Origin: Nemertoderma westbladi
Taxonomy: Eukaryota; Animalia; Xenacoelomorpha
Length of the DNA: 64,000 bases
Reading direction: 5' to 3'
Assembly: GCA_032718475.1 (NCBI GenBank)
Contig: JAUCBJ010006470.1
Span: 62,001-126,000, forward strand
The notes beneath the pieces were generated by a model that had not been told where the DNA came from, did not search any database, and was given only the letters and a program-made list of their open reading frames with translations. How positions within the stretch are numbered: position 1 is the stretch's first letter; each line of letters begins with the position of its first letter. Made by a program: the position numbers and the translations under genes. Below, in pieces: positions 1 through 64,000 of this stretch.

Positions 1-877
1 GTCAAAGTAATACGGTATATTAGGCTGTTGCTAATGTGATTCATTGCGTAATAAATTAGAATTGCGCATTCTGGAATACTTAGTAATTAGTACGCCGTTA
101 CATATTTGTGACCGTAATTGATTAGTAAAATTAAGAATTAGTACGCAGCATAGCCTGATAGCGGAGAGTAGCTAAGGTAATAATTTAGAGTACCGTAAAC
201 TATTCACGCTGAGCGGTTATTTGCATTAGCGGGCAACAAGCTAGATCGCAGTAGTCAGTACGCAAGACACTAGTAGATTGCTGGCCTAAAGCCAGCTGCA
301 GGCAATTTTAGACCCGGAGTGGTTTTACACCTACAAAAGACAGCATACTGTACCATTTTGATTATTTTAAATATTCTCGCATTCACACATTCCGTTAGGG
401 AACCCCCAGTATTCGCGATTAGAAAAGACGTAGACAATAGCATGCTTTAACAGTGGTAAAATTAGGCGTAAGAATACTCTGAGTGCAAAGCCCCTCGCAC
501 TCGTCTTAAGTAAGCTTAGGGAGCCGACTCGGGTTTATTGTTTTGGTTATTCCCGCGTGGCTCATAGATTCGAACAGTTAGCTCTCTATCGAGCGATCGG
601 TAGAGAAAGGAACAAGCGATTTTGCAGGAGCTGTGTAAATTTAGTAAAATATATTAGCGGACGGCAGATTAGCGCCATCCAACGGTAAGTAGCGGTTTTG
701 TATTTAGCAACCTTTACAATTTAGTAATAGCACGCTCCTGATCCCCTTTACTTAACAGTAGAGCAGTCTTTGTGTCTTATTGGTTAGGCGAGAACTCATT
801 AGGTTGGCAGAGAAGTATACGGGTATTTGTCTGTCCAACAGTTCTGCTGTTAGTATAGGGGTCGCACGTGTTTAACA
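1..877 (+). repeat. A1 5' LTR, 3' portion, ending ...GTTTAACA
   Basis: Homologous to the reverse complement of 32303-33172; its end aligns with the A2 LTR end (...GTTTATCA). Confidence 0.88.
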
Positions 878-894
878 GTAAGGTATGTGATTTG

Positions 895-1250
895 CTTGCT
901 GTACTGCGTACAGTAAATACAAATTAGATTACTGTATTAGGCACTGTACTGCGTACAGTAAGACAGAGAGTGTATTCTTAGGCTGATTAGTAGTATCACT
1001 GTTACTGCCGTAACAGTAGGGTATGTTTTGTTTGCTGTAGGCTGTAGCGTACAGTAGAACAATAGTGTATTCTTAGGCTGTTATGTTTGGATTACTGTAT
1101 TCATTGGTCGCGTGCAGTAGTACAGTAGTACATTAGGCTGATTGCTGTTACTGCGTACGGTAGAAAGGACATTTGTTTTGCCGTACCACATACAGTATCA
1201 TTAGGCTGTTAGGTTGGTGTACTGTTTACTTACTGTACTGCGTACAGTGG
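895..1250 (+). repeat. Array of short hairpin repeats CTGTAC-TGC-GTACAG in the A leader
   Basis: Copies near 899, 944, 1234 and variants near 999 (CTGTTAC-TGCC-GTAACAG), 1042 and 1145; similar array in A2 at ~32020-32285. Confidence 0.7.
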
Positions 1251-1406
1251 AAGTACGGTAGTGTGTTTTTACTAATTGCGAATACAGCAGTTCCTTAGGC
1301 CCTTAGGGCAAACTGTAATTAGTTAGTTTTTTGAAAATTTTAGTTAGGTTTGCGAGAATTCAGTTTCGGTCAAAATTATTTGTAAAATTCTAGAGTTTGT
1401 ACCGGT

Positions 1407-1769
1407 ATGTTAGGTAACCGCTTAGTTATTTTATACCATCTGGAGATACATGGCAAGACGGAACTTCTGAGTTTGGGGTTCGTGTGGGTCTGCGGGTTCG
1501 GTTTGCAATCAGCGAAAGGACTGAAACTTTGGACGCGGACGTGGAATCTCACAGCAAACAAGGTTAGTTGTTCTGTTGGCACCATTGTGTTTGTGGAAGC
1601 AGTAAAAAATTATCGGTTGTTTAACTGCGAAGCTGAACTCAATTTATTAGTTAGGATATTTAGGTTTAGCCGGCCATGGTTTTTTGAATCGCTCAAGTTA
1701 GAGAGAGAGTTAGAGAGAGTCGCAACCCGAAGATGTAGCCACGCGCTAGTGGATACATATAATATTTGA
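1407..1769 (+). other. 120-codon ATG-initiated leader ORF (possible uORF; may be non-coding)
   Basis: Open and the same length in both A copies (3 aa differences vs 31503-31865); no recognisable motif. Confidence 0.3.
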
Positions 1770-2101
1770 AATTAAAATTGTGTTAATTAGAGCTATATAT
1801 GTAAAATTAGAAATATTCGGGTGGCAAGTTATTTTGAGTATTTTGTATTAGATTCAAAGTTATTTTGTGCTATACCGGTATTTAATGCTATATAACTATA
1901 TCTACATATAACATATAACTATATCAACATATAACTATATGACTATATCCTATTAAATTCACAATATTGCATTGCGAATTTATTTTGACATTTTAGACCA
2001 ACTGATTATTTGTCAAATAATTTGACCGTATTTTCGATTAAATTATATATATATCTCGAACTTTTGTGAGATATTTTGGCCGGAAGGCAAACATTTAGAC
2101 T

Positions 2102-5100
2102 ATGAGTGTCTCAGACAAGGAGGCACTAGAGGACAGCTATGAGACGGCGGCTGGACTGCCGACTGACAATAGCGTAAATATAACTGTTGACGACAATGCC
2201 GACTATGACGACGCAGCGAGCGACGCTGACGTAAGTGAACAGGAGGACGAGACAGTAACTAGTGAGAAAGAACAACAACCTCAAGTAATAGTATTAGGAT
2301 CCCCTACCGCTACTGTAAGGAAGGATTGTACAGCAACCCAACCAGAGGTGAGTGATAAGGAGGGTAGTGTAGCAGAAGCGAGAGCCCGGAGCCCGGTTTC
2401 CAGACCTGTGGGTATGGTAAGTGCCGTGGCCCCAGCGGCTGTAAGGAGTACCCGTAGTTCCCGAAATAATCCTTCAAGTCCACTGAGTGGAAGTCAGGTA
2501 AGTGACAGAGAGTTCGACATCGCGATAAAGAAGAAACTTCGCGCGCATGCCGGACATATAACTCGGACGACGGATAAGGTAAGGAAGATGTTAGCTGACT
2601 CAGCGAACATCGGACGGGAATGGTTAGTAGAGATTAGAAGAGGATATAACTCAGCGTTATTCAAGCAGACGGAGGAGCTTGCAGTCCTAGCGAAGAAGGC
2701 AGTAGAGTCTCAGTCGAGCGACGTGGCAACGAGGGTTTACGATAGGGTTTTGGCAGCCCTGTTGGAGCACCGCGAGTTATCGGAGCGATTTCGACGAGTT
2801 AGGACGGAGAACTGGTTGCTATGGGCATCACAAGCGCAGGCGACTCAGGTGAGTGACGCAGAGTTGAGAGACTTAGTGGAGCGGGAAGTGATGCAAGACA
2901 AGGAGGAGCGCCGTTATCAGAGGGAAGTTACTAGCTGGCTGATGCAGAGTGGAGTGGTGGTACCGGGCCAGGTGCTACCGACAACGGAGAACATCCAACA
3001 AAGGACGTTAACTCCACCCGACGACGCATCCAGAGACAGTGGCGATTCCCAGGTTAGTCACGCGCGAGGGAAAGTTATATGTGCTAGATCCCTTGTTTCT
3101 CATAACTCGGCGGAAGAGAGAAGACGCCGACTAGACGAACAACAGGTGGAAGTTTTGCGTGCATCGGAAGCACGGAAGGAAGCCGAGCGGGAACGGGAGC
3201 GCACACATAAGTTAGACGCAAAGTTGCGAGAGTTGGAAGAGAAAGGTAAGCGTGAGCAAGCAGAACGCGAACAGAAGGAACGCGAACTCCAACTTGAACG
3301 CGAACTCCAACTTGAACGTGAACAGAAAGAACGCAAACAGAAGGAACGCGAACTCCAACTTGAACGCGAACGGATGGCGAAAGAACGTGAACTCCAACTC
3401 GAGCGCGAACAGAAGAAACGCGAATTCCAACTCGAACGCGAGCGCAAAGAACGCGAACTCGAGATCGAGAAGGAGCGACGGGCGTTGTATGAAGAGAAGG
3501 CGCGAGTGGAAGAAGAGAGCACAGCGAGACGAGCGAGGGAAGAAGAAGAACGTAAACTGGCGCAGTTAGAAAGTGCGAGATTAAATTTAGAGAGCGAAGA
3601 ACGGACTAGGAAGGCGAATGAAATCGCCGAGAAGGGGATGCGAATGCTCGAAGAATGTGGGGCGAGTGTAGGTACCGAGTTGCGAGAACTGTTCACATTG
3701 CAGAAGGCCGAACAGGAAGCGAGAACTCCGACTATACGCGAGTCGACGACGACCAGAATTCCTATACCCGGTCCAGCTATTACGAGTACTCGGATCGCTA
3801 AACCGTTCTCTACATATCGCACACCAGTTGGTATTAGTGCTTCACCCATCGCGCAGGATCCACGTCATCGGAACACCGCACCACTTCATACCGAACGCGA
3901 CAATGGAGAGTTTAGAGGAGAAACTCCTACTGGACGAGTATTTGGCGAACCGAACCCGCGGGTTTGGAATACGCGGACGGAACGCCGACCCAGTTCGACG
4001 GAGAACTTCCGGGTTAAACCGGAAGAGGGATCATATGAGAGACAGCGAATTACTCAGATAGAGCCGACTATACAACAGAACCCTAGCCAGGAATTTATTA
4101 CGAGGGATGAGTTAAGTGCCAGTTTAGCGCAAGCTATATCGCCGCACATCCAACCTATAACGGACATGCTTAGTAACCTACAGTTAAAGGAAGCAGCCCA
4201 GGTAAGGAGTAATTCAAATCCTAGCAGGCCTGACTTAGATAAAGTCCAACCTAATCAACGAGTACGCATATCAGAGGAAACTATACCACATAGACCTCAG
4301 GTAAGGACGCCTGTCCCGAATATCTCTAATCCCAATTTCGAAAATTCGGCCGAGAAATTTATTCAGGACGCTTGGGTCAGGGCCTCAGCACGCAAACCAT
4401 CGCGAGCGTTAAGGACTGACACCGAGTCAAGCGATGAAGAGGAAGACATGAGACGTCAGGAAAGAAGGACGGACGCGGAGCAGGTAAGTCTCAATCCCCG
4501 GGAAAGGCCCAGACTTAACAACCCTGAGGAACTAAACCATTTGTTAACCCGGAACGACGCAACCCTTAGGGACATAGGTAAGTTTGCTGCTAGGCAAGGA
4601 CTGCCGACGCAACAACCCCAGAAGTTTATGGGCAACCATAAACATTGGAGAACTTTCAAAACCTATGTCGACGAGCAGCTGACCAACAGCACCTTTACTC
4701 CCAATGAGAAATTCAACTATTTGCTTCAGATGCTCCAACGAGAACCTAGAGCCATTGCTGACAACTTCGTCGGCAATGAGAGAGCATTCGAATTAGCAAT
4801 GAAGACGCTTAGCGACATCTGCGGGAATAAAACCAAGATGGCACAGTCGATAGTAGAAGACTTGGGTAAGGGCGGAAGGATTACAACTCCGTTAGAGCTG
4901 TTGAACTTAGCGAACGCGATTTCGAACGCATTGGACATCTCGAGGACGGTGAATCTACCTCATCATGGTGATCACGCCGAAGTTTTGAAAAGCATAATAA
5001 GACGCTTAAACATGCGTTACAGACAGAAATGGCGCAAATTAGAGAATAAGTTGGAGGGCCAAGGTAAAGTATTGACACTTCAGCACATTCATGACATGAT

Positions 5101-8100
5101 AGCCACAGACGCAGTAGCAGAGATGAAATCAAACTTCTCAGAGGAGAATATGAGGGAGTCTAAACCTGTTACCGGTAAGTCTATGGTAAGTTTTGACGAT
5201 GACAGGACCACTGTGACATTTAACTCAGTAGACAGATATAATTCGAGTACCCCAGCCTTTAGATCAGACTCGCGAGTATGGTCGGGTGAGCGGTTAGATA
5301 GACCTAGGTTAAAGCAACAGGAGTTGCCGGATGGATTTGCAGGTTGCCAATACTGCTTACTAAAGGAGGTAAGATCTGACGACCATAAGTTAGACAGTTG
5401 CAGACGGTTCAAAGAATTAAATTCGGAACAGAGAAGAGTTCAAGTGCGGACGTTGGACACCTGTTGGGCTTGTCTTGCGCCAGGTCATGTACGGCGGCAG
5501 TGCCCGAACAGCAAGGACGGATGCATGGAATGAGGCAGATTACATCACAAGTTGCTACATGCGGATTTCCATACCCCAACGGACCGTTACTTACAGCGAA
5601 ATCCTCAAAGGAAGGGGAGCAAAGAACCCGTATCGATAAGGAGAAATACGTATACTAGCATCCAGGACGATGGTTACCAACCAGGTTCGTCGGACGAAGA
5701 TGGCGAGTCGAGCGCGAGAGAAGTGACCTGCCAAGGTTTCACCGCGGATAGTTCATCGACCAGCGCGCGGACGTATTTATCATCGGCCACGTCGGAAATA
5801 TTCAGCGTGATACCGGTGAGACTTACTGGAGATAAGGGATCAAAGCGGATATATGTGATGTTGGACACGGCGTCCACATTATCATATATCGACGAGGAAG
5901 TGGCGAGAGCCGTTTCTAGCTTCCAAAACGCCGAGAAGATCCAAATAGAGTTGAAGTCTATGCACGGAGTAGGAGACCTCAAGGGACACAGAATTTCGGT
6001 AGAATTAGACTCCCTACTTCCAAGAGACCAACACACTCGACAAGAACGGAGAGCTTTGCCATTGGACGGATTTAAGTGTCTAGCTATGAAGGGGTTCGGC
6101 AGGCAGTTAGGTAAGGTGCCACCGATGAGTCCCATAGCACAGGAGTATTTTGACAAGCTCAGAGTACCCAGACACCAGGTAGGTTATAGGAATGTTTCTA
6201 TGTTGATTGGTGCAGAACAGCTGATCGCAAACCAAATATGGGAAACGAGACCAGCTGAGCTGCATGTCAATGGACCACATGCCCATAGGACTATACTAGG
6301 TTGGTATACAAGAGTACCCATGTCTTATGAGTTTACAGGTGGCGACAAGCCAATAGAAAGATACGACGGATTACAGCCTATAACTCAACCACCGTTAGTA
6401 GAACCACCAGACATAGACGAGTTTAGGAGAACCTGTATTGACCATTATAGTGACGTTAGCGAGTCGGACGAGGAGTTGATTCCCGATAATGTTAGGTTGT
6501 CGGAACCACTTCACAACGACCGGACAGATAGTGAACCCGAGGACTACTGTTATCAGACCCGTAGGTCTGGTTCAGCGGCCCACGCTACCTATTTGAGTAA
6601 CGTTTTGACTTATACTGATATAGTGGAGGGTCAAGTGGCTAAGACCTCGACATTTTCCAATACAGTGAGAAGGAGTTGCAGAAGGAATTGATACGCCAGG
6701 ACCTCGAGACAGGAGCTAGAACCGTCGAATGGCTGGATAGGGACGCAATGGAACCCGGTGGATATGACTTAACCATGTCCACTGAAGAAAAACGGTCGCT
6801 GGAGATGATGGAAGATACCATACGTCTGCTACTGACTGGACATTTTGAAGTTGGAATGTTGTGGCGTCGACAACCTCCTAAGTTGGAGAACAACTACAGC
6901 TTAGCCTTGAAAAGATTGAACGGAGTAAGGGCTCGGTTGTTAAGGAATCCGGACATTAGGGAGAAGTATTGCGCCCAGATCAACAACTATTTCGCCAAGG
7001 GATTTGCTGGGAAGGTAGAGGACCCTGACTTAGTGACAGACCAGACATATTACCTTCCACACCACTATGTGACTCACCCTGACAAACCTGACAAAGTCCG
7101 AGTAGTCAACGACTGCGCAGCAGTCTATAGAGGTATGTCCCTGAATTCAGAGTTGATGGATGGTCCCAACCTGAACAATTATTTGATAGGTATACTGTTA
7201 CGTTTTAGACAGCGGCGATTCCCATTTACTTGTGACATCGAGGCGATGTTCCACCAGGTAAGAGCCTGTAAGGCAGACCAGGATAGCCTTCGATTTCTCT
7301 GGTATGAGAATGAAGACTTATCCGGCCCAGTGGTTACATACCAAATGTACGTTAGGATATTTGGCGCCCGCGATAGTCCAAATGGTACGCTGTTTGTTCT
7401 AAAGAAAACGGCAACAGCCCAGATTGGTAAGTATCCAGTAGAAGTAATCGAGTCCATCTTGAGAAACTTCTATATGGACGACGGATTGGTGTCTAAGGAC
7501 ACAGCGGAACAAGCCATAGAAGTGGCTCACGGCCTACAGGAGTGCTTGGCTACAGGGGGTTTTCCTCTGACCAAGTTCACTACGAACTCGGAGGCCCTGT
7601 TAAAGTCGTTCCCGGTGAAAGATCGCGGGAGCGGAGACATTGAATTGGGGGTAGAACCCATCCCCATGGCGCGAGTACTGGGACTCGCTTGGAACCCTAA
7701 CACGGACAAGTTCCAGGTAAGAGTTAGATTTGAGCCCAGTAGCCCAGACAAAGTTTTGACAAAGAGAATTTGCTTATCGATGTTAAGTAGACTATTTGAC
7801 CCGATGAACTTTATCAGTCCGGTAATATTACGGGCACGAGCGTGCATGAGGAAAATTTGGTTGTCCAACCTAGAGTGGGACGAACCAATATCTCCTATAC
7901 ATGCAAAGCAGTGGAGAGAGTGGGAAGCCGAGTTGCATCTATTGAAAAATATAGATGTACCCCGATCCTACTTTCCGAATCAGCTGGTATTTCCAGCTGA
8001 TCTAGAACTGCACCTGTTCAGTGACGCAAGCGACACCGGCTTTGGTATGGTAGCCTACCTTCGCCGAGAGGTAAGTCAGGACAAGTTTGAGACGGCCTTT

Positions 8101-10443
8101 GTGACTTCTAGATCAAAGACAATGCCGGTCAAATACATGACTGTCCCTCGTGCAGAGTTACAGGCGGCAGTAGTTTCAGTCGAGGTAAGTAAGCAGATAA
8201 TAGAGGAGTTAGACACGACATTGACCTTATTCTATTGGACGGACGCATCCTTAGTGTTAGTATATATCGCGGCCAACAATATTGCACTAAAGACATTTGT
8301 GGCCAACAGACGCGCTCAGATCATCGACTTTACAACGAAGGAACAGTGGAGACATTGTCCGGGAGTGTTGAACCCGGCCGACATAACTTCGAGAGGTGCA
8401 ATGCCGGCGGAATTCTGTCAGGAAGAGTCCCAGGAGTTTTGGTTGCATGGACCTGATTTTCTAACAAGGACACAGGAACATTGGCCAGAGCGACTGAAGA
8501 TAGTGACCAATCCGATGCCTGAAGATGCAGAAGTCAAAGTGGAGAAAGTCTCTAAGTCAAAGTCTAAAGCCAAACTCAAGTCATTGGAGCGGCCTGAAGA
8601 GTCATTGGAGCGGCCTGAAGAGTTATTGGAGCGGCCCGGAGACCTGTCAGACCTACAGACTTACGTGACTACTAGGTCAGGAAGGGTAAGTTATGACATA
8701 AAACCACCCTTACAGACTAGACAGTCACAGTTGGTAAGTGACGGACAGAAAATGACCGACACAATGGAGCCTTTGGTTTCCAAACCTGCGGGTTTGGATT
8801 CAAAACTTCCATTATTTAGCGGACAACCGTCGCTGGCATTAGAGTCATGCAGTATTTATGACAAATAACTAAATTCGTCTGCCTCTTGGCTGACAATTTG
8901 TAAAATAACTGCGTGGTTAAGCCGATACGTTTCGTACCTTTGTATAAAACATTCGAAACATTTGGGAGAACAAACGAGCACTAATAGCGAGCGAATTCAG
9001 AAATTGAAACAACCTCTGACAGAGGATGAGATTGATCAAGCGGAATTAAAGCATTTGAAGCATTATCAAATGTGTGCCTTCCCGAAAGAATTCCACCTAT
9101 TATCGGCTCAACGACCAGTTCAATATAAACCCCTTAGAAAATGGAGTCCATTAATCCATAAGGGTTTAATTTGTCATAGATCGAGAATCCAGACTGTCGA
9201 CATAAACTCACAGTTTCGGTTCCCAGTGATAATCCCTAGTCACCCAATAGAATTGCAAAGAGCGATTCTATGGGATATACACAAGAGGTTGCATCACGCG
9301 GGAAAGTTACACTGTTTGTCGACAGCGAGACAGCGATTCATTCTATTGCAGCCAAGCAGGGCAGTAGGTACTATGTACGACGCCTGTCTGGTTTGCAAGA
9401 GGGTGAACGCCAGAGTATTGGAACAGGAGATGGCTGAACTCCCGGAAGCGAGAGTGCAGGCATATGACCCACCTTTTACGAACACAGGGGTGGATTGTTT
9501 TGGTCCGATTGAGGCAAAGAGTGGACGGCTGACCCACAAGCGATGGGGTCTGCGTATGACATGCATGGCTAGTAGAGCCATACACATTGAGCGTGTGGCA
9601 GACATGTCGACCAAATCTCTGCTCCTGGCCTTAAAGAGATTTATGGCCAGGAGAGGACTAGTAAAGGCTTTCTACTCCGATAAGGGTACAAACTTTGTCG
9701 GAGGGAATAGCGAGTTAAACGCGGCTCACAAAGCAGCACAGAATAAAGAAATTTCTGCAGCACTTTTGCCGCAACGAGTAGAGTGGAGATTTAATACTCC
9801 AGAAAGTCCTTGGAGAGGAGGAAGTTGGGAGCGTTTGGTTCGCTCTGTAAAGCAGGCCATTGCAAAAACATTGCCTGTAAATAAACAACTTACCGACGAC
9901 GAACTGGTTACAGCTTTCATCGAAATCGAGCATACCCTAAACTCGAGGCCGATAGCTATGTTGCCAGACGGTGTTGCATTAACGCCGAATCATTTGCTAA
10001 TGCAGAGTCCAGCATTTCTTGTGCCGGCATCAGAACCCATTAGTGCCGACCTATACAGTCGTAAGAGCTGGAAAATGACTCAATTTGTGGCGTACACATT
10101 CTGGGAATATTGGCGGGAATATTATCTTCCTACCATATCGACCAGAAATAAGTGGTACAAAACGGTTCGGAGCCTCCAAAGAGGAGACTACGTATTAATA
10201 ACCGAACCGATTATCAAGAGAAAATACTGGGAAACAGGTGTCATCTTGCATATACACCCAGACGTGCAAAACATAGTGCGCACAGTCACTGTGAAAATTA
10301 GGTGCAAGTGTCCGCACCCAAAGAAGTGTAAAACTAATGGTTTACACACCTTGGACCGACCGGTCCAAGATATTGTGTTATTGGAAGAGACACGGATAGA
10401 GACAGGAGATTATAATTTGTCTCCTGCCTCAAAGCAGAATTAG
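2102..10443 (+). pseudogene. gag-pol: A1 Bel/Pao gag-pol polyprotein, disrupted (TGA 5531-5533, ~7-bp deletion frameshift near 6643, TAA 8866-8868)
   Basis: Coiled coil; Pao-type capsid (PQKFMGNHKHWRTF..EKFNYL); Zn knuckles (CWACLAPGHVRRQC); protease LDTAS; RT DIEAMF/YMDD; RNase H LHLFSDASD; integrase HH..CLVC, TGVDCFGP, YSDKGTNF, WRGGSWERLV. Lesions defined against A2. Confidence 0.95.
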
Positions 10444-11217
10444 TGTTGGACGCAACTCACTTCGTATGCATTCCTCGTATGCAAATACTAGGAAATGCAT
10501 AGGAGCGGGGTTGTGGTGATTTGCGTTGAGTTTTGTCTGGTGGGTATCAAAAAACAAAAATTTTATTTTCAAAATTTTTGGAAAATTAAAAATTTAAAAA
10601 ATTAGAAGTGAACCCAAGACAATCTCAGACGCTGTGTATAGATGCGTTTTAGAATTCGTCTATAGAGATACACAATAATTTGAAAAGTCGTGAAGCCTGG
10701 AAAATAGCATTTAGAAACCATGGTGACGGCTATATTACGTAGGAGTGTAAATTGAGTTTAGCAACTTCCACAGATTGGTGCCAACAGTGCAACTAAGGTG
10801 CTAAAGGTTAGTAGCACCAGAGGCGTACATGGACCCCACTCAGTAGTTTGCAGTGATGTGTGATGTTCGATTATCAAACCTGTGGGTTTGGTATAGTCGA
10901 GTATTGTGGCTATAGTCGAACTTTCTAACTACTATAGTTTAGTACGAGTAATGGGAGTAGTTTGGGCATCAAAAAGTGAGTTGGTCACGGCCAGTTTATC
11001 TCCAAAGTTTTGCGCTATGCATGGGAATAGGTTAGAGGATAGTTAGTTAGGAAGAGACGGGATCTAGAGAGTCGAACCTGAACTGCTGGAAGGCGGGGGG
11101 GGGGGGGGGGGGGGTTCGGGAGGTCTGTCTTTCGGCAACATCTAACTGATTTACCCACAGTGTAATTGGTTACGTAACGGCACTTATTGGGATATATATG
11201 TATATACGCGGGGCATA

Positions 11218-14200
11218 ATGGAGAAGGGAATTAGAGCGCAACCGCGCAGAGGATTTACTGCCAGAGAGGAGGCGGAGTTACCATTCGCGCGACCAGGATG
11301 TAAAGATTCTAACGTTTACTACCATGGACGGTCCGTGATGGAGCTAAATGGGAAATACAAACCTACTTATGATAAGGAATTACGGAGGGAAAGAATGAGA
11401 GCGTTGGGGGACCGTATGGAAGTTTTGCGGAGAGAGTATCGCACTCGGTATCCCTACGACTTCGCTTTGGACGTATGTGACATTAGTGCAGACCCGGATG
11501 AGGAGATCGCGCGGCTGTACCATATGAATATGTATTTACGACACGAAGAGCCGCTACCTGCAGTCCGAGACCAGTTCGACGGAATGCATCTGTACCGGAG
11601 GACTCGAGGCGAGGACCAAGAGACGCCGAAGATCTTCAGCGTGTACAAGTTGTTTTACAAGTGTGGTGAATGCATGAATAAACAAGACGTGGCGATTCCC
11701 GACCGACTAGACGAGCAACATCCAGAACCAATATTAACGCGATGTCCAGCTCATCAGTTCCTTAGATACAACGAGGGAGGTTACCCAATGAGCAACCCGA
11801 TGATCAGTATCGACTTCAGCGGAAAGCAACCTCCTAGACCTGTTACGCCGACCGTTACGACATTAGATCCGTATACGGAGATTAAACCCTGTTCGACACC
11901 CAGTTTGATAGAGACAGCAGCGGCCATTTCGCTGTACCGAGCCTATAAGGACCTAGAGGCGCGGCGCGAAGCGGCACAGGACTCGGGTACCAAACCCGCG
12001 GGTTTGGAGCTCTCGAGTCCCTGGACTACGTTTACTTCGCCTCATCGAGCGAGAACCCTCACGCCTGAGCATCAGGACGACATAGACGCGTTGCGGCAGG
12101 AGGAGCGAGCGGCGAAAGCGAAGGAGTTATTCGAGAAGCGGATAGCGGAATATAATAAGACCGCGGATAGACATCGGGAGGAGACGAGGAGAGCGACCGG
12201 ATTTGTTCCACAGGCCGTATCTCAACCCCGACCGGTGTATTATTCCGACGGCAACGAACCTGCGATATTGGTAGATCATCCAGAGTCGCGAGAAGCGATT
12301 AGATTCTTGCCGATGGTGAGAATGGCGGATCATTGGAACGTAGACTGTCTACGGGAAGTTTTATGCGCGAAGTTCTTGCGTGATGTCCCGATGCAGATCA
12401 CGGATTATGACACACTAGACAAGATTGGAGCTCCGGGGAAGGAGAGTAAACTGTTTGGATGGTTAGACAAGTACATCAAGGTATGGGTCGCGGTGGCTAC
12501 ATTCCCAGACGACGAGGAGGTAGACCAGACGTGGCTGAGGAGGAAGGGTTCTTACACCCGATATGATGACCACAAGGCTATCGAGCGCATGTGGACCCCA
12601 TCAGACGAGATTCAGCGTCAGTGGAGGAAGACGGAGGAATCACTGCAAGATTGGAGGGTGATGTTCTACGACAATGAAGGAGGGTCCCATCAAGAATGCT
12701 TGACTAGTAAGTGCATTCAAATTCGCGCGGCCGATGGTGTGACTCATGTGTTTATGCGCGTGAGGGCGGATAGAGAGAGACCGGAGCCCATCATAACGAC
12801 ACAATATCGGAGGGGAAAGGATCCTAGGGAACAGATTTTGGAGGTATGCAGGCGAGGAGGTATGCACGGAGCAGAGCGTATCGACGCCAGGATGTTACCC
12901 AAGAAGGTTAGAGAGGCTATTCTCAACCAAGATTACGTCAAGGTGGGATCGGGAGTCCAGAGCGATTTGGAGAGTGACTTCAACGCCATGACTGACTTGG
13001 AAGATAGATTGCCGAGACCGTTCGTCGACACCAAGCTATTGTTGCTATGGGCGCAGGATATTGGAATTTATAGGGAGTATCCCAACTCTGCCAAGACTTG
13101 GTATGGGCTTCATAGCACACTTATTGTATAATTGGGACTTTAAGTTAAAGACGCAGAAGAAGTATGAGGAGGCGTATGGTGAATACAACACGCCACCGGG
13201 AGCGGAGTTCAAATCCCACTTCAAGCGGCAAGCGTTAGTGTATTGGAACATTTGCGCGCCACCCCGTGCGTCACTACAATATTATTTGGTGCTTGAGTCG
13301 AACACGGTAACTTGTTTATTAGCGGATATCGTTGCGCGAGTTTTGAAGCGTCATCCATTGGTGTTCGGAGGAGATCAATACGTTCGCTCGAAAGGGGGAA
13401 TCCAATCCGACGTGATGAAGCGTTTCTTAACCCCGTTCTTCAACCAATCGTTAGAGAATACGTCGATGGTTAGGAGAGGATTAGCAATATTCGAAGGAGT
13501 ATATCGACAGAACATCGGAGACTTGGGAGACCGACCGTCGATGGAGTATCCGTCGCCAGAGGCCTTGGAGAAGTGGTTCGGGAATCAAACCCGCGGGTTT
13601 GGTACTCCCTTCCACTCGGAGGCTGATAGACCCGTTAAAGAGGGTTGGCCGGAGACGTTAGTAGAGGTGTTCGGAGTAGATCTTCCGGTGGAGAAGACAT
13701 ATCCGAAACGAACGCGGGAGGAAATATTGGAGATAGAGGACAAGGGCGAGGATGTTTACTTTGTTCCGGATCGGCAACCGTTGACCGGAGAGGACGACAT
13801 CGTATTGGACATTGGGAAAGAAGGAAGTGCGAAACCGATTGGAGACCTCATATACGAGAGGGCCTGGTTTCCACAAGCGCGTAGATGTAAGTTGTGCGGC
13901 AGCATAAGGCACATTCAAAAATCGTGCGACGCGGTAGTAGAGGCGGCGCATAAGGTTTGCCGTTGGTGTAATGAGACCGACCATTCGTTTCACACGTGCA
14001 CCGTCTTCATTTCTCAATGCGGATATTGTGGAGTAAAGGGACATCGTAGCGCGAGATGTCAGCTGCGAGATGATTCCTTCCAAAACCATAGCGCCAACCT
14101 ACTTCGGGAGATGTTAGATAAGTGGGAGAGTGTGGCCGACTACCACATTCAAGCGCAGATGCGTTGGTTACCATTTAAGGCGGGATACGGATTTTGGGCA

Positions 14201-14923
14201 GTAGACCCATCTCACGTTGCATATGAGCCGTATTTGCAGTCTTTGCCACAGTATCAAGAGCTCATCCTGACCGCTCAAGACCTTCCACAAAACACTGGAG
14301 TTATCGTAGTCCGAGAATACTTCAGACAGTTAAATATGGACAACAAGTATACTTGGAACTTCGTTGCCATTTGCGACCGAATTACGAAAGGTCTGTTTTC
14401 GGAAACTAGAAAGGTGGTATGCGCGCGAGGTGATTGGAGGATGGCGGCTATTCAATACCGCAACGAATTCTTGTTGACTCATGTGCCAGTGGGGTCATTG
14501 ACCGCTGAGAGGATACAGGAACAGAGGATCGCGGCGACCACAGCGACAACCGCTGGAGCTCAAGGCTCGCGGAGAGAACCAGGAGGAGAGGTCCGAGACA
14601 AGCGTCAAGTCAAGGACGACCACTATCACTCTATTATAGAAGCGCAGCGATTGCAGCGCAAGGCGCAGGGGGCGTCGGAGAAGGCGCGCGTGCAATTGCA
14701 TATGGAAGAGTTGGCGGAAGCGACCACAGGAGCACGATTGGGACGAGGCCGAGGTAGAAGTACCAGCCGGGAGTCTGTCGGGGCTCAGGGAACGTCGTCG
14801 CCGGTTCCGGGGAGTGACGCCTCACGGACGCCGTCAACAGAGTCTACAAGGGGTAGACTGGTGTATCTGGGAAGAGGGCAAAGGAGAGGAGCGAGCCCAA
14901 AGAACCCAGGAGCGGGTCGATAA
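11218..14923 (+). pseudogene. A1 accessory ORF2 (~1234 aa when the 1-nt insertion near 13098 is removed); N-terminal CxxC..CxxH domain, three CCHC knuckles, RG-rich tail
   Basis: ORFs 11218-13131 and 13061-14923 join into the frame that is continuous in A2; knuckles CKLCGSIRHIQKSC, CRWCNETDHSFHTC, CGYCGVKGHRSARC at 13886-14059. Confidence 0.88.
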
Positions 14924-15434
14924 TACATTATAGCACAGGGCGACAGACTCTAGATATATACATCATCGTCGCTCTGATGTATATTGTAGCTTTTTTAGAA
15001 ATACCCGACTAGACTCATATACACTAGTTGCGTTGATTTTGAATTTATATTTGCATTAATTTGAATTTATATTATGAAAGAGGCAAAGGAGGTGATTGGG
15101 GAGACAAACCTGCGGGTTTGGCTTACTCCTTTCACCTACCCTAGCAAAAATTTTTTATATTTGATCTTGTATGTAGTAATCATTATGTAGAACGAACGAG
15201 AAACAATATTTGAAACTTAATTTGTATGAAATAATCGTTAATATTGAAGGAGATAATATTTTGTAAATTTAATTTGTACGTAAACCCATTATGCAATATA
15301 TCTATGGCAATATTTGTAAATAGTAGAATTTATAGTATCAAGTATTTAGTTTATTTGAAAGAAATTTATTTTTGTTTGTATACATCACCTTATACTCTTC
15401 TACAATTGGAGGGAAACATTGTATGATTTCCCTT

Positions 15435-15441
15435 GGAGCGG
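15435..15441 (+). other. Short polypurine tract GGAGCGG abutting the 3' LTR
   Basis: The same GGAGCGG|TGT junction precedes the 3' LTRs of A2 (17813-17819), B1 (43695-43701) and B2 (49496-49502). Confidence 0.75.
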
Positions 15442-15638
15442 TGTTACGGTATATGGCGCTGTATCCACATTATTAGCCATCATACAGTATAATATGTTTG
15501 TTATTATGCAGTATAATTATTTAGATAAGGCACAGTGCGGTGACATTTAGATAAGGAAGTTAAAACGCCCATATATTTTGTATTCATCCATTTTGTATAG
15601 TAAGTAGCCCTATCTATGTAATTTTGTATTAGGATATA
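15442..15638 (+). repeat. A1 3' LTR, first ~197 bp only (cut by A2)
   Basis: Starts TGTTACGGTATATGGCGCTG like the A2 LTRs; homology switches abruptly to the A2 LTR terminus at 15639. Confidence 0.9.
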
Positions 15639-17812
15639 TGATAAACAACCGCGACCTCTATACTAACAGCAGAACTGTTGAACAGACCAATACCCGTTAA
15701 TATCCTTCTGCCAACCTAATAAGTTCTCGTCTAACCAATAAGACACGAAGACTGCTCTACTGTTAAGTAAAGGGGCTCAGGAGCGTGATATTACTAAATT
15801 GTAAGGGTTGCTAAATACAAACCGCTACTTACCGTTAGATGGCGCTAATCTGCCGTCCGCTAATATTTTTTACTAAATTTACACAACTCCTGCAAAATCG
15901 CTTGTTCCTTTCTCTACCGATTGCTCGATAGAGAGCTAACTGTTCGAATCTATGAGCCACGCAGGAATAACCAAAACAATAAACCCGAGTCGGCTCCCTA
16001 AGCTTACTTAAGACGAGTGCGAGAGGCCTTGCACTCAGAGTATTCTTACGCCTAATTCTATCACTATTAAAGCACGCTATTACCTACGTCCTTCTAATCG
16101 CGAATACTGGAGGTTCCCTAACGTAATGTGTGAATGCGAGAATATTTAAAATATCAAAATGGTACAGTATCTGTTTCTACGTGGATAATACCACTCCGAG
16201 TCTAAAACTGCCCGCGACTGGCTTTAGGCCAGCAAAATTACTAGCGTATCGTGCGTACCGAATAGTGCGTTCTAGCTGATTGCCCGCTAATGCAAATAAC
16301 CGCTCAGCGTGAATAGTTTACAGTACACTAATTATTACCTTAGCTACTCTCCGCTATGCTGCGTACTAATTCTTAATTTTTTACTAATTAATTACAGTCA
16401 CAAATATTTAACAGCGTACTAATTACTAAGAGTTCCAGAATACGTAATTCTAATTTATCACGCAACAGGTTTCGCTAGTAATAGCCTAAATTGCCGTATT
16501 ACTTTGACCTAATCAATAACTAATTATTGTAACTAAGAAATAGAAATCAATCAAAGGAAAAGAGCGCCTATCTAAGCATTCGTAATCTTAGGCACACTTC
16601 AATAACACACCAATCAGCGTTAGAAATCACAGTTTACAATTGTGCAATTCACTACTCGTACTCCACACTCAACGTTGTAATACGCGCAGGCCTCTCCCGG
16701 GTACATCTAGGATTCCTAACTAACCCAATTCCTGCCCCCCTAATACTAAATAGAGACAAAACCTGGATCATCAGCCCCCTAGATACTGTACCGGCGATCG
16801 GTCTGCGTGCCGCAGTGCAAGATACCCGCCCGCAACGGTGACCCTGGCCAGCGTTGCCCGCTTTGAATCCTCCGCTCTCTCCTAGTCGCTCAACCCCCCG
16901 ATGCGCCCACCGCCCACTGGCACCTTAGCCCTCCATGATACTAATAGCTACCGTAGCGGCGCATGCAAATCACAAAGTCTGACAGTCTCAGGAATCCCTT
17001 AGGATTATTGCGCAGAAAAGAATCACATAGAACCATTAATCAAAGGTAGAAATCATAGTTCGATTGTAATTTGCAGTAATCGAAGGAATTATTGAGAAAC
17101 ACAAGCAAAATAATCGTAATAGATATGAACAAGAAATTAATCAAAATTAGCAAATTGCAGAAAATACGATATCCTAATACAAAATTAGAGACAGCTCAGC
17201 AAGTAAATTGTAACAGGGGTGTGTCATGTGATAAGGCATGAACATATGAACAACAAAAGGCCCTACCGGCACACCGCCAATTTATAGGTGATCCCGATGG
17301 GGTGATGCAATAAGGTGACTCAATCGCTCTCCCATTGGCTCTCCAGTCCATGCTAGCATTAAACCAACCTGGAAGCAGTTAATCCAATAAGGAGACCGGA
17401 TTGTAGCCCTATGCCCTCAAATTATTACCATATATGGTAATGGATCACGTCTCTGGCTGCTGAATGGCCAGGACAGCGTCCCTATATGCTAGCCCTATCA
17501 AACTAATATCAGCAAGCACAAAATCCAGGGTCCGAGTAAACTCGCTACCCTGGAACTATCTACATATATCCTAATACAAAATTACGTAGGTAGGGCTACA
17601 TACTATACAAATGAATGGATGCAAAATATATGGGCGTTTTAACTTCCTTACCTAAATGTCACCACACTGCGCCTTATCTAAATAATTATACTGCACAACG
17701 GACTAATATTACGTACAGTATAACGGACTAATACTGCATACTGCATAATGGACTAATACTGCATACTGCATAATGGACTAATACTGTGGATACAGCGCCA
17801 TATACCGTAACA
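15639..17812 (-). repeat. A2 3' LTR (2174 bp)
   Basis: Near-identical to 32303-34476 (one C/T difference noticed, 16087 vs 32751); TGTTAC...TTATCA on the minus strand. Confidence 0.95.
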
Positions 17813-18246
17813 CCGCTCCAAGGGAAATCATATAATGTTTCCCTCCAATTGTAGAAGAGTATAAGGTGATGTATACAAAACAAAATAAATTTCTTCCAAC
17901 CAATCTAAATAACATAATAATTCTAATATTTACAAATATTGCCATAGATATTGCATAATGAATTACATACAAATTAAATTTACAAAATATTGTTTCTCGT
18001 TTATTCTTACTACATAATGATTACTACATACAAAATCAAATATAATATTTTGCTAGGGCAAGTGAAAGGAGTAAGCCAAACCCGCAGGTTTGTCTCCCCA
18101 ATCACTTCCTTCGCCTCTTTCATAATATAAATTCAAATAACTCAACTAGTGTATCGAGTCTAGTCGAAAATTTTCAAATGCTACAATATACATCAGAGCG
18201 ACGATGATGTATATATCTAGAGTCTGTCGCCCTGTGCCATAATGTA

Positions 18247-21200
18247 TTATCGACCCGCTCCTGGGTTCTTTGGGCTCGCTCCTCTCTTTCGTCCCCTTCC
18301 CAGATACACTAATCTACCTCTAGTCGACTCCGTTGACGGCGTCCGTGAGGCGTCACTCCCCGGAACCGGCGACGACGTTCCCTGAGCCCCGACAGATTCT
18401 CGGCTCGAACTTCTCCCTCGGCCTCGTCCCAATTGTCGCGCTCCCGTGGTCGCTTCCGCCAACTCTTCCTTCTGCAGTTGCACACGCGCTTTCTCAGACG
18501 CCCCCTGCGCCTTGCGCTGCAACCGTTGAGCTTCTATAATGGAGTGGTAGTGGTCGTCCTTGACTTGACGCTTGTCTTGGACCCCTCCTCCTGGTTCTTT
18601 CCGCGAGCCTTGAGCTCCAGCGGTCGTCGCTGTGGTCGCTGCGATCCTTTGTTCCTGTATCCTCTCGGCGGTCAATGAACCCACTGGCACATGAGTCAAC
18701 AAGAATTCGTTGCGGTATTGTATAGCCGCCATCCTCCAATCACCTCGCGCGCGTACCACTTTTCTAGTCTCCGTAAATACACCCTGATGCGATCGCAAAT
18801 AGCAACGAAGTTCCATGTGTACTTATTGTCCATGTTCAATTGTCTGAAGTATTCTCGGACTACGATAACTCCAGTGTTTTGTGGAAGGTCTTGAGCAGTT
18901 AGGATGAGCTCCTGATATTGTGGTAGCGATTGTAGATATGGCTCGTACGCAACATGCGATGGGTCTACCGCCCAAAACCCATATCCCGCTTTAAATGGTA
19001 ACCAACGCATCTGCGCTTGAATATGGTAATCCGCCACACTCTCCCACTTATCTAACATCTCCCGAAGTAGGTTAGCGCTATGGTTTTGAAAGGAATCATC
19101 TCGCAGCTGACATCTCGCGCTACGGTGTCCTTTTACTCCACAATATCCACATTGAGAAATGAAGACGGTGCACGTGTGAAACGAATGGTCGGTCTCATTG
19201 CACCAACGACAGACCTTATGCGCCGCCTCTATTACCGCGTCGCACGACTTTAGATTGTGCCTTGTGCTGCCGCACAATTTGCACCTACGCGCTTGTGGAA
19301 ACCAGGCCCTCTCGTATATGAGGTCTCCAATCGGTTTCGCACTTCCTTCCTTCCCAATGTCTAATACGATGTCGTCCTCTCCGGTCAACGGTTGTCGATC
19401 CGGAACAAAGTAAACATCCTCGCCCTTGTCCTCTATCTCCAATATTTCCTCCCGCGTTTGTTTCGGATATGTCTTCTCCACCGGAAGATCTACTCCGAAC
19501 ACCTCTACTAACGTTTCCGGCCAGCCCTCCTTAACAGGTCTATCAGCCTCCGAGTGGAAGGGAGTACCAAACCCGCGGGTTTGATTCCCGAACCACTTCT
19601 CCAAAGCTTCTGGCGTCGGATATTCCATCGACGGTCGGTCTCCCAAATCTCCGATGTTCTGTCGATATACTCCTTCGAATATCGCTAATCCTCTCCTAAC
19701 CATTGACGTATTCTCTAACGATTGGTTGAAGAACGGGGTTAAGAAACGCTTCATCACGTCGGATTGGATTCCCCCTTTCGAGCGAACGTATTGATCTCCT
19801 CCGAATACCAATGGATGACGTTTCAAAACTCGCGCAACGATATCCGCTAATAAACAAGTCACCGTGTTCGACTCAAGCACCAAATAATATTGTAGCGACG
19901 CACGGGGTGGCGCGCAAATGTTCCAATACACTAACGCTTGCCGCTTGAAGTGGGATTTGAACTCCGCTCCCGGTGGCGTGTTGTATTCGCCATACGCCTC
20001 CTCGTACTTCTTTTGCGTCTTTAACTTAAAGTCCCAATTATACAACAAGTGTGCTATAAAGCCCATACCAGTCTTGGCAGAGTTGGGATACTCCCTATAA
20101 ATTCCAATATCCTGTGCCCATAGCAACAATAGCTTGGTGTCGACAAACGGTCTCGGCAATCTATCTTCCAGATCAGTCATGGCGTTGAAGTCGCTCTCCA
20201 AATCGCTCTGGACTCCCGATCCCACCTTGACGTAATCTTGGTTGAGAATAGCCTCTCTAACTTTCTTGGGTAACATCCTGGCGTCGATACGCTCCGCTCC
20301 GTGCATACCTCCTCGCCTGCATACCTCCAAAATCTGTTCCCTAGGATCCTTCCCTTTCCGATATTGTGTCGTTATGATGGGCTCCGGTCTCTCTCGATCC
20401 GCCCTCACACGCATAAACACATGAGTCACACCATTGGCCGCACGAATTTGAATACACTTGCTAGTCAAGCATTCCTGATGGGACCCTCCTTCATTGTCGT
20501 AGAACATCACTCTCCAATCCTGCAGTGATTCCTCCGTTTTCCTCCACTGACGCTGAATCTCGTCTGATGGGGTCCACATGCGCTCGATCGCCTTGTGGTC
20601 ATCATATCGGGTATAAGAACCCTTCCTCCTCAGCCACGTCTGGTCTACTTCCTCGTCATCTGGGAATGTAGCCACCGCGACCCATACCTTGATGTACTTA
20701 TCCAACCATCCGAATAACTTACTCTCCTTCCCCGGAGCTCCAATCTTGTCCAAAGTGTCGTAATCTGTGATCTGCATTGGGACATCACGCAAGAACTTCG
20801 CGCATAAAACTTCCCGTAGACAGTCAACGTTCCAATGGTCCGCCATTCTTACCATCGGCAAGAATCGTATCGCTTCTCGCGACTCCGGATGATCTACTAA
20901 TATCGAAGGTTCGGTGCCGTCGGAATAATACACCGGTCCGGGTTGAGATACGACCTGTGGAACAAATCCGGTCACTCTCCTCGTCTCCTCTTGATGTCTA
21001 TCCGCGGTCTTATTATACTCCGCTATCCTGTTCTCAAATAACTCTTTCGCCTTCGCCGCTCGCTCCTCCTGCCGCAACGCGTCTATGTCGTCCTGATGCT
21101 CAGGCGTGAGGCTTCTCACTCGGTGAGGTGAAGTAAATGCAGTCCAGGGACTCGAGAGCTCCAAACCCGCGGGTTTGGTACCCGAGTCCCGCGCCGCTTC

Positions 21201-21950
21201 GCGCCGCGCCTCTAGATCCTTGTAGGCTCGGTACAGCGAAATGGCCGCTGCCGTCTCTATCAAACTGGGTGTCGAACAGGGTTTAATCTCCGTATACGGA
21301 TCTAATGTCGTAACGGTCGGCGTAATGGGTCTCGGAGGTCGCTTTCCGCTGAAGTCGATACTGATCATCGGGTTGCTCATCGGGTAACCTCCCTCGTTGT
21401 ATCTAAGGAATTGGTGAGCTGGACATCGCGTTAATATCGGTTCCGGATGTTGCTCGTCTAATCGGTCGGGAATCGCCACGTCCTGTTTATTCATGCATTC
21501 ACCACACTTGTAGAAGAGCTTGTATACGCTGAAGACTTTCGGCGTCTCCTGATCCTCGCCTCGAGTCCTCCGATACAGGTGCATTCCATCGAACTGGTCT
21601 CGGACTGCAGGTAGAGGCTCCTCATGTCGTAAATACATATTCATATGGTATAGTCGTGCGATTTCCTCGTCCGGATCTGCGCTAATGTCGCACACGTCCA
21701 AAGCAAAGTCGTAGGGATACCGCGTGCGATACTCTCTCCGCAAGACTTCCATCCAGTCCCCCAACGCTCTCATTCTTTCTCTCCGTAATTCTTTATCATA
21801 ACTTGGTTTGTACTTCCCGTTCAGCTCCATCACGGACCGCCCATGGTAGTAAACGTTAGAGTCTTTACATCCTGGTCGCGCGAATGGTAGCTCCGCCTCC
21901 TCTCTGGCAGTAAATCCTCTGCGCGGTTGCGCTCTAATATCCCTCTCCAT
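18247..21950 (-). pseudogene. A2 accessory ORF2 (~1235 aa; ~4-bp deletion frameshift near 18785)
   Basis: ORF 21950-18696 plus C-terminus in ORF 18816-18247; highly similar to A1 ORF2, all Cys/His motifs intact. Confidence 0.88.
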
Positions 21951-22708
21951 TATGTTACGCGTATATACATATATATATATCCCAATAAGTGCCGTTACGT
22001 AACCAACTACACTGTGGGTAAATCAGTTAGATGTCGCCGAAGGACAGACCTCCCGAACCCCCCCGCCTTCCAGCAGTTCAGGTTCGACTCTCTAGATCCC
22101 GTCTCTTCCTAACTAACCATCCTCTAACCTATTCCCATGCATAGCGCAAAAACTTTGGAGATAAACTGGCCGTGACCAACTCACTTTTTGATGCCCAAAC
22201 TACTCCCATTACTCGTACTAAACTACAGTAGTTAGAAAGGACTATAGCCACAATACTCGACTATACCAAACCCACAGGTTTGATAATCGAACATCACACA
22301 TCCTGCAAACTACTGAGTGGGGTCCGTGCACCCCTCTGGTGCTACTAACCTTTAGCACCCTAGTTGCACTGTTGGCACCAATCTGTGGAAGTTGCTAAAC
22401 TCAATTTACACTCCTACGTAATATAGCCGTCACCATGGTTTCTAAATGCTATTTTCCAGGCTTCACGACTTTTCAAATTACTGTTTATCTATAGACGAAT
22501 TCTAAAACGCGTCTATACACAGCGTCTGGAATTGTCTTGGGTTCACTTCTAATTTTTAAAATTTTCTAATTTTTTCCAAAATTTTGAAATAAAATTTTGT
22601 TTTGATACCCACCAGACAAAACTCAACGCAAATCACCACAACCCCGCTCCTATGCATTTCCTTGTATTTGCATACGAGGAATGCATACGAAGTGAGTTGC
22701 GTCCAACA

Positions 22709-25700
22709 CTAATTCAGTTTTGAGGCAGGAGACAAATTATAATCTCCCGTCTCGATACGTGTCTCCTCTAATAACACAATATCTTGGACCGGTCGGTCCA
22801 AGGTGTGTAAACCATTAGTTTTACACTTTTTTGGGTGCGGACACTTGCACCTAATTTTCACAGTGACTGTGCGCACTATGTTTTGCACGTCTGGGTGTGT
22901 GTGCAAGATCACTCCCGTCTCCCAATACTTTCTCTTGACAATGGGTTCGGTTATCAACACGTAATCTCCCCTTTGGAGACTCCGAACCGTTTTGTACCAC
23001 TTTGTTCTGGTGGATATAGTGGGAAGATAGTATTCCCGCCAATATTCCCAGAATGTGTACGCCACAAACTGTGTTACTTTCCAGCTCTTACGACTATATA
23101 GGTCGGCACTAATGGGTTCTGATGCCGGCACAAGAAATGCTGGACTCTGCATTAGCAAATGATTCGGCGTTAATGCAACACCGTCTGGCAACATAGCTAT
23201 CGGCCTCGAGTTTAGGGTATGCTCGATTTCAATAAAAGCTGTGACCAGTTCGTCGTCGGTAAGTTGTTTGTTCACAGGCAATGTTTTGGCAATGGCCTGC
23301 TTCACAGAGCGAACCAAACGCTCCCAACTTCCTCCTCTCCAAGGACTTTCTGGAGTATTGAATCTCCATTCTACTCGTTGCGGCAAAAGTGCTGCAGAAA
23401 TTTCCTTATTCTGTGCTGCTTTATGAGCCGCGTTCAACTCGCTATTCCCTCCGACAAAGTTTGTACCCTTGTCAGAGTAGAACGCCTTTACTAGTCCTCT
23501 CCTGGCCATAAATCTCTTTAAGGCCAGGAGCAGAGATTTGGTCGACATGTCTGCCACACGCTCGATGTGTATGGCTCTACTAGCCATACATGTCAGTAGC
23601 AGACCCCATCGCTTGTGGGTCAGCCGTCCACTCTTTGCTTCAATCGGACCAAAACAGTCCACCCCTGTATTCGTAAAGGGTGGGTCATATGCCTGCACTC
23701 TCGCTTCCGGGAGTTCAGCCATCTCCTGTTCCAATACTCTGGCGTTCACTCTCTTGCAAACCAGACAGGCGTCGTACATAGTGCCTACTGCCCTGCTTGG
23801 CTGCAATAGAATGAATCGCTGTTTCGCTGCCGACAGACAGTGTAACTTTCCCGCGTGATGCAACCTCTTGTGTATATCCCATAGAATCGCTCTTTGCAAT
23901 TCTATTGGGTGACTAGGGATTATCACTGGGAACCTAAACTGTGAGTTTATGTCGACAGTCTGGATTCTCGATCTATGACAAATTAAACCCTTATGGATTA
24001 ATGGACTCCATTTTCTAAGGGGTTTATAGAGAACTGGTCGATGAGCCGATAATAGATGGAATTCTTTCGGGAAGGCACACATTTGATAATGCTTCAAATG
24101 CTTTAATTCCGCTTGATCAATCTCATCCTCTGTCAGAGGTTGTTTCAATTTCCGAATTCGCTCACTATTGGTGCTCAATGGTTCTCTCAAATGTTTCGAA
24201 TGTTTTATACAAAGGTACGAAATGTATCGGCTTAACCACGCAGTTCTTTTACAAATTGTCAGCCAAGAGGCAGACGAATTTAGTAATTTGTCATAAACAC
24301 TGCGTGACTCTAATGCCAGCGACGGTTGTCCGCTAACTAATGGAAGTTTTGAATCCAAACCCGCAGGTTTGGAAACCAAAGGCTCCATTGTGTCGGTCAT
24401 TTTCTGTCCGTCACTTACCAATTGTGACTGTCGTCTAGTCTGTAAGGGTGGTTTTATGTCATAACTTACCCTTCCGGACCTAGTAGTCACGTAAGTCTGT
24501 TGGTCTGACAGGTCTCCGGGCCGCTCCAATGACTCTTCAGGCCGCTCCAATGACTCTTCAGGCCGCTCCAATGACTTAAGTTTGGCTTTAGACTTTGACT
24601 TAGAGACTTTCTCCACCTTGACTTCTGCATCTTCAGGCATCGGATTGGTCACAATCTTTAGTCGCTCTGGCCAATGTTCCTGTGTCCTTGTTAGAAAATC
24701 AGGTCCATGCAACCAAAACTCCTGCGACTCTTCCCGACAGAATTCCGCCGGCATTGCACCTCTCGAAGTTATGTCGGCCGGGTTCAACACTCCCGGACAA
24801 TGTCTCCATTGTTCCTTCGTCGAAAAATCAACGATCTGAGCGCGTCTATTGGCCACAAATGTCTTTAGTGCAATATTGTCGGCCGCAATGTATACTAACA
24901 CCAAGGATGCGTCCGTCCAATAGAATAAGGTCAATGTCGTGTCTAACTCCTCAGTTATTTGCTTACTTACCTCGACCGAAACTACAGCCGCCTGTAACTC
25001 TGCACGAGGGACAGTCATATATTTGACCGGCATTGTCTTTGATCTAGAAGTCACAAAGGCCGTCTCAAATTTGTCCTGACTTACCTCTCGGCGAAGGTAG
25101 GCTACCATACCAAAGCCGGTGTCACTTGCGTCACTGAATAAATGCAGTTCTAAATCAGCTGGGAATACCAGCTGATTCGGAAAGTAGGAACGGGGTACAT
25201 CTATATTTTTCAATAGATGCAACTCGGCTTCCCACTCCCTCCACTGCTTTGCATGTATAGGAGATATTGGTTCGTCCCACTCTAAGTCGGACAACCAAAT
25301 TTTCCTCATGCACGCTCGTGCCTGTAATATAACCGGACTGATAAAGTTCATCGGGTCAAATAGTCTACTTAAAGTCGATAAGCAAATTCTCTTTGTCAAA
25401 ACTTTGTCTGGGCTACTGGGTTCAAATCTAACTCTTACCTGGAACTTATCCGTGTTCGGATTCCAAGCAAGTCCCAGTACTCGCGCCATGGGGATTGGTT
25501 CTACCCCCAATTCAATGTCTCCGCTCCCGCGATCTTTTACCGGGAACGACTCTAATAGGGCCTCCGAGTTAGTAGTGAACTTGGTCAGAGGAAATCCCCC
25601 TGTAGCCAAGCACTCTTGCAGGCCGTGAGCCACTTCTATGGCTTGTTCCGCCGTGTCCTTGGACACCAATCCGTCGTCCATGTAGAAGTTTCTCAAGATG

Positions 25701-28700
25701 GACTTGATTACTTCTACTGGGTACTTACCAATCTGGGCTGTTGCCGTTTTCTTTAGAACAAACAGCGTGCCGTTTGGGCTATCGCGGGCGCCAAATATCC
25801 TAACGTACATTTGGTATGTAACCACTGGGCCGGATAAGTCTTCATTCTCAAACCAGAGAAATCGAAGGCTATCCTGGTCTGCCTTACAGGCTCTTACCTG
25901 GTGGAACATCGCCTCGATGTCACAAGTAAATGCGAATCGCCGCTGTCTAAAACGCAACAGTATTCCAATCAAATAGTTGTTCAGGTTGGGACCATCCATC
26001 AACTCTGAATTCAGGGACATACCTCTATAGACTGCTGCGCAGTCGTTGACTACTCGGACCTTGTCTGGCTTGTCAGGGTGAGTCACATAGTGGTGTGGAA
26101 GGTAATAAGTCTGGTCTGTCACTAAGTCAGGGTCCTCTACCTTCCCAGCAAATCCCTTGGCGAAATAGTTGTTGATCTGGGCGCAATACTTCTCCCTAAT
26201 GTCTGGATTCTTCAACAACCGAGCCCTTACTCCGTTTAATCTTTTCAAGGCTAAGTTGTAGTTGTTCTCCAACTTAGGTGGTTGTCGACGCCACAACATT
26301 CCAACTTCAAAATGTCCAGTCGGTAGTAGACGTATGGTATCTTCCATCATCTCCAGCGACCGCTTCTCATCAGTAGACATGGCTAGGTCATATCCACCGG
26401 GTTCCATTGCGTCCCTATCCAGCCATTCGACGGTTCTGGCTCCTGTCTCGAGGTCCTGGCGTATCAATTCCTTCTGTAATTCCTCCTCACTGTATTGAAA
26501 AATGTCTAGGTCTCGATATTTAGCCACTTGACCCTCCACTATGTCTGTATAAGTCAAAACGTTAGTCAAATAGGTAGCGTGGGCCGCTGAACCAGACCCA
26601 CGGGTCTGATAACAGTAGTCCTTGGGTTCACTATCTGTCCGGTCGTTATGAAGTGGTTCCGACAACCTAACATTATCGGGAATCAACTCCTCGTCCGACT
26701 CGCTAAAGTCACTATAGTGGTCAATACAGGTTCTCCTAAACTCGTCTATGTCTGGTGGTTCTACTAACGGTGGTTGAATTATAGGCTGTAATTCATCGTA
26801 TCTGTCCATTGGCTTGTCGCCACCTGTAAACTCATAAGACATGGGTACTTGTGTATACCAACCTAGTATGGTCCTATGGGCATGTGGTCCATTGACATGC
26901 GGCTCAGCTGGTCTCGTTTCCCATATCTGGTGTGCGATCAGCTGTTCTGCACCAATCAACATAGAAACATTCCTATAACCTACCTGGTGTCTGGGTATCC
27001 TGAGCTTGTCAAAATACTCCTGTGCTATGGGACTCATCGGCGGCACCTTACCTAACTGCCTGCCGAATCCCTTCATAGCTAGACACTTAAATCCGTCCAA
27101 TGGCAAAGCTTTCCGTTCTTGTCGAGTGTGTTGGTCTCTCGGAAGTAGGGAATCTAGTTCCACCGAAATTCTGTGTCCCTTGAGGTCTCCTACCCCATGC
27201 ATAGACTTCAACTCTATTTGGATCTCCTCGGCGTCCTGGAAGCTAGAAACGGCTCTCGCCACTTCCTCGTCGATATAAGATAATGTGGACGCAGTGTCCA
27301 ACATCACATATATTCGCTTCGATCCCTTATCGCCAGTGAGTTTCACCGGAATCACGCTAAATATTTCCGATGTGGCCGATGATAAATACGTCCGCGCGCT
27401 GGTCGATGAACTATCCGCGGTGAAACCTTGGCAGGTCACTTCTCTCGCGCTCGACTCGCCATCCTCGTCCGACGAACCTGGTTGGTAACCATCGTCCTGG
27501 ATGCCAGTGTACGTATTCCTCCTTATCGATACGGGTTCTTTGCTCCCCTTCCTTTGAGGATTTCGCTGTAAGTAACGGTCCGTTGGGGTGTGGAAATCCG
27601 CATGTAGCAACTTGTGATGTAGTCTGCCGCATTCCATGCATCCGTCCTTGCTGTTCGGGCACTGCCGCCGTACATGACCTGGCGCAAGACATGCCCAACA
27701 GGTGTCCAACGTCCGCACTTGAACTCTTCTCTGTTCCGAATTTAATTCTTTGAACCGTCTGCAACTATCTAACTTATGGTCGTCAGATCTTACCTCCTTT
27801 AGTAAACAGTATTGGCAACCTACAAATCCATCCGGCAACTCCTGTTGCTTTAACCTAGGTCTATCTAACCGCTCACCTGACCATACTCGCGAGTCTGATC
27901 TAAAGGCTGGGGTATTCGAATTATATCTGTCTACTGAGTTAAATGTCACAGTGGTCCTGTCATCGTCAAAACTTACCATAGACTTACCGGTAACAGGTTT
28001 AGACTCCCTCATATTCTCTTCTGAGAAGTTTGATTTCATCTCTGCTACTGCGTCTGTGGCTATCATGTCATGAATATGCTGAAGTGTCAACACCTTACCT
28101 TGGCCCTCCAACTTATTCTCTAATTTGCGCCATTTCTGTCGGTAACGCATGTTTAAACGTCTTATTACGCTTTTCAAAACTTCGGCGTGATCACCATGAT
28201 GAGGTAAATTCACCGTCCTCAAGATGTCCAATGCGTTCGAAATAGCGTTCGCTAAGTTCAACAGCTCTAACGGAGTTGTAATCCTTCCGCCCTTACCCAA
28301 GTCTTCTACTATCGACTGCGCCATCTTGGTTTTATTCCCGTAGATGTCACTAAGCGTCTTCATCGCTAACTCGAATGCTCTTTCGTTGCCGACGAAGTTA
28401 TCAGCAATGGCTCTAGGTTCTCGATGGAGCATCTGAAGCAAATAGTTGAACTTCTCGTTGGGAGTAAAGGTGCTGTTGGTTAGCTGCTCGTCGACATAGG
28501 TTTTGAAGGTCCTCCAATGTTTATGGTTACCCATAAACTTCTGGGGTTGCTGCGTCGGCAGTCCTTGCCTAGCAGCAAACTTACCTATGTCCCTAAGGGT
28601 TGCGTCGTTCCGGGTTAACAAATGGTTTAGTTCCGCAGGGTTGTTAAGTCTGGTCCTTTCCCGGTGGTTCCAACTTACCTGCTCCGCGTCCGTCCTTCTT

Positions 28701-31165
28701 TCCTTATAGTTTCGGGACTTCTGACGTCTCATTTCTTCCTCTTCATCGCTTGACTCAGTGTCAGTCCTTAGCGCTCGCGATGGTTTGCGCGCCGAGGCCC
28801 TGACCCAAGCCTCCTCAATAAATCTTTCTGCCGAATTTTCGAAATTGGGATTAGAGATGTTCGGGACAGGCGTCCTTACCTGAGGTCTATGTGGTATAGT
28901 TTCCTCCGATATGCGTACTCATTGACTAGGCTGGACTTTATCTAACTCAGGCCTGCTGGGATTAGAATTACTTCTTACCTGGGCTGCTTCCTTTAACCAT
29001 AGGTTGCTAAGCATGTCCGTTATAGGTTGGATGTGTGGCGATATAGCTTGCGCTAAACTAGCACTTAACTCATCCCTCGTAATAAATTCCTGGCTAGGGT
29101 TCTGTTGTATAGTCGGCTCTATCTGAGTAATCCGCTGTCTCTCATATGATCCCTCTTCCGGTTTAACCCGGAAGTTCTCCGTCGAACTGGGTCGGCGCTC
29201 CGTCCGCGTATTCCAAACCCGCGGGTTCGGTTCGCCAAGTACTCGTCCTGTCGGAGTTTCTTCTCTAAATTCTCCGTTGTCGCGTTCGGTGTATAGTGGT
29301 GCGGTGTTCCGATGACGTAGATCCTGCGCGATAGGTGAAGCACTAATACCAACTGGCGTGCGATATGTAGAGAACGGTTTAGCGATCCGTGTACTCGTAA
29401 TAGCTGGACCGGGTATAGGAATTCTGGTCGTCGTCGACTCGCGTATAGTCGGAGTCCTCGCTTCCTGTTCGGCCTTCTGCAGTGCGAACAGTTCTCGCAA
29501 CTCGGTCCCTACACTCGCCCCACATTCTTCGAGCATTCGCATCCCCTTCTCGGCGATTTCGTTCGCCTTCCTAGTTCGTTCTTCGCTCTCTAAACTTAAT
29601 CTCGCACTTTCCAACTGCGCCAGTTTACGCTCTTCTTCTTCCCTTGCTCGTCTCGCTGCGCTCTCTTCTTCCACTCGCGCCTTTTCTTCATACAATGCGC
29701 GTCTTCTTTTCTCGATCTCGAGTTCGCGTTCCTTGCGTCCGCGTTCGAGTTGAAGCTCGCGCTCCTTCTGTTCACGATCGAGTTTCTTGCGCTCGCGTTC
29801 GGCTTGGAGTTCGCGTTTCTTCGCTTCCTGTTCGCGTTCGAGTTGGAGTTCGCGTTTCTTCGCTTCCCGTTCGCATTCAAGTTGGAGTTCGCGTTTCTTC
29901 GCTTCCCGTTCGCATTCGAGTTGGAGTTCGCGTTCTCTCTGTTCGCATTCGAGTTCCTCACGCTCGCGCTCGGCTTGGAGTTCACGTTCCCTTTGCTCGC
30001 GTTCCGCTCGCTCGCGCTTACTTATCTCTTCCAACTCTCGTAACTCTGCGTCCAACTTACGTGTGCGCTCCCGTTCCCGCTCGGCTTCCTTCCGTGCATC
30101 CTGTGCACGCAAAACTTCCGCCTGCTGTTCGTCTAGTCGGCGTCTTCTCTCCTCCGCCGAGTTGTGAGAAACAAGGGATCTAGCACATATTACCTTACCT
30201 CGCGCGTGACTAACCTGGGAATCGCCGCTGTCTCTAGATGCGTCGTCGGGTGGAGTCAACGTCCTCTGTTGAATGTTCTCCGTCGTCGGTAGCACCTGGC
30301 CTGGTACCACCACTCCATTCTGCATCAGCCAGCTAGTAACTTCCCTCTGATAACGGCGCTCTTCCTTATCTTGGATCTCTTCCCGCTCCACTAAGTCTCT
30401 TAACTCTGCGTCACTCACCTGAGTCGCCTGCGCTTGTGATGCCCATAGCAGCCAGTTCTCCGTCCTAATTCGTCGGAATCGCTCCGATAACTCGCGGTGC
30501 TCCAACAAGGCTGCTAAAACCCTGTCGTAAATCCTCGTCGCCACGTCGCTCGACTGAGACTCTACTGCCTTCTTCGCTAGGACTGCAAGCTCCTCCGTCT
30601 GCTTGAATAACGCTGAGTTATATCCTCTTCTAATCTCTACTAACTCTACCCTCCCGATGTTCGCTGGGTCAGCTAACATCTTCCTTACCTTGTCCGCCGT
30701 CCGAGTTATATGTCCGGCATGCGCGTGAAGTTTCTTCTTTATCGCGATATCAAGTTCTCTCTCGCTTACCTGACTCACACTTGGTGGACTTGAAGGATTA
30801 TTTCGGGAACTACGGGTACTCCTAACAGCCGTCGGGACCACGGCACTTACCATACCCACAGGTCTGGAAACCGGGCTCCGGGCTCTCGCTTCTACTACAC
30901 TACCCTCCCTATCACTCACCTCTGTCCGGGCTGCCGTACAGTCCTTCCTATCAGTAGCGGTAGGGGGTCCTAATACTATTACCTGAGGCTGCTGTTCTTC
31001 CTCACTAGTCACTGTCTCGTCCTCCTGTTCACTTACGTCAGCGTCGCTCGCTGCGTCGTCATAGTCGGCATTGTCATCAACAGTAATATTTACGCTATCG
31101 TCAGTCGGCGGTCCAGCCGCCGTCTCATAGCTGTCCTCTAGTGCCTCTTTGTCTGAGACACTCAT
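22709..31165 (-). pseudogene. gag-pol: A2 gag-pol polyprotein, one frame (~2818 codons) with a single nonsense codon at 28919-28921
   Basis: ORFs 31165-28919 and 28732-22709 are in frame; the TGA corresponds to CGA (Arg) in A1; PR/RT/RH/IN motifs intact. Confidence 0.95.
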
Positions 31166-31502
31166 AGTCTAAATAATATTTGCCTTCCGGCAAAAATCTC
31201 GCAAAAATTCGAGATATAATTATAATTTAACCGAAATACGGTCAAATTATTTGTCAAATAATCAGTTGGTCCAAATGTCAAATAAATTCGCAATGCAATA
31301 TTGTGAATTTAATGGGGTATATAGTTATAGCAAATACTAACACAATATTTAAACAAAAATATTATTATATAGCTACTATATAGTATTAAATACCGGTATA
31401 GCACAAAATAACTTTGAATCTAATACAAAATATTCAAAATAAACTTGCCACCCGAATATTTCTAATTTTATATATATAGCTCCAATCAACGTAATTTTAA
31501 TT

Positions 31503-31865
31503 TCAAATATTATATGTATCCACTAGCGCGTGGCTACATCTTCGGGTTGCGACTCTCTCTAACTCTCTCTCTAACTTGAGCGATTCAAAAAACCATGGCC
31601 GGCTAAACCTAAATATCCTAACTAATAAATTGAGTTCAGCTTCGCAGTTAAACAACCGGTAATTTTTTACTGCTTCCACAAACACACTGGCGCCAACAGA
31701 ACAACTAACCTTGTTTGCTGTGAGATTCCACGTCCGCGTCCAAAGATTCAGGCCCTTCGCTGATTGCAAACCGAACCCGCAGACCCACACGAACCCCAAA
31801 CTCAGAAGTTCCGTCTTGCCATGTATCTCCAGATGGTATAAAATAACTAAGCGGTTACCTAACAT
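31503..31865 (-). other. A2 copy of the 120-codon leader ORF
   Basis: Counterpart of 1407-1769. Confidence 0.3.
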
Positions 31866-32292
31866 ACCGGTACAAAACTCTAGAATTTTACAAATAATTT
31901 TGACCGAAACTGAATTCTCGCAAACCTAGCTAAAATTTTCAAAAAACTTACTAATTACTGTTTGCCCTAAGGCCTAAGGAACTGCTGTATTCGCAATTAG
32001 CAAAACGCACTACCGTACATTCACTGTATGCAGCACAGTAAGTAAAACAGTACACCAACCTAACAGCCTAATGATACTGTGTGTGGTACGGCAAACAAAT
32101 GTCCTTCTACCGTCCGCAGTAACAACAATCAGCCTAATGTACTACTGTACTATTGTACGCAGCCAGTGAATACAGTAATCTAAACTAACAGCCTAATAGA
32201 ATAAATATACTCTATGTCTCACCGTACGCAGTACAGTACCTAATACAGTAATCTAATTCGTATTTACTGTACGCAGTACAGCAAAACAAAAT

Positions 32293-32302
32293 CGCGTATT
32301 AC
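32293..32302 (-). other. A2 non-tRNA primer-binding site GTAATACGCG, complementary to its own LTR (33341-33350; 16677-16686)
   Basis: Immediately follows the 5' LTR CA end; exact 10-nt complement of LTR sense-strand CGCGTATTAC. Confidence 0.65.
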
Positions 32303-34476
32303 TGATAAACAACCGCGACCTCTATACTAACAGCAGAACTGTTGAACAGACCAATACCCGTTAATATCCTTCTGCCAACCTAATAAGTTCTCGTCTAACC
32401 AATAAGACACGAAGACTGCTCTACTGTTAAGTAAAGGGGCTCAGGAGCGTGATATTACTAAATTGTAAGGGTTGCTAAATACAAACCGCTACTTACCGTT
32501 AGATGGCGCTAATCTGCCGTCCGCTAATATATTTTACTAAATTTACACAACTCCTGCAAAATCGCTTGTTCCTTTCTCTACCGATTGCTCGATAGAGAGC
32601 TAACTGTTCGAATCTATGAGCCACGCAGGAATAACCAAAACAATAAACCCGAGTCGGCTCCCTAAGCTTACTTAAGACGAGTGCGAGAGGCCTTGCACTC
32701 AGAGTATTCTTACGCCTAATTCTATCACTATTAAAGCACGCTATTACCTATGTCCTTCTAATCGCGAATACTGGAGGTTCCCTAACGTAATGTGTGAATG
32801 CGAGAATATTTAAAATATCAAAATGGTACAGTATCTGTTTCTACGTGGATAATACCACTCCGAGTCTAAAACTGCCCGCGACTGGCTTTAGGCCAGCAAA
32901 ATTACTAGCGTATCGTGCGTACCGAATAGTGCGTTCTAGCTGATTGCCCGCTAATGCAAATAACCGCTCAGCGTGAATAGTTTACAGTACACTAATTATT
33001 ACCTTAGCTACTCTCCGCTATGCTGCGTACTAATTCTTAATTTTTTACTAATTAATTACAGTCACAAATATTTAACAGCGTACTAATTACTAAGAGTTCC
33101 AGAATACGTAATTCTAATTTATCACGCAACAGGTTTCGCTAGTAATAGCCTAAATTGCCGTATTACTTTGACCTAATCAATAACTAATTATTGTAACTAA
33201 GAAATAGAAATCAATCAAAGGAAAAGAGCGCCTATCTAAGCATTCGTAATCTTAGGCACACTTCAATAACACACCAATCAGCGTTAGAAATCACAGTTTA
33301 CAATTGTGCAATTCACTACTCGTACTCCACACTCAACGTTGTAATACGCGCAGGCCTCTCCCGGGTACATCTAGGATTCCTAACTAACCCAATTCCTGCC
33401 CCCCTAATACTAAATAGAGACAAAACCTGGATCATCAGCCCCCTAGATACTGTACCGGCGATCGGTCTGCGTGCCGCAGTGCAAGATACCCGCCCGCAAC
33501 GGTGACCCTGGCCAGCGTTGCCCGCTTTGAATCCTCCGCTCTCTCCTAGTCGCTCAACCCCCCGATGCGCCCACCGCCCACTGGCACCTTAGCCCTCCAT
33601 GATACTAATAGCTACCGTAGCGGCGCATGCAAATCACAAAGTCTGACAGTCTCAGGAATCCCTTAGGATTATTGCGCAGAAAAGAATCACATAGAACCAT
33701 TAATCAAAGGTAGAAATCATAGTTCGATTGTAATTTGCAGTAATCGAAGGAATTATTGAGAAACACAAGCAAAATAATCGTAATAGATATGAACAAGAAA
33801 TTAATCAAAATTAGCAAATTGCAGAAAATACGATATCCTAATACAAAATTAGAGACAGCTCAGCAAGTAAATTGTAACAGGGGTGTGTCATGTGATAAGG
33901 CATGAACATATGAACAACAAAAGGCCCTACCGGCACACCGCCAATTTATAGGTGATCCCGATGGGGTGATGCAATAAGGTGACTCAATCGCTCTCCCATT
34001 GGCTCTCCAGTCCATGCTAGCATTAAACCAACCTGGAAGCAGTTAATCCAATAAGGAGACCGGATTGTAGCCCTATGCCCTCAAATTATTACCATATATG
34101 GTAATGGATCACGTCTCTGGCTGCTGAATGGCCAGGACAGCGTCCCTATATGCTAGCCCTATCAAACTAATATCAGCAAGCACAAAATCCAGGGTCCGAG
34201 TAAACTCGCTACCCTGGAACTATCTACATATATCCTAATACAAAATTACGTAGGTAGGGCTACATACTATACAAATGAATGGATGCAAAATATATGGGCG
34301 TTTTAACTTCCTTACCTAAATGTCACCACACTGCGCCTTATCTAAATAATTATACTGCACAACGGACTAATATTACGTACAGTATAACGGACTAATACTG
34401 CATACTGCATAATGGACTAATACTGCATACTGCATAATGGACTAATACTGTGGATACAGCGCCATATACCGTAACA
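32303..34476 (-). repeat. A2 5' LTR (2174 bp)
   Basis: Direct repeat of 15639-17812. Confidence 0.95.
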
Positions 34477-34482
34477 GTATAT

Positions 34483-35250
34483 GCAGACTCCGAAATGATT
34501 AGGCAGTATGCGTTCTAACCCAGTAGTACGACTTATTCTTTAATTGGGGGTTTACCTTACCGCATTGGCTGCCCCTACTTCCTAACCGTACTTAATCGGA
34601 CAGAGGCTCTACACACACTACAATCCGTTCAGACCTAATAACAGCCAGACAACTATCCAGCCTACAAATTATCTAAATAAATATTATACGCTACCCGTAC
34701 AGACTTACACAAACAAAGTACAGACTAAACGATGGCAGACTACTCTCAAGCCTAAATAAACTACAGGACATGCAGACTCCGAAATGATTAGGGAGTATGC
34801 GTTCTAACCCAGTAGTACGACTTATTCTTTAGTTGGGGGTTTACCTTACAGCATTCGCTGCCCCTACTTCCTAACCGTACTTAATCGGACAGAGGCTCTA
34901 CACACACTACAATCCGTTCAGACCTAATAACAGCCAGACAACTATCCAGCCTACAAATTATCTAAATAAATATTATACGCTACCCGTACAGACTTACACA
35001 AACAAAGTACAGACTAAACGATGGCAGACTACTCTCAAGCCTAAATAAACTACAGGACATGCAGACTCCGAAATGATTAGGGAGTATGCGTTCTAACCCA
35101 GTAGTACGACTTATTCTTTACTTGGGGGTTTACCTTACAGCATTCGCTGCCCCTACTTCCTAACCATACTTAATCGGACAGGTGATCTACACACACTGCA
35201 ATCCGTTCGGACCTAACAGCAATCAGACAACAGCTCAGCCTACAAATCGT
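34483..35250. repeat. 289-bp tandem repeat (~2.7 units) in the B3 leader
   Basis: GCAGACTCCGAAATGATTAGG recurs at 34483, 34772 and 35061. Confidence 0.92.
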
Positions 35251-35574
35251 CTGTACAATCTGATCAGGTTTACACGCCTTCTGTTCAATACTGGCCTACA
35301 AATAAATAAAACTTGACAGAAATAAGTAAACCATATAAAGGAATAAGGGGTGATCAATCCCTAATCCCTTAAACAGCCTACCGGTATACAACAATCAAAT
35401 CGAATAATACTAATGTACTTATACGGAAGTACCGGTTAGGACAGTTGGGCCTACGGGCCTACGGACCTACAGAAGTACCGGTTCTGGCAGTTGGGCCTAC
35501 TGACCTACGGCAGTACCGTTCAGGTTTACCGGTTGACCGGTACTTTCAACTTTATTGCTTACTGCAATAAAGAA

Positions 35575-35590
35575 GACATATATCCTTTAA
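35575..35590 (-). other. B3 non-tRNA primer-binding site TTAAAGGATATATGTC, complementary to its own LTR (36410-36425)
   Basis: Zero spacer after the LTR end ...GCGCGAACA; exact 16-nt complement of LTR sense-strand GACATATATCCTTTAA. Confidence 0.8.
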
Positions 35591-36861
35591 TGTTCGCGCT
35601 TTCAGACCTTTGGCAGTTTAATCCGCCAAATTAAGATGTCTTCTAGATATTAAATCGCTTTTTAGCCTATGACAAGTATTTGATTCACTACACTAGTCGA
35701 AACCAATCTGTGCGCGATCATTCACCCGCTGGATATTCCCGGGAGATTGGGTTCGACGGTTTAATTTTATTGCTATGTAAGCCTAATGTATTATTCGACT
35801 GACAGTATTATATAATCTCTGACAATATTATTCACCTTAGGGAATATTAACAGTTCCTTTAGGACGTGGCGCTTTATTTATATAAACAGAGTTATGACTT
35901 AAACTACTCACAACGATATGGCTTAATTATAATTCACATATATGGCGCATTCTTTAGGAATTGCTTCTTTAACAGACTCACTCATACACAATGCTGCACA
36001 ATACTGCACACTAATCTGCCAATCTTCACTGATTTTAGTCACATATAAAAGGAACACAGACTGACTCATGTAGGGTCTATCAAATAACATTAGATTCACT
36101 TCAAACCACTTTAACATAAGTCACAATCGTTATTGGTAACCTTTCTCTCTTACCTTCGGTATATCAAGAATATTGGGTTTTCGGGGTTATTTCTCGTTAT
36201 TCCAATATAATAATTCATCAACAAATATAATGAATAACCGACAACAAATAGCAGTATACAGTATCGATTGAGCAGGTAATTTTAGCAGTTTCAGCAGTTA
36301 TACGGCAGTTATTAAAAGCCGTGTGTGCCGTGTGTCAGCAGTTATTACGAAATTGCAGTTATTACGAAATTGCAGTTATTACGAAATTGCAGTTATTACG
36401 AAATTGCAGTTAAAGGATATATGTCCTTATAATTAAACCTACTAGTGTTGAGCTAAAAAGCAGAAAGCACAAAACACTACAAAGCCGTTCTTTCGTGGCT
36501 TTGAAAAACTCGTGACTACTACTCTATACGAGGATACCAACTACCCTTATTCCACGAAGCTCCCGTTCAACACAGAGAAAGAGCAGTGAGATAGGAAAAT
36601 TTCAGTTCAGTAGCTCTGTGATAGGTCAAAATCAAGGCTAACTCAAATTCTATTGGGAGATACAAAAACAAGGCTATGACGCAACCTTCCTAGGCTGGTT
36701 GGCCGATTAAACAGAGCCCAGATACCTGCGTACAGCAAATCAGCCAATAAGCTGGTAGCTTGCACTATTTTAGCTATAGATCCCCTTTAGAGTATTCTAG
36801 CGACCGGGGGGGAACTGGCCAACAAGGCAAACGAATCAGTTATCCCACAAAAGCTTTTACA
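35591..36861 (-). repeat. B3 5' LTR (1271 bp; contains ~4 copies of 17-bp GCAGTTATTACGAAATT)
   Basis: TGTAAAAGC...GCGCGAACA on the minus strand; homologous to the other B LTRs. Confidence 0.92.
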
Positions 36862-37623
36862 ATATCCGTTATCTGATGTCTGATCTCAACTCATACCTCA
36901 ACTCAACTCATAACATACCATACCTAATCAAACAACCTGTGCATACTTTATATTGTTATACTGCTATTTACTGTCAGTTCTTCATAATATGGTTGATGAA
37001 TTATTATATTTGGAATAACGATAAATAACCCCGAAACCCAATTTTCTTGATATACCGAAGGTAAGAGAGAAAGGTTACATATAACGATTGTGACTTATGT
37101 TAAAGTGGTTTGAAGTGAATCTAATGTTATTTGATAGACCCTACATGATTCGGTCCGTGTTCCTTTTATATATAACTAAAATCAGTGAAGATCGGCAGAT
37201 CAGTGTGCAGTATTGTGCAGCATTGTGTATGAGTGAGACTGATAACGAAGCATTTCCTAAAGAATGCGCCATATATGTGAATTGTAACTAAGCCATATCG
37301 TTGTGAGTAGTTTAAGTCATAACTCTGTTTATATAGATAGAGCGCCACGTCCTAAAGGAACTGTTAATATTCCCTGAAAGTGAATAATATTGTCAGAGAT
37401 TATATAATACTGTCAGTCGAATAATGCATTAGGCTTACATAGCAATAAAATTAAGCCGTCGAACCCAATCTCCCGGGTATATCCAGCGGGTGAATGATCG
37501 CGCACAGATTGGTTTCGACTAGTGTAGTGAATTAAATACTTGTCATAGGCTAAAAGTGATTTATTATCTAGAAGACATCATAATTTGGCGGGTTAAACTG
37601 CCAAAGGTCTGAAAGCGCGAACA
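36862..37623 (+). repeat. 5'-truncated family B LTR (B4) whose right end abuts B1 RT
   Basis: Matches the solo LTR from ~50957 to 51674; ends GCGCGAACA and is followed directly by mid-RT codons (VIDNIKRD). Confidence 0.9.
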
Positions 37624-40460
37624 GTGATTGACAACATCAAACGGGATATATACATGGACGACAATCTAAAGTCCCTTCCATCAGTCGAAGAAGCCATTGA
37701 TGTCGCTAAAGGAATGGTAGAGTGCTTAAAAAGAGTAGAAGACCGTGGATCAAAAGATCTCGACTTAATACAGGATGATCTTCCGGAAACCAAGACACTT
37801 GGCTTGAAGTGGGACACAGAAAGAGATATCCTGTTTTTCCAGCTAAAACAGCGAGATAATCCAGTTCGGACAAAACGGATTTGTTTAAGTATCCTGAGCA
37901 CTTATTTCGATCCATTGGGATTTATTAGCCCAGTTATATTGATTGCTCGGAGTTTAGTACAACAAATGTGGCTTGAAAACCACTCATGGGACGATCCACT
38001 TAAGGGAGAATTATTAAAGAAGTGGATGAAATGGGAAGATTCTCTACCAGCCATCGAGAACTTTATAATTTCCCGTTCATATTTTGGTCATGTTCTCCCT
38101 ACGTATTCCTATCAACTCCATGTGTTTGGAGACGCCAGCGATATGGGAATAGGTATAGTAGCCTACCTAAGAGTGGAAACTCCGGATGGAATCAAAGTCG
38201 CCTTGGTTACCTCTAAGGCATTGATAAACAACAAGTTGAAAGTTCCTCGAGCGGAGTTAAAAGCGGCTCTATACGCTACAGCCATCGGCCGGAATGTAAC
38301 AGAACAGATCGACTATCCACTGGAGAAAACTGTCTATTGGACCGATGCTTTACTCGTGTTGGAGTATATAACCAATGAAGTCTGTCAGTTCAGCGTCTTC
38401 GTTACCAACAGAGTAGCTATTATACTCAGTCGCACGACGATGGATCAATGGAGACATTGCCCCGGAACGATTAATCCAGCAGACATCGCCTCCAGGGGAG
38501 CAACTCCTCAAGAACTGGTAGATACTCCAGACTGGTTAGGTGGACCCGACTTCCTCTACAAAGAAGAAGAAGAATGGCCTCCTCATCTTACTACAGCAGA
38601 TATTAGACAGGCCAAGGGAGCGGAGAAAGTCAAACCTAAAACTCGGGCGAGTAAATCGAAGTTATTTAAACCTATGGTAGATCTGTCTGTACTACATACT
38701 TCCGGAGACGACGCTTTGGATCAGAAACCCACAGCCACAAATAAGTCTGTAGTGGAAATCCGTGAGAAGGATTGGAAATCTGGAATACCAGACGTCTCGC
38801 AAGGACTCTCACCTCTCCTGCAGAGAGCGGTACATCACTACAGTTCCTGGAATCGGCTCTGTAAGGCCGTCACATATTTAAAACGATGTTTTCATCATCA
38901 CTACTCCGGGACGAAGACCAATAGTGATACCGCTCCACTAACATCGGTGCAGGTCCATGTTGTTAAAGATCTTCCCAAATATAAGATATCCGACAGGTTT
39001 CTGAAGGAGAAGATCAGTTATCCGGAGCATGAAGAAACCAACAAGCAGATGCTGAGACTCCTGCAATGCTATGAGGATTCTGATAAGTATTTCCTGTTGT
39101 TGAGAAATCCACAGATGCGCTTAAGGGATCGTTTCTCTAGCACAATGATAGATGGGTTGATACGTGTTGGAGGAAGATTAACGAATGCTCCATTATCCTT
39201 TGACACTAAGTTCCCCATACTCATTAGAAATCTTGAAATACAAGTCAAGATGATTGTAGATGTTCACAGCAAACTTTATCATGCTGGTAGAGAACGAGTT
39301 CTTAGCGAAATTCGAACTCGCTATTATTTTTATAAACCCCGTAGAGCTCTGAACCAATACCCTGTAGGAAAGCATTCAGTAGGCCTTTAACACAGCGAGA
39401 GGCAGAATTACCTAGGGAACGAGTAAGCTTCTATGAACCACCCTTTACTAATACCGGTGTAGATTTATTTGGCCCTATTGAAGTATATCGTGCTAGGACT
39501 ATAGTCAAGAGATGGTGTGTAATCTTTGTTTGTATGACTTGTAGAGCTATCCATCTCGATATGGTGAACGATTTATCTACCAACAGCTTCCTATTAAGCT
39601 TACGACGACAGATCGCTCGCTTTGGAACTAGTAACACGATGAGATCTGATAAGGGAACGAACTTCATTGGTGCCAACAATGAAATCAAAGCTTACGTCAA
39701 AGATTGGAACCAAAGACAGGTGGACGATCAGCTAAGGGTAACAGCGTCTAGCTGGACCTTCAACTCCGCCGACGCCCCTTGGTGGGGAGGAAGTTGGGAG
39801 AGATTAATAAGAAGTGTGAAGACCGCATTTCACTTTATAGTGCCGTGCCGCGCGTATCTCACCGACGAACTTTTGCGGACGTTAATGGAGGAAATCGCCG
39901 CCTATCTCAACAAGAGACCGCTTATGCCAGTCTCATCGAGTCCCGATTCCCTGGAAGCGCTAACACCCGCGCATTTCCTACTGAAGAAACCTGTAGCCAT
40001 GCTCCCACAATCGGAAATCACAGACGGAGACGAATACTGCCGGCAAACTTGGCAACTCATGCAGTTGTTATCCCGTCGTTTCACTGACCATTTCGAAAAA
40101 CATTATCTGCCCACGCTACAACTTCGAACTAAGTGGTTTGCGCAGCAAGAAAACGTCAGCGCTGGAGACATGGTTTTTATTGTGGATGTAGATCTTCCAC
40201 GTAAGCGGTGGCAGACAGGTCGTATCATCGAGACTCACATCTCGGATGACGGTTTGGTGCGATCGGTAGAACTCGTCGTCATGCGACGCAACTTCAAGAA
40301 ACCGGGAATTGTCTTCGAGACACAGCAGCTCAATCGCCCAGTTGGTCGCTTATGTTTACTGGAAAGAGACAGAGAACTCTCCGGAAACTATGGAAGACAA
40401 GATACTCTTCCCACGACCACCTCCCTAATCCAACAAACATCTAGGGACTCCCCAGCTTAG
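37624..40460 (+). pseudogene. pol: B1 pol fragment (RT C-terminus, RNase H, integrase); 20-codon deletion near 37735 and ~16-bp frameshift deletion near 39357
   Basis: YMDD, LHVFGDASD, SDKGTNF, WWGGSWERLI; lesions defined against B2. Confidence 0.93.
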
Positions 40461-42101
40461 TAGCATATGGAGTGGGTGTGTGACCATATTATTTTATTCT
40501 TATTATTTTATATTTATGTATGTATTATTATGTAATTTTATTATAATCGTTTTCTTTAATTTTATTTAGTAGAATGTTATTTTAGCGATTATTTAGTAGA
40601 TTAGTGCAATATATATTCGCGTTTATTACTTAATTACTTATATATTATATATTTAGTGCGACGGCGAGAAATAATTCTTTTCCTCCTTCCTTACTGTCCG
40701 TATTACATTACAAATACGTAACTACAGTAAGATGAAATATCCGTACTTATTAAAGTACAATAAAGCTCCTACTATATTCAAGTATTATTGGTAAAGTAGA
40801 GTATTAGGAATGCAAAATTCAGATCCTCGTGTCTCGGCTAAACCAAGCTCTGGGTAGACCTTGGAAACGACTTGCCTCTTCTCACTGACATTGCTTCGTG
40901 CGATATTGCTCTCATACCGTATATTAAATAATACATATAGTAGCGTGATGTCCCTTTAACAGTAGCGTACTACGCAAATAAATCTGTTAAACCCTTTGAC
41001 CATCTGTAATTCTAGTCGATTAAGATATCGCGGCACCCACCGATATACTTGAAAGACAAAATTCTAGAATCAGTGGTTAACGTCCCCAGACTTGTTCTGG
41101 AATAAACCGGTGCCCATCCTAAATATTAACTATTAATATTTATAAAGTCTGTCAAATTTCAGATCCTTTAACATTCTAGTCGATTAAGATATCGTAGCAC
41201 TTACCGATACTCTTAAAAAGACAAAATTCCTAGAATCAAGGATCCCAGTCCCCAGACTTGTTCTGGAATAAAATTGTGTCTATTTTAATATTAAATAATA
41301 AAATTACGGGAATAAATTTAAATTCATCTTTTAATTAATTTGATAAATTGTTATTTTATACAATTTATAATATTCCCAAAATTCCATTAATTAATAGATC
41401 ATGGGAGCGGAGATTCACCTATTAAGTGTATTAGTGTGCGAGAATCTCCAATATAGAGTCAATAGCCGATAAAATTCATAAAATCATATATAAAGATGAT
41501 ATTGACCATTAAAGACTTACTATTAAATAGCATCCCAGATCTGTATGCATGGGAATTACCCTAATTCTACCGCTAGCTTTCCATAATGTCACCATAGCAA
41601 CAACCACGCTAGAATTAGAAGCGAGTTAACAGAACAATAAAAAGCTTTCTCATTGAATAGCATACAGAATAAATAGCACACCGCTAGTATCCAAGGATAC
41701 ATAATAACAACGTGACATTCTGGAAGGCACTTGACTAACGGACAAATGACCCGAATGTGTGATAGAATGTGTACCATTTGTGACAGTTACGTGGAATTTG
41801 TGCGTTTGTAGGTGAATGTTACTACTAAGGTGTGTTTACAGTAGCGAGTCGCAATTGTGAAAGTAGCCCTAACTCTCCAGTAAGAACCTGAAGTATATCT
41901 AAGCCTTTGGGACGGACGGTGGAGTGACTCGTGCTGGTTGTTGTAGTCGTTGTGCAGCTACGACGTTGGCGATAGGCACATCGGCGAAAGTACACCAGCG
42001 CTGAGGATCTCGCACTGTCCGGGGGCAGAGAGGGGTAGGCAGCGACGCCCGCACGCCTAAATATAAACTCATTATAATATGGATAAACTTATATAGCAGA
42101 T

Positions 42102-43620
42102 ATGATTGAGTTGATAGAAGATGATCTTGGTATCAGGGAGCGATATACTCTACCTTTACAAGCGTTTGTTGATAGCTTGATACGCGGCGACGCTGGTCCA
42201 ACTACTACGGAGGACGATGGTCGTTATATCTAACTGCCAATGTCCCGGGAGCAACTTGCGCGTGGGTTGGACTGTAGAAAATATCACCATCGCTATACGC
42301 ATCGTAATGGTACGTATATGGACTTCTTAACTACTGGTCATCCTATCGACCTACACGATACGAACGATATAGACACCAAAAGGGAAATGGTTTTATTTAA
42401 ATATCATACCCAGCGGAAGCGGAACGATAAACTGAGGCTCGAACACGAAAATTCTATTCGAAACCGACTCGAAAGTGCAGATGTTGAAGAGCCGGATAAA
42501 CGCAGCGACTTCACCAAATACCTGGAATTCTTGAGAGAAACCTATCTCAATATTACCAGTCAACAGAATCTAGAAACTCGATATCCTCAAGGTATACATC
42601 ATGACCGCATGGTAGAACTCAAACGGCTCTATTCCACTATGATGTATCTTACCGCCGATCGACCGCTATCTGTTGTACCGGATAGCTTCGAACAGATGGA
42701 GGAATATTGTAAGCTGGAGAAAGATCACTCGCGTTTCCCCTACAAGACGTGCGTCTTTGGTATTATTGCGATGAATGCCCTAGACCCAACCAACAAACGG
42801 AAAGACCTAAACATCCGCGGAGACGTTGCACTAAACACGGTTTTACTCGCTATACTGGCGGGAGTTTCGAGCGAAATTTGTTTGACGTATCACCTACGCT
42901 CGTTCGACTCAGACGATCCTTAAATAAACCAATGATCAGAGTTTCGGAATACTCGATCAGACCTCCTCATTCCCTAGTGAGACCTCAGACTCTTGATCCT
43001 ATTAGTATGACGGATCCTCCCGAGCTGTACTCACTGTTCAAAGATCTAGTGTTACCTGAACAATTAGTCGGTGGCACCCCGGTTGTGGGCTTCCTAGATA
43101 TTAGCCCATCCTACCTAGCCGGATTGGGACGCGGACATTTAATATCGCCGTTTAACCCTTACCATCGTCCCGGCTTAACACGATATAACCTGTCACCAAA
43201 GTGGCGGAGAGCGTTGTACCAAATGAGTTAGACGCTATTCTACAAAGATCAGAAAAGGAACTTACGCTTGTTCAGATAAACGGAAATTGCACTAGCAAGT
43301 CCAAGCGGTAAACAAAGTAACTTTATCTCAGTTCGATCGGGAAATCCAGAATCTCTAAGAAGTTATCGAACTTGGACGACCCTATTCTCTGCGAGAGTTT
43401 TTGGATGAACGTATCCAGCTACGAGCGGAGGAAAATCAGCTTGAGGAGAAGCATATCGAAACGGCGGATACCCCGACCATAATCCTACACCTTCTGATGC
43501 AATCATATTGCCCCTTCACCCAGGATTTATAGCCCTCCTAGTAAAGTGGCTCCCCCCAAAGAGAAAAGGACTCTTGCTAGCTTTAAAAAACTGCGTAAAC
43601 GCCGTCCACGCAAGACAGAC
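42102..43620 (+). pseudogene. B1 accessory ORF2 remnant (~500 codons with stops and frameshifts), homologous to the family A ORF2 N-terminal domain
   Basis: ATG at 42102 is in frame with ORF 42240 across one TAA; RLYSTMMYL..PL, WYYCDEC, RCTKHGFTRY, NKPMI and TLDP match motifs in A ORF2. End approximate. Confidence 0.75.
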
Positions 43621-43701
43621 TAACTGTTTAGAGTATTTTTATATTTTAGAAACTGTGATTTTTTATATTTTATAGAATTAAATCCCATTTTCTGGGAGCG
43701 G

Positions 43702-44871
43702 TGTAAAAGCTTTTGTGGGATATAACTGGCCCTTTTGCTTCGCAATCCAGTTTCCCTCAATGCGCTCAAATACTCTAAAGAAAAACTCCCTAACTCAAAT
43801 GATGCAAGCTACCGGCTGATTGGCTGATTTGCTGTACGTATGGCCTCTTTGTTCTGTTCGATCAACCAACCAGAGCAAGGTCAACCAAGCAGAGTGATTC
43901 ATCCTGTGTGTTGGCTAAGGGCTGCAAAAACCCGAATAGTTCGGCATTTAGACATTCGTGGAATCTGTGGAATATGGAGCTCTGCCAATGAGAGCTTTTC
44001 CTCTTTGTGTTGAAAGCTATCTGCAACAGCTCACAGGGTCAATGTTTACATTTTGTCCTGAGCCTAGAAGACCGGCTTTTGGAATCTCTGTGTTTTTCAG
44101 TCTTAGCCCAACATTAGTAGGCTTAATTATAGAACGTATATCTGTTATATTAACAATTCATATCAATCAAACAAACCAAATCGATCATATCAATTTATAC
44201 CTTAACACTTGTACTGCTATTTACTGTCGGTTATTCATTATATCTGTTGATGGAATATTATTATATTGGAGAATATCAATCAATAATCAGACACCCCAAT
44301 CTTCTTGATATACTGAAGGTTAGAGAGACCGGTTACATATAACGATTGCGACTTACATTAAAGTGGTTTGAAGTGAATCTAATGCTATTTCATAGGCACT
44401 ACATGTATTGTCTGTTGTTCTCTTTATATGTGACTAAAATTAGTGAAGGTCGGCAGATCAGTGTGCAGCATTGTGCAGTATGATTGTGACTGATAACAAA
44501 GCATCTCCTAAAGAATGCGCCATATACGTGAATCCATAGCCATCCCGTTGTGTCTAGTTTAAGTCATAACTCTGTTTACATATTTAGAGCGCCACGTCCT
44601 AAAGGAACTGTTAATATTTCCCGAAAGTGAATAATATTTGTCAGAGATTATATATTACGATCAGTCGAATAATACAGTAGGCCTACACCGCAATAAGATT
44701 AAGCTTCCGAATCCAGTCTCCCGGGTATATCCAACGGGTGAATGGACGCGCATAGACTGGCTTCGGCTAATGTAGTGTATCAAATACTCGTCATAGGCTA
44801 AAGTCGATTTATTATCTAGAAGACATCCCAATTTGGCAGGTTAAACTGCTAAAGGTCTGAAAGCGAGTACA
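43702..44871 (+). repeat. B1 3' LTR (1170 bp)
   Basis: Preceded by GGGAGCGG; TGTAAAAGC...GCGAGTACA. Confidence 0.92.
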
Positions 44872-45540
44872 GAACTGAAGGAGCAGGTTACAGAGGCGTG
44901 TTGGGGGAACCAAAACAATAAACGAAAGTTAACACTAACACATGTTACATTATGCAGGTTACTTAATTGGGTCTTTGTTTTGTACTCACCAAACTGAAAA
45001 ACGCCAAACAGGCCTACAGTTTCTGAGTTTATACCGGTCAGATTGAAACTCATACACATCAGCACATTGTAGTTATTAATTAATATATGTGGGGCGAGCC
45101 ACGAAGTGAGCGAAGCTTTAGGGGCACCATTAACTAGTTGTCTGACGTCGTTTAATTTTTGATTGCTAAAAACTCGGTTATTTCTTTACGAAATTCAACC
45201 AAACTTGTTACGTATGTAGTCTGTCAAAAGAGTAAAGCACACCGCGGTAACCGATCTAGACGTCGCCCAGCAACACCGTTAACATTGGTGACACCTGCAG
45301 GATCGACGGAAACACCTTTTTTAAACGCCTGTAGCTAAAGAATGAAAGCAAAAATATAAATTCTGGCTCACCCACCCAGGAGGAGTTGAGTGAAACCATC
45401 TCTGTTTCAAATTTCATGCAATTTCAATAAGATTTCTGGAAAAATTAGGGGGGGGGGGTGGGGGGGGGGGGGGCATGTACCAGAATAACCATACTATATT
45501 CCAGGACATGGTGTATAGAAGTAGGTATTAATTTAAGTAT

Positions 45541-45625
45541 AGGCTACTATTACGGTTTACCACAGAAACTTTTATCTCGATTGCAATATGTTCAGAATTC
45601 TCCTACTCGATTATTGTGTAATACT
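45541..45625 (+). pseudogene. Short L2/CR1-group LINE ORF2 fragment (YYGLPQKLLSRLQYVQNSPTRLL)
   Basis: Resembles the LLYGLP..I.RLQ.VQNSAARL motif that follows RT in L2-type LINEs. Confidence 0.6.
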
Positions 45626-46981
45626 GTAATGTTAAGAAGAGTGACCTGACCGCCTACATATTACAACATTGTCAAGGCTTTTACAAGCGGCTAACCCTGC
45701 ATCGGCCAAAGAAGTTCGTTTGTAGCCCTTGTGAGTACTATCCTTGGGATACCTGCCGCATAGCAGGAGCACAGTAGTTGATTATTCCACTGCTGTTTGA
45801 TACTATTGGCTTCCATATCATCTGCTTACAGTACATTACATTACATTACAATATCTAGACATAGAACATTAGACATACTGTATGAATCAACACTATAAAT
45901 GGTTGGTAATATACAGGAAAATACAAATAGATTAGAATAACCATGATACACTTTTAACTATTCCCTATAACTTTCAATTCTATAAAGTATATTATTATAA
46001 TCACTGAATTCGACAGCCATATTAGATAATTCATATTCATCAATTTTATATTTTAAAACTATTTATTTCTTGACAGGCAACTTTATTTTGATTTATAATC
46101 TTGAGTGTAATTAAAACCATGCGATTCACATGTGATTTAACGCATGATATTCTCATTATGTAAAACATGCGTAAAATAAGCGTTAAGTGAGGTGTGATTC
46201 CCATGCGATTTTCATGCATGGAATCACATGCGTAAAATAAGTTGTGAATCGCATGCGTGGAATTGCTTCCCTATTTTACATGTGAATCACATGCGAATCA
46301 CAGTGAGTTTTATCGCTATTTATTGAGCCGCAATAAAAACGCATGACGCATTAAAATCACTTGCGTTACGCATGCCCATTTTTCACTGGGTTGTGTTGTC
46401 AGTGGGCAAGTGTACGTGTGACATATTTATATTACAAGTAGGTCATTATGTTGAATCTAGTTCATGGTAAGCGCACAGCTCACTCGTACTGAACACATTA
46501 TAGTATTAATAGATTATAGTTACAAGTTGGGGAATAATATTGCAGTATTGCGGATGCACACACTCACACTAAATGAACCGAATCTATTACAGACAGGTTA
46601 CAGTCAGCACTCACCGGGTGTAACGCAAAATGGTGTGATCCTTGGTCTAGTATATTCATGAACAATATAATGCAATAGTAATAACTATAATACAATGATA
46701 TAATATAATTGATTATTATATATACAGTGAGGATGGAAACAGCCAATAAGGCGCAAGAACACCGTAAAGTATGGCAACCAATAGGAGTTTTAGAACTATG
46801 GCAACCGATGCTGGGCAACGGATAAACAAGATCAACAGTGACATATGGCATGGATTGGACACAAAATATTATGCACACAAAAGTTGAATAGTTCTCTGAT
46901 AAAATATAAGATTTTGATATGCAGTTAGCGTGTGCATCAAAATCCATTCCTTAAACAACTGCATTGGTTGCTGATTTCACG

Positions 46982-48187
46982 CAGGATTGATTTTAAGATT
47001 GCTGTATACACGTACACGTAGGCGTACACGTAGACGTAGACGTAGACGTACACGTACACGTCACGTACACGTACACGTACACTTACAAGTGTCTCCACAA
47101 CATGGCGCCGGCGTATCTTACTAACCTCATATCTATGTATTCTCCCTCACGCGTTTTGCGATCAAGCACCGCCGGTTACTTGAATGTCCAACGATATAGA
47201 CTAGATAATTATGGAAAGCGGGCTTTTTCTGTGTCTGCCCCGTTGGTATGGAATGCACTGCCAAACGAAGTTCGATCAGCACCGTCTCTAGCATCGTTTA
47301 AGACCAAATTAAAGACCCACTATTTTAAAGATGAATACGTACACGTACACGTACACGTACACGTACACGTACACGTACACGTACACGTACACGTACACGT
47401 ACACGTACACGTACACGTACACGTACACGTACACGTACACGTACACGTACACGTACACGTACACGTACACGTACACGTACACGTACACGTACACGTACAC
47501 GTACACGTACACGTACACGTACACGTACACGTACACGTACACGTACACGTACACGTACACGTACACGTACACGTACACGTACACGTACACGTACACGTAC
47601 ACGTACACGTACACGTACACGTACACGTACACGTACACGTACACGTACACGTACACGTACACGTACACGTACACGTACACGTACACGTACACGTACACGT
47701 ACACGTACACGTACACGTACACGTACACGTACACGTACACGTACACGTACACGTACACGTACACGTACACTTACAAGTGTCTCCACAACATGGCGCCGGC
47801 GTATCTTACTAACCTCATATCAATGTATTCTCCCTCACGCGTTTTGCGATCAAGCACCGCCGGTTACTTGAATGTCCAACGATATAGACTAGATAATTAT
47901 GGAAAGCGGGCTTTTTCTGTGTCTGCCCCGTTGGTATGGAATGCACTGCCAAACGAAGTTCGATCAGCACCGTCTCTAGCATCGTTTGAGACCAAATTAA
48001 AGACCCACTATTTTAAAGATGAATACGAACTCTAACGTTTTTATAAATTTTTATTAGTATCAACTTTTTATAGTGTTGTGTAGATAGATCATAAACTGTA
48101 TTCCGTTTTAATTATTGAGTAGTGTGCGCCTAGAACAATGCGTATAGGCGTGGTAGAAATATATTATTATTATTATTTTTATTATTA
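46982..48187 (+). mobile_element. L2-clade LINE 3' end with internal duplication, 3' stem-loop and (ATT)n tail
   Basis: RIDFKIAVYTYKCLHNMAPAYL..LRS..YGKRAFSVSAPLVWNALP..FKTKLKTHYF; CGCCTA..TAGGCG hairpin at 48127-48150; ATT tail at 48162-48187. Confidence 0.82.
47339..47770. repeat. (GTACAC)n microsatellite, ~72 units
   Basis: Perfect hexamer array; shorter degenerate array at ~47005-47082. Confidence 0.97.
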
Positions 48188-48320
48188 GGAAGATATAGAC
48201 CACAAGTTAATATGAATGCAATGCACAGAAACAGATAGATATAATAACCATTTTACGAAAATAATACATGATAATAGACAATGATCTGTTACGAGTGTGA
48301 CTGAAAAAGAAGATAGCGGT

Positions 48321-49495
48321 TGTTCGCGCTTTCAGACCTTTGGCAGTTTAACCCGCCAAATTAGGATGTCTTCTAGATAATAATTCGCTTTTAGCCTATG
48401 ACAAGTATTTGATTCACTATACTAGTCGAAACCAATCTGTGCGCGATCATTCACCCGCTGGATATACCCGGGAGATTGGGTTCGACGGCTTAATCGTATT
48501 GCTATGTAGGCCTAATGTATTATTCGACTGACAGTATTATATAATCTCTGACAATATTATTCACCTTCGGGAAATATTAACAGTTCCTTTAGGACGTGGC
48601 GCTCTACCTATATAAACAGAGTTATGACTTAAACTACTCACAACGATATGGCTTAGTTACAATTCACATATATGGCGCATTCTTTAGGAAATGCTTCGTT
48701 ATCAGTCTCACTCATACACAATGCTGCACAATACTGCACACTGATCTGCCGATCTTCACTGATTTTAGTCACATATAAAAGGAACACGGACCGAATCATG
48801 TAGGGTCTATCAAATAACATTAGATTCACTTCAAACCACTTTAACATAAGTCACAATCGTTATATGTAACCTTTCTCTCTTACCTTCGGTATATCAAGAA
48901 TATTGGGTTTTCGGGGTTATTTATCGTTATTCCAAATATAATAATTCATCAACCATATTATGAAGAACTGACAGTAAATAGCAGTATAACAATATAAAAG
49001 TATGCACAGGTTGTTTGATTAGGTATGGTATGTTATGAGTTGAGGTATGATAACGGATATATGTCCTTATAATTAAGCCTACTAGTGTAAGACTAAAAAC
49101 TGAAAACACGGAGGTGCCAAAAGCCGGTTCTTAGGCTCTGGGCAAAACATAACACTGAACTACTGTACTGAGCCTCTGTATACACCTCCAACACAGAGAC
49201 AACAAACGCTCTGATTGGTCAACCGAACAACGAGAGAACAAAGAAACAAAGAACTGTCGACGTGGCAATATCAGCTGCTAGCCGTCGTCATGGTAGCGCC
49301 ACTGTTTTCAAGAGTATCCAGCTATTGCGTCACGAAATTACGGATTATGTCCTTTAAAGTACACATACAGAAGAAATGACTTTTATGTCCTCTAAAACAC
49401 CAGTACAGTAAGGACACGGCCTTTTTATGCCTGGTAAACCAACTACAGAGTACTTTACGGGAAAATAACCGGCTAATTACGCAAAAGCTTTTACA
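48321..49495 (-). repeat. B2 3' LTR (1175 bp) with a divergent U3-side segment
   Basis: Termini and 3' two-thirds match other B LTRs; ~49140-49480 does not obviously align with them. Confidence 0.92.
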
Positions 49496-49574
49496 CCGCT
49501 CCCAGAAAATGGGATTTAAGTCTATAAAATATAACAAATCACAGTTTCTAAAATATAAAGATACTCTAAACAGT

Positions 49575-52063
49575 TAGTCTTTCTTACGCAGACGGCGTTT
49601 ACGCAGTTTTTGAGGCTAGCAAGAGTCTTTTTCTCTTTGGGGGGAGCCACTTTACTAGGAGGGCCATAACTCCTGGGTGAAGGGTGCAATATGATTGCAT
49701 CAGAAGGTGTAGAATTATGGTCGAGGTATCTGCCGTTTCGATATGCTTCTCCTCGAGCTGATTTTCCTCCGCTCGTAGCTGGATACGTTCATCCAAAATC
49801 TCTCGCAGAGAATAGGATCGTCCAAGTTCGATAACTTCTTAGAGATTCTGGATTTCCCAATCGAATTGAGATAAGGCCAATTCGTTTATCGATTGGACTT
49901 ACTGTTATAACTTACGTTTATCTGAACAAACGCAGGTTTCTTTTTTGATCTTTATAGAATAGCGTTTAACTCGTTTCGTACAACGCTCTCCTTCACCTTG
50001 ATGAGGGGTTGTATCGCGTTAAACGGGGACGACCATACGGTTGGATAGTGATATTAGGTGTCCGCGTCACAATCCGGCTAGGTAAGATGGGCGGCTAGCT
50101 AGAAATCACTGTCGGAGTGTTACCGATTAATTGTTAGGGTAGCACTAGATCTTTGAACAGTGAATACAGTCCGCGAGGATCCGCGACACCACCAGGATCG
50201 CAGGTCTGAGGTCCAACTAAGGAATGAGGAGATTTGACCGAGTATTCCGGGACTCTGATCGTAGGTTTACTCCAGGATCGTTCGAGCCGAGTGAGCATAG
50301 GTGATACGTCAAACAAGTTTCGCTCGAACTCCAGTAAATATAACGAGCACAACTGTGTTTAACACAACGTTTCCGTAGATGTTTATGTCTTTCCGTTTAT
50401 TGGCTGGGTCTAGGACATTTATCGTAATAATACCAAAGACGCACGTCTGGTAGGGGAAACGCGGATGATATTTATTTGTTGTTACAATGCTTCTATCAAG
50501 AATCCCAAATATATGTTTGTAAAAGCTTTTGTGGGATAACTGATTCGTTTGCCTTGCTAACCAGTTCCCCCCCAGGCGCTAGAATACTCTAAAAAGGGAT
50601 CTATAACTCGAATAGCGCAAGCTACCGGCTGATTGGCTGATTCGCTGTGCGAAGGGATCTGGGCTACGTTTGATTGTCCAACCAGCTTGGGAAAGTTGCC
50701 CCACAGCCCTGCTGTCTTTATCTGCCAATAGGATTTGAGTTGATTTTGATTTCGACCTATCACAGATCTACTGAACTGAATTTTCCTATCTGTATGCTCT
50801 TTCTCTGTGGTGGGTGGAAGCCTTTGTAAATAAGGTTTTTCTTATCAGTTTTCAGTGTTGTTGGTCTTTCTGTCCTGAGCCAGGAGAGAACGGCTTGTAA
50901 ATATTTTGTGCTTTTCTGTTTTAGTCTAACACTAGTAGGCTTAATTATAAGGACATATATCCGTTATCTTAACACACACTGAATCACTGTGTATACTTTT
51001 ATATTGTTATACTGCTATTTACTGTCAGTTCTTCATAATATGGTTGATGAATTATTATATTTGGAATAACGATAAATAAGCCCGAAACCCAATATTCTTG
51101 ATATACCGAAGGTAAGAGAGAAAGGTTACATATAACGATTGTGACTTATGTTAAAGTGGTTTGAAGTGAATCTAATGTTATTTGATAGACCCTACATGAG
51201 TCGGTCCGTGTTCCTTTTATATATAACTAAAATCAGTGAAGATCGGCAGATCAGTGTGCAGTATTGTGCAGCATTGTGTATGAGTGAGCCTGATAACGAA
51301 GCATTTCCTAAAGAATGCGCCATATATGTGAATTATAACTAAGCCATATCGTTGTGAGTAGTTTAAGTCATAACTCTGTTTATATAGATAGAGCGCCACG
51401 TCCTAAAGGAACTGTTAATATTTCCCGAAGGTGAATAATATTGTCAGAGATTATATAATACTGTCAGTCGAATAATACATTAAGCTTACATAGCAATAAG
51501 ATTAAGCCGTCGAACCCAATCTCCCGGGTATATCCAGCGGGTGAATGATCGCGCACAGATTGGTTTCGACTAGTGTAGTGAATTAAATACTTGTCATAGG
51601 CTAAAAGTGATTTATTATCTAGAAGACATCCTAATTTGGCGGGTTAAACTGCCAAAGGTCTGAAAGCGCGAACAATGTTGGAGTTACCGCGTTTATTTGT
51701 TTCTTTAATGTCTTTTCTTTCGAGTCGATTTCGAATAGGATTTTCGCATTAGAATTTTGGTTTATCGTTTCGACTCCTCTGGGTAGGATATGTTCGACAT
51801 AGTCCGTATCGTGTAAATCGATAGAATGGCCAATGGTTAAGAAGTCCATATACATACCATTACAATGCGTGTAGCGAGCGGTGAATTTTCCATAGTCCAA
51901 TTCACGCGTAAGTTACTTCCAGGAAATCGTAGGTTCGATATAACGACCATCATCCTTCGTAGTAGTTGGACTAGTATCACCGCGTATCAAGCTATCAACA
52001 AACGCTTGAAAGTAGAGTATATCGCTCCCTGATACCAAGACCATCTTCTATCAACTCCGTCAT
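49575..52063 (-). pseudogene. B2 accessory ORF2 remnant, decayed and interrupted by a solo LTR
   Basis: Fragments (RYTHCNGMYMDFLT; ERNLFDVSP..LYSLFKDLVLP; DERIQLRAEENQLEEKH) match B1 ORF2; 3' boundary approximate. Confidence 0.75.
50518..51674 (+). mobile_element. Solo family B LTR (1157 bp) with 5-bp TSD ATGTT
   Basis: ATGTT at 50513-50517 and 51675-51679 flanks TGTAAAAGC...GCGCGAACA. Confidence 0.96.
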
Positions 52064-53720
52064 ATCTGCTATATATGAGTTTATTAATATTATAATGAGT
52101 TTATATTTAGGCTAGCGAGCGTCGCTGCCTACCCCCATCAGCCCCCGGACAGTGCGAGATCCTCAGCGCCGATGTGTCGTAGCCGCTGTACTTTCGCCAA
52201 CGACGTAGCCGCACAACGACAACGACAACCGGCACAAGTCACTCGACTGTCCGTCCCAAAGGCTTAGATACACCTCAGGTTCTTACTGGAGAGTTAGGGT
52301 TACTTTCACAATTGCGACTCGCTACTGTAAACACACCTTAGTAGTAACATTCGCCTATAAACTCACAAATACCACACACACAACTTGTCACAAATTACAC
52401 ACACTCGGGCCATTTGTCCGTTAGTCAATGCCTTCCAGAATGTCACTGTATTATTATGTATCCTTGGATACTAGCAGTGCGCTATTTATTCCCTGTGCTA
52501 TTCAATGGGACAAGCTTTCTATTGTTCTTTTAACTCAATTCTAATTCTAGCGTGGTTGTTGCTATGGTGACATTATGCAAAGCTAGCGGTAGAATTAGGG
52601 TAATTCCAATGCATACAGATCTGGGATGTTATTTAATAGTAATTCTTTAATGGTCAATGTCCTGTTTTATACATGACTTTATGAATTTTATCGGCTATTG
52701 ACTATGTCTGGGGGACTTTCGCACACTCATACGCATAATAAGATAAATCTCCGCTCCCTTGATCTATTAATTAATGGAATTTTGGGAATGTTATAAATTG
52801 CGTAAAAATGGCAATTTATTAAATTCATTAAAAGGCATGAATTTAAATTTATTCCCTGAAATTTTATTATTTGATAATTAAATTGACATATTTTGATTCT
52901 AGAACATGTCTGGGGACACAAGATCCTTAATTCTGTGACAATTGTCTTTTTAAGAATATCAGTAAATGCTACGATATCTTAATTGACTAGAATTGTTGAA
53001 GGATCTGAATTTTACAGATTTTGATTTATTAGATTTGCAAATATTAAATAATTAATATTTGAGATGGGCACCGATTTATTCCAGAACTTGTCTGGGGACG
53101 TTAACCACTGATTCTAGAATTTGTCTTTCAAGTATATCGGTGGGTGCCGCGATATCTTAATCGACTAGAATTACAGATGGTCAAAGAGTTTAACAGATTT
53201 ATTTTGCGTTATACGCTACTGTTAAAGGGACATCACGCTACTATATGTATTATCTAATATACGGTATGAGAGCAATATCGCACGAAGCAATGTCAGTGTG
53301 AAGAGGCAAGTCGTTTCCAAGGTCTACCCAGAGCTTGGTTTAGCCGAGACACGAGGATCTGAACTTTGCATTCCTAATACTCTGCGTACCAATAATACTT
53401 AAATATAGTAGAGCTTTATTGTACTTTAATAAGCACGGACATTTCATCTTACTGTAGTCACGTATTTATAATATGCTACGGGCAGTAAGGAAAGAGAAAA
53501 AGAATTATTTCTCGCCGTCGCACTAAATATATAATATACCTAATTAAATAATAAACGCGAATATATATTGCACTAATCTACTAAATAATCTCTAAAATAC
53601 CACACTACTAAATAAAATTAAATAAAACGATTAAAATAAAATTACATAATAATACATACATAAATATAAAATAATAAAATAATGTAAAATAATAGAGTCA
53701 CACGCCCACTCCGAACGATA

Positions 53721-56700
53721 TTAAGTTGGGGAGTCCCCAGATGTCGGCTGGATTAGGGAAGTGGTCGTGGGAAGGGTTTCTTGCCTTCCATAGTTTCCGG
53801 AGAGCTCTCTGTCTCTTTCCAGTAAACATAAACGACCCACTGGGCGGTTGAGCTGTTGAGTCTCAAAGACTATCCCTGGTTTCTTAAAGTTACGCCGCAT
53901 GACGACGAGTTCTACTGATCGCACCAAACCATCGCTCGAGATATGAGTCTCGATGATACGTCCTGTTTGCCATCGCTTACGTGGGAGATCGGGGTCCACA
54001 ATAAGCACCATGTCTCCAGCGCTGACGTTTTCTTGCTGCGCAAACCACTTAGTTCGAAGTTGTAGAGTGGGCAGGTAATGTTTCTCGAAATGGTCAGCGA
54101 AACGACGGGATAGCAACTGCATAAGTTGCCAGGTTCGACGGCAGTACTCGTCTCCGTCTGTGATCTCCGATCGTGGGAGCATGGCTACGGGTTTCTTCAG
54201 TAGAAAGTGCGCGGGTGTTAGCGCTTCCAGGGAATCAGGACTTGAAGAGACTGGCATAAGCGGTCTTTCGTTGAGATAGGCGGCGATTTCCTCCATTAAC
54301 GTCCGCAATAGTTCGTCGGTGAGATAAGCGCGACAAGGTACAATAAAGTGGAACGCAGTCTTCACGCTCCTAATCAATCTCTCCCAACTTCCTCCCCACC
54401 AAGGGGCGTCGGCGGCGTTGAAGGTCCAGCTAGACGCTGTTATCTTTAGCTGATCGTCCACCTGTCTTTTGTTCCAGTCCTTTACGTAAGCTTGAATTTC
54501 GTTGTTGGCGCCAATGAAGTTCGTTCCCTTATCCGATCTCATCGTGTTACTGGTTCCGAAGCGAGCGATCTGTCGTCGTAAACTCAACACGAAGCTGTTG
54601 GTGGATAGATCGTTTACCATATCGAGATGGATAGCTCTACAAGTCATACAAACGAAGATGACACACCATCTCTTGACTATAGTCCGGGCACGATATACTT
54701 CAATAGGGCCAAATAAATCCACACCGGTATTAGTAAAGGGTGGTTCATAGAAGCTTACTCTTTCCCTAGGTAATTCTGCCTCTCGCTGTGTCAAAGGCCT
54801 ACTGAATGCTTTCCTACAGGGTATGCAGTTCCTAAGGACTTGGTTCAGAGCCCTACGGGGTTTATAAAAATAGTAGCGAGTTCGAATTTCGCTCAGAACT
54901 CGTTCTCTTCCAGCATGATACAGTTTGCTATGAACATCTACAATCATCTTGATTTGTATGTCAAGATTTCTAATGAGTATGGGAAACTTAGTGTCAAAGG
55001 ATAATGGGGCGTTGGTGAGCCTGCCTCCAACACGTATTAACCCATCTATCATGGTACTAGAGAAGCGATCCCTTAAGCGCATCTGCGGATTTCTTAACAA
55101 CAGGAAATACTTATCGGGATCCTCATAGCATTGTAGGAGTCTCAGCATCTGTTTGTTGGTTTCATCATGCTCCTGGTAACTGATCTTCTCCTTTAGAAAC
55201 CTGTCGGATATCTTATATTTAGGAAGATCTTTAACAACATGGACTCGTGCAGATGTTGATGGAGCATCATCACTATTGGTCTTTGTCCCGGAGTAACGAT
55301 GATGAAAACATCGTTTTAAATAGGTGACGGCTTTACAGAGCCGATTCCAGGAACTGTAGTGACGTATCGCTCTCTGCAAGAGGGGTGAGAGTCCTTGCGC
55401 GATATCTGGTATTCCAGATTTCCAATCCTTGTCACGGATTTCCAAGACTTCTTTATCCGTGGCTGTGGGTTTCTGATCCAAAGCATCCTCTCCGGAAGTA
55501 AATAATACAGATAGATCAACCGCAGGTTTAAACAACTTCGATTTACTCGCTCGAGTTTTGGGTTTAACTTTCTCCGCTCCCTTGGCCTGTCTGATCTCTG
55601 CTGTTGTGAGATGGGGAGGCCATTCTTCTTCTTCTCTGTAGAGAAAGTCGGGTCCACCTAACCATTCGGGAGTATTTACCAATTCCTTTGGAGTCGCTCC
55701 TCGGGAAGCGATGTCTGCTGGATTAATCGTTCCGGGGCAATGTCTCCATTGGTCCATCGTCGTGCGACTAAGTATGATGGCTACTCTGTTGGTAACGAAG
55801 ACGCTGAACTGACAGACTTCATTGGTTATATACTCTAACACGAGTAAAGCGTCGGTCCAATAGACAGTTTTCTCTAATGGATAGTCAATCTGTTCTGTTA
55901 CATTCCGGCCGATGGCTGTAGCGTATAGAGCCGCTTTTAACTCCGCTCGAGGAACTTTCAACTTGTTGTTGATTAATGCCTTAGAAGTAACCAAGGCGAC
56001 TTTGATTCCATCCGGAGTTTCCACTCTTAGATAGGCTACTATACCTATTCCCATATCGCTGGCGTCTCCAAACACATGGAGTTGATAGGAATACGTAGGG
56101 AGAACATGACCAAAATATGAACGGGAAATTATAAAATCCTCGATAGCCGGCAGAGAATCTTCCCATTTCATCCACTTCTTTAATAATTCTCCCTTAAGTG
56201 GATCGTCCCATGAGTGGTTTTCAAGCCACATTTGTTGTACCAAACTACGAGCAATCAATATAACTGGGCTAATAAATCCCAATGGATCGAAATAAGTGCT
56301 CAGTATACTTAAGCAAATCCGTTTGGTTCGAACTGGATTATCTCGCTGTTTTAGCTGGAAAAACAGGATATCTCGCTCTGTGTCCCATTTCAAGCCGAGT
56401 GTCTTGGTTTCTGGCAGATCATCTTTGATCAAATCTAGATCTTTCGCCCCTCGATCTTCCGCAGGGATCGACTCCAGAAACTCACGGGAGTTGCTGGTGA
56501 ATTTCGTTAATCGAAACCCACCTCTTTTTAAGCACTCTACCGTTCCTTTAGCGACCTCAATGGCTTCCTCAACTGATGGGAGGGACTTCAGATTGTCGTC
56601 CATGTATATGTCTCGCTTGATGTTGTCGATCACTTCCTTAGAGAATGCCTCTCGGTTGTCCTCTGCAGTGGTACGCACTACCGAACAGGCGTTGGAAGGG

Positions 56701-59700
56701 CTTGAGATTATCCCAAAGGCCTGGATGGTCATCCAGTACTCCACCGGTTTCTGGTTGAGGTCTCCTTCGGGCCACCACAGAAATCGTAGACTATCTCGAT
56801 CCCTATCTAACACCTTGACTTGTAAGAACATGCCTTCTATATCGGAGGCGAAAGCAATCGAATATTGTCTCAATCTTAAAAGAATTCCCAACAAAGATTG
56901 AAGTAAGTTGGGTCCGGGTAACAATTCAGAGTTAAGGGATTGACCCATGTAAAGAGCGGAGCCATCAAACACTACTCTCACTTCATGTGGTTTACCGGGT
57001 TTAGGAACGTAATGGTGAGTTAAGTAATACGTTCTTTCAGTCACAGGTGTTTCTTCCGGTACTCTCTCCGCGTATCCCTTACTAATAAATTTCTCCAGCT
57101 GTGTTTGATACATTTCTTTAGCTGAAGAATTAGCCGTAAGGCGTCGATGGAGTTGCGCGATTCTTTTTTCCGCCAAGGGTCTGTTATTGATGAACTTCGG
57201 TTCTCTCTTGCGGAAAGGTAGACCGACTTCATACCTACCTTGATCTTTGAGGAAACGTGTAGTTGTCTCTTGGATCTGCTTGGCCCTTTCCTCTTCCACC
57301 GACAAGGCTTTATCGTAGGAATTGGGCTCTACCGCCTCTTGCGTAAAGAATCGTACGGCATGTTCATCTCGAGTCTTGGCATTACAACGCTCAATGACGT
57401 CATTTAACTCGTCGTTATAAGCTTCTCGTTCAGATGGATAAAGAAGTTGACATAAGTTCACTTGGTTTTGCCAAGCCTCGTTTTCCTTAAGGAGATCGAT
57501 GGTATTCTCCTCATCAAAAAGCTGGTGAATGTCGTCGTTATCTGAGGAGTATGGAGTTCCCTCAGTTAAATCGTCTCCCTCACTAGTATCATCTTCCCAT
57601 TCACTCACCTGGCAGACGCTCTCTGGCGGTAGTCTTTCTCTGAGTGTTCTACGGGAAGGGCCAGTAAAGTACCAACCTACTCTAGTTCTTACCGCATAGG
57701 TCTGTAGCGGCTGCGGTTGAGCAGGCCGTTTCTCTAATGTCTCCAGCGCCTCATGCGCGTTTTGGCCGATGAGTATTTGCACTCCAGGATAATCAGTCTG
57801 GAATCGAGGTATGTTAAGATGTTGGATGCTCTCATCCTCGTCCCAATTATAAAGGTCTGCTTGAGTAGTAGCGAAGTTCTTTATAGCCACCATTTTCACT
57901 GACCTTATGCTATGTTCTCCTAGTTCGTCCTGGGGGGTGGACAACGCTCCTACATAATAATCCGCTGTTATTGTAGATTTCCAAACTTGCATAATGCCTG
58001 ACATGTTTAGCGTAGTTCGGAACTTGGGTTGTCCAGCAAATATGTCTTCGGCTAGCTCTTGGTCGATGAATGTTCCTGTACTACCGGAGTCAAGGAGGGC
58101 GTTCACTACGTAACTCCTCTTAGGTCCGTGAACCCTTACCTGTACCACAGGAAATTCTCTAATCCCTACATTGGAAGTTGGCGCTTTCCAAGATAGTTGT
58201 CGATCAGAAGTATTTAAAGCAAGGTCAATGTCTGATGTATCCTTTTCATAAATGAGTGCTCGATACACTGTGGTATTTATCATGTAACAGGATTCGTTTT
58301 CGTCGGAGAACTCGTCCGTATAGAATCCTTCCATCTCAGATTGATCAGTGTCGTTCACATCACTGAATTGGACATGTAGTTCGGAATCACTTACCTGACT
58401 CGGACTATTTCGCTCGAATTCCGCGTGCAACAAGATATGATGTTTCGCACCGCACTTGGCACATCTTGTGTCAGAGTAACAGGTTCGCCGTTGGTGTCCT
58501 TGTCTGAGGCAATTATAACATAACCGCTTGTCCCACATGACTTCACGTCTCTCAGTTAATGATTTCTTTAGAAATTCATCACACATATTCAAACGGTGGG
58601 TCCCGTCACACAGCGCACATTTCGGTTTGATGTTACTTACCTTATTTTGGGTGACATTGTGTACACTTGTTTTTTCTTCGGGCTTTCTCACCTGAATTCT
58701 CTTGGGAGACGTAGGAGGAGTTTTTCTTACCTGTTCTCTCCTGTCATTTGTTCGAGACTTAAATTTACTTACCTGATCTCTAGGTGTTTTATTGACATAA
58801 TAAGATCTTTCAGTGTCTTTCCCGCTATCCTCCCCTTGGGAAGCTCTGGCTTTCGCCGTCATCGGTATAACACACTGGTGTTACCTTTCTCCTAGCGACG
58901 GGTTTTTCACTTACCTTGTTTTCCGGTGTCTTCTCTCTGGACAGTTTCAGGAGCTGTAATTTCACTTCTCCATCTAGGAATGACATGAGATCAGCCATGG
59001 TAGGGTCTCTTCGTTGTTGTTCCATCATATATAACACTTTCTTATCCCAGCGTGTGCCTACTCCACCCTTCGGTAAAGTAGAAGCTACTGCTCTAATAAC
59101 CATAGTGTTCTGATACTCATGAGACTTACCTAGCCAATCTAATTGTCTGCAGATCTCCTGAATCTCATCGGAAAACTCTATAATTCCGCTGCTAATAAAC
59201 TTTCGGGGCGCTACCAACTTTGCATACAAATACCCAGCTATGTTATTCCTATTACCATACCTGATGTTAAGTGTATCCCAAACTTGTCTTAATCCGTCTG
59301 GATGTCCAATAAACTTTAACGCCATTAACTTGGGAGATCCTTCCAAGCATTCGATGAGGAATCTAAGTTTCTCTCCATTAGATAGCACAGAGTTCTGTAT
59401 GTTATCTTTGTAATATTCATTAAAAGGTAACCATTTCATCTCATCTCCATTGAACTTGACGATCTCTCCCACCTTTACAGCTTGCCGGGCTTCGGTTCTA
59501 GCCATTTGACGCGTAAAACTTTCTTGGGCCATCGTGTTATTTAATATCGAGTTATCGGTATATAAATTTCTCGGATTATGATCCGTTCTATATGGAATAT
59601 CATTATCAACAGGTCTATAATTACCCTTAATAGGGTTCACTATAGGAGTTTCTACTTCGTTAGCAGTATATATGCGTGTAGGCTCCACACCTTGCGCATG

Positions 59701-61806
59701 AGATACTTCAGACCTAACAGGTTGACACATTGTTACCGAGGGTGGTGGTATACCCCTTTGAGTATTTACTAATTTATCGCGTTCTAGCGCGATACTTTGC
59801 TGCACTTCTTGCAACTCTAGCCTACTTTCCCTTACTGTGCCCTTGAATTGCTGGACAGTCTCCTGCATCTGCCCGAGCAGGAGATCCATCCCCCGCCGTC
59901 TCTCGTCCACCCATTCGACCGCCGAAGCGGGAGTCGCCAACGTTGTAGCGGGCGGACGAGGGACAACGGGCGACAAATCATGAATATTTCGCTCGGGGTC
60001 CAGGACTTGAACTGTCTCCTGGGCAGTTCTACTGGGCACAGGTAGCTTAGTGCTATGCAGAGGGAATTTAGAGGTAGCTTCAGGGAGCACAGGTGTGTCT
60101 ATCACCGAAGGGGTGATTTCAAGAACAGGCCTAATTATTTCAGGCTCATCTACTATAGTAGGGAGTCTTTCTATTTTAATTATTGGGTCTGTGGGCTCTG
60201 TACTGCTTAAGTTGGTGTTATTTAGTTGCCTTCTAACAGCTGGAGGCAAATCAGGCAATTTGTGACGGTGGAATGTTCTTTTACGTCTACTTAGACGAGA
60301 TCTATTTCCCTTGCCTTCAGTATCGGTGGTATCGCCTTCCTCAGATGATGTATATCCCTGTCTTTTGGGAGTAGATCGATTCATCATCTGCATATTGCTA
60401 GCTGTTAACTGTTTATTTATGCAGTCTTGATTCTCCTGAATATTTTCCAATTCTAATTGGATGATCTCTTCAGCCGCTCTCCGTTCTGCTTCCGCCACCG
60501 CTGCCGCTTTTGCCTCTGCCGCTGCCGCTGCCGCTTTTGCCTCTGCCGCTGCTTCTGCTGCTGCCGCTTTTGCCTCTGCCGCTGCTTCTGCCAAGGTCGC
60601 TTTTCTTTCTGCCTCTGCCACTGCTGCTATCTTTCTGTCTTCTATACGTTTTTTCTTTACTTGCTCCTCCTGGACTCGTGTGATGCGGAGTTGTTCATCA
60701 AATTTAGCCTGGTTCGCAGCCCTCATTTCCACATCGATGGCATCCAACACAAGCTTGGTTCCTTCACTATTAGGGCTAAGTCCCTCTAACCTTCTCCTCA
60801 ACTCGTCATCACCTAAAAAACGTTGATAGTCTGACAGATAGATGTCAATGGCATCCCTCTTATGCGGCTTCTCTGCCGTCGCTTCACTTTCCACTTGGGA
60901 AAAAGTAGCGTCTGTTGATTCTCCATGGGTTGAGCGCTCCTCCAGCTGAGCTTTCCACTGAGCTGTTCCTTGAACCTGGCGACTCACCCGTTGAAACCAA
61001 GTCTTTACGGCAACTTGCAACGACGTGTCTTGTGTTCTTTTAGAAGCCTCTTCAAAGGCTGATAATATTAGCCTGATTCGCAGAATTCTTTCTCTAACTT
61101 GATAAAGCAGTTGTCCCTGCTCTTGAGGTCCTTGAGGTTGTTGTAACAGTTGTTTTTCTACTCGCTCCATAGAGCTGAAGAATCCCTGTGCGTATCCGGC
61201 TGCGGACCTCTTCCACACAGCTGGATCGATGGTTTCCTTGGCTACTCCCATCCGGTGTATGTCTTCCCAGGCAGCTTCTGATAAATCAAACGGGAGTCCG
61301 GGTCCGGGGAAGTTCCATTGCGACTCGACAATAGACTTCAGTTCTTCCCTCGTGTATCCCGCATAACTATCTCTAGTTGATCGCTGACTTCTCGCCCAAT
61401 CGATCTGGTGTTCTTCCACCGCAATCAATAACCTAGTGAGTACGGCTGCAGGAAGGATGAGAAGGGGATCCGAATAAACCGCATCCATCATCTTTGCTCC
61501 GCGTTCTGGTGTCAGTTCTACAGTATCCTCACTACTAGAGCTGTTGGGCCGTTGAGAAGTAAGTTCTTGGCTCGCGGGTTGTTGCTGTTCCGCTGCTTCT
61601 TGGTCCCGCTTGACCTGAGCTCGAGTGCCTATGATAGACCTACGATGTTGGACCAGCCTAGGTTCTGTTATTACTACTGGAGGGATGACCTTCCTCACAG
61701 TGGGAGGTGAACTGAACTTAGGACTAGACGGTTCTACACCTCTGTCTGAGTCGCAGATAGTTACATCTAATAAACTGTCTGACAGGTTCTGTTTAGTGTC
61801 AGACAT
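53721..61806 (-). pseudogene. gag-pol: B2 gag-pol polyprotein, intact except one frameshift near 58840
   Basis: ORF 61806-58825 (capsid IVKFNGDEMKWLPF..EKLRFL) plus ORF 58862-53721 (knuckles, LDSGS, DIEGMF/YMDD, FGDASD, TGVDLFGP, SDKGTNF). Confidence 0.94.
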
Positions 61807-61939
61807 GTTGGTTTACACAGTTGAATGCCTACTGCTATATTACAGTTTAAGCAAGTCTAGTAATTCAGAGTTAACTGCTAGCCTAGTAATTAATTACCGA
61901 TACTGCTACTCAGTGTAGCGTGATATATATAATATATTA

Positions 61940-62315
61940 GAATACCGGTATGCTTATAGTATATATAACTATATAAGTATTATTACAGACTAGGTTTATC
62001 ACAGAATACCGGTATAATTTTAGCACAAATATATATAAATATATAATAGGCCTATCGGAATACCGGTATACAGCTTACAGTTTGTAGTATATATAATTCT
62101 GGACTAGAATTAATTACAAGTACCGGTATAATTTCAGCCTAAATTTATAGAAATAAAGATAATAGGCCTATCGTAAATACCGGTATGCAGTTTACACTTA
62201 TAGTGTATATATATAAGTATAATTACAAACTAGAATTAATTACAGAATACCGGTATGATTTCAACCTAAAATTTATAGAAATAAATATAATAAGCCTATT
62301 GTAAATACCGGTATA
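61940..62315. repeat. Degenerate minisatellite with seven palindromic (A)TACCGGTAT cores
   Basis: Cores near 61942, 62007, 62060, 62121, 62177, 62247 and 62305; alternate units resemble each other. Confidence 0.85.
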
Positions 62316-63306
62316 TCAATTATTTTAAATAACTGAATTTCTGAATTTTAAGGGTTACTTGGTTACTTACCTACTTTATTACCGTTATTTGAGCAGTAGT
62401 CCAACTGATATTGAGACCTAATGGTTGTATGGTAGGCCTACTATTTATAAATCGTTAGATTTGATTTATAATATTTTAATAACGTTTTAATGGGTTTGTC
62501 AATGTTTGAAATAAATGTTATTATTTCTGGGGAGTAATCACTACACAAAGCGGTGCGCTTTCAGTGAAGTGTTACTTATAGGACACTAAAACAAATAATG
62601 CTAATTTACCTAAGTTACTTAATACTACAAATTACGTACAATTCGGGTGAGATTACAATCTCTAAATAAACACAAAAATTTACAAAAACACAAAATACGA
62701 ATTTTCAGGGTAATTTTACAAGATGTCTACAAACCAGCCTAACAAAGGGTTAGAATCTGGTTATTACAACGGACAGGGTACTACGGTATTTGAAAATAAT
62801 AAGTAGTAGTAAATACACTGCGTTGTCCAGATAGGAAAATACCACCGCCTGACGACCTATAGCCGTATCGCTATAGGTACTACGTTATGTATCACGGAGT
62901 GTTCCTACCTAGAAGTTAATAGAGCTAATCGAACGTGCCTATCAACCACTTTACAACACAAATATAATGCCTACACTAATTACCTTCGGAAAGCACTGTA
63001 CACTAAACCCTAAATTAGGTACGAGTACTTGTACAACATATAATCAGTAGTTAAATATACTTGAACAGCTAAAAGAACCACGGCATCTGCTGGAGTGACC
63101 GGTGCACAAAATCACCAGTCTTTACCTACGCCAAGCAGCCCGTATAGTACCGGGGTTAGTTTAACTATAACGGTATGTATAACAAACACAATTATTGTAG
63201 GAACAAACTTGGGGAATGAATGTTGCGAATAATCGCATAAACTCTGAATAATAAATATTACGCTACGCGTACAAACCACTCAAACAAAATGCAGACCAAA
63301 TACTGA

Positions 63307-63820
63307 CAGACTACTATCAAGCCTAAATAAACTACAGGACAAGCAGACTCCGAAATGATTAGGTAGTATGCGTTCTAACCCAGTAGTACGACTTATTCTT
63401 TAGTTGGGGGTTTACCTTACAGCATTGGCTGCCCCTACTTCCTAACCGTTCTTTATCGGACAGAGGCTCTACACACACTGCAATCCGTTCAGACCTAATA
63501 ACAGCCAGACAACTATCCAGCCTACAAATTATCTAAATAAATATTATACGCTACCCGTACAGACTTACACAAACAAAGTACAGACTAAACGATGGCAGAC
63601 TACTCTCAAGCCTAAATAAACTACAGGACATGCAGACTCCGAAATGATTAGGTAGTATGCGTTCTAACCCAGTAGTACGACTTATTCTTTAGTTGGGGGT
63701 TTACCTTACAGCATTGGCTGCCCCTACTTCCTAACCGTTCTTTATCGGACAGATGATCTACACACACTGCAATCCGTTCAGACTTAACAACAATCAGACA
63801 ACAGCTCAGCCTACAAATTG
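63307..63820. repeat. 289-bp tandem repeat (~1.8 units) in the B2 leader
   Basis: Unit starts at 63343 and 63632; same unit as 34483-35250. Confidence 0.92.
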
Positions 63821-64000
63821 TCTGTACAATCTGATCAGGCTTACACGCCTTCTGTTCAATACTGGCCTACAAACAAATAAAACTTGACAGAAATAAGTAA
63901 AAATCTCAATAAAAAACCAGGGCGGGCCCTCCCTGATTAATTATTAAGGCCTACCGGTATATAATTATCAAAATCGAATAATACTGCTGTACCTGTACTG

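What the first reader, a model, noticed from the sequence alone, without database searches (positions are those of the whole stretch)
35575..36425. Candidate self-priming Bel/Pao retrotransposon: the PBS is a 16-nt complement of the element's own LTR (family B)
Seen: the B3 5' LTR (minus strand) ends ...GCGCGAACA and is followed with no spacer by TTAAAGGATATATGTC (35590-35575), not the TGG of a tRNA PBS. Its exact complement GACATATATCCTTTAA lies in the sense strand of the same LTR (36425-36410), extendable to 18 nt with one G-U pair. The 3' end of this segment would pair with the base next to the LTR end, the geometry needed to prime minus-strand DNA. Other B LTRs read ...ATATCCGTTAT here (36862-36872, 49050-49065, 50952-50967), and B3's PBS matches B3's own CCTTTAA variant, consistent with covariation. 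A 9-bp hairpin (CTTTATTGC/GCAATAAAG, 35550-35572) follows the PBS. Known: self-priming from the element's own RNA occurs in Tf1/sushi-group Ty3/Gypsy elements, and C. elegans Cer7 was proposed to encode its own tRNA-like primer. I know of no LTR-to-PBS self-priming report for Bel/Pao. Inference: tRNA-independent self-priming.
Basis: partly seen in the sequence, partly recalled or inferred. Interest (0 to 1): 0.92.

Follow-up and report, generated by a model that had tools for sequence, protein, structure and literature searches.

The report
Self-priming Bel/Pao retrotransposon family
An animal jumping gene of the Bel/Pao group has no tRNA landing site; the bases at that spot instead pair exactly with a short stretch of the element's own terminal repeat, so it likely starts copying itself with its own RNA, a trick demonstrated so far in fission-yeast Tf1.

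Summary
Observation confirmed. The window is a nest of Bel/Pao elements. B3's 5' LTR (36861-35591, minus strand) is followed directly by 16 nt that are the exact complement of LTR 36425-36410 (0 of 300 shuffles). No TGG lies within 200 nt. Corrections: in public contigs most copies pair only 11-12 nt, so B3 is an extended copy, and the first PBS base stays T. The T/G polymorphism at PBS position 5 mirrors the LTR variant (25-33% of contig depth). New support: the neighbouring family A (34% protein identity) has an anchored 10-nt self-complement, which is weaker alone. Among distant relatives, 13 of 14 non-TGG loci have a self-complement of 10 nt or more, mostly across a GT-AG splice junction, against 0 of 7 tRNA-type loci. 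LTR conservation stops exactly at the segment's 3' end. Best reading: Tf1-like self-priming (about 0.72). Not shown: the start site, the cleavage, the priming, or PBS-LTR linkage in single copies. A TATA-like word just upstream could put the segment in U3. ICTV describes Bel/Pao as tRNA-primed, and I found no printed report of self-priming in this group. New variant of a known mechanism.

The parts
35591..36861 (-). B3 5' LTR, 1271 bp, TGTAAAAGC...GCGCGAACA
   Evidence: start fixed by the PPT-TGT junction of B1 (43702) and B2 (49495)
36410..36425 (-). Candidate self-primer segment in the LTR (LTR positions 437-452; 12-nt core 36421-36410)
   Evidence: conservation among 4 B LTRs ends at its 3' end
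35575..35590 (-). Non-tRNA PBS directly after the LTR; 16-nt complement in B3, 11-12 nt in most copies
35550..35572 (-). 9-bp hairpin after the PBS
   Evidence: -11.8 kcal/mol; a contig variant differs in the loop and keeps the stem arm seen
36338..36412 (-). 17-bp x 4.4 tandem array that starts at the 3' end of the primer segment (seen only in B3 among the window's B LTRs)
34477..35549 (-). B3 leader with 289-bp tandem repeats, homologous to B2 leader 63250-63998; cut off by element A2
36862..37623 (+). Truncated B LTR, opposite orientation, begins inside the primer segment; lies against B1 pol
48321..49495 (-). B2 3' LTR; segment variant at 49065-49050
50518..51674 (+). Solo B LTR with 5-bp target duplication ATGTT; segment variant at 50952-50967
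43702..44871 (+). B1 3' LTR; diverged segment near 44138-44148 (ATATCTGTTAT)
53721..61812 (-). B2 gag-pol, two overlapping frames; PR, RT YMDD, RNase H D-E-D-D and IN D-D-E motifs present
33341..33350 (-). Family A candidate primer segment CGCGTATTAC in the A2 5' LTR (34476-32303), LTR positions 1127-1136
32293..32302 (-). A2 non-tRNA PBS GTAATACGCG directly after the LTR, followed by a hairpin
878..893 (+). A1 non-tRNA PBS (differs from A2); its LTR segment would lie about 170 nt before the window start

Best explanation
Family B is a Bel/Pao LTR retrotransposon with no tRNA primer site, whose PBS is the exact complement of an 11-12-nt segment of its own LTR (16 nt in copy B3), and it likely primes minus-strand DNA synthesis with that segment of its own RNA, as Tf1 does. 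Shown: the complement, its anchoring at the LTR end, the absence of TGG, the mirrored PBS variants at population level, and RT, RNase H and IN motifs in B2. Inferred: (1) transcription starts at or shortly upstream of the segment; (2) the segment pairs with the PBS across a loop of about 700-820 nt; (3) the element's RNase H, or another nuclease, cuts at the segment's 3' end to give a 3'-OH; (4) RT copies U5-R back to the cut and jumps to the 3' LTR; (5) plus-strand synthesis copies the retained RNA primer, which carries LTR changes over into the PBS and, by running on, would explain B3's four extra LTR-matching bases.
For: Exact 16-nt complement at offset 0, 0 of 300 shuffles; 12-nt core expectation 3.5e-4. 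No TGG in the first 200 nt after the B3 LTR; no tRNA gene or Rfam family in the window. In the 101-nt lay, the only substitution listed is T>G at 35586 (X1 74,682 of 228,858 depth, 20 contigs; X3 41,301 of 166,158, 10 contigs), the mirror of the LTR variant in B2, the solo LTR and the truncated LTR. One contig in each of runs X1, X3 and X5 shows a subfamily whose PBS differs from B3's at positions 1, 5, 6, 8 and 12; positions 1, 5 and 6 are the complements of B1's LTR variant (10 of 12 pairs with B1, 7 of 12 with B3, read by eye). Among 4 B LTRs, the 40 nt ending at the segment score 29-39 pairwise and the next 40 nt score 12-17. Family A, 34% identical in polyprotein and sister to B (99 SH-like), has its own anchored 10-nt complement (2 of 300 shuffles). 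Distant relatives: 13 of 14 non-TGG loci have 10-15 nt self-complements at offsets 0-3 (11 across GT-AG junctions, 2 contiguous; null at most 2 of 200 each), against 0 of 7 TGG loci (Fisher 7e-5; 9 of 10 against 0 of 6 families after dropping two doubtful boundaries, 9e-4). The duplex forms with P of 0.89 or more at 15 of 16 pairs if the RNA starts at the segment or 35 nt upstream.
Against: No RNA end, cleavage or priming was observed; only contigs were available. The duplex is not predicted at all if the RNA starts 175 nt or more upstream (P = 0). A TATA-like word (TTATAAG; an extra base behind 36426 makes it TATAAAG in some contigs) sits 1-2 nt upstream of the segment, and TATAWA words lie at LTR positions 935-953 (1048 in B3) in all four B LTRs; either would place the segment upstream of the start site. 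No conserved AATAAA was found in the B LTRs. PBS position 1 shows no A>T change although 4 of the 5 window B LTRs end the segment in T. The covariation is not linked within single copies, contig depths are not copy numbers, and the LTR-side variant at 36414 was not among the rows shown (127 rows hidden). A2's match weakens to 11 of 200 when spliced matches and offsets 0-3 are allowed. The relatives are distant (path 1.9 or more), mostly use a spliced junction that A and B do not, and are not independent of each other. L081 reaches only 8 nt (21 of 200).
Confidence: 0.72

Rival explanations
1. Element-derived primer by another route: the segment lies in U3, upstream of the start site, and the primer comes from the 3' LTR copy of the genomic RNA, from a second co-packaged RNA, or from an LTR-derived small RNA (piRNA-like).
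For: TATA-like word directly upstream and TATAWA words further downstream. The duplex is lost in folds that start 175 nt or more upstream. The loop of 700-820 nt is longer than the 74-160 nt I read off for spliced relatives L016, L020, L083 and L092.
Against: In relatives the primer spans a splice junction and AATAAA/ATTAAA follows 12-88 nt downstream in the six loci where the script found both, which fits a transcribed R segment that is cut. A pyrimidine-rich tract ending in AG, 30-40 nt upstream of the B segment, is shared by 4 of 4 LTRs (by eye).
Confidence: 0.13
2. A host tRNA fragment or other host small RNA is the primer, and the LTR match is incidental or regulatory.
For: Half-tRNA priming exists in copia elements (PMC6317226, passages). 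The host's tRNA set was not available, so internal tRNA fragments could not be excluded directly.
Against: All 189 tRNA 3' 12-mers in the eLife table end in CCA; the B primer would end in TAA or TA. The PBS is polymorphic and differs between subfamilies and between A1 and A2, whereas a host primer re-templates a fixed PBS. It does not explain the mirrored changes or the 13 of 14 versus 0 of 7 split.
Confidence: 0.07
3. The pairing is real but structural (a packaging, dimerisation or translation switch), and priming uses something else.
For: A hairpin follows the PBS in families A and B; long-range leader pairings are common in retroelements (recalled).
Against: In all 13 relatives and in A2 and B3 the pairing starts 0-3 nt from the LTR end, the position a primer must define. 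No other primer site is present.
Confidence: 0.05
4. An accidental inverted duplication or template switch in one ancestor, with no function.
For: The locus is heavily nested and rearranged, and B3's 16-nt version is atypical.
Against: Different sequences show the same geometry in families A and B and in many relatives; TGG elements never show it.
Confidence: 0.03

Closest known systems
Tf1/Tf2 of Schizosaccharomyces pombe, Tj1 of S. japonicus and the Tf1/sushi group (Ty3/gypsy)
   Same: PBS next to the 5' LTR and complementary to an 11-nt segment of the element's own RNA; RNase H cleavage makes the primer (PMC7175516 and PMC4600332, passages). The PBS is copied into cDNA ends (PMC11042837, passages).
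   Different: Family B is Bel/Pao (PF05380, PF03564, PF18701), not Ty3/gypsy. The loop is 700-820 nt. It is not shown that the segment is the first 11 nt of the RNA; B3's extension suggests the primer RNA reaches at least 4 nt further 5'.
Plant copia TAR lineage (Houba, Osr-1) and moss Tcn1, predicted self-primers
   Same: Same in-silico criterion: a complement of 10 nt or more in the LTR to sequence starting 0-5 nt after it (PMC6317226, passages). B3 and A2 meet it.
   Different: Other superfamilies and hosts; prediction only.
Belpaoviridae (Bel/Pao) as defined by ICTV
   Same: Gag-PR-RT-RH-IN order, LTRs near 1.2 kb, a PPT, one or two ORFs (PMC8742986, whole text).
   Different: [quoted passage not shown]
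Cer7 of Caenorhabditis elegans
   Same: A Bel/Pao element said to supply its own primer.
   Different: That primer is said to be an encoded tRNA-like gene; ARAGORN and Rfam find none in this window.

Membership tests
Bel/Pao (Belpaoviridae) | Pol with Pao-type domains in PR-RT-RH-IN order | tested here: met
   PF03564, PF05380 (E 8e-36), PF17921, PF18701 on B2; motif order PR 262, RT 759, RH 937-1053, IN 1386-1497
Bel/Pao (Belpaoviridae) | TG...CA LTRs, PPT, short target duplication | tested here: met
   TGT...ACA; PPT CTGGGAGCGG; solo LTR with 5-bp ATGTT duplication
Bel/Pao (Belpaoviridae) | 18-nt PBS complementary to a host tRNA 3' end (ICTV) | tested here: not met
   No TGG within 200 nt of the B3 LTR end. 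I treat this as the deviation under study; membership rests on Pol. Seven relatives do carry TGG sites; those of L088, L090 and L117 match a listed tRNA-Tyr end
Bel/Pao (Belpaoviridae) | Placement in a named clade (Bel, Pao, Tas, Suzu, Sinbad, Sailor, others) | not tested
   No named reference sequences were in the tree
Tf1/sushi group | Ty3/gypsy chromovirus RT lineage | tested here: not met
   Domains are Bel/Pao; not a member, at most works like it
Tf1-type self-priming | PBS next to the 5' LTR, complementary to 10 nt or more of its own LTR, no tRNA site | tested here: met
Tf1-type self-priming | The primer is the 5'-terminal 11 nt of the transcript | not testable with these tools
   Only contigs were available and no start sites; promoter words are ambiguous
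Tf1-type self-priming | RNase H-dependent cleavage at the primer's 3' end | not testable with these tools
   RNase H catalytic motifs are present in B2 and A2; cleavage not observed
Cer7-type encoded tRNA-like primer | tRNA-like gene inside the element | tested here: not met
   0 ARAGORN genes, 0 Rfam matches at gathering score; the core motif occurs only in LTRs and the PBS

The most novel reading that the evidence does not exclude
A large part of Bel/Pao, the superfamily ICTV lists as tRNA-primed, primes with its own RNA in two forms: a contiguous LTR segment (families A and B here, L021) and a primer assembled by splicing an intron out of the LTR (11 relatives). The PBS is rewritten from the LTR each cycle by copying the retained RNA primer, and B3's 12-to-16-nt extension is a genomic fossil of that copying.
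Probability: 0.55. Interest if true: 0.85.

Novelty: new variant of a known kind. Interest (0 to 1): 0.7.

Why it matters
It would extend tRNA-independent priming, shown experimentally in Tf1, to the third LTR superfamily and change the ICTV description of Belpaoviridae. It bears on whether self-priming is ancestral or arose repeatedly (PMC3601003 speculates on hairpin priming in an LTR ancestor; passage). Such elements would escape control by host tRNA fragments (inference). Annotation tools that require a TGG PBS would miss or misplace them. The family is highly repeated and polymorphic at the PBS, so linked covariation can be tested with one long-read assembly.

Tried and rejected
No whole genome is held for the window, so copies and host tRNAs could not be collected. 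I first read 35591-37623 and 48321-51674 as LTRs with long inverted ends and rejected this: they are nested LTRs in opposite orientation. Exact-pattern scans for family B found 0 stretches in metagenome contigs and 0 in viral contigs; the protein scan of viral contigs found no relative. No RNA holder was listed; X5 is only a guess at RNA and gave no start or end. A spliced primer for B3 or A2 was rejected (7 and 8 nt; A2's 8 nt reached by 112 of 200 shuffles). A1's predicted LTR segment could not be tested: it lies before the window start, and no complement longer than 8 nt occurs elsewhere in the window. A strong hairpin after the PBS is not general among relatives (-0.3 to -7.9 kcal/mol on 32 nt). 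The supplement word search was uninformative because its positive control also gave 0; one search covered the wrong file; one search then read the tRNA table. The maximum-likelihood tree did not finish; one search is FastTree with SH-like support, a midpoint root and long-branch warnings, so no order of events is claimed. An env identity for family A's extra ORF was not found (Pfam 0; PDB best E 0.051). Look-ups of earlier findings by place and by sequence were empty.

Full report
Setting. The window (44% GC, no N) is a nest of LTR retrotransposons of two families. Pfam places both in Bel/Pao (PF03564, PF05380, PF17921, PF18701). The best protein hits are Bel/Pao polyproteins at about 35-44% identity, those with names from sea urchins, cnidarians, molluscs and fish, so the host is probably an animal; no genome is held. 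Families A and B are 34% identical over the polyprotein. The B LTR starts at TGTAAAAGC after the PPT CTGGGAGCGG. Five B LTR copies are present: B3 5' LTR 36861-35591 (-), B2 3' LTR 49495-48321 (-), a solo LTR 50518-51674 (+, duplication ATGTT), B1 3' LTR 43702-44871 (+), and a truncated LTR 36862-37623 (+). The apparent long inverted repeats are nested LTRs in opposite orientation. B3's leader matches B2's leader, which fixes B3's orientation. B2's own PBS lies about 165 nt beyond the window.

Observation. It is as described: 16 nt directly after the LTR are the exact complement of LTR positions 437-452, 18 nt with one G-U pair, and a 9-bp hairpin follows. No shuffle of 300 reaches this. There is no TGG in the first 200 nt after the LTR, and no tRNA gene or Rfam family in the window.

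Other copies. Seven public runs were listed and four were laid, all as contigs. First, most contig depth over 35576 and 35578 lacks those bases (X1 20,955 of 24,284 and 19,212 of 24,487; X3 40,256 of 42,319 and 37,791 of 47,449). The usual duplex is 12 nt. A minority lack only the first of the two bases, which gives 14 nt, and B3 has 16. The extra bases match B3's own LTR upstream of the core, which is what run-on copying of an LTR-derived primer would leave; this is inference, and the direction of change is not proven. Second, the only substitution listed in the 101-nt lay is T>G at 35586 (33% of depth in X1, 25% in X3, absent in X5's single contig, no cover in X4). It mirrors the LTR difference between B3 and three other window LTRs. 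Third, one contig in each of X1, X3 and X5 shows a subfamily whose PBS differs at positions 1, 5, 6, 8 and 12; the first three are the complements of B1's diverged segment (by eye). None of this is linked within one molecule, depths are not copy numbers, and the LTR-side frequencies were not displayed (127 rows hidden).

LTR anatomy. Among four B LTRs the 40 nt ending at the segment align with scores of 29-39 and the next 40 nt with 12-17. B3 has a 17-bp tandem array that starts at that point. Constraint that stops at the segment's 3' end fits a cut site and strand-transfer point, but does not prove one. Folding predicts the duplex (P of 0.89 or more at 15 of 16 pairs) when the RNA starts at the segment or 35 nt upstream, and not at all when it starts 175 nt or more upstream. 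The start site is unknown. A TATA-like word lies 1-2 nt upstream of the segment, TATAWA words lie about 500 nt downstream in all four LTRs, and no AATAAA is conserved. This is the main open point.

Family A. A2's LTR is followed directly by GTAATACGCG, the exact complement of its LTR positions 1127-1136, and then a hairpin. Null: 2 of 300 for contiguous matches, 11 of 200 under the wider test, so it is suggestive on its own. A1 has a different non-TGG PBS whose partner would lie before the window start. A and B are sisters on a long branch (99 SH-like), far from all fetched relatives (FastTree, long-branch warnings, no root).

Relatives. Searches gave 93 related loci; 35 had a repeat pair around the coding region and 17 a definable 5' LTR end. 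A lead from this scan's earlier notes (splice-junction primers) was then tested here. Of 14 non-TGG loci, 13 have a self-complement of 10-15 nt starting 0-3 nt after the LTR: 11 across GT-AG junctions with GTAAGT, GTAAGG or GTACGT donors, and 2 contiguous (L021, L075). Each was reached by at most 2 of 200 shuffles, and antisense controls gave 9 nt or less. L081 reached 8 nt. I set L072's boundary by hand after seeing the candidate, trimmed L023's by one base, and L075's is uncertain. The 3 TGG loci of that set gave 4-6 nt. Of 11 further regions, 4 were TGG elements with usable ends (L117, L119, L121, L122; 3-8 nt). I dropped L118 (repeat not an LTR; 10 nt, 14 of 200), L120 and L123 (ends uncertain), and L124-L127 (no LTR pair or no RT). 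Totals: 13 of 14 against 0 of 7 loci; 9 of 10 against 0 of 6 families without L072 and L075 (Fisher 7e-5 and 9e-4; kinship not corrected). Of 12 loci with unknown LTR end, 7 had a best candidate of 10 nt or more among 15-40 candidate ends each (no null run). Six loci with repeats were not analysed (L008, L042, L043, L048, L082, L087). Where the script found both, AATAAA or ATTAAA lies 12-88 nt downstream of the primer's 3' end (6 loci), so the primer is not the RNA's 3' end and would need a cut.

Mechanism. The most likely course is transcription from at or just upstream of the segment, pairing of the segment with the PBS, a cut at its 3' end (RNase H motifs are present in B2 and A2), extension by RT through U5-R, and copying of the retained primer into the plus strand, which keeps PBS and LTR matched. 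Only the sequence relations are shown; every biochemical step is inferred from Tf1. Confidence 0.72, plus 0.13 for an element-derived primer by another route.

Literature. Tf1: the first 11 nt pair with the PBS and RNase H cuts between nt 11 and 12 (PMC7175516, passages; PMC4600332, passages). Tf1 cDNA retains a PBS copy (PMC11042837, passages). Self-priming is predicted for Tcn1 and for copia TAR, Houba and Osr-1 (PMC6317226, passages). ICTV describes Belpaoviridae as primed by host tRNA-Arg or tRNA-Gly (PMC8742986, whole text). Two Bel/Pao surveys have no occurrence of primer, PBS, tRNA or priming in the main text (PMC3118150, PMC6238403), and the Sinbad paper mentions only PCR and sequencing primers (PMC554778); their supplements were not read. 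Passages were also seen in PMC3601003, PMC6934838 and PMC13524379 (with its tRNA table). Nine searches (listings, with the papers named above opened) showed no report of self-priming in Bel/Pao. The library lacks most subscription journals and Repbase reports, so absence from print is not established. Earlier unchecked notes of this scan describe the same signature in other genomes; they are leads, not support, and they show that this locus is one instance of a recurring pattern.

Verdict. Real, and beyond chance. A Bel/Pao member that most likely works like Tf1 without being a Tf1/sushi element. New variant of a known kind; interest 0.7.

Noticed in passing
window 36861/36862: B3's 5' LTR abuts a truncated, oppositely oriented B LTR that begins exactly 11 nt before the end of its primer segment. 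Most simply a nested insertion at an AT-rich site; an end-to-end jump onto a strong-stop DNA is a remote alternative that would mark the RNA 5' end.
   Followed up: partly
window 18696-22022 (-); split counterpart 11146-14923 (+): Family A carries an extra 1108-aa ORF downstream of pol with no Pfam match and no PDB match below E 0.05; env-like by position only.
   Followed up: partly
window 49352-49337 (-): B2's 3' LTR has a first third that aligns poorly with the other B LTRs and holds a second, degenerate copy of the primer segment.
   Followed up: no
window 878-893 versus 32302-32287: A1 and A2 are 97% identical in RT-RH but differ in the PBS by a 2-nt indel and two C/T changes that would keep G-U pairing with A2's segment.
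   Followed up: partly
window 15639-17812 and 32303-34476: A2's two LTRs are 99.9% identical, yet its flanks are different elements (A1's 3' LTR and B3's leader), which suggests a recent insertion followed by a deletion or recombination.
   Followed up: no
window 34474-35247 and 63250-63823; 47337-47775: 289-bp tandem repeats in the B leader, and a 73-copy ACGTAC microsatellite between B1 and B2.
   Followed up: no
L080-L093, L094-L127: Intact-looking Bel/Pao elements sit in bins labelled as bacterial or archaeal genomes, some on megabase contigs; most likely host-animal contigs binned by mistake.
   Followed up: no
L065 (LTR positions 232-351), L021 (225-235): In L065 a TATA word lies about 35 nt upstream of the donor, so the spliced primer could be the very 5' end of the RNA, as in Tf1. 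L021 has a contiguous primer inside a clade of spliced ones, as expected after intron loss.
   Followed up: partly
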